64,000 bases of DNA from Tubulanus polymorphus (GCF_964204645.1 NC_134032.1:11520275-11584274); one strand, 5' to 3'; positions 1 through 64,000 are shown, numbered from the stretch's first letter. Numbers and translations are program-made. Notes: generated by a model from the letters alone, not told the origin.

Positions 1-156
1 GTCAAACGACATGAATGTACCCACACCGGATACCGGCCGTACTATTGCCCTGTTTGTATGCGCGCGTTCACGCAGAAGGTCAGCATCAAACGCCATTTGT
101 TCAATGTGCACGGACTGAACGAGCTGAAACATTTCCACGATTTCGGACTCCGTTGA
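1..156 (+). CDS. 3' part of a C2H2-ZF terminal cassette exon, cut by the window edge
   Basis: Frame 1 reads VKRHECTHTGYRPYYCPVCMRAFTQKVSIKRHLFNVHG...LR*; not in the ORF track. Confidence 0.85.
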   Translation, partial: VKRHECTHTGYRPYYCPVCMRAFTQKVSIKRHLFNVHGLNELKHFHDFGLR

Positions 157-661
157 AAAACGCTTCGCGGCAAAATATGAACAGCGAAAAATGCTTTTTT
201 CGTATAATTGATATGACTTTGAACAATCTTAATTTCACCGTGACAATCTGACATCTGGTTTGTCATCATTTTTTCACTTGATGTATTCAAATGGACTGCG
301 AGTTTTATTCGGTTTCACGAGGATTATGAGAGGCGAGGCTTCACAGATGGTTTTGACGTTATCTTTAGCGACAGTTGCTACTGGAGGCATAACGTTAGGT
401 GCGAATTTTCCTCGATTCAGTTTCAAAATCGTGAGTTAGATTTACCTCTGCGGTGAAATTATTTTGTAAGGAACTCGTCTGAATTATAGATTTTAAGATC
501 TGAACCTACAATTCAGAAACTGGGAGTTGTGAAATTTTGAGAATTCGGGAAATATTTGAACTCCTGAATCTATGATGTTATGATGTAACTATTACTCAAA
601 ACTCTTTGTCACAAAAAAAGAATTATTTTTTGTAACCAGTTTCCTAATCGGCATTTTGCAG

Positions 662-1029
662 GTTATCCGACTTACGACCCGCTTGCTGCGCAATTCGGGA
701 CTGGTGGCGCCGTCTACGATCATCAGCGACAGTACGTTAACCTGCCGGTGAGCGACGCCGCCAAACGCGTAGATTTCTCGGATTTGCTTCCGTCTGCCGA
801 GAAGAAGCCTCACGTCTGTTCGATTTGCGGCAAGAACTTCGCATATTTGTCGCTGTTGAAGGCTCACTTACGCAGCCACACCGGCGAGAAACCGTTCGAA
901 TGTCGCATCTGCACACAGGCATTCTCGATGAAGGGCAATCTGATGGCGCACATGAAAAGCAAACACAATATCGATAAAACGATCATCAAAGAGTTGTTTC
1001 GGCAGACGGCGCGTAGTATGGACCCGTAA
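662..1029 (+). CDS. Alternative terminal exon, 2 C2H2 fingers (array 1)
   Basis: ttttgcag|GT acceptor, phase 1, in frame with ORF 748-1029; HX3H + HX4H fingers with TGEKP linker. Confidence 0.85.
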
Positions 1030-1546
1030 CACGAAAACATCTCGAATAGAAACTGACAATCCAACAGAGTAAGGATTGAGAGACAATGGTAGAGCTGAAT
1101 GTTTTTGACTTTTTTGAGTTTCTTAAGTAGTTGTTTAAACCGAATGCATGCGAAATGGACCTTTACCGGGAACGAAACTGGAGCGGGAATGAAATAGAAA
1201 TCGAAGTGGAATTCAAACTTTTCAACGGCAACTTTTCAACGGATTGTTAACCCGCTTCTACTGGCATATCACAGGACCTGGTCGAAGAATTTCCTCATTT
1301 TTTTTCTAAATCTTTAGATGCCCTGCGTCAATTCGAAATTAGACTCACTGAATTCAGTTCCACAGTTGTGAATCAAATTTGACTGAAGTTTATTTACGTA
1401 AGACCCCCTCCCCAAAATCTATTTTAGAACCCCAGCTATATCTTAAAGCCCTTATTTTAACAAAAGCATATTTGTTGGATTTTGAGGACCACTCATTTCT
1501 AACTAGAGTTGAAGTTTTCTAACACAATTTTTGTGCAATTTTGCAG

Positions 1547-2049
1547 GTTCGCACCGGTTCTTCCCTGGTATGCCAGTAGGTGGCGGTAGCGCGCCGATGT
1601 ATCATCATCAACAACAACAACAGCAAATGTTTTATCAATCGAAACCGATAACTGCAGGTAGGGGGCGCCCTCGCGGAAGCAGGGGTGGACGAGGTCGACC
1701 AGTATCGCGTTCTGTCGGCGAGATGGCGCCGCCGTTTCAGCAGCAGCAGCAGCAGCAGGCGCCTCAACCCAGTGGCGGCGGGAGTCGAATTTTATACGAC
1801 GAGGAATCGGGCGAGAAACGCTACGTTTGTTCGTCGTGCGGCAAATCGTACGCGTCGAAGTCGGCGTTGGCAATTCACAATCGTACGCACTCCGGCGAGA
1901 AACCGTTCAACTGTCGCATCTGTCAACAGGCGTTCCGTCAGAAGGGGCACCTGATGTCGCACCTGAAACGCATTCACAACATCGACCAGTCGTTCATCGA
2001 CGAGTTGTCTCCGCTTAAATCGAGACCGAAAACCGAACCGGCTGATTAG
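1547..2049 (+). CDS. Alternative terminal exon, polyQ, AT-hook/RG-rich segment, 2 C2H2 fingers
   Basis: ttttgcag|GT phase 1; GRGRPRG motif; Q runs; two fingers. Confidence 0.85.
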
Positions 2050-2589
2050 AGCACCCACGTCGACAGTAATTCCCGATGATTTCATCGATTTTTCCGAAAA
2101 CATGCGACTTTAATGATTATTGAACGTATTCATCGAATGCGCTTATTGCTGATTTGATTGATTTATCGCGCAGGTCGGGCTTATTACGCGGAGGCCGTCT
2201 AGATCTTAGTTCATTATCGAAAAGATCACGGTCAAATCATTTATGTAACGTGTTTCATTAATCAAGATGTCTTGGATCTATTCACCTGTACTTAAATGTT
2301 TTAATGTTCGCTGAAATGTTTGTATACTTAACCTGTACATTAGAGGCTACACTTATTTGGATACTGTACGCTACGAGCAATTATCGCAACGTTGAAATAA
2401 TTGCTCGTAGCTGTATGTTTGGGGCTTCATGTATTTGGCCGTGTACATTACTGTTGATGAATTATGTCAATATCTACGTAAACCATGTATCATGTTTATT
2501 TGCGTTGTACGGTCGGATGATTCTTTAGATATTTTAATTTGTGTTGAATTATACTCGAGTTTAACGAACATGTATATAATCAGTGTATG

Positions 2590-2746
2590 CAGAGTCAAAG
2601 CCGCTTAATCCGGATTTTGGTCTTATCCGGGCAATATTTGTACTCCATTTGTTCACTTATATGCAAGAAAATAGCTTAATCGGGATTTACTGTAAACCGG
2701 ATGAATATTCTAGGTCCCAAATGATCTGAATTAAGCGGATTCTACT
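2590..2746. mobile_element. Degenerate Tc1/mariner(Tigger)-like MITE
   Basis: Imperfect TIRs: cag..gccgcttaatcc and gaattaagcggattctactg. Confidence 0.4.
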
Positions 2747-2809
2747 GCGTCAGCTTTTTGATTTTTGGGATAGTTAGATAACTACTCCCTCAAAAGTAGT
2801 TCTAATTTG

Positions 2810-3022
2810 AGTCTTAGTTCCGCGGTAATGTGGGTTTAATTTGACTATGGATGCAATTCCGAAGTTGTTCTAGGTTTAAGTTTTCCGGATCCAGTGTCAC
2901 AGTCCCGTGAATTTGATTCGACTGGACCCAGTTCCACAGTTGTTTACATTTGATAACTTCTGCAACCGGTTCCACAGTTATGTGGGTTTAATCCCAGTAT
3001 GGATCCAATTCCACAGTTGTGT
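2810..3022. repeat. Tandem degenerate copies of the dispersed ccagttccacagttgtg repeat family
   Basis: About 5 variant copies; the same motif occurs at ~1355, 13612, 46216, 51335 and 63592. Confidence 0.6.
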
Positions 3023-3631
3023 ATGTTTGATTATTGAATTGATTCTTTATCAAGGATATGTTCTGATTGACCAATCTGTCTGCTTACTCATTCTATGTTA
3101 CTCGCATTTCTATACATAATTGTTTTATGTAATAAAAACAATTTCAAATTGAATTCTCAAAGTCTTTATTGTACTGTTTTGTCGAGGGAGGAAGTTTTTT
3201 CGAATTCGTCACGCACTTGTATGTTTCTAAAGGATTTAACCTTCACAATTCAGGAGTCTTCTGGTTCATAGTATCGGAACAGGGAACCTGGACAATACAA
3301 CGGTTTTGATTTAGAATTCTCGAGGAGCCCCGACTATTTCTACTGAAAATGACAAGACTGACTGAAAGCTATATATGCTTAAGGAACATTTTCAAATCGG
3401 AATCCGAGTAGAACTATGAGGGGCCAAATATTTCGTGACATTATTCATCGAATGAAATTTCCAAGATTGATTTTTAAAGTCAGAAAAAAATCGTTTGCAA
3501 TTTCAGAGCCCGATTGCTGCAAAATTTGCCACAATTTCAGGATTTTCTGTTTTCAGACCGATGAATGTAGGTACCGGATGGAAAAGGGTTAACTTCATTG
3601 AAAATAATATTCAGTGTTGTGCATTTTACAG

Positions 3632-3948
3632 GTGGCGTTTTCCTCAGTGAACTGTACCGCAGAAGCGTTAGCAGAGGCAGTCGGAGCGGCCCTTCCCGTC
3701 AGTTAGAAATGGAATATCCACCGGTGGCCCATCAGCAGTTTGCGAGTCAACGACATCGATGCGCCATTTGCGATAAAGGATTCGCGTCCGCTTTGTTGTT
3801 GAGGATACATCACCGGTCGCACACCGGCGAAAAACCGCACGTCTGCGCCGTGTGCAAAAAGCGTTTCACGCAAATCGGAAATTTAAACGTTCATTTAAAA
3901 CGCGTTCATAACATTCGCTACTGCGTCGCGGCGGACGAACCAGAGTGA
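3632..3948 (+). CDS. Alternative terminal exon, 2 C2H2 fingers
   Basis: ttttacag|GT phase 1, in frame with ORF 3598-3948. Confidence 0.85.
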
Positions 3949-4228
3949 AACGTCGTTAATATATCGGCTCGAAGGGATTGGTTTTTTTCTTCGTCCGTGT
4001 TGATAGTATTTTCGTGATTGTTAGGGGATTTCTGCTGTTATCTTTGCTTCGCTTTTCTCACTAGAAACATCGGACATATCCTCGCTAGAAAAATTGAAAT
4101 CTGCCTTGTAACGCGGTTTTTTAAACGAATTTTGCGAGGCAACATTTTGCGTTATACCTAACCGAAACATAACATATATATGTAGATAAACACTAACTAT
4201 AATTTTGACGTAATTCGAAATTTTCCAG

Positions 4229-4614
4229 ATGCGAGGTGGTCACCGTGGCAACAAACGTACGAAAAAACCAGAATGCAAACTGCAGTATCTGCAACTACGA
4301 GGAAATCGACGCCCGCCAAAAACGATTGGTCGCGCCAGTGTCAGATTTGTTTGAAAGTTTGTCGCAACCGCTACGATCTGGACGCGCATTTGAACGTGCA
4401 CACCGGCCGGAAGCCTCACATCTGCCCGATCTGCCGAAACGGTTTCACGCAAGTCGGAAGTTTGAACGTTCACCTGAAGACGGTTCACTCCGGATCTAAG
4501 CCTCACGTTTGCCCCGTGTGCCAAAAATCTTTCTCGAAGATCGGAAATTTAAAGGATCACCTGATTCGTCTTCACAACATCTACGAAGACGCAGTCGCCG
4601 AAGGACCTGACTGA
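4229..4614 (+). CDS. Alternative terminal exon, 3 C2H2 fingers (WSxxQQ/DWSR subfamily)
   Basis: ttttccag|AT phase 1, in frame with ORF 4273-4614. Confidence 0.85.
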
Positions 4615-4859
4615 AAACCAAATCGAACCTGAAATTTGTGTTTTCTTTGAAAATTGTCGATTACTGTTCAATTTTCGGTGTCCTTTTGTTGTCAAGTTTA
4701 GTTCATTCAGACATAATTTCTATAGAAACCTTAACGTCGAAATTTTGTTTCGATGCAATTTTCTGAGAGGCGCCATTCTGTTTGAAGTAATCCTGACGTA
4801 ACTTTTTTATCATGACAATAATTCGAACAATAATTCTGATGTAATTCGGAATTTTCCAG

Positions 4860-5155
4860 GTGCGAATTGGTCACGATGGCAACAAGCGTACGAGGAAAGC
4901 AGCTGCGCGCAGACGGCCGGGTCGCCGAGGAAACGGACAGACGACCAAAATGATTGGTCTCGGCGGTGTCAAATTTGCTTGAAGTATTTCCGTAGCCGCT
5001 ACGATTTGGACGTTCATTTGAACGTGCACACCGGCCGGCGACCGCACATCTGCCCGATTTGTAATAAAGGTTTCACGCAAGTCGGAAATTTAAACAAGCA
5101 TTTGAAACGCGTTCATAACGTTCTCTCGTGCGTCGCGGCAGACCGACCGAAATGA
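4860..5155 (+). CDS. Alternative terminal exon, 2 C2H2 fingers, no ATG
   Basis: ttttccag|GT GCG AAT TGG...; reads ANWSRWQQ...DWSRRCQICLKYFRSRYDLDVHLNVHTGRRPHICPIC...HLKRVH...*; missed by the ORF track. Confidence 0.85.
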
Positions 5156-5460
5156 TCATCCTTTTCCCTAAATGTTGCGGAAATATAACAGGAATATTTT
5201 GGGTTTTTTTTTAAATGAAACTATTATTTTTTTGTGTGTTACGCGTTGGAGAAAATATCCAGACTGAAATTAGCATGTACAAGTATATTATCTTTTTAGT
5301 GGAAATAAATATAGACTTTTTTCGTGAACGTGGTTTTCTTGAATTTCAGAGTTCTTGTTCGAGGTTTTTGCAAGACTTTATTAACTTACTTGACTATAGG
5401 AAATTGGTTGAAAATGACAAATGAGCAGAGACAAGATCAGAAAAAATTAACACAAGCATT

Positions 5461-6290
5461 AATTTTGACGTTGGTCGGATTTTCCAAAATATGAAATGGT
5501 CGCGGCAGCTACTAGTGCGAGAAAATCAACAAGTTATAGACAAAATCTAAAATTCTAGGAAACCTACACCTGTGAGGATAGGTAAATCAACACTTCCAAG
5601 GAAATCGAAATCTACATCTACGAGGATGTATGTACACTAGCTGAGACCGATCAGTCGCGCCAGTGCCCTGGACCTCGCATTTCTACCATCTGTAAAAGAG
5701 GTTTTTAACGAGTCCCACATTTAAACCTTCACAAGAAAACAGTACATAGCCATCCTCCCCTGGCAGGTTGCCTCGGTAAGGTCGTGCCGTGGTTGAGTCG
5801 ATGCCATCAGGTTTGAATCCCTACCGTGGGAGGATGTTCATAGCGGATTCCTTGAGCTAGAAGTTTATTCGACATTTCGACTATATTCTAATATTCAGCA
5901 TTAGAAACACAAAAATGCCGCCGTGTACAACTTCTACTTCTATGTACTTTTAGGCAAAGTTCATAGCGGATTAACACTAATGTTTGTACCACATATAAAC
6001 ACTCACCTGAAAACTGTTCATACTGCAAAACTCACAAGTTTGCAAGAGAAACGTCTTACTCAATCCCCCGAAGTTTTAAAAAGTTCACCGGGACTCGGTT
6101 CACATGCGATTAAAACGTGTGTAGCATTTGCAAAAAAGGTTCCGGGCAATCGAACAGTTTAAAAACTCGCGTGGAAACTGTTCTCCACACTATGTGAAAA
6201 ACCTCATATTTGTACCGTGTGCAAAAAGGTTTTACGCAAGTTGCAAGTTTCAGCATTTAAACAGTCACGTGAAACGATTTCATAGCAGTC
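5461..6290 (+). pseudogene. Decayed ZF cassette (pseudoexon) of the DWSR subfamily
   Basis: Family acceptor cggattttccag is mutated to cggattttccaa; frameshifted remnants tcgcgccagtg, HLKTVH, HVKRFH; possible SINE-like insert near 5760-5870 (ggtttgaatcc). Confidence 0.65.
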
Positions 6291-6751
6291 GCTTATTTCT
6301 CTATCTTCAATTTTGAACACTAGTGCGGTTCTCTAAAAATCTTCAAATGTTTATGATGAACTGATGTGATATAGGACCGGAGTTTTCTTTTGAATCCAGT
6401 TTCTTTTCTTCTTTTTATCAACAAGGAGCAATTCCTGGTCCAAATTCACTGCTGACCTGTTTCATTTAGCGCGATGACAAAGGGATTTGAGATGAAGTTT
6501 CCGTGAACACTGGATCCGGGAAACTTTAACTAGAACAACTTTGGAACAACTTTTAACTAGAACAACTTAGACCGTTGAGCACACATGTATTGACAATTTT
6601 TGTTAATGGTTGTTTTTGTATTTGTTTTATTTGACATTTATAGAAATCATGCCGTGGTTTTCGCATGATTTTATAAATCTGACAATGAAAAGGCAAAAAG
6701 GTAGAACGTGACAGAAATAACATAAACATAATTCTTATTCGGATTTTCCAG

Positions 6752-7491
6752 GTGTCGAATGGTCGTCGGGGCGACAAGCGCAGGATACGAGCGGCGTACA
6801 AACGGAGACGCCGTCTTCGTTGCTGAGGAAATCCGCGCGCGCCAAGAAACCTACGTGGAAGTCTACAGCCGCGGCGATAACAACACTGGCGACGACGAGA
6901 TCATCGCCTCTGAAGAGAGATCGGTCGTTCAAGTGCCCTGCGACGAAATCGACGCCTTTGACGAAAGAGAAGCCGTTCAAGTGTCGGGTTTGCGCGAAAA
7001 CGTTCGAGCGACGCCGCGATCGCGACGTTCATTTCAACGTTCACACCATCGAGAAACCGCACGTGTGCAACATGTGCAAAAAGCGTTTCATGAGCGTCCC
7101 GTGTCTGGAACTTCATCTGGATACCGCGCACAGCCAGTTAAAACCGCACGTTTGCCCCGATTGCAAGAAAAGTTTCACCACGGCTGGAAATCTAAAGGTT
7201 CACCGCAAAACGGTGCACACCGGCGAAAAGCCGTTCACCTGCCCCGTGTGCGAGAAGAGTTTCTCACTGGCCGGGAATTTGCACGTCCACGTGGGAACCG
7301 TTCACTGCGGGTCGAAAGCTCACGTTTGCCCGGCTTGCCATAATCGTTTTTCGACACAGGGTAATCTGAAAATTCACATGGAGACCGTTCACCTGGGAGT
7401 CAAACCTCACGTTTGCGCCGTTTGCACGAAATGTTTTTCGCGAATGGGAGCTTTGAACAACCACCTGAAACGCGTTCACAACATTAAGTAA
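6752..7491 (+). CDS. Alternative terminal exon, 6 C2H2 fingers
   Basis: ggattttccag|GT phase 1, in frame with ORF 6820-7491. Confidence 0.88.
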
Positions 7492-8050
7492 CTCGCGGAA
7501 ATCGTAAATTTGAACAACGCCCACTTCGAAAACTGCGTTTACTACATTCACTGAAACTATGTCAAGGCAGCTATTTAGACGCTGATACCAGCCGGACGCC
7601 GCCGGTTTTCCGTTTGCAAAGCGAACAATTTCAACGAACATTCGCGTCAGAGGGCTTTCACAAAGGATTACTTAAATGCACACATCAAAAAATTTAAAAC
7701 AACTCCGCGAGCTACATTCTCGATGACTTAAAGCCTCCTAAAAACCAGCGAATACACTTAATAAACTCTACTTTGATCGGAAAAACAGATAAAACAGATC
7801 AAAGTGAAATATTCCATTTATGTAGAATTACTGTATATATCAGTTTTTCTTAGATGCATTTAGACATCGTGAATTTAAACACCGAGTCAAATTTAGTGCA
7901 CTGAGCGTATATATGCTTTGAAAGCTTTGTAAAATGGATCTAAATTTCAAAAGCCTTGGTTTTGAAGATATAGTGGCCGATGAAAAATAGTAGGACGTGA
8001 CTATTTGATCAGGAAAAAACTATAACTTTGCTGTAATTCGGATTTTCCAG

Positions 8051-8334
8051 GTTTGAACTGGTCGCCGTGGCAACAGGCGCAGGACGAAAGCATTTCCGAA
8101 ATGGCGCCAGCGACATCGACGAAAACGCCACGAAAAGAAGACTGGTCGCGTCAGTGTCAGATTTGTGCGAAAGTTTGTCGCAATCGCTACGACCTGAAAG
8201 TTCATTTGAACGTTCACACCGGCCGGAAGCCGCACGTTTGCCCGATCTGTCGGATGGGGTTCTCGCAAAAGGGAAACTTGAATCGGCATCTGAGAAATAA
8301 ACACCATATTGCGAGTTGCGTCCCGATCGATTAG
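8051..8334 (+). CDS. Alternative terminal exon, 2 C2H2 fingers
   Basis: ggattttccag|GT TTG phase 1. Confidence 0.85.
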
Positions 8335-8701
8335 AATCACGATACTAGCGTTATCCCCAAAACTTGTAGGGTTCATGAGCTATGATCAACTAAGAATCTC
8401 TAATACGGTTACGAACTGTGGCGCAATTGATCGAAAAACTTTTCCCGCGTATTGCTCTTTTGAAAATAAAAATATTATCAAAGTCAAATTTTGGTAATAA
8501 CTCGTAAGATTTCAACCAGCGCAATGGAAGTACCTTCAAGTTGAAGGCTCTTTCGTTTCAATTGTTAGGTTTTTTCTCGATTTCAGGAGTCTTGCCCAAA
8601 ATGATATATCCCCGCCGTAACCCGATGGAAATAGGGAACGGAGCATGGCATGATAAGAAATTTGAATTGAGAAATAATTTTCACGTAATTCGGATTTTCA
8701 G

Positions 8702-8955
8702 GTGTTAACTGGTCCCCGCAGCAACGAGCTGGTGATAATAGCGGCGGGGCAAAGTCGGCGACGCCGCGCAAAGACGATTGGTCGCGAACTTGTCAAGTTT
8801 GTTTGAAAGTTTGTAGAACTCCGTCCGCTCTGAAGACTCATTTGAACGTTCACACAGGACGGAGGCCTCACGCCTGCCCCATTTGTCGGATGCCGTTCTC
8901 GCAAAAGGGTAGCTTGAATCGACATCTGAAAGCTCAACACCACATCGTCCCATGA
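8702..8955 (+). CDS. Alternative terminal exon, 2 C2H2 fingers, missed by the ORF track
   Basis: ggattttcag|GT; VNWSPQQ...DWSRTCQVCLKVCRTPSALKTHLNVHTGRRPHACPICRMPFSQKGSLNRHLKAQHHIVP*. Confidence 0.85.
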
Positions 8956-10202
8956 TTAGAACTCCTCTCACGTCGTACATGTAACTCCTGATCGCTGTTG
9001 TAGCCCTGCAAATATTCTAACGCTTGCGAGTCTAGCTTTCTTATCTACGGAAAATGAGAAACGGTCAATTAGATTTTTAGATTCGTCTTTTTCAATCACT
9101 TTTTCTTTAACGAGAAGATTCTTCTGTTGGAAGCATGAATTTCTTTATGACATCATAATGTCCACACGTTCTTTGCTTCATTTCAACTGTGGCCAGTTTT
9201 TATTAGTTTTTCAGGAACGCATTTATCAATACTATTTTCATATCCTGTATCTTGTGTATAACCTATTTCATACTAACTTCGCTCACTTTTAAGTTACTGT
9301 AAATTTGATATGCATGTATTCGGTTTTTGATTCACACATTTATAGTTTTTTTATGTTGAAATCTTTAAAACGTATTTGTGAATTTTTAAAATATTTTAAG
9401 AATTGTATTGGAAACTTAAAAAATGCTGGTACAAATCCACAGCCTCGACCGTGCACCCTACTCAGACAGTTGATAGCGCTATTCTTCCATGATCATCCCG
9501 ACTTCACACTACATAATTTCCAATTCTGAAGGGGCAGGGTCCTGGCTGCAGATTGTCTGAAGGGGTAGTTCCAGGCGGCAGATTGTCTGAAGGAGTAGTT
9601 CCAGGCTGCTAGTGTTTGATACCAGCATGAAATTGAGTTTTTTAATTTGAATTTGTACATATTTACCTTCGATGTTGAAGATAAAATTTAGTGAAAAATT
9701 CACCCAAAAGAATTCTACTGTGTCTATCTTAGGTGTAGGTGATTGTAATATAATCTTTTGAATCTATTTGATAATGAAATAAACTTGAGTTTGATAAGCG
9801 AAAACAATCGAGTTGATGACGTCATTTTTTTGGGAAAGGTCTCTCCATTGGAAATCATTCGCAATTGATAAAATATTGACAAAATATGTGAAGGAATCAT
9901 CCCTCAGGTCTTGGAAGGTGACAGACTGCAGGTTACAATTGTACGGTATCAGAAGTTAAAAAAATCGATGGTGGTAAGGTTTTATAATCGGATGGGCTTA
10001 TACCAACCCGATCTTGAAACTAAACCGCAGATAGGTTACTGACTAGTGTAGACGGAGCTTATAAAATGGTGAAATATCAATTTTTAGGGAGAAGGACAAT
10101 CCCCTTATTGCAGACTAATGCTCCTACCTGGAAAACTTGCGAAGGAATGCTTATTGCGCAATCTCGAGAGTTTTCAATATGGTTTTTTCGTTGATTTTTC
10201 AG

Positions 10203-10567
10203 AATGGATAGCAACTGCGCATATGGGTGTTGGCGGTGGTAACAATAGTGCGATCGATACGGAATCCTACAACACTCGAGACAGTATCGGTGGTATTTTT
10301 CCGCAGATGAGATTTTTCGAAGGGAACAATGCCGCAGCAGTAACGGGTACCAAATCTCACGCCAATCACAGCGGCGCGGGTAGTAGTCTGGCGTTACCGC
10401 ACGTTTGTCAAGTTTGCGCCAAGCGGTTCATAACGCCGAGTAAACTAAAAGTGCACATGCACGTACACACCGGTTCGAAACCGTACGTCTGCCCGACCTG
10501 TAACAGACGATTCACACAGACCAGTAATCTGTACAGTCACATGAGAAAGTTTCACCAAAGAGTTTGA
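10203..10567 (+). CDS. Alternative terminal exon, 2 C2H2 fingers
   Basis: gatttttcag|AA phase 1, in frame with ORF 10118-10567. Confidence 0.8.
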
Positions 10568-11066
10568 TAAGACTTCACGTAATAGAGAAAACGACTGCAC
10601 TTAGCTTTATAGTATGTGGATTTTTATTCTTCGTGGTTTTTGTCTCATTTGAAAGAATGTTTTCCTGTTTCATGCATTCTCCTTTAGAAACACCTTCTTC
10701 ACAACATTTTACCGAGGGTCTAGCTTTGAAGTACATGGTTTTGAATTTTTCTGAATTTCTTTTGACGGTTTCGGTCCATAACATTTGATGGAATATCTTA
10801 TTTCGTTATAGGCTTTTCATTTTTCACACACCTCCTTCTCAGCATTTTAACGAGTGTCTAGCATTGTAGTTGGTAGAGATTTTTGTCCATTAATGGAACA
10901 TCTGTACAGTAGATTCCTGCTAACTTGAGACTGGTAGTTGAACAAAAATTGAACGCGACCGACCAATATTTTTACAAGCGAAAATAATTCGTAGTCCTTA
11001 AGATATTTGCACTTAGTAACTTTTCTAGGCTAGAATTCTAACCGTTTTTCCCGTGGATTTTTCCAG

Positions 11067-11401
11067 GTGCTGCCATCGTCACCCTTGAACACCCCCTGCA
11101 GATGTACATGCCGACTACCAGCACCACCAAGTATCAGCGACAACAACAACGATTTAATCATTCGATAACCATGCCAACAACGGCAACAACAGGAGGAGAT
11201 GTTGCCATTCCGCCGCCTCAAATTTGCTACAAGTGCGAAATTTGCTCGATGTCGTTCGATATGCCGAGTACTTATAAAGTTCACATGCGCGTTCACACAG
11301 GACTTAAACCGTTCAGTTGCCAGATTTGTCGCAAGTCGTTTTCGCAGCGAGGAAATTTAAATGTTCATTTGAAAACCGTTCATCGCATGTTACCCGGATG
11401 A
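11067..11401 (+). CDS. Alternative terminal exon, 2 C2H2 fingers
   Basis: tttttccag|GT phase 1. Confidence 0.85.
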
Positions 11402-11826
11402 GATACGTACCATACTTGTTTTCCGTGCCGGACTTATAAGAGGAAGATTTATGCGGGCCATGCCTCTGACCTCGCTCATCAGGATGTATATATTTTAATT
11501 TGCTTCATGGCTTCGGTCGCGAGAGCCATCGTATATCTATCTTGTTTCGCTCTCAACCTCTGTAGAACCGTGTCCTGCGAATTTTTAGCCAACTATAAAC
11601 CCTGAACTCGGCATCCAGCTCCACTGTTCTGACTTATGATTTGACTGGAATTTTGTTGATAATGTTTTTAGCGATATACTCGTAAAGAATCATGGTTTAA
11701 AAATGACAATAAAGGATCGTGTTATGATTGTTTGGAAATGTGCTTGGTAAAAATGGACCCAAAAACATCCAGATCCTTTCATTTGACCGACTAATACAAT
11801 TACACAAACTATTTGGGTCTTTTCAG

Positions 11827-12257
11827 GTCGGACCCATGGAACGTTTGGATTTAGCGGCAACATGGTAGAATTTCAGAACCCGTTCGACGCGCTGTCCATC
11901 GCGAATTCTCAACGGGCGATATCGACGATGCCGAAACCTGGTGGTAAGCGAGCGAAGAAACCACCAACCGAATTCAGACGAGGATCGAATTTCCGAGGTC
12001 GCGGAGCCGCTGCCACGGTGGTGACAGGCTCGGCGTCGGGCCCGCCGCAGCCAAAACTGATTACGAAAACGTACCAGTGCCCGTATTGTAATCGGTTGGA
12101 TAGTAGTAAAGCGATGATGAATCGACACATTCGATGCCACACGGGCGAAAAACCGTTCGCGTGTCCGGACTGCAGCTCCAGATTCAGACAGTCGAGTCAT
12201 ATGTACCAGCATATGAGGCGAATTCACGGATATACGAACCAACCAAAGAATGGATAA
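11827..12257 (+). CDS. Alternative terminal exon, 2 C2H2 fingers
   Basis: cttttcag|GT phase 1. Confidence 0.85.
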
Positions 12258-12804
12258 ACGAAACATATTTAACTTGAACTGTTATTGACTAAATCACCTT
12301 GTGAAATTCTATCCTTGATGTTATTTTCCAACCACTGAATTTGGAATCGTAGGACAATAATGAAACCGTCAAGTATTTAGATTCTACTGTTAACTCTTGT
12401 TCGAAGTTACGTAGAAGATTATGACAAAGTTATATCTTATCTTCTTGGACATTATTGTTTTAAGTAATTGTGCTACGACAGATTAGTTTCAAAAAACATA
12501 TTTTGTAATGTTTCCATGTGACGATTTTGGACAGTGGGGAGTGAGTTTCTTTGGTCCTGGATCCCCTGATGTTGAAGAGCATGCGACCGTATCTGACCTT
12601 GTATATCCTCATCAAGTTCTCCTTGTCCATGCATCCCTTCCGATCTATCTGAATCATTTCTGACCGCTAGACCTTCCACTTCTGCCTACCCTGAGATTTT
12701 CACCCTTGGCTTCTGATTTCATTCATGTTTTCAGTTGTTGTGTTGATGTTAAAGACATTACTGGCCACGGTTCAATAACTTATTTCTCTGAAATCTATTT
12801 GCAG

Positions 12805-13133
12805 ATGGCGCCACGGTCGTAAACGCTGCAAATCTCGAATTGCGTCTGCTATCCGAACCTCTCGTCGACGGCACCCACCTATCCGATGTGCCTCATGCTG
12901 TCGAATGTGAGGTTTGGAAAAATACCAAACGCTGCCCTATCTGTGGAATATATCTGCAAGCTTACTGCTATTTCGTCGCCCACATGCGAACCCACACGGG
13001 CGAGAAACCATTCGCTTGCAACATTTGCTCGAAACGCTTCGCCCGCCTAAGTAATCTATATGCCCACACCCGCCGTGTTCATCATATCGAACCGTTACGC
13101 CAAAACACAGGACTCGGTGCCTATAAACCCTGA
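12805..13133 (+). CDS. Alternative terminal exon, 2 C2H2 fingers
   Basis: tatttgcag|AT phase 1. Confidence 0.85.
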
Positions 13134-14281
13134 AGCCCTATACCCAGTGTGTATAGAACCTTAACGATCGGACCCAGTTTTCAAACAGTAACCTCTGAAC
13201 CTAGCTTAACTCATTTGTCATTTAACAATGTAGCACCCTTCACAAAACTATTGGACCCAGTGTCAGTTTGTAGAACCTGATTGGACCGAGTTGAACCTGG
13301 AAATAAAACTATAGACTGTGATGCTTAGATTGGGCTAAGATCTTGTATTGACTGGAGTCGTTTTATTACCGAAGTGAACTCGAAAAACTGGTTTTTGGTG
13401 TAAACCAGGGTCTGGATAAAAAGTTGTATTTTCATCAAGTATATAATGTATAGTATGTTTCGATCCCAGATTCTTTGTTTCCAAGATGATTATCATCAAT
13501 ATTTCTTGGCACTGGCCAAGATAGATACGTAGAGGGATAGACTTTTGTTTCCCTGTAAATTTTTGGTTTTCTTTTTGTCGAGCATCTTTATGAGTTACGT
13601 GTAATTATGTTAGCCAGTTCAACAGTTGAGTTAAAATGAGTTCAAATATTGTTAACCTTTGACGCAAAATCGTGGAACCGGGTCCTGCGTATATAAACTG
13701 ATTTTGTGAGTTATGATAGAATTTGAAATTCAATCGAGTTATTGTTCTATTATTTGTGTTGGTCTTATGTGAAAACGTTGATGTACAGTTTGTAATTGTT
13801 CAATTCGATGCCTCTAAAAATGGCTTATCGTAAATGACACGAGCGAATGAATTGTTTCTTTGCTAAAGTTTTGAAAATAAAGAGTTTTTCATATGAAAAT
13901 CATACATTTTCTTTCTTGTTCTATTTATTTCTTGCTGCTAGAATGAGGATTATTTTCTCTCGCTGATATTGAGGCTGAGGATTGAAGGAACAATTATGTC
14001 TGACTTTTAACTAGGATTTTGTCGACTAGAGCTTCCATTAGTTCCAGAGGGTACCACCATCTTAAAGGGGTTATGCGTATGTGGCGGCCAGATGACGTGC
14101 TGTGACGTCATGTGCATATCATCCATTCCGACTGATGGATTTCCTTCGGCTTCTGAAGAAGGACCAAACGTCCCTTCGCCCGACTTCTTTGAATGTCCAA
14201 TTATCTATATTTATGTAGCATCTTGTAACAGCGTTTTCTGTTGATGAAAAAGAATTTATACATTTTTCCGCAATTTTGCAG

Positions 14282-14520
14282 GTGAAGGCTGCAGTCCAGT
14301 TGGTAGATGGAGAAATACAGTCAAACGAACGCGTCCGCCCAGACCTTACAAGTGTAGCTTATGTAACAAAGGATTCCCGTCGAGAAGCGCTTGTCAAACT
14401 CACATCCGCGTACATACTGGCGAGCGCCCGTACGCCTGTCATCTCTGCCCCAAACGATACAAACAGAAAGTCGATTTGAAAACTCACATGGCCGGAAAAC
14501 ATGATTATTTCCTTCTGTAA
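14282..14520 (+). CDS. Alternative terminal exon, 2 C2H2 fingers, missed by the ORF track (which shows another frame)
   Basis: ttttgcag|GT; EGCSPVGRW...YKCSLCNKGFPSRSACQTHIRVHTGERPYACHLCPKRYKQKVDLKTHMAGKHDYFLL*. Confidence 0.85.
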
Positions 14521-15090
14521 AGAGACAAGATTAGAAACTGGCGAGGGATTTATTTGGGACGTTAGTGGCCTCGTGTGAGGCCGGACTTCTTAACTTGAAC
14601 TTGAACTTGAAGATGTTTAAGGCCCTAACGGGTCTGTTCGTCATTCCGATTTTTGTAGCTTCATTGATTTTATGCGGCATGCGTGGCTCTAAATGTTTGT
14701 GGCAAACTTATATAACTAGTGCATAAGTTTAGGTCTGGCAGATTGGAACGTAGACACTTGCCAGGTCCTTCCAATGTATGTCGAATCTAGCCTTGAAGCA
14801 AAGTGTATTGCGCTTACGTGAGCTCGTGGCCTCACGCGAAGCTGGATCTAGAGCCAGTTTATTCCTTTTGTCGATTTTCATTCATTTATCTATATAAACA
14901 GTTTATGCGTCGCGAGTTTCATCAACGGACCGGTCGTGCCTCTTTCCCCTCTCTAGCTGTGAATCGTTCTCAAACGGCGGATTTTGCTGCGGACCCTGTA
15001 CTGTTTACTAGGTGGTCTCCAGTTCCATTATCACCAATACATTAACATTAAGCAATATTAACCAGTTTTTACTTTATCGTGTAATTGCAG

Positions 15091-15440
15091 ATATGTTCGG
15101 GCCGCTGCAAATCTCACCGCCGAACACCGCTCGACACTTCGACCCCGCACAGATGCTGGATCGGAGTTCATACCAACCAGGAGGACATGTAGAGCGGCGA
15201 CCCGGAGCTCGGCTCCTCGAGACCGCTCCGCAATTACCCAACGGCTATTCGTGTCAGTTCTGCTTCAAAAGTTTCCGAACTCCGTCGAAGTTGAATCGAC
15301 ATCTCGTCGTCCACACCGGAGAACGACCGTTTAGATGTGTCGTCTGTCCGAAGTCTTATAGTCAGAAGGTTCATTTAACTAATCATATCAAACGGGCGCA
15401 TCCGAACTTCGATTTGGACCGATGTCAAATCAATTTTTAA
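15091..15440 (+). CDS. Alternative terminal exon, 2 C2H2 fingers
   Basis: aattgcag|AT phase 1; AATAAA at 15535. Confidence 0.82.
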
Positions 15441-15878
15441 CGCTTTGGACGAGTTTTTTTTCTTGAATCAGTACATGTATGTCCTTTTGTTCAATTTATA
15501 TATCATGAAGCATGTCTTAGTAATACGGCTTGAAAATAAACAGTTTTTATAATTAAATCGATCAAATGAATTTTGAATTATTTTGTGGTTTTGCACTGGC
15601 TTTAAAAAACATGCACAGGCTACCCAATCTGAGATCTGCGACCTTGTATCTGCCGAACATCCAAGAAAGGAGCCGATGAATCGTTAATACCAAGGAATTT
15701 ACCTTTTTGTGCCCAATTCTGGTATCCAGTCACGACTGCACAAGTGAGCAGTCATTACAAACAAGTTGGGGTCCGGGGTGAATCGAGATATTTTCATTCA
15801 ACAATCTTGAAACACTTCATAATTTGTAAATATCCAGTCACCCCCTAAAACCGTTAATTTCAATCGTTATCATTTCAG

Positions 15879-16192
15879 AAAATGACAGAAATATGTTCTA
15901 CCGGCACCTCAATATCTCGTCTAAACTGGAACAAAATTCGTCTACACACCTCTTAACAGGTGGTGTCGACGACAGACCGACAGGAAGTGGACCGCCTATG
16001 TATTCTTGCGCGGTGTGTGGAAAACAGTTCACCGCCCCGGCTCGAGTCAGACGACACATGGTAGTACACACGGGAGAAAGGGCATTTAAATGTTTGATTT
16101 GTCAGAAATCCTACACCCAGAAAGCAACGTTAACTAGTCATATGAGAAGAATACACCAACTTGTAAATTTCCAATTCAGTGATCAAATTTAG
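15879..16192 (+). CDS. Last cassette of array 1, 2 C2H2 fingers
   Basis: catttcag|AA phase 1; AATAAA at 16497. Confidence 0.82.
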
Positions 16193-16632
16193 TAAATCTC
16201 TTTAATCACCTTGATCATCCATTTGATATATTTCCTCAATATTTTTCCTACAGGTGTCCTACGCCATTCTCTCTAGGTTACCACCACTCTGAACGGAATT
16301 CCGTATATTATTTCTAAGCTACGTACATAGGTGTTCATTTTAATTGTTTTGAAATTCGATCCTAACGCCAAGATTCTCTCTAGGTTACCACCACTCTGGA
16401 ACAGAATTCTAACATTTTCAGAAATCTAAAATTTTCGTAGTTGTCATTTAAACAATGTATTTGATGATGTGACGATGTTCTTGGATTTGCATGTAGAATA
16501 AATAAATTATAAGTTCAAGCGTTGTAACTTTTTAATTTGTTCGGTTGATGCTGAATGGAGGATGAAGTATGCCTTAGGTTCCAGCCCAGTCCCCGTGCAT
16601 GCTAAGTGGAGCGAAGGGTATTGATTCTGGGC

Positions 16633-17461
16633 CAGGGGCGGATCCAGGGGGATGGGTAGACAGTATTGGAAGGAAATTTAAGGGCACCTTTCTGATCTTA
16701 GGGCACACCCAGTATCCAGGTCAATGCGAGCGCCGAAGGTGCAAAGTCCTTAGAGGGGGTCTGGAAAATTTTTGAAAATATGGTACCATTTAAAGGCTTT
16801 TAGAGGGCTTCTAGAGGCTAACAGAGCAATCCAGAATAAACGAATTCGAGACAAGATTTCAACAGATGTAGATAAAAAATGAAGCTGGCGAACCCATGAA
16901 AGAATGGTTGTCGCCAACTTCGCCTAGTGCCCCTATAATCTTTAAAAGTGCTCCTTAACAATTATACAGAATACGGCTAAGTGCCCCTTCATTGTTAACA
17001 ATCGGCAAAAATTGCCTCGTCTTCACATTTATCTTTATGTCGTGTGCCATTTTCCAAACCAAAAGTGCCCCTAAAATTTTAAAAATTAGGCAAAAAAGTG
17101 CACTTTTCTTCAACATTTTCCGCGTATAGTGCCCTCTTCTAAAGTACGAGTGCCCCTTTAGCCCTCCCTGAAAAGGCAAGGACAAGGTGCCCTCATCTAA
17201 AGCATGAGTGCCCCTTGCAAAAGGAAAGTGCCCTTTTTAATTTATCATGATTAAAGGCTTTACAAATATGATTATCTCTCCTCACTTTCTCGGCAGCAGT
17301 ATATACCGATTAATTTTATAATTATGCCCGGATTACGGACACGGAATTAGCGGTTGCTGAAATAATGCCGTCAAAAATATTGCGGGTGAAATTTCGAAGG
17401 GCACTTAAAAATTCTAGACCGTATTGTGCAATACGGCTAATACGGTCTGGATCCGCCCCTG
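16633..17461. mobile_element. Non-autonomous DNA transposon (MITE) with CAGGGGCGGATCCAG TIRs
   Basis: Perfect 15-bp TIRs; tgggc directly flanks both ends; internal gtgccc/gggcac repeats; related end at 28968-29075 and related ggatccgcc ends near 58090 and 60920. Confidence 0.75.
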
Positions 17462-19266
17462 TGGGCGGTTTTGGATGCCGATCGGTGGATAAAAAAGGAA
17501 GCACCTCAGATTCGAATGACAATGCTGAGGTAGTTATAGAAGTGGTCCGGATCCTGCCTTATACAGGCCCACAGTCATTCTGTGATGACAGTTCTGTCAC
17601 TCGCGTTGTCCTTTTTTCAAACAAACACTACCCAATGGGGATATTGTTTCCCCCATAGAAAGAGTACTTGCACCGCGATAGTACAAATTTGTTGAGACTT
17701 ATCTTCCATAGAATTGTTAACACCGGGGCTTTGATTGAATTGCGCAATCCAATCATTTTCTGCTTCATCATTATATTCCATGTACATGTACTTTGGCTGG
17801 CAAATTTTTGAAGGCTTAATGCTGGTGAATCACATTATGAAAATTGAATGCGGACCCGTTTAAATGTAGTCGGTAACCTGACTGTGGTTTAGTTTCACGA
17901 TCGGATATTTTCACAAACCACAAACGATTGCTATAAGCCCATCCGATTATAAAAAGCTTAAACGATTAGGTAACCAGTAACTAGTTTAAATGAAGCCCTC
18001 GGGCTTAGCCGACTCTGCTTAGTTTATTTCATCATTGTTTTGTTTCAACCACGAGGATTTCGTCGAATAGTGCGCTTAATAAAGCGTTTTAGTGATTAAT
18101 TTAGTACGATACGATATTCGCGGCCCTCTCCGCGACGGCCACTGATTCCCCGGCTCGTATCCTCATGGACAGACTGACCCTGTACGCATGATTTGATACC
18201 GCCATACTCTGACCAAAATCAAAAATTGGGATAAGTAAATTGGAACATCAAGAAACGAAATTCTAATATGAACTTTCCTAAATTTACATGATGATGTACC
18301 GTTTAATCTCCAGTTGAGTATCAAAATTAAAGAAAATAATTTGTTTTTTTTAAATTATGAGTGGTAAGCATGAAGTTTTTGGCAGAATTTCAGAGGATCG
18401 GTGCTCCAAGTAATTAAAAATGCCTCATATGTCTCCCCTCAATTGAATCGAGGAGTTTTTTTTAATGAAAATCTGTCTATTGACGGGATTCTGTGATAAC
18501 AGTATGAATGATGAATAATCGTGAATGCATGGTATTAGTGGGTTTTCCCCCAATGACTCAAATAGACCGCTTTCCTCGTGCATGTGAGGTAGTTATCTCG
18601 GGGTGCATGAACTGTCCGTGACTAAAAAAACTAATTTCATTAGTAAATGTTTACGCGGTTTCTATGATAGGAAGACCTGTGTTGGTGTGAATCTTTAACT
18701 GGAAGTGCTATCGGTCGGTATAATTTATAAATTATTCTAGAATTTAAGAAAAAAAACAGGCGGATGCTTATAAATTCGGAAGTAGCTGTTGGGAATCAAG
18801 TAATTTATTTCATGGCCTTATTAAAGTTCCTCCACTATATTGTTCAGCTGACTACTGGCGCGTATTCAACCCGGCGGTGGAACCTCATAATGTAAATCCA
18901 TTCAACAATAGAGACACAATTGGGGGTTTTCAGAGTTGTTGATATCATTCTGACACGCGCTATTGAATACGTCACCGGCTGACCACGGTGTACACAAGCA
19001 TAGACCATTCACCTCAGCTTACTCACACTGTGAACATGCTACCGTGGATTCTCCTCCTGGCGATTTTCGCTGCGCTCCCGCTCCTGCTCCTGTTCCTGCT
19101 TCCTGAGGAATGACGTCTTTATGTTTTATGTGTTACTGTTTGTCTCTGTGCTGTCCTGTACTGTTCTGTGTTAATTAATCCGTTCTATTTTTCAGCAATT
19201 AACCCGTTTTGTTTTTCAGGGCCGATTTCTCTGTCGAATTTCAACGTTTGGTGGAACAAAACTAAT

Positions 19267-19340
19267 GTCCGAAAGCGTCAGCTCTCCTTCGCCGGTCATG
19301 TGTCGAGGATGTCAGACAAAGAGTCGGTCAGGAAATTCTG
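19267..19340 (+). mobile_element. Tiny non-LTR (RTE-like) reverse transcriptase C-terminal remnant
   Basis: VRKRQLSFAGHVSRM resembles the R-x-x-x-L-x-W/F-x-GHV-x-RM motif of LINE ORF2. Confidence 0.5.
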
Positions 19341-19499
19341 CCCTCTACACGCCCTCATACGGAACACGAAAACCAGGATGACGAGGCCTCACTGCCCCCA
19401 CCTATCTACATAGTGTGCTGAGTGATGTCAATGACGGGCATATCTGCGGGATTGCGCGGGATACAAATGGAGCGGTTATACTGGATTGTCACGCCACTA

Positions 19500-19765
19500 G
19501 CATTCATTGGTCCTTGTGACCGCCCGGATGAGGGATGATTCTACTGTCACGCCCTTTGTTTCTGGTATTCTGAGTCGGCTGAGGGATGATTCTACTGTCA
19601 CGCCCTTTGATTTCTAGTTTGAGTGCTAGTTTTCATTGTGTCCTTGTGACAACCCCGGTCAGTGGATGAAGTCTCTTGTCGGCTTGTGAGTGCTAGTTTC
19701 ATTGTGTCCTTGTGACAACCTCGGTCAGTGGATGAAGTCTCTTGTCACGCTTTTGAGTGCTAGTT
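19500..19765. repeat. Short local tandem duplications (~50-67 bp units)
   Basis: gagggatgattctactgtcacgccctttg x2; gagtgctagttttcattgtgtccttgtgacaacc...gtctcttgtc x2. Confidence 0.8.
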
Positions 19766-22700
19766 GAGATCCTGAATCTCGCCCGGTCAAGCTGGTTGTA
19801 CTGCGCTATTTGTGTTTCGAGCAATTTTACAGGTGTGTCAGTTACTGACGTCGCCCAGTACATCCTGCAGTTAGATGGGGAATGTGAGGCGTTGTCATTC
19901 TGGTTTTCGCGTTCTGTGTGAGGGCGTGTAGAGGGCAGTATATTCCTGGCTGGCTCATTGTCTGGTGTTCTCGGCATTTGACCGACGACAGAGAGCTGAA
20001 AAGCTTTCAGACATTAGTTTTGTTCCGTACCAGGTTTTCATCGCTCTTCTCTTTTTTTCCTTTCAGGACTCCCAAGATGAAGAAGAAGATGCTGAAGGTG
20101 ACTACAACGAAGACGATGCCAAAAAAGAACACTGAACTCAGCAATATTGAAAGTTAAGTTGATACACATGTAAATTACGATGCGTGATACGGAAAGGATT
20201 GTGTAACTACAGAATATCGTTCTTTTACTCATTTCAGGTTAATCCGGAAAGGCCCATCTAAAGTCTGCCCACCAGAAGTGCCCACAAAAGACTCCACCTT
20301 GAAGTACCACCAAACACCGAAAGACCTGTCGCAACCAAACCTGGCAGTCTTGCATGGCTCATCCTGCATGGCAACAGGAATACATACATACATAAAGCTA
20401 AGTTGATTTTTCATATCTGGGGTAGAATGATTAGGCGCTGGTCAAGCTCATCATCTCCGCTCTACTTTATTGAGGCTCTGTGGCCGGTAGTAAATTGAAA
20501 TATAGCTAGCCAATGATTGCTTGAATATTTACAATATTAGACGAAATGATTGAGTGAGGTCCCTTAAATATTCTTTGGTCTGATAATTATAATGTAGATT
20601 GGTCAGTTATTGATTAAAAGATTTTGTAAGTACGTACAATTAAGGGAAATTCAATATCTTATGTGACATTTGAAATTATTCGAATGTACCGTAGATATTT
20701 CAGCCCTCATATGACTATTGTTTAACTGACAATCAAGATCTAGGCAGGACAATTTCTACTAAAAGATATATCAATTAAACTTTATCGTTGGTTGATAGAT
20801 TTTTCTTTACAAATAATATATTGATAAATTTATTAAGATTGAGGCCATACTTTACAATATATACTGTGTGCTGCCTCACACATAACAGTTATGAATTTCA
20901 TTAGATAGTGTCTAGGGCTCTACCGAGGTCTGGTGTCATATTGGGAAAACTATGGACTACAGGTCTTTATGAAACAGTGATTTGGTCTCAACACTTTGAT
21001 AAATCCAGAATAAACCAAAGCTTTAATTGATTTAATTCATTCCTGAAACACTGCGTCTTGTTTTGGGCGACGCATGATAATTGTTGTTTGACTGACAATT
21101 AGCATACAGCCAAGAAAAATGGCTTAGATATTCACAATTGAGATGAATTCAATATTTGATGTTAGATCAAAAACTTTTTATATCATAAATATTTATTGAA
21201 ATATAGCTGAAATATATAATATATTTGAGCACATCTATAAGTGAATCAGTCTCATTGACTGATCAGTTCTGTATCGCCAACTGCCGCGCTTACGACGACT
21301 AGCCATGCTTTTCATTATTGGCAAAATTTACTCAAACCTAACTGATTCAATTAATATCTAAAAGCCATACTGTGTGTCAAGTGACGCATATTAGATATAG
21401 TTTAATTGAAAATTAGAATCTAAGATGAATTACTCATTAACGTATTACTTAGATCGATTAAGGTTAATTCAATTGTTATGTGAAATTATTTCTAATTCCA
21501 TGGACATTTAAAATGTAGCTGATACATGTGTATCTGAGCACATTTATTTATCTGTATCTAAGTGAACCTATGGTGTCTTCACACAGCTGTATTAGTTTTG
21601 ATACATATTGCCAAAATCATTTAACGCAGATTTACTTCCGATCGAATCTGTGCACAAATACATTTCTGGATTTGGAAGGGGGAATATTTCAATTTCACTG
21701 TGTATGTCAGATTGAAAGCCTTATTCTGACAGGATATCCTAAACTTAGGTCTTATTCCTCTTGCTAATAGCTCTCTTTTACTAACCCCTCTCCTTCGAAC
21801 TATTTTGTAGCATCATGACTCGCACCGCACCAGGGTGGTCCGGTCATAACAAGGTCTTTTGGTCCTTATACACAGTGTACTATATAAGGGAAATAAAGAT
21901 TATATAGCCATTCGGCTAAGGGAATTTCTAATTTACCACTAAAAATATGCTTTTTTATCTTTAATTTCTGATGAATTCAAATAGTAACGAATTCGCCACA
22001 TCTGAAATTCTACTCATGTAGATTTTCAGGCTCCATATAAATATTGTTCAACTGACAATTAAAATATAGCTAGTATGATTACTAATTAATGGTTCGCTTA
22101 GATACCTAGAATTTAATTAAATTTAATTCAATGTAATGAATATAAGTGAAACAAAATTGCACAGTGGATGAGACGACTGTATCGCGCAATGTCATCTGCG
22201 TCTAACTGGGCCACATGTGTGTGTGTGGGATCTGTTGAATCAGTTAGGTTCTGGGGGATTCTGGGTTAGTTAAGCTAGGTATCAAAAGCTCTGATGCAAA
22301 ATTAGCAGTTCAAATAGTGATTAATTCAAATTCGTACCGGATCTGAAATTCTTCTCGTGTAGAAATTTCAAGCCCCATATAAAATATTGTCCGAGACAAT
22401 TTCAATTATAGCTAGGACATTATCAATTAACTTATAGATTAGGTATCTAATTCAGCATCTTCATATAAGGTAAAAGTGCTCAAATCTAAACCATAGGGGT
22501 TGATATGTATAATTCAATATTGGTTGATATATAAAGAATACTGGGTATGTTTTAACTCTGTCTCTTGTGCGTGGGATTTATTGAATCTTTAAGGCTTTGC
22601 AGAATTCTGGATTTGTCGAGTTGTGGGAATGATTCGAGGTTTCTTAAATCTGTAGAACCATGTTACTTATAGGATCAGTGTGCACAATGCTGGCAGCGCA

Positions 22701-23475
22701 CTCACTCTTCAGTTAGTTATATTATCATAATTACAAAATCATTGTATATATAAGGAGCAATATTTAGAATTAATGAAATGGATTAGAATACCATTCACTG
22801 GGTACAGATGTCGCCATCTGTGGGTAGAAAACATCTCTTAAGTTTATTAACTGACGACGAAGTAAATTTGATAATACGAACATGGTTTAGCTGACAATCG
22901 AAATATATATAGGCCAATATTACTAGCAGGTTTGCACTGTATGATGGGCCTGGGTTTCAATAAAAGACACCTCAAGAATTTCAAGAAGATAGAAGAGAAA
23001 ACAGTTCAAAAACGATTTGATAAGATTGATTATGCATTACTAAATTTGTTTTAACTCTGGTATTCCTAGAGATGACTATAGATGCTTTAGTTGAATTGTT
23101 GTTAAACTATAATAATCAACCATTGCTTAGATATTTAGAATATCGATGAATTACTATATGAGTTTCATAAATATCATTTAAGACTATTATTAAAATCTAC
23201 GTATCGATCCACGTTGCTGATCTTATATATGAATTGACATGATAATTATGATCAGTGATATTCCAAAGGATTTTCTGCTCAAAAGGTTCTGCTCTTTTCT
23301 TCAGCTTGCCGTTTCAGACTGATTGGAAGATAGTTTGAATGAACCGGAATCGAATTTCCCAATTATGTACTTCGATTTCAGACATACTCGAGAAAAACTA
23401 CAATAAACTTTAAAAAATTAGACAAATTTAAACGGTGAAAATGACAAAAAATTAAAGTTAGACAAAATTCTCCCT

Positions 23476-24110
23476 CCTTGTAAACTTTCGGACTAGTTAC
23501 ATGAAAAAAAGACCAAATATTGTAAAATATAGTTATTTCCAAAGTCTCGATGTATTAAATTAGGCAGAAAAAAATAGATAAAATTATTCAACCTTGTAAA
23601 CTTTCGGACTAGTTACATGAAAAAAAGACCAAATATTGTAAAATATAGTTATTTCCTAAATCTCGATGTATTAAATTAGGCAGAAAAAATAGATAAAATT
23701 ATTCAACCTTGTAAACTTTCGGACTAGTTACATGAAAAAAAGACCAAATATTGTGAAATATAGTTATTTCCAAAATCTTGATGTATTAAATAAGGCAGAA
23801 AAAAATAGATAAAATTATTCAACCTTGTAAACTTTCGGACTAGTTACATGAAAACAAGACCAAATATTGTAAAATATAGTTATTTCCAAAATCTCGATGT
23901 ATTAAATTAGGCAGAAAAAAGTTAACCCCAATCAGTCACTTAATATGTGCTTCGACTATTTAAACGGTGAAAACGACCAAAAAAATTGAAGTTAGACAAA
24001 ATTATTAAACATTGTAAACTTTCGGACTAGTTACATTAAAAAAAGACCAAATATTGTAAAATTATCTTCAACAATATAGTTATTTCCAAAATCAGAATTA
24101 GGCAGAATAA
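23476..24110. repeat. ~116-bp tandem repeat, about 5 copies
   Basis: ccttgtaaactttcggactagttac starts at 23476, 23592, 23707, 23823, with a variant near 24011. Confidence 0.9.
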
Positions 24111-26994
24111 AAGATTGTTTGAATGAACCGGAACCGAATTACCAATTATGTTCTTGGACTTTAAAAAAAGATCTGTAAAAACGACCGCCGATCACGCAAC
24201 TATATCTGTACTTCGATTTCCGATTTTGAAAAAAACCGCCGTATCGCTCCCGCCAGGTGTGGTAGGTTTGTAAGGGACACCAACTCGAAAAGTCAAACGA
24301 GAGCTTGAGGTCAACAACTCATCAAAAATCTGCCAATTAGAGAAAACAGTGCACAGAAACCAACCGACTTAGGAGATCCTCGTCGATGATGAAACCAGCA
24401 TTCATAAAAGGTAACTTGATATACATGGAGTTATTACGATGATTTCTAAATGTCGTGATTACAGGATATATTTATTTACTCATTGCAGCTAAGTTTCAAC
24501 TATAAGAAAGAGACCAGCTTAAAATCAACTACTCATCTGAAATCTACGGATTTGAACAACCCACAGAAGAATCAAACTCATTAGATGGAAATTACCGGTA
24601 TATAGAAATTTCAAGCCTCATATGAATATCATTTGATAAGTGATTATCATCGAAATCTATTTACCTGTCCACATGGCTGATCTTAGAACTTTTATCTTTA
24701 CTAGTCTTGCACCTTGGAGTAATAAATTTTTCAAATGATTACTCCAAGCTTAAACATAAATGAACTAGTCCTACTACTGCAATTATTTATTGGGGTTTAA
24801 ATCGGCAATTGACGTCAATGAACCTAATTCTGATTTTGAAAATAACTATATTAACTAAGTGAAAAACACGGTGGCTTGTAATTTGAAATGACATGTAAGT
24901 TATGATAAATCTGTCTAAAATGTTTTGATTTCTTCACTTTGTTTCAGTCAAACTACGTCCCGGAAATAATGGCCTGAAGAAGACACAAGTAGACAAATAC
25001 CCATTGACCCATTTGCTGATGAAAACTGCAGAAGCCCAGATGAGAAGTTTAGGAGCCAGCGACGGATTAATCACTCAACGATGGAATCTTCTACAATCGG
25101 TGGTTGATTTCTATAAAACATTTTATCAGGAGCAGCAGAGATGATAGTGTATCTTATAAACACTGATTCGCGCAGCAAAGACAATGGATTATCTTATAAA
25201 ATCTGATTCAGGATAAAAACCGAAGCAGCAAAGACAATGGTTTATCTCATGAACACTGAGATCTAGCAGCGGCAAAGACCTCTGTAGTAAAGTATTGATT
25301 TTTTTACTAATATCACCCTTTTTCAGACCAGTCTGATAGGTAACATAGTTTAAAAAATTTACCTGATTGCGTGGAATGGAGTATGAAAATAGTTGTTGAG
25401 TCGAATATTGAAAATAGTTAGATAATTAGTTAGATAATTAGGTTCCTTTGGCCTGAGAAAGTATTAAAACTATTTTATAATGAGTTTGTAAAACGATGTG
25501 TCATGTGTTTTGCAATGGGACAGAAATATCCTTCTTAGAGTCTAATAAAAGCTAAGCTCCATTAATTCACGATATTGGTCTTCGATCTTAGGTTGATAGA
25601 TAAGTCGAGTTGGTTAGTCACTAGGAGTAAATGGTCGCGTCGAGCGCCTAGTTTTGAGTCGTTGGTCTGTTGAGTTAACGCCTAAACTGAGATATAGTTT
25701 CAACATGATATTGTAAGTTTTATTGTGCTTACCATAGTTAAACAGAGTCAACACAGTGGCTTTGCCTTGTAGATATCACATGGTTAGGAAACATAGAACA
25801 TAACGTTCTATGTACAAATAAAAAGTATTTGCAGAATTGTAGATGTACTAATTTGACGGCATTGATATTTTCGAAGGCCCGGTTAACCAATTTGAGAAAT
25901 GAATCATATATGTCGATTTTCACATGGAGTTTTAATTTTGAGCCTCCATCAATCTGTTCGATGCTACGTATTTGAAAGCAAAAGCTTTATCTAAAAAGGA
26001 GACCATTATTTACATTTGAGAGGTAAAGTTAAAGTTATAGCTAGGACTAATTTTGAACGTTTTAACATTGTTTATAGCTGTTTGAACTTCTTTTATTGTA
26101 ATGGTTTATCGAACAACCTTCCCTAAGTATAGCGAAAACCCGATATCTTTTCTGTTGTTGTTTTTAGCATTCTATCAACTCAGTTATTGTAATAAACAAA
26201 ACAAATAACTATAAACCTTAACTAAATCGAATAACTGATATGATAGAATGCTTTGAATAACTGTGATGAAAGATCGACCCGTCCTTAGAACTAGCTGCGC
26301 TCAATCACTGCTGTGACTGTTTATTGTTATACTTGGGTAGACTTACCTAAAATCATGTACATACATTTGACTTTTTAGAAAGAATTTAAAACACCTATAA
26401 ACTTAAGTTATTGATGTTATCGATTACTTACCGATTGTATAATTATGTTGATGTTTTCGAAACTGGAAGAAAAAACGTCAGAATAGTTAGTATTTAATGC
26501 CAAGGTGCTTTAAAATTTTTAAGTCGGGGCAAAGTTGGCAAAATTCTAGTTTTCAAGTGAAAGTAATGTTTACGAAAAAGAAATTAAGAATGATAAATTG
26601 ATACTCCAAGATTTCTGGAGTGAATCAGTATATTTCATCTCTAGTTTTAACGCTTTATGTTATTGTAATACAGTTCACGTGTTTGTAAATTAGGAACTTA
26701 CATGATGATTCCTCGATTAAGATATTATTGTTGTGTGAATAAAACAATGTACATTTTCATCATTCATGTTGAACCTTTTCAGTTGTTAAGTTTTATAGCA
26801 ACAATTTCACTTTGGTGCTTATCAGTCGTTCATAAAATACTGATTTAATTAAGGCCCTGTTGAAAATAGAGGATAACTTGTGGATGCAGTGCTAATTGGT
26901 CAATCGTCCAAGCTTTGTTTTGATTATCGGTTTAACCGCGTCTGTGTGGGGCCTGTAATGTCTGGACAAGAAGAATTTCCTTTATAATAGTTTG

Positions 26995-27242
26995 CAGGGT
27001 TTGATCTAAGGAATAAATGCCATTCGACCGCAGGGCAAGCATTTGTAATATCGCTTGCCCCCTCAACGTGCCCTACATGAGCAGTCCGATTGTGACATAA
27101 TCATCCCTTGCATCGAGTGGGATAAAAGCTTTGAGATATAGAATTACACAAGCCCGGTGGATGAGCGATAATGATAACCTACTTGCCCTAATGAAAATAT
27201 ACATGTCCCGGGCAATTGAACTAGTGCTTAGATCAGACCCTG
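26995..27242. mobile_element. hAT-like MITE
   Basis: TIRs cagggtttgatctaag / cttagatcagaccctg (15/16); no TSD seen. Confidence 0.55.
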
Positions 27243-29294
27243 CTTTATTTCAAATGTAACATTTGTGAAATAAGCTAGTTGATAATGTTTGAAGAAATCT
27301 CTTAAAGACAAGGAAAATTTGGCAATGTTTTTAAATAACTCATTAAAAAAAACGACATACATGTTCGTCATTCATGTTAAACTTTTCAATTGTTCAGTTA
27401 CGTGTATTGCAACTTTTTCACTGTGGTGCTTTTCAGTGGTTCATAAAATACTATTTTTATTAAGGTCCTTATGGAAAATGGAGGAGCAAAATAGAGGAGC
27501 ATTCTCTTGATTAATGAGGATATATGAACAGTATTAATCAGTAAATTGTGCTAGCTATATATGGACTCTAAAACCATGGCTTAAATATGTCTATATGGGT
27601 CCTGAAATATCTGCACGAGAAGCACCTCAAAAAATTATTGAATCTAACTTAATTGTAGATATCTAAGCAATAAGTTATTACATGTAGTAATTGACCTAGC
27701 TGTGTTAAAATTGACAGTTGAACAATATTTATAAACTCGACTTATCTTGCTGAATGCATAGAAGAGAATGCCTCCAAAATACTTTGCATTAGGCCTAAAT
27801 GTAACATTTGAGAAAATAACCAATTTGATCACGTCTGAAAATCTCTTAAAGACAAGGCAAAGGTGGCAAAACTCTAGTTATCTTTTAAAATAATGTTATC
27901 GAAAATTAAACCAAAGACTGTTTAAAATCAAAAACGAAATGTTCATGTCAATTGTTCTTAAAACGCTGAATTAAGGTCGTATCGATTCTAGTTGAGCTTT
28001 TTCTTGATAATTAAATGTCATTTGAAAAGTTGACACGGTAGATTCATATTTCATGAAATATAACCAAGTGTCGGTTATATTGACCTCATGAATTGTCAAA
28101 TTCATAATCTTAGACTTTCAGACTAGTCCAATTTTCTGTGTTTTATGGATAAAAGTTTATAATTCTTTGTGTATTTTTGTTATTTTCCTATTGATGCAAA
28201 TTGTATAAAATCAGTAGTAGTGGAGATGTATTGTATATTAAAACTTCGGAATACTTTACATGTTACTTTTGTGGTATAGAGTTATTACAATTTCATTCAT
28301 AGTAATAGAAATAAAATTACTATTAAAATTTGAGAAAATAAGCTAAAAGTTAATAATATGATATGTGAAAATAAAATGATGTAAAAATGTAAATCAGATT
28401 GATTACTTAATCCTACGCTTTCCAGAGTATTTGGCCAGGTTTATCTCTGGTTTTAGTGCGGGGAGCCATGGACTCGAGATTCCATGGTTGTAGGCCATAG
28501 ACGTTTCTGTTTTAGAGTCTATGGTTGGACCATGGATGTATAAACTCTAGTTTATAGTTTATACATCCTTGGTTGGACTGTTTTTGAAATACAGTCCACG
28601 TGTTTGAGGAGCTTACGTTATAATTCCTCGAGCACAAACCTGGCATTTTGTATGATTGTTGTACACTGTATGAGAATAAATATGATTGAAATTCTTTATC
28701 TGTTTAGCTACTCTGTCTGAACTTTGTTAGTTCACCAGTCAGTGGTTTTTTGTTATCTTGCAATCCACCTCTTTTTTCAAACCAATATTCCCACCAACAT
28801 TGTGCGGAGACGAGGATGTCCGGAAAACATGATAATCGAATATTGGCAATACAGCTTACCACTTCAACCCGGGCACACTAACACTTGTTGACCGGTTAGA
28901 AGCGAGTGTTGAGCTGCCGAAGAGTTATTACGAAATTAGCAATCTTTTTGATTGTCACTAAAGCCATCAGGGGCGGATCCAGACCGTATTGCCCAATACA
29001 TTGTTCGTACGGTCTAAAATTTAAGTGCCCTTCGGCAATATTTTGTGACGGCATATATATTTCACCACCCGCTAATTTGATATTTCCACTGATGATCGGT
29101 TTGATTTTTATATACAGAAGCAGAGTCCTGAATAGTTAACTTTGCCTTTAAAAGTGGCACCCAGTATCCTTCTTTTGGTGTTAACATTACATGATTAATT
29201 ACATGAGATATGTGTTTCTCTTGTAATAATCATTGTTTTTATTTTCTTCATGCTTTCGGTAAATGTAGCCGATGACCTCCTGATCGCCTCTAAG

Positions 29295-30010
29295 GTTCGA
29301 ACCCAGTAATTACTGATACTGATTCAGAGTGGTCCTGATGCTGAATGGAGGATGTACATGGGTATCCCGGGTTCGAACCCAGTAATTACTGATACTGATT
29401 CAGAGTTGTCCTGATGCTGAATAAAGGATGTACAGGGTGTCCAGACCGTACAGTGCTGCCGCTATGCTCATCGTTAGCGGGATTTTCATACACTAACTAA
29501 AGTCAACTCTGGCATTCGACGTGCTGTCCAGTTATACTCCGTGACCTTAGCTTGCCAGAGTTGACTAACGTTAGTGTATAAAAATCCCGCTAACGATGAG
29601 CGTAGAGACAGCACCGTACGGTAAAATGTTGATATCTTAACAAAAGTAATTACTGATAACTGATTCAGGACACCCCTGTACATCCTCTATATATTCAGCA
29701 TCAGGACCACTCTGAATCAGCATCAGTAATTACTGGGTTCGAACCCGGGATACCCATGTACATCCTCCATTCAGCATCAGGACCACTCTGAATCAGTATC
29801 AGTAATTACTGGGTTTGAACCTGGGACACCCCTGTACATTCTCTATTCAGCATCAGGACCACTCTGAATCAGTATCAGCAATAATTACTGGGTTTGAACG
29901 AGTGGCCCTGATGCTTAATGGAGGATGTACCGGGGTGTCCCGGGTTCGAACCCAGTAATTACTGATGCTGATTCAGAGTGGTCCTGATGCTGAAATAGAG
30001 GATGTACACG
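29295..30010. repeat. Nested inverted/tandem repeat complex
   Basis: ~75-bp unit ggttcgaacccagtaattactgatactgattcagagtggtcctgatgctgaa in both orientations around an inner ~70-bp inverted repeat (29445-29622). Confidence 0.85.
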
Positions 30011-30608
30011 GGTGTCCTGATGGCGAATCCTTTCTAGTTTGACACCGTAACGTGGTACATGTATATCGTTCTCATATTCGAGAAGCATGAATTGGTCAGT
30101 GGTGGTCATTGATGGTCAATTTATGAATTCTCAATATTTATGGCGAATCCTTTCCGAGTTTGACACCATAACGCGGTATATAGTTTTCAAATTCAAGGAG
30201 TTTGAATTTGTCAGTGGTGGTCAGTGATGGTCAGTTTAGGAATTTGCAATGATTCTTCAGTAGTTTGAAAACAAACATGACTTGAAAAATTTCCGAAATT
30301 CGAAGTCAAGTGGTCAGACTCGGGGATATCTCAATTGGTCAGTTTCTGACCATCATGGTGTCACCATTGTGGTCTATAGCTCAAATGAAACATGTGGAAC
30401 CGACGAATGGGCCCAAAAGCGTAAGTCATTTCCTGAGTTATGTGATCCAAAAATGCCCTAACTGGGAAAGGCAGTCTCTCAATTGGACGAAACCAAATCG
30501 GACAGGACAAGGATTTGGATATTCTCGGAGCTACCCCTGATTGTCAATTCAATTCAATTCAGAGACTATTCCCGCTCTCGAGAACAGCTGTAGTAGAGTT
30601 ACAGATTT

Positions 30609-30678
30609 GGGCTGCCTCGTTCAAAGCCGTTTTCACGCTTATTTAAGCGTGCGAATTGATGAATTCGACTCGTAATTG
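30609..30678 (+). other. Putative non-coding 5' exon of gene A (5' boundary uncertain)
   Basis: Conserved with 41976-42046; ends at G|GTATGT donor. Confidence 0.55.
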
Positions 30679-31380
30679 GTATGTCAGTGTTTACGCTTGG
30701 AGGGAAACTCATTCAAACCGGTTGTCACTTGTAATTGTAAATTTAACGTTGTGTTTTATACCTACCTGATGCCTGATGATGGCTGCCAAATCTGAAATTT
30801 GTTTTCTACATGCCCTAATTGTGATTTTGTCTATAGACTATAGCTCATCAGATTGGTTCCGATATTGCGTGCTGCATTATTGCACAAACGTACTGGACAT
30901 TACATCTAGAACTAAGCTTACAATCCCTCCAGGCTCCAAACCCTCAAATTCAACTGCGGCGCTTGATCAGTTGATTGACCAACTTCCTCAGTTCCTCAAT
31001 AATGATCGTGAACACGTAAACTTCAATTAAATTCTCCCATCATGTCAAGTGATACCACATAGCCTTACCAGCTTACTGCTTTATTTTATACATTAGAAAT
31101 TATCATTAAAGGATTGAACAATATCACTACCCATGATTAATTCAGGAAATGATTGATTGTAAAGGGGTTTCGGGTTTCTAGCATTCTAGCATTATAATCT
31201 AGGTACCCGGTATAGGATGGTCTGAATACCAGATGATTGTTGGGAACAATGTCAAGGGACTAGGAATAACGCTAATAGTTAGGATTTTTGTGTACAAGGG
31301 GTTTAAGAACTTTTGAAAAGATCGAACTCAAAAATATTTTCAATTTTCAGAAGTTAGATTGATAGAGAAGTGACATTAAA

Positions 31381-31528
31381 ATGTTGCTGTTGGAAGGTGT
31401 CGAGGTACACGTACGCGAGGATGCATTTAAAAGTTGTCTGCGTCGACACATGGATTGGTTAGATGAATTAGTTATTGATGCTGATGATAATACCTGGTTT
31501 AGATGGATGTCACGACGTCAAACTAAAG
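31381..31528 (+). CDS. Gene A constant exon 2: 49-aa conserved N-terminus (exon begins at 31351)
   Basis: ttttcag acceptor at 31350, in-frame TAG upstream, aaaATG, AAAG|GTTTGT phase-1 donor; 45/49 aa identical to gene B. Confidence 0.8.
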
Positions 31529-31840
31529 GTTTGTCCTTAAAAATCCTACCACAAATTCAGGAAGCAGTTTGATTTGTTAAATCTTGATAAGGTCCCTATG
31601 AATATTTGATGGAAAATTCAGATATACTACGATATTACAACATCAGGTGGCTATTCTAATTTTGAGGGAGCCCTGTCTCATCAAATTGTTGTAAAGCTTA
31701 AAATTGGATAAATCTTATATTTACTAAAGAAAAGAAACCTAAAGTGATTAAACTCACTGAAGTGACATTCATAAAAGTAAAGAGTTAAAGTTGTCTAAAT
31801 TTTTGTAAGTTCCTGTAAATATATAACTTTTAATATTCAG

Positions 31841-32587
31841 ATCAAAGAAGAGGACAAATGAATCAAATGTCCGGAGATGGAGGTGTTATGTACATCGGGA
31901 CGAGTCAATCAAAAACCGGACAAAAAAGACGATTTGAAGTTCAAAGCAGAACCAGAACCATCGCTCAGAATGTTTTAAAAGCTGTGAAACGTCGGAGAGG
32001 AAGTGCAGCTGTACAGGGGGCGCTACCGCAGCAACGAGTTCAATCACAAACTATGACAGCTGTCGGGCAGCAACCGATCGGTCTGTTACCGGAAACCATC
32101 AATTCTAGACGTAGTTCCACTGCAGTTCTAGACTCGACTGGATGTGAAATTTTATCAAGCGTAGAAATTGAATCAACTTCAGAAAGTATTAAAAAAGCTG
32201 ACGATGAATCAGATGATTCTACGAATCTCAATGATTCAAATGTTGATGCAGCATCAATGAATCAAAATGAACCTAATGTTGAACAGTCAAGTGAAAGTGG
32301 ATTATCGACGACCCCGCCCCCGGCAGTCTCCAGCTGGGATAACACGTTAGAACAATTAGAATCGATTATAGGTTCATCTCCGTCGTTCGAACAATTAGAA
32401 CTGTTTAGCGGCGCCACCAATGGAGAAAAAGTGGATCTGAAATGCATTAAGAATGAATCGATAAAAATAGAACCGGTTGAAATATTGTCAGGAAGCGACG
32501 ACGATGAAGGTGATTCTTCTCAACCGATCGTACAACGACAACAACATGAACCACAACCGGGAACGAGTAGCAGTGTTAATCATACAG
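31841..32587 (+). CDS. Gene A constant exon 3: disordered linker ending at the common donor
   Basis: attcag|AT phase-1 acceptor; KRRR basic patch, IKNE/IKIEP, PQPGTS; CAG|GTAGGT phase-1 donor. Confidence 0.85.
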
Positions 32588-33505
32588 GTAGGTGTTAACA
32601 GCCATTTTATTTATTCGATTATCTATTCGTACAGGGTCGACTTTTTAAAAACCACATTTTGGGCATTCAAAAAATATTAGTCTTGATTCATTTGCCAAAT
32701 AGTCAGTTTGAAGGTTTTAGGTATTTTAAAAGTTATGGCCGCTGAAAAATGAATGGTTAAATTCCGTTTTGATTATATCCGATGATTAGTGGATTTTGCA
32801 AGTTGTTTTTGTGGATCTGTGGTTTTTTGAAGCTCGTCGCATGCTGTGTAAACAAGGTCTATGAAATTTCGATTTAAAGCTGTCATTAAGTAAAAGTTTG
32901 CGGAGCCGAAAGGAATGAATGACTCATCAGAATTATCGCAAATAGCAAATGTTTTCGAAAATTTTATCCTTCGACTCCCAATTTAGAATAAATTGATTCG
33001 GTAGTAGTTAAAACGAGGTTCGACTGTAACTTAGTAAAGCCCTGAACACACTAACGATTTTCGCTGCAAATTTATCGCACAGCACGGACTTGACACACTA
33101 TGCGATCAGCCATTAGCGACCTCATGCAAATCAACTAAATCAAATAATCTTTATTGATCACTTGATACAAAGCTCATCATTGATTGGTTCGATTTCGAGT
33201 CCTTCGTTTCCTTCCAATCGTTAACGTCACAAACGGATCTACACACAAGTTTTTTCTGCCCTGCAGATCATACCCAGCATACGTGGTGAAAAAAACCATT
33301 CAAACGGTTTCATCTTTAAGGAAAAAACAAACAGTACATTGGCATGAAATGGGCTCCAATGGATTCATGATTTTGACCATGAGACATCGGACTCCGTAGA
33401 TTGAATATAAAAAAGGATTTTTAGTCGCATGGGTCGACATGAGTCATAACGGTTGGCTGAATTGTGTAGATGTAGCTTAAACTGGATTCCCTCGACTCTT
33501 TGTAG

Positions 33506-34168
33506 GTGTCGGATATGACGAATACAACGTGCCGTGTGAATTATTGCCGTCCGTTGAACTGAAACGTCTGCCCGCTGGAAAGGTCGATGCCCAAGGTCGA
33601 TTTAAGATAGCGACGGGATATAAAAGGGGCTAACGTGGACCCTGATGGTACTAGTGGAGCCTCCTATGGCTCTAAGTCTGACTCGTTGATGACCGCAGAT
33701 CGTACACAACATGAGCGAACACACACCAGTGAAAAACCGTTTAAATGTGTGACGTGCGAGAAACGTTTTACGCAGAAATCAAGCAAGAAGGTCAAGGCTG
33801 TTGTTTGTAAGAAGTACAAATGTCGGTTTTGTGATAAATGGTTTCCTTCTACTACTAGTTGTGATTATCACGAGCGAATTCACACCGGCGAAAAACTGTT
33901 TAAATGTCCGACGTGCGAGCAACGTTTTACTCAGAAAGCGAACTGTGAACGGCACATGAAACTGATTCATACCGACGAACGACCGTTCAAATGTCAGTTT
34001 TGGGGTAAATGTGTTCCTTATCCTGCTATTCGTGAGTATCACGAGCGAATTCACGCCGGCAAAAAACCGTTTAAATGTCGGCTGTGCGGGCGACGATTTA
34101 CGCTGAAAGCACACTGTAAAAAAAACATGAATCGCTTGCACAACGGTGACCTCGATGCATTTGATTAA
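33506..34168 (+). pseudogene. Gene A cassette A1, frameshifted before the fingers (TAA 33631-33633)
   Basis: ctttgtag|GT phase 1; one extra nt relative to A3; downstream ZF ORF 33635-34168 has degenerate fingers. Confidence 0.7.
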
Positions 34169-34219
34169 ATTTCATGTTTTTTTGGAATGTATCATAATCG
34201 GAGTTAATTTTCCTGCAGA

Positions 34220-34383
34220 GGGATCATTCATTTATTACGTACGCATAAAATTTGAATTTTTCAACCCCCCTCCCCCTCTGTACGCAAAATGGCCATTTTT
34301 TCATATACAGTAAGCATTACTGTACGCAATTGCACTGACCCCTCCCCCCTCCCTTGATGCGTACGTAATAAATGAATGACCCC
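34220..34383. mobile_element. PIF/Harbinger-like MITE
   Basis: 26-bp TIR ggg(a/g)tcattcatttattacgtacgca, 3-bp TSD AGA; empty site ctgcagatcat in paralogous sequence at ~33261. Confidence 0.85.
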
Positions 34384-35166
34384 AGATCATTCATTCCCCG
34401 ACACGAGCACCGGTGAGAAACAATTCAAATGGTTCTGAGAAAAGCGAACTGTAGGCCTACATGAAACGGGTTCAAATGGATTAGTGACTTTTATATAGTA
34501 GATTGAATATGGAAAATCAGTTTAATTTTTCTTTTTTGTAAAATGAAGTTAGGAGCTATGTAAAACTTCTGAAGAGGGTTTTTTTTTGTTTCGAAGGTAA
34601 TTGTGTTGACTGTTTAAGTTGGTACTAAATGCAATGTTTGAAAGTAATATTATAGATCTGACGAGTAAAAACACCATTCTCTGTGTTTGTCTATGACGGT
34701 TGGTACCGAAGAAAAATTATCTTTTGTCGGAAGTGTGAGCAATGTTTTAATCAATCAGAAAGGAAAAGGTTATTGCATGTGAAACACCATAATAACTTGT
34801 TTATCTTTAAACTGAAATATAGAAACCCAAGACAAAATGGCGAACATTTTATTCAATTAGGTATCGTACGTTTGCTTATAATTTGTTCGTTGACACGAAT
34901 ATAAGCGAGTAGGCTATTCAATTCAGTTGCAATTCTGAACTAGCAAGTATGACGATACCAATGACAGGGTTCGTAGTGGGTCTTCTAAGTCGGTATTTAA
35001 GAAAAAAATCATAGCCAGTATTTTTTTTTATTTCTAGAAAAAAAGTCCGTATATGTTTGTATATTTTTGACATTTTGTGGATGGAGATATTCTGACTTGT
35101 GCAATTACGGCCAATCTAATACTGCGTCGCTAGTACATTTGTATAAACGCGCGTCAGCAGTCAGCC

Positions 35167-35872
35167 GGGGTAATCCTAAACACCGACCAAAACCGTCCAA
35201 TACCACCTAAAACCGTCCAATACCGACCAAAACCGCCTGATACCGACCAAAAGCCGTCCAATACCGACCAAAAGCTGCCAAACACCGACCAAAATCCTCC
35301 CAACCGAAGATTTTCATTCCCAAAGCCGAATAAATATCAAGAATTAAAACTCGAATCGAATTTTGAAATTTTTATTGACAGCCGATCAAAATACAATCTA
35401 CAAAATACACAATTAGACTTTATACATTAAGCACATTTGATTTTAGTCTTCTAGCGTCAGTCGATCGTTCTGCATGGGTGTTCCTAGACGGCTCTCAACG
35501 GTCCTCAACCTGCTGAAATGACATAAAATGAAACCGAGTTATTTAAGGGTTGTCAAATAATAAACACAGCATTGAATAAACCTTGAACGGTTTAACAAAG
35601 TTGTACCTATTCAAAATTGAACTGTGGTCGCTCAGTGATCGAAGTGACACGCATAGCTTTGTTTTGAGAATTATCTGTGCGATTAGTTCAAAATTCTTTT
35701 GGTCGGTATCAGACGATGTCGGGTATCATTTTACTCGTCTTAGTTTTGGTCGGTATCATATTCTACTTTTGGTGGTTGTTACAATTTTGGTCGGTACTAA
35801 TTTTACTTTTGGTCGGTGTTGGACGGCTTTTGGTCGGTATTGGACGGTTTCAGGCGGTATTGGACGGTTTTG
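35167..35872. mobile_element. MITE with subterminal tandem repeats, right end truncated
   Basis: (accgaccaaaaccgtccaat)-like repeats at left and their reverse complement at right; abuts cassette A2 directly. Confidence 0.7.
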
Positions 35873-36712
35873 GAAAGGTTGATGCTCAAGGTCGATTGAA
35901 AATAGCTACTGGAATGCAAAGGGGTTAACATCAAACCTGGTAGTACTATTTGCGCCACCTATGGATATAAGTCTACACAGTTGACTGCAGATTGTACACA
36001 ACACAAGCGAAAACACACCAATGAAAAACTGTTTGAATGTCTGACATGTGAGAAATGTTTCATGGTGAAGTCAAGCTTTGACCGGCATATGAAACAGGTT
36101 CATGACGTTTGCCCGAATAGCCATGTCTCTTCTGAGAAGGTCAAGGCTGGTGATATTAAAAAGTACAAATGTCAGTTTTGTGATAAAAGGTTCAGTTTTT
36201 CTGCAACTTGTAAACGTCACGAGCGAATTCACACCGGCGAAAAACCGTTTAAATGTCCGATTTGCAAGCTGCATTTTAATCAGGAATCAAACAGTAAACG
36301 GCATATAAAACGGGCCCATTATGTTGGCCCTAACAGCCATTCGTCATCCGAGGCTGGTGATATGAAGCCGTACAAATGTCAGTTTTGCAATAAAGGGTTT
36401 TATTACTATAACGATCGTGTAGGACACGAGCGAATTCACACCGGTGAAAAACCGTTTAAATGTCCGGTGTGTGAGAAATGTTTCACACAGAAATCGTACC
36501 GTAAACAGCACATGAAACTGGTTCATTTAGATAAACGTTTAGGTGTCAGTTTTGCGATAAACGGTTGAAAACTCTCTTCTGTCCGAAGAAACACGAGCGA
36601 ATTCACACAGGTGAAAAACCCTTTAAATGTGCGATATGCAATAAACGGATGAATACTCTTTACCATTGTAAACAACACGAGCGATTACACACCGGCCAAA
36701 AACCGTTTAAAA
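35872..36712 (+). pseudogene. Gene A cassette A2, acceptor lost, frameshifted
   Basis: Starts mid-exon at GKVDAQGRL; stop at 35928; ZF ORFs 35981-36568 and 36565 onward are broken copies of A3. Confidence 0.75.
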
Positions 36713-37580
36713 GCAGTGAATTTCTAGATTTTATGATTGTCGAAGCGGATCATCATCATCAGGAATTCATTTTTCAGTGAAAGTTTTTGTTCACCCTGCA
36801 GATGCCCCAACATGCGCGAATAAACGCCGGTGAAAAACTATTCAAAAAGGGTTTGATTGTGATGAAACTATAAACAAAAAGTACATGAAATGGGTTCAAA
36901 TGGATTCTTGATTTCGACAGGAAGACATTCGACTTTTATGTACATGTAGTAGATTGAATGCCAAGATGCGGTTTGAGTTATGAGGTTTTTTTTCATAAAA
37001 CGAAGTTAGGAGCTATGTGCTACTTCAAAAGAGGTTTTTTCTTGTCAAAGTTGATTGAGTTGGTGCTAGCCAAAATACAATTTTTGAGGGTGATATTGTA
37101 GATTTGACGGGTGAAACACTATGGTTTTCTTTCTTCAAAGTTTGAGAGTAATTTTGATGTTTCAGTTTTGGACTCGTAAAGTGGCTCCAAAGTATCTCTT
37201 AAAAGAAATGCTTTTCTATATGAAGTTTAGCAAAATGACCGGGCCTTTTGTTCAGAAGCTGCAATCTGTTCATATGTTACTTGAGCGCATAAAAGATGTA
37301 AGATTTATTCAAAAAGTAAGATTGAAAACCAGGAATTTCTTTGTGTTTGTCTTCGGCAGTTAATACAAAAGAAAAAATATTTATTTTTCGATGTGTTAGA
37401 AAGATAGAAACTGTTAATTGCACATGACACACATTCGTATCTTTGAACAGAGTTTGATCTTGAAGCCAAGTCTTCAATCTTTGATACCCTCAGCTTTTTA
37501 ACCAGTTGTTCAATTCTCACTGGATTTAGAGGCTGAATTGTGTAGATGTAGCTTAAATTTGATTCTTGCAACTTTTGTAG

Positions 37581-38590
37581 GTGTCGGATTCGACGTGCCG
37601 TGTCAACTACTGCCATCTGTTGAACTGAGTCGTCTGCCCGCTGGAAAGGTCGATGCTCAAGGTCGATTGAAAAAAGCTACTGGATGTAAAGGGATTGACT
37701 TGGACCCTGGCAGTACTAGCGACGCCACCTATGGATCTAAGTCTAAACAGTTGGCTGATGGATGCACACAAAACAAGCAAAAACACACAAATGAAAAACT
37801 GTTTAAATGTCAGACTTGCGAGAAATGTTTCATGGTGAAATCTTGCTATGACCGGCATATGAAACAGGTTCATGACGTTTGCCCGAATAGCCATGTCTCC
37901 TCTGGGAAGGTCAAGGCTGGTGATAGTAAAAAGTACAAATGTCAGTTTTGCGATAAAAGGTTTAATTCTCCTGCAGTTGTTAAACAACACGAGCGAATTC
38001 ACACCGGCGAAAAACCGTTTGAATGTACGATGTGCGAGCAACGTTTTACTCAGAAATCAAACCATAAACGGCATGTAATGCGGGCCCACCATGTTGGCCT
38101 GAACAGCCATTTGTCATCCGGAAAGAACGGGGCTGGTGATATTAAGCCGTATAAATGTCAGTTTTGCAAGAAAGGGTTTTATTCTACTAATGATCGTGAT
38201 CGTCATGAGCGAATTCACACCGGTGAGAGACCGTTTAAATGTCCGACATGCGAGCAACGTTTCAAACAGAAATCACACATTAAACAGCACATGAAACAGG
38301 TTCATTCCGATGAACGACCGTTTAAATGTCAGTTTTGCGATAAACGCGCTAAAAACTCCTACAATTTGAAGCAACACGAGCGATTACACACCGGCGATAA
38401 ACCGTTTAAATGTCCGACGTGCGATAAACGGACGAATACTCTCTCCCATTTGAAGCTACACGAGCGACAGCACACAGGCGAAAAACCATTTGCATGTTCT
38501 ATGTGCAACCTACGTTTTGCACAGAAATCCAACCACGCAGCACATGTGAAACGCATGCATAACGCCGACCCAAACGCAATGAATTTCTAG
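37581..38590 (+). CDS. Gene A cassette A3, intact, 8 C2H2 fingers
   Basis: cttttgtag|GT phase 1, in frame with ORF 37538-38590. Confidence 0.88.
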
Positions 38591-40324
38591 ATTTGATGTT
38601 ATTTGAAGCGGATCATCATCAGAAATTAATTTTTCAGGGAAGGTTTTACTCACCCGGCAGATTGCTTAATACAAGCGAATATACGCCGGTGAAAGACAAT
38701 TCAAAACGGTTCTGATTGTGAGGAAACTATAAACAAACAGTACATGAAACGGGTTCAAATTGATGCTTGATATCGACATCATCAAGGAAGACATCTGACT
38801 TCTATGCAGTAGATTGAATGTTAAAATGCAGTCTTAGTTATGAGGTTTTTTCATAAAATGAAGTTAGGAGCTATGCACTACTTCAGAGGAGGTTTTTTCT
38901 TGTCAAAGTTGAGTTGATGCTAGCCTAATACAATGTTTGAGGGTAGGCCTAATATAGATTTGATGGGTAAAAACACTTTGGGTTTCTGTCTTCATAGTTA
39001 GAGAGTTATTTTAATATTTCAGTTTTGGACTCGAAAATATAGTTAAGTGGCTCGAAAGGTATTTCTAAAAAAATGCTTTGAGTGAAAAGTTGAGTGAAAA
39101 TGACTGGGCGTTTTGTTCAGAAGCTGCAATCTGTTCATAATGTTACTTGAGTGAGGATAAGATGTAAGATTTCAAAGTTTGAGAGTAATTTTGCTATTTC
39201 AGTTTTGGACTCGTAAAGTGGCTTGAAAGTGTTTTCTAAGAATAAAAATTGTTTTTCTATAAAGTTGAGCAAAAGTGACTGGGTGTTTTTTCAGAAGCTA
39301 CAATGTGTTTTTATGTTACTTGAGCGAGTATCGAAAAGGTACTTTATTGGATTTCGCGGAAGGAATTACAACTTATGGTTGCAGGGCCAATACCCCGGTA
39401 TGTAACTTTCCCTAGATTTTACAGTGAACAAATGCCAGTAAAATTTATCGTAGTTTACCATTTGTCTTCAGCAGTCTCAAACGAAGATTCCAAATTGTTT
39501 TGTTCGTATCTCTGTTGTAAAAAGTTTTTGTGCCTTATACTGGGGTACACAAATCTATCGGCTGATAACCTGTATCATTTGTTCTTTTGTCCCGATTATT
39601 TCTGATAGTGGAGATGCCTAACTTAATCAATATTTATGAGTCAATGGTAGGGTCTGAATGACCATCTTAAATTATCTGATTATCAGGTTCCAAAAAGTCT
39701 GGCATACAAGCGGTGTGGATTCTGTTTTGAATGGTGAACAGTGAGTTTTTTACTTAAGATTCTCTGCTGAAACTAATCAGTTGTCCTAGGTGGCAGTGTT
39801 TTTGTAATTTTAGTTATGTATTAATTGTATTTAGTTATGTATTATAAGAATAGATGAATTCACACATGATTCTCAACCCGAATTGTTTTGTGGTATTCCG
39901 AATTGTTTTGTGGTGTATTTACTAAGTACATGTAGTAGGTTTTCCAGCCAAAATCTGGATAGTGACAGATTTCCTTTCTGCGGTTCTTCTTTGACCTCTC
40001 TTAGCCTGGCAATTGATTTTTTCGAACCCTGACAGTGAAATAATTTCTTTGTAAAGTTTCATGAGTAGTGTTAAAATCTGGACTCATGTTGCAGGTTCCC
40101 TACTTGTGATGCTGTCTCAAATTTATCTATGGTAGCTATTTTAGCCTAGGCTCAAATTCATGGGCTCAAGAGTTCTCCACCCCAACAATTGATAATTTGA
40201 ATCTTGACAGGATTTTCTCAGAATGTCCAGACTGTAGTTCTAAAATTTTGGTTCTCATGTTGAAGTTAAAAAAGTGCTGATGCGTCGTGAATTAAAAACT
40301 GGATTCTCTAATGACTCTTTGTAG

Positions 40325-40701
40325 GTGTCGGATACGACGACGTGCCGCCTGAACTGATGCCATCCGTTGAACTGAGTCGTCTGCCCTCCGGCAAGGTCGA
40401 TGGTCGAAGTCGATTTATGAAGCAACTGCCGATCGAAATACAACAGCATAAATGTCAGTTTTGCAGTAAAGGATTTTTTACCCAACGTGATCAGATGCAA
40501 CACGAGCGAATTCACACCGGCGAAAAACCGTTTAAATGTCCGATGTGCGAGTTGTGTTTCAATCAAAAAGGAAACTGTAATCGGCACATGAAACTGGTTC
40601 ATAACAATGAAAAACCGTTTAAATGTTCGACGTGTGAGCGATGTTTCAGTCGGAAACATGACTGTAAGCGGCACATGAAACAGGTTCATTCCGACGAATG
40701 A
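40325..40701 (+). CDS. Gene A cassette A4, 3 fingers, ended by a CGA>TGA-type stop
   Basis: ctttgtag|GT phase 1; decayed finger sequence continues to ~40870. Confidence 0.75.
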
Positions 40702-41367
40702 CCACCGTTTCAATATCGGTTTTACGATAAACGGATGAAATGTCGCGAGGATTTTAAACGCCGACACGAACGAATTCACACTGGAAAAAAACGTTTGAAT
40801 ATCCGATGTAGGAATTACGTTTTAGGCAGAAATTCACGTGTAAAGAGCGCATGAAACGCACTCATAACATGGACCCTAACTCGAGCTTCGATGTAATTTG
40901 ATATGGATCGTCTTTGCTTGTTGATAATGATAATAATAATAATAATGATAATAATTCTACTCGTCGTTCGATTATCAAGTTAAAAATCGAATGTTTTCAA
41001 AGTATTTCGAATATCGAAAATTAGTTTTACACGTATCTAAAAAGTTTTCATGCCATGCCATATACCGGGGTAGTGTCATCTGGATAAATTTCCTCTTCCC
41101 ATTTTCCAACGACCGCTATGAACCCTGTACTACATCAGGCTGGTTTCTGACTTAACACATCCAACAGTTATCTGTAGAAGTCTGTATAAGTTGTATCAGT
41201 GCTGAGGAAGAGTTAAATGGCTCGACAAATCGGAGGGCGGCGCAGGGGCTGATCAAGGATTTTCGGCTCAAGTATAAAATATGGAAAAGTAGTCCAATGG
41301 CCTTTTTACGTTACGTATCAATACGCACAATGCTAAGCAAAGATCTGCCAATCTTAACATTCCTGAC

Positions 41368-41510
41368 ATACGACAATCCGACATACCGGCAATCTGACAC
41401 ACCGGCACTCCCGACATACCGGCAATCTGACACACTGGCACTCCCGACATTCTGACACTCCCGACACCGGCAATCCGACACTCCCGACAAAGTGGCACTC
41501 CGGCAATGCA
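41368..41510. repeat. Minisatellite (ccgacataccggcaatctgacacaccggcactc-like)
   Basis: Several tandem variant units; followed by ~48-bp repeats at 41570-41690. Confidence 0.8.
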
Positions 41511-41975
41511 GCAGACCTACATACAGACATTCCAGTCCAGTTGTTTTGAGAATATATATTTGTAAGGCTGGGGCGTTCGGTTCCTAATAGTCCCCTGTAG
41601 AGAGATGCTGGGATCACGGGGCGTTCGGTTCCAATAAATCCCCTGTGTAAAGAGATACTGGGATCGTGGGACGTTTGGTTCCTAATTGCGGTGGAATCCC
41701 GCATCTTGAAACTCATCGAAATGTAAATCGAAGTGCCATGACATGTTCGGTCCCTGGAGGGTGAAAATATTAAGATTCAAGTACATTTATTTTCAATTCA
41801 AATCTTAAAAGGTCATAAAACATTGAATCTCAGTGACGATGTACTAGAATACCTGAAAGAATAAAGATTATTTGAGTTGAATCGACTGTGCTCTACCGGA
41901 CGTTGGCGCCATCTACAAAGACTGGTGCCCGTTCTGAGAGGCCTGCTGTGAAAGGAGCAAGCAAGGAAGCGAACG

Positions 41976-42046
41976 GGGCTGCCTCGGTTCAACGCCGTTT
42001 TCACGCTTAATTAAGCTTTTGAATTGACGAATACAGCTCGTAATCG
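41976..42046 (+). other. Putative non-coding 5' exon of gene B (5' boundary uncertain)
   Basis: Paralogous to 30609-30678; ends at G|GTACGT donor. Confidence 0.55.
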
Positions 42047-42190
42047 GTACGTCAGTGTTGTCACTATAAGGGGAACTCGTTCAAACCTATTTTCTCTGCA
42101 TGATTTGTAAATGAAACGATGTTCTATACTTGCAATTGTTGACCCCAATGGCAATTTGTTCTCCCCGCATTACAAAGGAACAGGAAGTGA

Positions 42191-42693
42191 CGATATCGGT
42201 CGGGGATATTTCAGATCTCTCAGCTTTACCCTTTCCGGTGATTTCTGGGCCATGTTTTCTAGCCCTTTATTGGCTTATCTAATACTACGCATGCGCACTG
42301 AGTTGTGTGACTAAGAAAATTTGAGAATTTGGTAGAAGATCGAGAGAAAATTGAGCGAATATAGACCGAGATTCGAACCCGGGTTAGCAGATTGCTAGCG
42401 CAGCATCTATACCACTAGATTACCGTCCATGGACTCACAAACCCGGTGGTAAATTTAAACTACAAATATAAAGCTAACCCTAACCCTATATAATCCTAAT
42501 CCTAACCCTCTGCTGGACCCTTCTCTCACCCTCTTGAGGCATTTTCTCGCTTTTAAACGGAACATTAACCCTTGATTAGTACAGCATATCGAATATAGAG
42601 CGCAGCACAATCGATCAACGCTTGGTTATTGGAAAAATACCTAGCTCCAAAAAGGTGAAACAGAGATCTGAAATATCCTAAACCGACGATATC
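42191..42693. mobile_element. Inverted-repeat element with a tRNA-derived segment and TAACCC-like repeats
   Basis: IR ggatatttcagatctc / gagatctgaaatatcc; tRNA-like 42361-42430 (-); ctaaccctaaccct at ~42475-42510. Confidence 0.55.
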
Positions 42694-43486
42694 TTGCCAA
42701 ATTTTTTTGAATTTTACCAGTTTTTCTTCCCTCTTGTAAGTATAAAGCTGGTTGGTTTTTCGGTCTAACTGCAGCCGATGTGTCCGTAAATGTAGCTTTA
42801 GGTCGAGTTTGCGCTGATGGGAATTCACAGCGTAACGCCCCTCCAAGTGTCAATTTTAATCCTGAAATATAAGGAGCGCCCATAATTTTAATTGTAGATG
42901 TCTTTTTTGGAAACATTGACACTGTTTTAGCCCCATTAAAGATTTTAACTGGCAATAAAATTGATTTTTGAAAATTCCCGATGCCTCTTCAGGATTGCAG
43001 TGACGTCATCTGTTCCGATATTTGCGGTTAGATTTAAGCATTACGGAGATAGGAGCGTTTCCAGCCTTTCTGTATAGCATAGTTAGACGAGGGGTGCGCA
43101 TTGGATCATGGGTAAAACAGTTGCATCATGGATAATTAAGATGGCAACCCCGTTGTTGTTTTTATCGTAGATTACGATTAATTTTATCATTTTTAACACC
43201 AACAAGGTCAAAGCCCATATTCAAGTGCCTGTGAACACAATCACTATTTAAGCGCTACTTGATCTTTTAACTGTATCGCTTCCAAAAATGATTAATTTTG
43301 GAAAACGATTTTAAGTGGTCTTTGATAACAGCTACCGGAATGATGATTTTGTTGTTGTTCTAGAATTAGGGATATTAACTCTTACAGTTAGGATTTGTAT
43401 GTGCAAAAGGGATTTTTTTACTTCCAAAGACTAAACTAAATTTCTTCAATTTTCAGAAGTTAGATAGATAGAGAAGTGACGTTAAA

Positions 43487-43634
43487 ATGTTGCTGTTGGA
43501 TGGTGTTGAGGTGCACGTACGCGAGGATGTATTTAAAAGTTGTCTGCGTCGACACTTGGATTGGTTAGATGAATTAGTTATTGATGCTGATGATAATACC
43601 TGGTTTAGATGGATGTCTCGACGTCGAACTAAAG
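43487..43634 (+). CDS. Gene B constant exon 2: 49-aa conserved N-terminus (exon begins at 43457)
   Basis: ttttcag acceptor, in-frame TAG at 43469, aaaATG, AAAG|GTTCGT phase-1 donor. Confidence 0.82.
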
Positions 43635-43958
43635 GTTCGTCTTTAAAAACTCTATCCTCAAATTCATCGATTTTGGGCCTTGAATACAAGTTAGATTTGC
43701 TAAATCTTAAAGAATTCCTTATGAATATTGATTTAGAAATAGAAAAATGGGGTATTGGAATATTTCATCAGGTGGCAGTAATCAATTCATGGGAAAAGAC
43801 ATGCAAAAGATTGTAGCGGTTAAAATTGGCTAAATCTTATATTTACTAAGAGAAGAGATAGTAGTTATTCAACTGAGACTTTTGGAAAAGTAATGGATTG
43901 AGGTGGGTTATCCAAATTTTTGTAAGGTCACTGTAAATATATAACTTTATGTATTCAG

Positions 43959-45164
43959 ATCAGAGAAGAGGACAAATGAATCAAATGTCCGGAGATGGAG
44001 GTGTTATGTACATCGGAACAAATCAATCAAAAACTGGACAAAAAAGACGATTTGAAGTTCAAAGCAGAACGAGAACCGTCGCTCAGAATGTTTTAAAAGC
44101 TGTGAAACGTCGGAGAGGAAGTGCAGCTGCACAGGGGACGTTACCGCAGCAACGAGTTCAACAATCGCAAACAATGACGACTGTCGGGCAGCAACCGATC
44201 GGTCTGTTACCAGCTCAACAGAGAATGACGCCCAATCGAGGAGGTCGCGGAAGAGGAAGAGGACGAGGTCTACCTCCTCGTCATGTTTCACCGGCTTTGA
44301 ACATTCCTTCTGCAAATATGGAAAGTCAATCCGGAGTCCGTCAAATATCACCAGCTAATAGTTTTCGCCATCTTGATTCTCAGTTTCAACAACAGAGGAC
44401 GCCACCACGTTCAAGTACACAGACAACACCCGTTAAACCAGCTCCACCTGGTGGTGAATCGCCAAGAATATCGTTACAATCAGGAATAGACTTGAAACCA
44501 TCAGTTACAGATGTATCGCAGCAACAATTGAATGAATCTGAGAATGTTGTGTCGTCGATGGCAACAGCTCCGGTCAGCTCGGCGTCGGCGGAAACCGTCA
44601 ATTTCTCAGTTCTAGATGCGTCTGGATGTGAAATTTTATTGAACTCCGAAATCGAATCAACTTTAGAAAGTATTAAAAATGCGGAGGAGGAATCGGACGA
44701 TTCTATGATTCCTGATGATTCAAACGTTGATGCATCATCGGCATATAAAAATGAAACTAACGTTGAACAGCCGAGTGAAAGTGGATTATCGACACCCCCG
44801 CCCCCGGCGATCTCCAGCTGCGATAACGCATTAGAACAATTAGAATCGATAGTGAGTTCGGCTCCATCCTTCGGACAATTAGAAATATCTAGTAGCGCCA
44901 TTGGTGGTGAAAACATTGAACTAAAATACAGCGACCAATTAACTGATACAAATACCGCTGATATCAATACGCTTCCGGTCCAACAATCTCATCATCACCA
45001 AGGTTACGAAGAAAACGTACGTGTTAAAAATGAACCGATAAAAATAGAACCGGTTGAAATATCCTCAGGAAGCGACGATGATGAAGATTATTCAACTCAA
45101 CAGATCATACAACAACAACAACATGATCCACAACCGGGAACAAGTGGAGCTTTTGATCAGTCAG
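43959..45164 (+). CDS. Gene B constant exon 3: ~400-aa disordered region ending at the common donor
   Basis: attcag|AT phase-1 acceptor; RGGRGRGRGRG, VKNEPIKIEP, PQPGTS; CAG|GTAGGT phase-1 donor. Confidence 0.88.
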
Positions 45165-46532
45165 GTAGGTGTTAACTGCAATTTTATCTATCCTATCTAT
45201 ACAGGGTCGAGTTTCAAACACCAGATTTTGCGCATCCAAAAAGCTAGTGTAAAAATCGTCTTGATGTCAGTTCAGTTTTGCCATGAGCATTGAATTTCGA
45301 AGGTTGTTTGGGTTTTGGACGATAAGAAAATAAGAGATTTGAATTTGCTTTTGGTTTTAGAAGTAAAAATAACTGACGAATATTAAACAGCGAGTTTTTT
45401 GATTGCGGAACTGTATTCTTGAGCTCGTCCCATGCAGCACGAATGAGGTCTACGATTCTAAACCAATCATTGATTTATGAGATCAGGAGAAAATTGGCTA
45501 ACAGTTACTCAGTTCTTTTGTTCTAATAGAAATTCCGTTGTAAACAATTGTAGTTGCCTCTTCAGACATTTTATGCATGAAATTTGCACTTCCTAATTTT
45601 GGCCCACTTTGGGCGAAGCACCAGCTGATATTTGCATTTACTTTTCATCCATGTCTCTCTAAACAGAATCGGGTTTGATTTTGAAGTTTTGAAGTTCTAC
45701 TTCGATGTATACTCTCCTCGATTGACGGTTCGTAGCCTAAAAATTGACCCGAACAGAATGGAAATGATTAACTTGTGGCCCCGTGTCGGTTGTTGCAAAA
45801 TCTGCGCTATTGCGCGTTAAAGTTTTCATGGGAAATCCTGAAGATTGCAACCCCCTTAAAATCGGATCATCCAGTTTTTCCCCACAATGAGGAGTTCAAT
45901 GTATTGTATTGAAATAGATTCAATTTGTCCCACAGTTAATTGCAAGATTGTAGCTCATGACAAATGTTTCAATTCTCCTCTGTGCTTGAAGACTTTCGCC
46001 GGGGGGGGGGGGGGGGCATTGAAATCGTCAGATTGTCCGGTATTTCACCAGGTGGCATGTTGTCCCTGGGCCCTGGCTTGGAATGGTATTGAAATTGAAG
46101 TTTGGCATTCAGTTTCAAACCATTTCCTGCATAGAAATGCTTTGTATTGTAGGATTAGATTTACAGCGAGTTGTCCGTGGTTTGATTTAACTCAATAGTT
46201 GGCGATAATTAAACCGAGCTGGTTCCACTCAATGACTCAATATCAGACGCGGCATTTTGATCATGAGTCCTGCAGTGGAACTGGGTCGGCAAATGCTTTT
46301 TTTTCAGGCGACCCTTTTACACTGTATTATAACCTCGCTATCCTGATACCTAATTGATCTGCTGCAATTTTCTGGTCTAGTTGATGGGGATATTTTCAGA
46401 GGATTCTTGTACTGATACTTCGGATTCGAGCCACATGATGAGTCACGCCACCTCTGTTCGTGACCGTTAGACATTTTTCCGCCCTCGTTATCTAAACGCA
46501 TGCATGTCATCGGTTCTCGTGGCTCTTTGCAG

Positions 46533-46915
46533 GTGGCGCTTTCTCAGATGAGCCATCATTGCCATGGGAACCGATGCCTTCGCGAACTAGGCGGCCGAAC
46601 GTCAGTCGTAAAAATACCGCATCACGACGAAAAACCAACATCAACGGATCAGGGAAATATCCCTCTGCATCCAGTATTACAACAGGAGCCCCACCTGGTG
46701 GCAAATTCATGAAATTCACATGCCAATTTTGCGGGAAACCGTTCAAAGGATTTATTGATTTAGCGCGACACGAACGCGTTCATACCGGTGAACGTCCGTT
46801 TAAATGTCCGATGTGCGATTTGAGATTCACGCAGAAATCTCATCGTAAACGTCACCTGGAACGGCTTCATAACTTCAACATGGAAACATTCGCGATTCAG
46901 GAACTCGGAAACTAG
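46533..46915 (+). CDS. Gene B cassette B1, 2 fingers
   Basis: ctctttgcag|GT phase 1; LPWEP motif. Confidence 0.87.
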
Positions 46916-47055
46916 CGGACTGATTCCATAAACTAGCTGACTGATTTTACAAACTAGCAGACTGATTCCATAAACTAGCAGACTGATTCCATAAACTAGC
47001 GGACTGATTCCATAAACTAGCAGACTGATTCCATAAACTAGCGGACTGATTCCAC
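46909..47055. repeat. 21-bp minisatellite x7 (aaactagcggactgattccat)
   Basis: Seven near-identical tandem units. Confidence 0.95.
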
Positions 47056-47165
47056 AATGACAAAATTATTCTCGCTGAAAGATAAAGATTGATCGTTGTG
47101 AGACTCGGACGCCATCTATTAGTCATTACTGAAATTATAACAACGGTTCTCATGGCTTTTTGCAG

Positions 47166-47551
47166 GTAGCCGAATCGCTGTGCCACCTCTATTGCCATGG
47201 GAACCGTTCGACGACGTGACAATGGCGACGGTTGCTACGACTGCGCTATGGTTACCGGTAACTCCGACGATGACTCCGCCGCGTTTTAAGGACCATGCGG
47301 CGCGTTCACGCGATTCGCGCACGGCCGGTCCGGACTATTGTTCGAAGAACCCGTTGAATAAAAATAAACATCGGTGTCGGATTTGTAATAAACGGTTTTT
47401 GAAACCGTCGGGTTTGGTTCGTCACGAGCGCGTACATACCGGTGAACGTCCGTTCGCGTGTCCCATCTGTAACAGATTGTTCTCTCATAAATTTCACCTG
47501 AAAACGCACGTCGAAAAAGTTCACGGTTTCGGTAAAATTGAACCAGATTGA
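47166..47551 (+). CDS. Cassette B2, 2 fingers
   Basis: tttttgcag|GT phase 1; LPWEP motif; AATAAA at 47605. Confidence 0.87.
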
Positions 47552-48075
47552 ATTAAAGAGACGTTCCACCCTCGTACAGCAGGAGTAAGCAACGTTAACA
47601 TTTTAATAAATTATTGATTCATGTCTTGTAGTGTGTCAAAACATGTTTATTTTTATTCTAGTTGAGTTGATTTGGAAATGAATTCTATAGAAATTTGTCT
47701 AGATGTTTGTGTATTATGTTTAATTCGCAATTCTGTTACTGTATTTGTTATGAGAATTAAGCCCGGGTAGAATCTTGAAACGTTTCGAACCGTGGAATGC
47801 ATGATTCGATGTTGCAGATTCTCCCGATTGCGAAATGTCATAACTTACAATTATGAATATTTACAATAATTAGACTTGGTATGACTAAATAAAAATATAT
47901 TTAACTGAATTGTAAGATTGTCTTGTACTTTTTCGCCGAGTCTCGCTGTCCTCAAAGCTGAATACAGGTGGTCGTAGTGACGGAGTTTATTTCTGACTAG
48001 AACGCTGCATGTAAATTGGGATAATCGATTCTGTATGAGGAAAATTAAAATGCCGATTCTGATGGCTATTTGCAG

Positions 48076-48389
48076 GTTTTATGATCGGACCGGCGTGGCA
48101 CCTCGGAATTGACGCCTACCGTCGGATCGGAAATGGGCGGGCGGCACCGAGAATGTCGATGACGGTCGCGCGCGAAATGGTTAATAACGACGTACGCCGT
48201 AGACACGAGTGCGGTTTTTGCGAAAAACGTTTTCTGTCGACCGGCGATTTGAATCGACACAAGCGAATTCACACCGGCGAAAAACCGTTTAATTGTCCGA
48301 TATGCAAGCGTCGTTTCAAGCTGAAGGGGCACCTTAAAACACACATGAAACGCGTTCATAACATTGAACAGAACAAATTGAATTTTTAA
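48076..48389 (+). CDS. Cassette B3, 2 fingers
   Basis: ctgatggctatttgcag|GT phase 1; AATAAA at 48581. Confidence 0.87.
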
Positions 48390-48693
48390 GGTTTTTAATA
48401 TCCAAAAAAGTGAAGATGGTACCGAGTACTGCTTGTTGATTCGAAGTTTGCGAGAAATGTTTCCGCGTATAGACTTGTTTAGTGGTCGGGATGTCTTGTT
48501 CTTAAGAGCGCCTTTCGGTAAGGGCCGTGCATTTTGTCAGTAGCAATGTGTTTATGTGTTACCAGTAAAGCCTTGTGTTAAATAAATACGATTAAAACAC
48601 AAAAGATTTGCTTTGCGTTTGTTTTTGCCATTCTCCACCTGCAAGACTGTCGGGGGTTTCTTTCCGCCCTTTAGCAGGTTACACATGCATCTG

Positions 48694-48820
48694 GGGCCGG
48701 TTGCTCAAAAGTTGGTTAGAGTTAACCAGTGGATAGTTGATATGGTGACAATTGAAATTTCATTGTTACTATGGTATTTAACGACTTGTTATCATTAACC
48801 AACCTTTGAGCAACTGGCCC
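48694..48820. mobile_element. 127-bp Harbinger-like MITE
   Basis: TIR gggcc(g/a)gttgctcaaa(a/g)gttggtta, TSD CTG; empty site catctgctc in the duplicate at ~49740. Confidence 0.9.
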
Positions 48821-49003
48821 CTGCTCTTTTTTGCTTGTTTTTGTCGTCGTTATTAAATACTTTGCTTTGTCTTTTTATGTTGTTGTTCTGCATATGGAGT
48901 GCTGACTGGGCATGAATCGACTTTAAGGTCTCTGAATAGGTAACCCCGGCTCTAGTTTTGCAATCGTAGAAAATAAAATTCGCATTCCGATGGCTATTTG
49001 CAG

Positions 49004-49401
49004 GATTTGTGATCGGACCGCCGCGGCATATCGGAATCGACGCCTACAGTCAGATCGGAATTGGGCAGAATTTGTCGGGGAGGGCAACGCCAGTTGCCCG
49101 GGAAACTGCTGATAAGGATAAGCGTCGAAAGCACGTGTGCAGTTTTTGTGGAAAGCATTTTCGATATACCAGCAATTTGAAGCGCCACGAGCGAATTCAC
49201 ACTGGCGAAAAACCATTCGAATGTCCGACGTGCGCGAAACATTTTCTGTTGACCGGAGATTTGAATCGACACATGCGAATTCATACGGGCGAAAAACCGT
49301 TCAAGTGTCCGATATGCAAGCGACGTTTCAAGCTGAAAGGGCACCGTAAAACACACATGAAACACGTTCATAAGGTCAACCAGAATGAATTGAATATTTA
49401 G
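49004..49401 (+). CDS. Cassette B4, 3 fingers
   Basis: ggctatttgcag|GA phase 1; AATAAA at 49632. Confidence 0.87.
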
Positions 49402-49925
49402 ATGCTGGTTTTCGATATCGAAAAAGTTGGTAATTGAGTAAATTGTTAAAGATGGTACTGAGTACAGCTTGATGATACGAACTTTGTGAGAAATGTCTCC
49501 GCGTGTAGACTCATTAAGTGGTCTATTCTTATTTTATTCTTTATTCGGTTAAGATAAGTTTTACTGATCGTGCATTTTGTCAGTAGCAATGTGTTTGTGT
49601 TACCAGTGTATAAGATTAAAGATTTATGTTAAATAAATACGATTGAAAGACGAAAGATTTGCTTTGCGTTTGTTTTTGCCGTTCTCCACCTGCAAGACTG
49701 TTGGGGGGTTTCTTTCCGCCCTTTAGCAGGTAACACATACATCTGCTCTTTTTTGCTTGTTTTTGTCGTCGTTATTAAATACTTTGCTTTGTCTTTTTAT
49801 GTTGTTGTTCTGCATATGGAGTGCTGACTGGGCATGAATCGGCTTTAAGGTCTCGGAACAGGTAACCCCGGCTCTAGTTTTGCAATCGTAGAAATTAAAA
49901 TTCGCATTCCGATGGCTATTTGCAG

Positions 49926-50734
49926 GATTTGTGATCGGACCGGTGCGGCATATCGGAATCGACGTCTACAGTCAGATTGGAAGTGGGCAGAATTTGTCGG
50001 GGAGGGCAACTCCAGTTGCCCAGGAAACCGCTGATAAGGATAAGCGTCGAAAACACGCGTGTAGTTTTTGTGGAAAGCGTTTTTCATGGACCAGCAATTT
50101 AAATCGGCACGAGCGAATTCACACCGGCGAAAAACCGCATAAATGTCCGATATGCGAGAAACGTTTCACTGTGAAATCACACTGCAACATACACGTAAAG
50201 CAGGTTCATAACGAAAAACCGTTTGAATGTCCGTTTTGCGATAATAGGTTTGATACTCCGGCTGATCGTAAACGACACAAGATAATTCACACCGGCGAAA
50301 ATCCTTGCAAATGTTCTCCTACTTGTGAGAGATGTTTTGCTGAGACAGGACAGCATGATACGAACATGCTTGCGGATCATGGAAAACCGTTTAAATGTCG
50401 GTTTTGCGATAAAGGGTTTAATTCTGCTCATGGAGTTAAACGACACGCGCGAATTCACACCAGCGGAAAACCGTTTAAATGTTCGATGTGCGACCAACGT
50501 TTCGCACAGAGATCACATTGTAAACAGCATATCAAATATGTTCATACCGATGAACGGCCGTTTGAATGTCAGTTTTGCGATAAAAGGTTTAATACTACCG
50601 CTGATTGCGATCGACACGAGCGCGTGCACACCGGCGAAAAACCGTTTAAATGTCCGACGTGCGATCAACGTTTCAGTCAGAGTGGATCCTGTAACTTGCA
50701 CATTAAACGGGCTCATTACAATGAACGACCTTGA
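49926..50734 (+). CDS. Cassette B5, 7 intact fingers + 1 degenerate
   Basis: ggctatttgcag|GA phase 1. Confidence 0.85.
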
Positions 50735-51592
50735 ATGTCGGTTTTGCGATGAACGGATGAGAACTCGTGTCCATTAGGAGGAACACGAGTGCGAATTCAC
50801 ACCGGTGTAGAATCGTTTGTGTTTGTGTTATCGGTGAAAAGGCCGGTTTCCATCGACATCTCTTGCAGCATTCTGACGATGTCCCGTGCATGTATCGACG
50901 TTCTCAAAATCGAACCAACCGCGCAATGATTTCATCCTCGACTAGCAGGATACCCGTCTCGGATTGGTCGGTTGATAGGGAGACATTAACGTATCAGCGC
51001 TACAGCAATAAGAAAAATAGGTCATGAACTTCCTTAATCATAGGATATCTACCGGTAGGCTAGTTCGCTAATTTCCTCACAGAGGGAGATATTTTCCAAA
51101 ATGGCTGATGATGATTCTCCTTTCTACAAAACATCCACTGCTTTGTTTATGAAATTGTATGAAATTTATCGTAAAAAGGAGATAATAAAAGAAATATTAT
51201 TATTATTATTATTATTGTATTAGAAGTTGAATCTTTGAATGGCATGAAGGGAGGAGTTTGAATCAGACTAGTTTAGCTTGCATAGCACAATGAACAGTTA
51301 CTGGTAGTGTCATGTACCATTTAGTGAGTGCTGGATCCAGTTCCACAGTTGTGACTATAGAGTTAACTGTGAGTTAGAATTAGTTAATTTTCAATGTTTT
51401 AACTCTGAGTAAATTCTTAACTCAGAACTCATTAATGACCGCAATATTGTCACATCAACACGAAAAACGCCGCACCCGGGAATACTGACTGAGTTTCTTC
51501 TTGCGTCATGAACAGGTCACGGCGGGTACCTGCACTATTTTGTAATCATTAAAATGAAAATCTAAAGTCCGGTTTCTGGTGGCTATTTGCAG

Positions 51593-52263
51593 GTTTTGTG
51601 ATCGGACCGGTGTGGCATATCGGAATGGACGCTTACAGTCAGATCGGAAATGAGCTGAATTTGTCGGGTACCGCAACGCCTGTTGCCAAGGAAACCGCTG
51701 ATAAGGATAAGCGTCGAAAACACGCGTGCAGTTTTTGTGGAAAGCATTTTTCTTCGACCGGAGATTTATCTCGGCACAAGCGAATTCACACCGGCGAAAA
51801 ACTGTATAAATGTCTGACGTGCGAGAAATGTTTTGCCGAGACAGGACAGCGGGATACGCACGTGCAAGAGGATCATATCAGTGAAAAACAGTTTAAATGT
51901 CAGTTTTGCAACAAAGGGTTTGATTCTTCGCAAGGAGTTAAACAACACGAGCGAACGCACACCGACGGAAAACCGTTCGAATGTCCGATGTGTGAGGAAC
52001 GTTTCACACAGATATCACACCGCAATCAGCACATGAGATGGTTTCATACCGATGAACGACCGTTTGAATGTCGGTTTTGCGATAAACGGATGAAAACCCT
52101 CCACAATTTGAAGCGACACGAGCGAATTCACACCGGCGAAAAACCGTTTAAATGTCCGATGTGCGATCTGCGTTTCAGTCAGAAAGGATCCTGTACAGTG
52201 CATGTACAACTTGTACATACCGATGAACGACCTGTGAATGTCAGTTCTGCGATAAACGAATGA
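51593..52263 (+). CDS. Cassette B6, 6 fingers, frameshifted tail
   Basis: ggctatttgcag|GT phase 1. Confidence 0.83.
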
Positions 52264-52724
52264 AAACTCTCTACAATTTAAAGGAACACAAGCGAATTAA
52301 AAGGGTTTATAAGTCTGATGTGCGAGAAATATTTCATGCTGATATAACACCTTAAGCGGCATGCGTTCATAACATTGACGCGTCATGAACTGTCGTATTT
52401 CTATACGACAAAAAGATGTTCATAATGCTTAACTATTAAAACGGGGTTCAATTTGCTAAAATGAAGTTTGAGAGAATATCCGACTTATTTTTCATATGCA
52501 GATAATTGAGTTTTGGTCTTTTTTGAAGTTGTTCCTTCTGGAATGATTCTACAAAGATGAGTAAAACTCACCGTGTCACTCTTCGTCGGCATCAATTTGT
52601 TCATATATTAAAACTAGTTGAATAAATAAGACCAAAAATTCACTAAAAGACTGATAAGACTTTTGATAAGACTGATAACCAATATTTGCTTCGTGTTTGT
52701 TTATGTCGTTCTCCATCAAGAATA

Positions 52725-53266
52725 ATAATAATAATAATTAATAATAATAATAATAATAATTTATTGAGCCTAAAATCCATATAAAATATGCTCATTGGCT
52801 TTACAATATAAAGACACAATTTAAACATAAAGATAGAAAAAACAATTTACATCATTAGTTAAAAGCTTTAGTGAACAAATGGGTTTTAAGTTGCGATTTA
52901 AAAACATCAGTAGAAGGACTAGATTTACTTGCATCTGGTAAGGAGTTCCAAAGTAGTGGGGCGGAGTAAGAAATGGCCCTGTGACCCGCAGAGACTAGAT
53001 TGACACGAGGGATGACTAGAAGTGATTGACTGTTTGATCTTAACACTCTAGAGGATGCCTTGTATTGCACTAATGATTTCAAATATTGTGGGGCCTGACC
53101 ATTCAAGGATTTATAAGTAAGGATCAAGATTTTAGATTGGATGCGGTATTTGATTGGAAGCCAATGCAGATCGTGTAGAATCGGTGTTATGCGACAAAAT
53201 TTTGAGTTTCGAGTCCGGATCCGGGCTGCAGAATTTTAAACACGTTGTAATTTATCTAAAATGTAT
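52725..53266 (-). mobile_element. 5'-truncated L2/CR1-group LINE
   Basis: LHWLPIKYRI..KILILTYKSLNGQAPQYL...APLLWNSLP...FKSQLKTHLF; (ATT)n tail; gaata duplicated at both ends relative to paralogous empty sites. Confidence 0.88.
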
Positions 53267-53386
53267 GAATACTGACTGACTTGAGTTCTTCCTATCCTTG
53301 AACAGGTCACACACATACCGGGTACCTGCTCTATTTTGTAATCATAAAATGAAAACTAAAATCCGGATTCTGATGGCTATTTGCAG

Positions 53387-53685
53387 GTTTTGAGATCGGA
53401 CCGGCGTGGCATCTCGGAATGGACGCTTACCGTTACTACGGAAGTGGGCAGAACTTGTCGGCGATGGCGACGTCATTTGCCCCGGAAACCGTAGATCTGG
53501 ATAAGCGTCGAAAACACGCGTGCAGTTTCTGCGGAAAGCGGTTTTCGAAAGCGGGAGATCTAAATCGCCACAAACGAATTCACACCGGTGAAAAACCGTT
53601 TAAATGTCCGATGTGCGAGCAACGTTTCAGTCGGAAATATCACTGTAAAAATCACCTGAAACGTGTTCACAACACGTTCGTCTGA
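53387..53685 (+). CDS. Cassette B7, 2 fingers
   Basis: ctgatggctatttgcag|GT phase 1. Confidence 0.87.
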
Positions 53686-54108
53686 ATATAGAGAAAAAGG
53701 AGTTTCTTTTGGTGAAGGATGATTCAGTTTATTGTTTATATTGGGACTGAATACAGAATTTTAGAGTAATTATTCGTAGTTTCCTGATGAATTCGAAAGT
53801 ATTGTTGGTATTTCAGTTTTGGACCTTTTTCCTTAGAAGGCTTTTCTATAAAGACAAGTGAAATTGACGAGGCGTTTTTGACGGTAGCAATATGTGTTCA
53901 TCTGTTACTGAAGTGATGTAAAAGATATAAGACTTATGATAATATCGCGAAAAACTTGATTTTCCCTTTTAGTGTTATCTTTGTTGTTCCGTATCAGAAC
54001 TGACAGTAACTCAGTTTCGTCCTGCGTCTTGAACAGGTTACCGTTATGCATACCTGCTCTAATCATGAAATGACGAACTAAAGTCTGGATTCTGATGGCT
54101 ATTTGCAG

Positions 54109-54743
54109 GTTTTGTGATCGGACCGGCGCGGCATATCGATATGGACACTTACAGTCAAATCGGAAATGAGCAGAATTTGTCGCGGAAGGCGTCCCTTGTT
54201 GCCGTGGAAAACACAGATCGGGATAAGCGTCGAAAATACGCGTGCAGTATTTGTGGACAGCGATTTTTGAAAGCGGAATATTTAAATCGGCACGAGCGAA
54301 TTCACACCGGCGAAAAACCGTTTAAATGTCCGACGTGCGAGAAATGTTTCCTGACGGAAGTACAGTGTGATAAACACATGATACGCATTCATACCAACAA
54401 AGGACGATTCAAATGTCAGTTTTGCGATAAAAGGTTTAAATTTCGTGCAGAAGTTAAAATACACGAGCGAATTCACACCGGCGAAAAACCGTTTAAATGT
54501 CCGACGTGCGAGCTGCGTTTTGCGATGAAATCGAACTATAACCGGCACATGAAACGCGTTCATATCAATGAAAAACCGCTGAAATGTCGGTTTTGCGATA
54601 AAAGATTTAATATATCTTCAGATTGCAAACAACACGAACGAACACACGCCGGCGCAAAATCTTTCAAATGTCCGACGTGTGAGAAATGTTTCAGGCTGAA
54701 ATCTTATCTCAACAAGCACATAAACCGCGCTCATAACTATTAA
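54109..54743 (+). CDS. Cassette B8, 6 fingers
   Basis: ctgatggctatttgcag|GT phase 1. Confidence 0.87.
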
Positions 54744-55157
54744 CTGAGTAAAAAGTGTTCAATCATCAGTTACGCGGTAATGATTCTAATTTCGAAGGTT
54801 GTGTGATTGGCACGAGCGAAAAAACCTTTTAAATATCCGATGTGCGAAGAGTAATTTCATAAGTACTTTTTTCTATTCAAAGATTATTTAGTTAATTGCT
54901 CATGTTGGGACTAAATACAGAATTAGTGAGTAATATGTCTATTTTCTTCAAGGTTTTGTTAAAGTTAAGTTTATTGCTCCACATTTAACTCATTGCACAG
55001 AGCATAATGTTCTCAGTTTTGGACTTATGGAAGTTTTTCCTTAGAATGCTTATCTATAAAGACAAGTGAAATTGACGAGGCGTTTTTGACGGTAGCAATA
55101 TGTGTTCATCTGTTACTGGAGTGATGTATAAGGTGTAAGACTTATGATAATATCTGG

Positions 55158-55680
55158 AACGCATTCATACCAACAAAGAACGATTCAAATGTCAGTTTTG
55201 CGATAAAAGGTATAAATTTCGTGCCGAAGTTAAAATACATGAGCGAATTCACACCGGCGAAAAACCGTTTAAATGTTCGATGTGCGAAGAAAACGTTTTG
55301 CGCGGACATCAAATCGTAATACGCACATGAAACGCGTTCATATCAATGAAAAAGAGTTTAAATGTCGAGTTTGTGATAAAAGGTTTAATACTCCTGCAGA
55401 TTGCAAACAACGCGAGCGAATTCACACCGGCTTAAAACCGTATAAATGTCCGACGTGCGAGAAATGTTTCACGCAGAGATGGACTCGTAAAAAGCACATG
55501 AAACGCATTCATAATAACTAACTGAGAAAAAAAGTGTTTCAGTGTCGGTTTCGCGATAATGATTTCAATTCCGAAGGGTGTGCAAATAACGCAAAAAAAG
55601 CGTTTAATCCTCGATGTGTGAGCGATGTTTCAATCGGAATTATTAACTGCAGGGCACATGAAACAACTTCATAACGCGTT
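55158..55680 (+). pseudogene. Acceptor-less, frameshifted ZF cassette fragment
   Basis: Intron sequence is fused directly to acgcattcataccaacaaa (mid-B8 homolog); no acceptor. Confidence 0.75.
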
Positions 55681-56190
55681 TTAACTTTTAACTACTATTC
55701 GTTTGCAATATAGGAAAGGAGTTTCATTTGGTAAATTGGAAGAAAAGGAGTAATTTCATGCTTCTTTCTACTTTTCTATTGAAAGATAATTGATTATACT
55801 GTATATGTTGGTACTTTGATGCAGAATTTGAATTTGTATTTGTATTTACTTCAAGGTTTGAGAGTATTATGTTCTCGGGATTTCAGTTTTAGACTTACGA
55901 AAGTTTATCATTAGAATACCGGTACGAGTAACAATAAGCCAGTGTTTGGTTTAGAAGATGTCAATCTGTTCATATGTTGCTGGAATGATGTGATTTTTGT
56001 GTAAGATATTTTTCAACTTGTTTAAATAAATAACATTTTAATAAAATTTACTTTCTTTGTGTTGGTTTTTGTCGTTCTCCATTAGGAATACTGATTGTGA
56101 CTTCCTGCATTTTGACATATAGGTACCTGCTCTAATTTTGTAATCATTAAAATAAAAATCTAAAGTCCGGATTCTGGTGGCTATTTGCAG

Positions 56191-56487
56191 GTTTCGTGAT
56201 CGGACCGGCGTGGCATCTCTGAATGGACGCCTACCGTCAGATCGGAAATGAGTTGAATTTTTCGGGGAAAGCAACGCCAGTTGCCCCGGAAGCCGTAGAT
56301 CAGGACAAGCGTCGGAAACACGCGTGCAGTTTTTGCGGAAAGCGGTTTTCGAAAGCGGGGGATTTAAATCGGCACGAGCGAATTCACACCGGCGTAAAAC
56401 CGTATAAATGTCCGCTGTGTGAGCTATGTTTCATTCGGAGAGATCGCTGTAAAGTCACCTGAAACGTGTTCATAACGCGTTCGTCTG
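56191..56487 (+). pseudogene. Cassette B9, nonsense-disrupted paralog of B7
   Basis: Acceptor intact, GGA>TGA at 56220, frameshift in finger 2. Confidence 0.8.
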
Positions 56488-56934
56488 AATATATACATGT
56501 GCTAAAGGAGTTTCTTTAGGTGAAGTAATGAGTAATTTCATAGTACGTGCGCACTGCTCCTGGTCTATCCGAAGATAATTCAGTTTATTGTTCATATCGG
56601 GACTGAATACAGAACTCGACAGTCAGTATGCGTATTTTCCTCATGAATTTGAAAGTAATGTCGGTATTTCAGTTTTAGACTTTTGGAAGTTTTTCCTTCG
56701 AATGCTTTTCTACAAGGATTAGTAAAACTGACCGGGCGTTTTTGACGGTTGCAATGTGTTCATTCATGTTTTACTGGAGCGATTAGACTTGTTATGATAA
56801 TATCGCGAAAAAATGAGATTTTCGTTGTGTTGTCTTTGTCATTCCCCACCTGGAATAATGACGATAACTGAGATTCTTCCTGCTCTAATCATAAAATGAC
56901 AAACTAAAGTCTGGATTCTGATGGCTATTTGCAG

Positions 56935-57410
56935 GTTTTGTGATCGGACCGGCGCGGCATATCGATATGGACACTTACAGTCAAATCGGAAATGAGCAAT
57001 ATTCTGCGGCGAAGGCGATGTCAGAAACCATGGAAACCGTAGATCAGTTTAACCGTCGGAAAAACACGTGCAGTTTTTGTGGAAAGCAGTTTTTAAAAGC
57101 AGCACGATTAAATCAGCACAAGCGAATTCACACCGGCGAAAAACCGTTTGAATGTCCAATGTGCGAGAAACGTTTCAGTCGGAAAGGATCCTGCACAGCT
57201 CACATGAAACGTGTTCATTCCGATGAACGACCGTTTAAATGTCGGTTTTGTGATAAACGAATGAAAGGTCAGAGTGAACTGACGGTACACGAGCGAATTC
57301 ACACCGGTGAAAAACCGTTTAAATGTTCGATGTGCGAGAAACGTTTCAATCATGGATCAGACTGTAAACGGCACATGGGAGTGTTTCATACTAATGAAAC
57401 AACTTTTTAA
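56935..57410 (+). CDS. Cassette B10, 4 fingers
   Basis: ggctatttgcag|GT phase 1. Confidence 0.85.
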
Positions 57411-57717
57411 ATGTCCGATTTGCAAAAAAATCTTTCACTGTAAAAGCAGAATGTAATAAACACATGAAACGCATTCACGTCAATCAAAAAATGTTTACAT
57501 GCCAGTTTTATGATAAAAGGTTCATTTCTCCTGCGGATTACAAACAACACGAGCAAATTCACACCGGCGAAAAACAGTTTAAATGTCCGACGTTCGAGAA
57601 ACGTTTCACGCTGAAATAATCCTGTTTCTTCCTGTGTCCTGAACAGGACACACATACCAGGTACCTGCGCTAATTTTGTAATCATTAAAATGTTCGGATT
57701 CTGATGGCTATTTGCAG

Positions 57718-57900
57718 GTTTCGTGATCGGATTGGCGTGGCATCTCGGAATGGATGCTTACCGTCCGATCGGAAGTGGGTAGAATTTGTCAGGGATAGTG
57801 ACATCAGTTGCCCCGGTAACCACTGTAAGGATAAGCGTCGAAAACACGCGTGCGGTTTTTGTGAAAAGCGATTTTCAAAAGTGGGGGATTCGAATCAGCA
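57718..57900 (+). pseudogene. Cassette B11, TAG at 57780, truncated in finger 1 by a repeat
   Basis: Acceptor intact; CAG>TAG relative to B14. Confidence 0.8.
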
Positions 57901-58288
57901 AATTGGTTGAAAATGATTTTAGCTCTGCATTGGTGTTGATCCCTATAATGCGCCTCTTTTAAAAGAAAAATTACCGTTTTGGGACACCTAAACAGAAAAT
58001 CAAACGATATCTACCAATCAAATAAATAACAGGGTCAATCCCTATTTTTAAGATAAAAAAAAAGCATCCTCTTTCTCGACGAGACCCCGGATCCGCCTGG
58101 TGGTGTATATAGGCTTCATCAGATTCACCTGATTCATCTAGCAGTGGACGCTCGTGTTTCAAATAGAATAGTTAGCCATTAAAGTGCTTTACTCCTCCCG
58201 TAGTTTAATTTATTCCTTTGCCTTGAACTGGTCACACAATATTGTATCAAAGGATAACTAAAGTGTAGATTCTGATGGCTATTTGCAG

Positions 58289-59064
58289 GTTTCGTGGTCG
58301 GACCGGCGCGGCGTATCGGAATCGACGCTTTCAGTCAGATCGGAGTCAATTCTGCGGAGATGGCCTCACCTGAAACCACAGATCAGGATAATTTTCAGAA
58401 AAACGAGTGTAGAATTCGTGGAGAGCACTTTGTCGAAACGGGAGATCTAAATCGGCATGAACTAAGACCGTTTAAATGTTCGACGTGTGAGCTATGTTTT
58501 GTACAGGAATCGCATTATAAACAGCACATGAAACTGGTTCATTCCGACGAACGACCGTTTAAATGTCAGTTTTGCGATAAACGATTGAAAACTAATTACC
58601 ATTTGAAACAACACGAGCGAATTCACACCGGCGAAAAACCTTTTAAATGTCCGCTGTGCCAGCTACGTTTCAAACAGAAATCACACAGTAACGTGCACAT
58701 GAAACAGGCTCATTCCGATGAACGACCGTTTAAATGTCGGTTTTGTGATAAAAGAATGAAAGCTAGTTTCCATTTGAAACAACACGAGCGAATTCACACC
58801 GGCGAAAAACCGTTTAAATGTCCGATGTGCGAGTTGCGTTTTGCGATCAAACCTCACTATAATCGGCACATGAAACGCGTTCATATCGATGAAAAACCGT
58901 TTAAATGTCAGTTTTGCGATAAAAGATTTAATATAACTTCAGATTGCAAACAACACGAGCGAATACATGCCGGGGCAAAATCGTTCAAATGTCCGACGTG
59001 TGAGAAAAATTTCACCCTGAAATCTTATCTCAACAAGCACATAAACCGCGCTCATTACTATTAA
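58289..59064 (+). CDS. Cassette B12, 7 fingers (chimeric)
   Basis: Phase-1 acceptor; 5' end matches B15, 3' end matches B8. Confidence 0.87.
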
Positions 59065-59603
59065 CTGAGTAAAAAGTGTTCAATCATCAGTTTCGCGGTA
59101 ATGATTCTAATTTCGTAGGTTGTGTGATTGGCACGAGCGAAAAAACCTTTTAAATATCCGATGTGCGAAGAGTAATTTCATAAGTACTTTTTTCTATTCA
59201 AAGATAATTTAGTTAATTGCTCATGTTGGGACTAAATACGGAATTAGTGAGTAATATTTGTATTTTCTTCAAGGTTTTGAGCGTAAAGTTTTCAGTATTT
59301 CAGCATTGGACTTATGGAAGTTTTTCCTTAGAATGCTTTCCTATAAAGACAAGTGAAATTGACGAGGCGTTTTTGACAGTAGCAATATGTGTTCATCTGT
59401 TACTGGAGTGATGTATAAGGTGTAAGACTTATGATAATATTGCGAAAAACTTGATTTTCCCTTTTAGTGTTATCTTTGTTGTTCCGTATCAGAACTGACA
59501 GTAACTCAGTTTCGTCCTGCGTCTTGAACAGGTTACCGTTATGCATACCTGCTCTAATCATGAAATGACGAACTAAAGTCTGGATTCTGATGGCTATTTG
59601 CAG

Positions 59604-60079
59604 GTTTTGTGATCGGACCGGCGCGGCATATCGATATGGACACTTACAGTCAAATCGGAAATGAGCAGTATTCTGCGGCGAAGGCGATGTCAGAAACCAT
59701 GGAAACCGTAGATCAGTTTAACCGTCGGAAAAATACGTGCAGTTTTTGCGGAAAGCAGTTTTTAAAAGCAGCACGATTAAATGAGCACAAGCGAATTCAC
59801 ACCGGCGAAAAACCGTTTGAATGTCCAATGTGCGAGAAACGTTTCAGTCAGAAAGGATATTGCACAGCTCACATGAAACGTGTTCATTCCGATGAACGAC
59901 CGTTTAAATGTCGGTTTTGTGATAAACGAATGAAAACTAGTTTCCATTTAAAGGAACACGAGCGAATTCACACCGGCGAAAAACCGTTTAAATGTTCGAT
60001 GTGCGAGAAACGTTTCAATTATAGATCAGACTGTAAACGGCACATGGGAGTGTTTCATACTAATGAAACAACCGTTTAA
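59604..60079 (+). CDS. Cassette B13, 4 fingers, duplicate of B10
   Basis: Phase-1 acceptor; remnant fingers continue to ~60450 out of frame. Confidence 0.85.
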
Positions 60080-60548
60080 ATGTCCGATTTGCAAAAAAAT
60101 CTTTCACTGTGAAGGCAAAATGTAATAAACGCATTCACATCAATCAAAAAATGTTTACATGCCAGTTTTATGATAAAAGGTTCATTTCTCCTGCGGATTG
60201 CAAACAACACGAGCGAAATCACACCGGCAAAAAACAGTTAAAATGTCCGACGCGCGAGAAACGTTTCACGCTGAAATCAACATGTCAAACGCACATAAAA
60301 GAAGTTCATACCGATGAAAGACCGTTTAAATGTCAATTTTGCGCTAAACGAATGAAAACTTGGAACCAATTGAAGGTACATGAGCGAATTCACACCGGCG
60401 AAAAACCGTTTAAATGTCCGATGTTCGAGAAACGTTTCACGCTGAAAGGATCCTGTTTCTTCGTGTGTCGTGAACAGGACACACATACCAGGTACCTGCG
60501 CTAATTTTGTAATCATTAAAATGTCCGGATTCTGATGGCTATTTGTAG

Positions 60549-60742
60549 GTTTCGTGATCGGATTGGCGTGGCATCTCGGAATGGATGCTTACCGTCCGAT
60601 CGGAAGTGGGCAGAATTTGTCAGGGATAGCGACATCAGTTGCCCCGGTAACCACTGTTAAGGATAAGCGTCGAAAACACGCGTGCGGTTTTTGTGAAAAG
60701 CGATTTTCAAAAGTGGGGGATTCGAATCAGCAGATTGGTTGA
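60549..60742 (+). pseudogene. Cassette B14, truncated within finger 1
   Basis: atttgtag|GT phase 1; CGFC present but His ligands lost at the repeat junction. Confidence 0.7.
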
Positions 60743-61117
60743 AAATGATATTAGCTCTGCATTGGTGTTGATCCCTATAATGCGCCTATTTTTAAAAAAA
60801 AAGTACCCTTTTGGGACACCAAAACAAAATCAAACGAAATCTACCAATCAAATAAATAACAGGGTCAATCCCTATTTTAAGATAAAAAAAAGCATCCTCT
60901 TTCTCGACGAGACCCCGGATCCGCCCCGGTGGTGTACATAGGCTTCATCAGATTCACCTGACTCATCTAGCAGTGGACGCTCGTGTTTCAAATAGAATAG
61001 TTAACCGTTAAAGTGCTATACTCCTCCCGTAGTTTTATTTATTCCTTTGCCTTGAACTGGTCACACAATATTGTATCAAAGGAAAACTAAAGTGTGGATT
61101 CTGATGGCTATTTGCAG

Positions 61118-62034
61118 GTTTCGTGGTCGGACCGGCGCGGCGTATCGAAATCGACGCTTTCAGTCAGATCGGAGTCAATTCTGCGGAGATGGCCTCACCA
61201 GAAGCCACAGATCAGGATAACTTTCAGAAAAAGGAGTGTAGAATTCGTGGAGAGCATTTTGTCGAAACGGGAGATCTAAATCGGCATGAACGAAGACCGT
61301 TTAAATGTTCGACGTGTGAGCTATGTTTTGTACAGGAATCGCATTATAAACAGCACATGAAACAGGTTCATTCCGACGAACGACCGTTTAAATGTCAGTT
61401 TTGCGATAAAAGCATGCAAGCTCTCTATAATTTGAAACGACACGAGCTAATTCACACCGGCGAAAGACCGTTTGAATGTCCCATGTGCGAGAAACGTTTC
61501 GCGCTGAAATCAAATTGCAAACAACACGTGAAACAGGTTCATGCCGATAAACTACTGTTTAAATGTCCGACGTGCGAGGAATGTTTCGCGCTGAAATCAC
61601 ATTGTGACTCGCACGTGAAACGCGTTCATTTCGATAAAAAACCGTACAAATGTCAGTTTTGTGGTTACAGGTTTGATAGCCGTAAAGATTGTGAACGTCA
61701 CGAGCGAATTCACACCGGCGAAAAACCGTTTAAATGTCCCACATGCGAGAAATGTTTCGCGCTGAAATCACATTGTCAAGCGCACCTGAAACTGGTTCAT
61801 TCCGACGAACGACCGTTTAAATGTCAGTTCTGCGATAAAGGAATGAAATCTAGTTTCCATTTGAAACAACACGAGCGAATTCACACCGGCGAAAAACCGT
61901 TTAAATGTCCGATGTGCGAGCGACGTTCCATGACAAAATCGAATTATAACCGGCACATGAGACTGGTTCATAACGTTGACCCGAATAGCCTCGTGTCATC
62001 CGGGAAAGCCGGTGACTGTAAGATTTACAATTAA
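61118..62034 (+). CDS. Cassette B15, 8 fingers
   Basis: Phase-1 acceptor; three further out-of-frame fingers at 62120-62396. Confidence 0.87.
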
Positions 62035-62851
62035 TATCAGTTTTGCGATAAAGGGTTTTAATTCTCATGCTCGTGTTAAATGACATGAGCGAACACACGC
62101 CAGTGAAAAACCGTGTGTCCACCGGCGAAAAACCGTTTAAATGTTCGATTTGCGAGAAACATTTTACGCAGACATCAAGCTGTTACCTTCACATGAAACA
62201 GGTTCATACCGATGAACGACCGTTTAAATGTCAGTTTTGCACTAAACAGATGAAAACTCGCGACCATTTGAAACAACACGAGCGAATTCACACCGGCGAA
62301 AAACCGTTTAAATGTCCGACATGCGAGAAACGTTTTATTCGGAAAGATTACTGTAAAGATCACGTGAAACGCGTTCATAACACGTTCGATTCTTAAATAC
62401 TAAAGTTTGAATATAGAAATGAAAACTCATTTGGAATTCCCTAGTACTGTTTAGTTATTTTCTACTATCCAAAAAGATAATTCAGTTATTGTTTATGATG
62501 GGACCGGATATATTATATTATATTATTATATATAATCAGATGTATTTATATTTTGTCTTATTATGGTACGAGAATAATGTTCTTGGTATTTCAGTTTTGG
62601 ACTAGGCGTTTTGTTTGGAAGCAGCATATATTACGTTGCTAGAATGATGTGATTTTTGTGTAAGATATGATTATATCTGTTTAATAAATAAGAGTGAAAA
62701 TGATGACTTTCTTCGTGTTGGTTTTTGTCGTTTCCCGTCAGGAATACTGACAGTGACTTGAGTATCATCCTGCATTTTGAACAGGTCGCACATACCGGGT
62801 ACCTGCTCTAATTTTGTTATCATAAAATGAAAACTAAAATCCGGATTCTGA

Positions 62852-63175
<324 letters not shown>

Positions 63176-63589
63176 TTCTTCGATAAATTGAAACGACACG
63201 AGCGAATTCACACCGGCGAAATACCGTTTCAATGTCCGATGTGCGAGCAACGTTTCACGCAGATATCGAGCCGTAAAACGCACATTAAACGCTTTCACAC
63301 CAACGAAATCAGAAATCACAATGTCAACAGCACATGAAACGCGTTCATAACAAGTTCGGTTTTAAATTCTAGTTTTGATTAAGTAAATAAGTTTCATTTG
63401 GTTTCAAATTGAACTTTAAGTGTAATCATAGTAATGTACTTCTTATTTTTCTATCCAAAGATAATTCACTGTATGGTTTATGATGGAACTGAATACAGAA
63501 TCCGAGAGTTATGTCATATTTTCCAAGTTTGGCTCGACCAAGCCCGAACCAATCTTTAGCACGGCACAAAATATTTCACAGAAAAGCGG

Positions 63590-63697
63590 TATCCAGTTCC
63601 ACAGTTGTGAATTAGATAGAGTTAACTTTGAGTTGAAATTAATTCATTTTCAAACTCAGATGCAAATCTTAACTCGGAACTGTGGAGCTGGAGCCTG
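63590..63697. mobile_element. MITE of the ccagttccacagtt family
   Basis: IR ccagttccacagtt / aactgtggagctgg. Confidence 0.65.
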
Positions 63698-63737
63698 CAC
63701 ATTAAGATGACAAGAAAGTTTGAATTGCTACTGGTTC

Positions 63738-63910
63738 CGTGTCAGTTTTGCGACGACGCGGCGTTTATTACTGCTGCAGATTGTAAACAACCCGAGCGAA
63801 TTCACACCGACGAAAAACCGTTTAAATGTCCGACGTGCGAGTTACGTTTTGGACAGAGATCAAACTGTAACTGCCACATAAAACGCGTTTATAACAAGCT
63901 AGATGCTTAG
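63738..63910 (+). pseudogene. Decayed ZF remnant
   Basis: CQFC...QPERIH, CPTC...HIKRVY; His ligands mutated; no acceptor seen. Confidence 0.65.
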
Positions 63911-64000
63911 CGCTGTTTTGACCTAAATTCAGCAGAGCTGATGGGTTGGGGAAACGCCCATATTTCATAAATGGCTCTAGTCCTAGTTTTTATCGGATTT

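Follow-up and report, generated by a model that had tools for sequence, protein, structure and literature searches.

We found that positions 1-16192 of a 64,000-nucleotide stretch of the Tubulanus polymorphus genome (GCF_964204645.1 NC_134032.1:11520275-11584274; the whole stretch is called the window here, and negative positions lie before its first nucleotide) very probably form the distal half of an array of alternative last exons that belongs to one gene, gene C, and comprises about 34 cassettes. The layout of the array, the match in splice phase, selection on the finger-coding parts, one junction between a constant exon and a cassette and the use of two further acceptors were shown directly. 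Each cassette has a phase-1 acceptor with a short branch-point/pyrimidine motif, then a variable linker, Krueppel-type C2H2 fingers in one or more pairs and a stop; the acceptor is mostly CAG|GT, which gives a Gly codon at the junction. In the mechanism that we propose, the single donor of gene C would be spliced to one acceptor and the 3′ end would then be formed, which would yield a protein family. Its isoforms would have a BTB-less front of about 450 aa in common and would vary in DNA-binding specificity. Presumably every cassette is used, with one cassette per mRNA, and the resulting proteins would be expected to bind different DNA sites.

Cassettes at positions 1-16192

As listed in Table 1, this part of the window holds 15 complete cassettes, one truncated at the window's first nucleotide and a decayed one, all on the + strand, which is the inventory given by an earlier sequence-only reading of the same DNA. 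All C2H2 motifs are also on the + strand, and the finger-bearing stop-to-stop frames number 16. Each of the 16 cassettes has an acceptor, zf-C2H2 fingers and its own in-frame stop. When acceptors were ranked by a generic score that ignores phase, a phase-1 site came first in 15/16 cassettes (chance probability ~7e-7, with a probability of 1/3 for each phase). The sole exception was cassette 15091, yet its phase-1 site at 15091 is spliced in RNA-like contigs, and thus the invariant phase claimed earlier was borne out. The acceptor reads CAG|GT in 11/16 cassettes, and joining to it would restore G|GT, as re-splicing would require; the bases that come next make poor donors.

The finger spacing C-x2-C-x12-H-x3-H-x7-C-x2-C-x12-H-x4-H is common to all 16 cassettes, and exactly one H-x3-H plus H-x4-H pair is present in 13 of the 15 complete ones, as had been counted before, the exceptions being cassettes 4229 and 6752. 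The N-terminal segments had been described as mostly unrelated, which is fair overall, but five cassettes (4229, 4860, 6752, 8051 and 8702) share an N-terminal start and a motif ahead of the acceptor. An in-frame Met lies ahead of the fingers in most cassettes, and cassettes 4860, 8702 and 14282 are indeed absent from the list of ORFs called from start codons. AATAAA or ATTAAA was found ahead of the next acceptor in 9/16 cassettes and was absent in 7/16. An Rfam scan of positions 1-31400 gave no match, and a tandem-repeat search gave nothing relevant.

Table 1. Constant exons of gene C and cassettes in the first part of the window. Complete cassettes are named after their acceptors, which are the first coordinates given.
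Feature	Position in window	Strand	Remarks
Gene C exon 1 (49 aa)	-23731..-23584 (C8:11496543-11496690)	+	
Gene C exon 2 (1194 nt)	-23311..-22118 (C8:11496963-11498156)	+	ends in phase-1 donor G|GTAGGT
3′ part of edge-cut cassette	1..156	+	phase-1 acceptor 148 nt before window; one finger pair; stop TGA at 154-156
Alternative terminal cassette	662..1029	+	phase-1 acceptor; one H-x3-H + H-x4-H pair; own stop
Alternative terminal cassette	1547..2049	+	one pair; acceptor 1547 chosen for shared motif; 1577 and 1580 likewise phase 1
Alternative terminal cassette	3632..3948	+	one finger pair
Alternative terminal cassette	4229..4614	+	three fingers
Alternative terminal cassette	4860..5155	+	one finger pair; no Met
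Decayed multi-finger cassette (pseudoexon)	~5673-6316	+	frame-broken finger fragments in several frames; stops
Alternative terminal cassette	6752..7491	+	six fingers
Alternative terminal cassette	8051..8334	+	one finger pair
Alternative terminal cassette	8702..8955	+	one pair; no Met ahead of fingers; counterpart in mirror gene, 82% in fingers
Alternative terminal cassette	10203..10567	+	one pair; hardly covered by RNA-like contigs in sample
Alternative terminal cassette	11067..11401	+	one finger pair; RNA-like contig cover
Alternative terminal cassette	11827..12257	+	one pair; acceptor joined to local donor 11746 in RNA-like contig
Alternative terminal cassette	12805..13133	+	one pair; RNA-like contig cover extending to ~13828
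Alternative terminal cassette	14282..14520	+	one pair; no Met ahead of fingers; no RNA cover in sample
Alternative terminal cassette	15091..15440	+	one pair; acceptor joined to local donor 15011 in RNA-like contig
Last cassette of array	15879..16192	+	RNA-like contig joins acceptor to end of gene C constant exon

Constant exons of gene C lie upstream of the window

The sequence-only reading had placed a third, older constant region upstream of the window and had proposed a tblastn search for the 49-aa N-terminus. This search gave a match to the 49-aa exon of gene B at -23731..-23585 (+ strand, 92% identical) and a match to its large exon at -23321..-22119 (+ strand, 87% identical). The two constant exons of gene C have open frames with an ATG start. 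The phase-1 donor at the end of the large exon is identical in all seven copies of this exon in a 144-kb stretch, and conservation across all paralogues extends over the first ~15-30 nt of the last common intron.

Between the gene C constant exons and the window lie 18 cassettes of a younger type. Cassettes on the + strand continue without a gap from -18920 to 15879, and no further copy of a constant exon was found between these positions in the 144-kb stretch. Since 18 further cassettes follow the B-like constant exons without a gap, the cassettes at 1-16192 are the distal half of one gene of ~34 cassettes (18 before the window and 16 at 1-16192). Thus, the predicted constant region is present and is joined to cassette 15879 in an RNA-like contig, but its description as older is not supported, its exons being close paralogues of those of genes A and B, and the array does not stand alone, the younger-type cassettes filling the space from the constant exons to the window. 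The position of the constant exon is thereby answered, and the alternative of trans-splicing loses support.

Genes A and B, both inside the window, share with their paralogue gene C the 49-aa first exon, the large second exon, the phase-1 junction and the cassette build, and the NCBI model of the neighbouring gene A (P0001) has the same junctions from exon 1 to exon 2 to cassette. The paralogous proteins carry NCBI names from Tubulanus polymorphus, a nemertean. Gene C belongs to a 250-kb cluster of 17 copies, some in tandem and some inverted; its array is the longest within the cluster stretch examined, and the cassettes at the distal end of this array are the most diverged. The exons were searched singly in the protein collection. 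The gene C constant exon and, in a search of its own, a distinctive part of it retrieved only the NCBI models of paralogue A and one other gene, cassette 15879 had no match in this collection, and no annotated isoform of gene C was found there. Pfam contained no family for either constant exon, and a BTB search of the whole genome gave a sole match on contig C8, 10.8 Mb from the locus.

Splice junctions in RNA-like contigs

Contigs were mapped over positions 10150-16149. X1 showed an even, DNA-like depth and no joints, and nothing was found in X4 (2015 run). The X2 and X3 sequences are assembled contigs rather than raw reads, and we infer that they stem from RNA because their depth is patchy and GT..AG joints occur at the predicted acceptors 11827 and 15091. 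In addition, one X2 contig lies on 15874-16149, and the 24 letters just before this part agree letter for letter with the exon end of gene C. The corresponding intron, from the gene C donor (window -22118 = C8:11498156) to the acceptor of cassette 15879, which is single-copy in the genome, is 37,996 nt long. This was the one constant-to-cassette junction recovered from the contigs over 10150-16149.

The 27-letter exon-end sequence in the junction contig is present at just two places in the genome, namely gene C and K, a downstream near-twin of C with a nearly identical exon end. The exon of C ends in TTCTG and that of K in TTCAG, and the contig piece shows one unlisted mismatch, as expected for C. 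Gene C would thus fit as the junction partner rather than K, on the basis of a single mismatch and of gene order. The junction sequence differs at several bases from the constant exons of genes A and B, which argues against trans-splicing to these exons, the alternative offered by the sequence-only reading.

Acceptors 11827 and 15091 are joined not to the constant donor but to local non-coding donors 79-80 nt upstream. Read in the cassette frame, the local pieces contain stops at distances of 6 and 16 codons from their donors, with no in-frame ATG between. The contig with the local piece before 11827 has a depth figure above that of the preceding cassette, which sits badly with simple read-through. 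One RNA-like contig spans cassette 11827 through cassette 12805.

It is very unlikely that the cassettes are both cis-spliced tails of gene C and transcribed from local starts just upstream (the pieces ending at 11746 and 15011), and in this way available in trans to the nearly identical constant exons of C and K. If true, this would mean that a spiralian had evolved the mechanism of mod(mdg4) anew, independently and without a BTB domain. We also consider it very unlikely that each cassette has a local transcription start of its own and is attached in trans to constant exons, of perhaps more than one gene (C and K), as at Drosophila mod(mdg4). The 27-letter exon end fits K as well as C, the local pieces are spliced to two acceptors, one of them at the raised depth, and the variable exons of mod(mdg4) have independent promoters (PMC13490949), all of which agree with such a scheme. 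However, every cassette from the gene C donor to gene A is on the + strand and downstream of that donor, and ordinary cis-splicing suffices; the single mismatch fits C and not K, and K lies 104 kb downstream of cassette 15879. Moreover, the cis-splicing of the local pieces would consume the acceptors, and neither out-of-order nor A/B-type junctions were seen in the contigs over 10150-16149.

The local donors, together with the Met codons ahead of the fingers in most cassettes, could also be read as signs of small independent genes or of transcripts with private first exons, which would encode finger-only proteins and in which the common phase would be a relic of duplication. This is highly improbable: three cassettes are without a usable Met, the local pieces are closed by stops ahead of their donors, the phase and the acceptor motif are kept despite saturated synonymous sites, and cassette 15879 is joined to a constant exon.

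The loose ends of X3 contigs at 11772, 11917, 12488 and 15547 were rejected as splice partners; they have no map position within 144 kb and the sites are not GT/AG, and we attribute them to differences between haplotypes or to branching of the assembly. For docking sites, 12-mers of the last common intron (first 3.1 kb) were counted by their ability to pair with the 60 nt before each of the 34 acceptors. No convincing selector/docking pair was found in this comparison, and the 12-mers with high counts were all G-rich and able to pair with pyrimidine tracts in general (maximum 22 vs 16 in the reversed control).

Fingers, divergence and the mirror gene

The fingers had been assigned to the tramtrack/broad type. 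This assignment is not supported, as the closest solved relatives are ZBTB proteins and fingers of the generic Krueppel type (ZNF568, PRDM9 and CTCF), and Tramtrack is absent among the best 60. The finger linkers are TGEKP-like. The cassettes at 1-16192 are more diverged than the neighbouring ones, in line with the divergence noted earlier, and "old" is a reasonable label for them. Selection acts on the finger-coding parts: dN/dS is 0.14-0.7, with synonymous sites saturated, and the finger part of cassette 14282 is 95-100% identical to its copy in a mirror gene, with flanks at 40-80%.

The mirror gene, on the - strand, has its cassettes in the same order as gene C, with the old-type cassettes likewise at the end, and in it a single constant region precedes one array that contains both proximal-type and old-type cassettes. 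That the cassettes at 1-16192 have an unrecognised constant exon of their own near the window start, with no relation to the 49-aa family, is extremely unlikely, since the change in cassette and acceptor flavour around -3000 to +700 that might suggest it is gradual and not abrupt, the space there is filled with cassettes ~1 kb apart, the most distal cassette is joined to a C/K-type exon and the mirror gene combines both cassette types.

Comparison with known systems

Drosophila lola and mod(mdg4) are the textbook genes that yield dozens of transcription factors by swapping the last exon, both on an arthropod-specific BTB. For lola, 20 isoforms are described, 17 of them with fingers, and BTB genes of the TTK type are arthropod-specific (PMC11426971). 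Gene C resembles lola in having shared 5′ coding exons followed by a long row of self-contained alternative 3′ finger exons in a single splice phase. In contrast to lola, the front of gene C has no BTB and no Pfam family, its host is a nemertean, its fingers are ordinary Krueppel-type with TGEKP-like linkers, its cassettes number ~34, it belongs to a cluster of 17 copies in 250 kb and its layout needs no trans-splicing. Gene C is not a lola orthologue because no BTB lies near the locus, with no BTB match within 10 Mb on the contig.

In mod(mdg4), the common exons are similarly joined to more than 30 alternative 3′ exons, and some of its variable exons are encoded by the opposite strand; the cassettes of gene C, in contrast, are all in cis, downstream and on one strand. 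The mod(mdg4) gene combines a BTB front with FLYWCH tails, and its variable exons have their own promoters and undergo obligatory trans-splicing (PMC13490949). Gene C presents the design of lola and mod(mdg4) in a ribbon worm, with an unrelated, unrecognised front, ~34 tails and 17 such genes side by side, which points to convergent evolution of a route to diversify DNA-binding specificity. It is also a second, independent system for the choice among distant acceptors, at distances of up to 38 kb.

In the clustered protocadherin and UGT1A genes of vertebrates, each variable first exon has a promoter of its own and is spliced to constant 3′ exons. As in gene C, one exon out of a tandem row of many variable ones is attached to a constant part, but the arrangement of gene C is the mirror image of theirs and the proteins are unrelated.

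Gene C and the extent of the array

The array of cassettes at positions 1-16192 (alternative last exons, each with an acceptor, a linker, C2H2 fingers and its own stop) had been described as lacking a constant exon within the window. We used the 49-aa and large exons of the in-window genes A and B as queries on the 80 kb upstream of the window, and a + strand copy of each was found, in line with the upstream constant region that the sequence-only reading had proposed (negative positions in the table are upstream of the window). We call this gene C. Both constant exons have open reading frames, and exon 1 begins with ATG. The large exon ends in ...TCTG/GTAGGT, one base into a codon, as do all other large-exon copies of the 144-kb stretch, and this donor phase fits the cassettes, whose first two bases complete the codon.

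Between the gene C donor and the window there are 18 further + strand cassettes with phase-1 acceptors at about 1-kb spacing, and no other constant-exon copy was found among them. The window array is therefore the far half of a single array of about 34 cassettes, beginning 3.2 kb past the gene C donor. Thus, the predicted upstream constant region is present; however, it is not older as had been inferred, being closely paralogous to A and B with an exon end nearly identical to that of K, a further constant-exon copy downstream. No Pfam family was found for either constant exon, and the only BTB match of the contig (C8) is 10.8 Mb away from the locus. A search with the constant exon returned two paralogous proteins with NCBI names from Tubulanus polymorphus.

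The first 15-30 nt of the last common intron (GTAGGTGTTAAC...) are kept in most paralogues compared, on both strands, for example after the donors at window 32587 and 45164 and after the gene C donor; two paralogues have GTAGGCGTTAAC and one has GTAGGTGAGAAC. This conservation exceeds the needs of a donor consensus.

Features of the gene C locus and its surroundings (window positions, or C8 coordinates where marked)
Feature	Position	Strand	Remark
Window	C8:11520275-11584274		in 268-Mb assembly
Gene C constant region	-23731..-22119	+	
Gene C exon 1 (49 aa)	-23731..-23585	+	92% identical
Gene C large exon	-23321..-22119	+	87% identical to gene B's
Cassette acceptors	-148, 662, 1547, 3632, 4229, 4860, 6752, 8051, 8702, 10203, 11067, 11827, 12805, 14282, 15091, 15879	+	-148, edge-cut cassette
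Pseudoexon	5673-6316		pieces of fingers across several frames; stops present
Local intron, X2	11747-11826		80 nt, GT..AG
Local intron, X2	15012-15090		79 nt, GT..AG
C/Cm inverted pair	C8:11490618-11498156		head-to-head
Cm constant exons	C8:11492071-11490618	-	
32-nt block, gene C	C8:11498429		273 nt past constant donor
32-nt block, Cm	C8:11490353	-	
K	C8:11639900-11640150		55 kb past window end
K exon end	C8:11640017-43		104 kb downstream of cassette 15879
Interval before gene A	16193-31380		15 kb from last cassette to gene A first exon (31381)
Tandem repeat	23476-23920		period 116
ORF	19168-19413		

A junction between gene C and the most distal cassette

Assembled contigs of four T. polymorphus runs (X1-X4) were compared on window 10150-16149. 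X1 is DNA-like, since its depth is even (28-30) and it has no joints. X2 and X3 are RNA-like, as judged from their patchy cover and GT..AG joints, the run type not being on record; X4 was blank. One 604-nt X2 contig maps to 15874-16149; the 24 letters ahead of this piece do not fit the window but are identical to -22146..-22123, at the 3′ end of the large gene C exon. The piece begins at 15874 and not at acceptor 15879; because the exon end TTCTG resembles the intron end TTCAG, the true junction runs from donor -22118 to acceptor 15879, with an intron of 37,996 nt and the phase kept.

Cassette 15879 is single-copy genome-wide, and just two places in the genome carry the 27-letter exon end: gene C and K. 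The two ends differ (TTCTG in gene C versus TTCAG in K), and the X2 piece has exactly one mismatch, which is missing from the table of differences away from the ends. Such a single unlisted mismatch is what gene C would predict, whereas K would need a stray end mismatch plus trans-splicing. Trans-splicing to the A or B constant exons, suggested earlier for the array, is excluded for this junction since several of the 24 letters are different in those exons. With the most distal cassette joined to the gene C exon, gene C pre-mRNA must cross the entire array.

Local introns and 3′ ends

Two further X2 joints, 11746/11827 and 15011/15091, confirm predicted acceptors, but with local donors. The local upstream pieces may reflect nested splicing, or read-through splicing, of RNA that continues past an upstream cassette. 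However, the depth figure of the contig that carries the piece ahead of 11827 is higher than that of the cassette before it, and there is a small probability that the pieces come instead from local transcription starts. Private coding exons were rejected because, in the cassette frame, stops lie 6 and 16 codons ahead of the donor with no in-frame ATG between. An AATAAA is found at 11708, just ahead of the donor at 11747. At 11625-11755, X1 splits into alternative contigs and several variant bases have half the depth. The stretch is probably heterozygous; it also terminates the RNA-like contig ahead of donor 11746, so that the start of that RNA piece is hidden.

Across 10150-16149, RNA-like contigs cover cassettes 11067, 11827, 12805, 15091 and 15879, with hardly any cover on 10203 and none on 14282. 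Since one contig spans 11826 through cassette 12805, and 7 of 16 cassettes have no AATAAA or ATTAAA ahead of the next acceptor, some tails probably use a 3′ end past the next cassette.

Phase, fingers and age of the cassettes

The reported 15 intact cassettes, one edge-cut cassette and one pseudoexon were recovered: C2H2 motifs in the first 16 kb are all on the + strand, in 16 finger-bearing stop-to-stop frames, each terminated by a stop codon. When all AG sites from the upstream stop to the first finger were ranked without regard to phase, with pyrimidine content as the sole score, the top AG was in phase 1 in 15 of the 16 (chance about 7e-7), and the phase-1 site of the 16th, 15091, is the acceptor seen spliced in RNA-like contigs, which bears out the invariant phase. 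The first two cassette bases are GT (11 cassettes), AT (three) or AA (two), completing the codon as Gly, Asp or Glu. Eleven of the 16 acceptors from -148 to 15879 read CAG/GT, so G/GT is rebuilt at the spliced junction. With the next bases, these rebuilt junctions are weak donors, which is relevant to possible re-splicing into a later cassette.

All 16 cassettes have the spacing C-x2-C-x12-H-x3-H-x7-C-x2-C-x12-H-x4-H. As counted before, 13 of the 15 complete cassettes have a single finger pair (4229 has three fingers and 6752 six), but the tramtrack/broad type assigned to them was rejected, the best matches being generic Krueppel-type (ZNF568, PRDM9, CTCF). Cassettes 4860, 8702 and 14282 are indeed absent from the start-codon ORF list; the first has no Met codon and the others none ahead of the fingers. 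The N-termini, described as mostly unrelated, are not so in five neighbors (4229-8702), which have a common N-terminal start and pre-acceptor motif.

The mean pairwise identity of finger pairs is 43% in the window array versus 55% for the proximal cassettes and arrays A and B. Since synonymous divergence between in-window cassettes is high (0.8 to saturated) and dN/dS is 0.14-0.7, the cassettes are older duplicates under purifying selection, in agreement with the divergence and selection proposed before. When cassettes 662 and 15879 were searched against the whole genome, no closer relatives were found elsewhere.

Comparison with lola and mod(mdg4)

Of the 20 isoforms of Drosophila lola, 17 have C2H2 tails (PMC11426971), and mod(mdg4) has more than 30 tails (PMC13490949). 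The gene C layout works like lola, with a shared front and swappable C2H2 tails, and also resembles mod(mdg4). However, gene C is not a member of this family, because it has no BTB, its host is a palaeonemertean ribbon worm and not an arthropod, and its fingers are ordinary. A limited literature search found no similar locus described outside arthropods. New here are the owner of the array, its size, a colinear mirror copy and, from an RNA-like contig, the 38-kb junction.

The head-to-head copy and the constant-exon cluster

A head-to-head copy of gene C, Cm, lies on the - strand. The 4.4 kb that separate the two first exons suggest a common divergent promoter region. The 12 Cm cassettes match those of gene C with the order kept; the first three are at 96%, 97% and 89%, and the last three match in-window 6752, 8702 and 14282. 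Finger-pair identity to the Cm copy is 82% for 8702 and 96% for 14282, the latter being 95-100% identical in the finger part and 40-80% in the flanks. Since Cm keeps proximal and old-type matches in the same order, both types were in one gene already before the inverted duplication. A 32-nt block past the constant donor, 100% identical between C and Cm, reads as a putative finger-less micro tail (a phase-1 acceptor, five codons and a stop); it was not found after the A or B donors with up to 5 mismatches allowed.

The constant-exon end occurs 17 times in C8:11.41-11.64 Mb, with six copies on the - strand left of the C/Cm pair and eleven on the + strand right of it; the cluster changes strand at this pair. 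In K, the last 145 nt of the large exon equal those of gene C except for two bases, one being the last-but-one exon base (A in K versus T in C), and the introns diverge about 65 nt past the donor. This pattern suggests a recent duplication or exon-limited gene conversion. The interval before gene A has no finger cassette, low GC (31-35% at 22-28 kb) and several tandem repeats, and its ORF resembles, as judged by eye only, a retroelement reverse-transcriptase tail.
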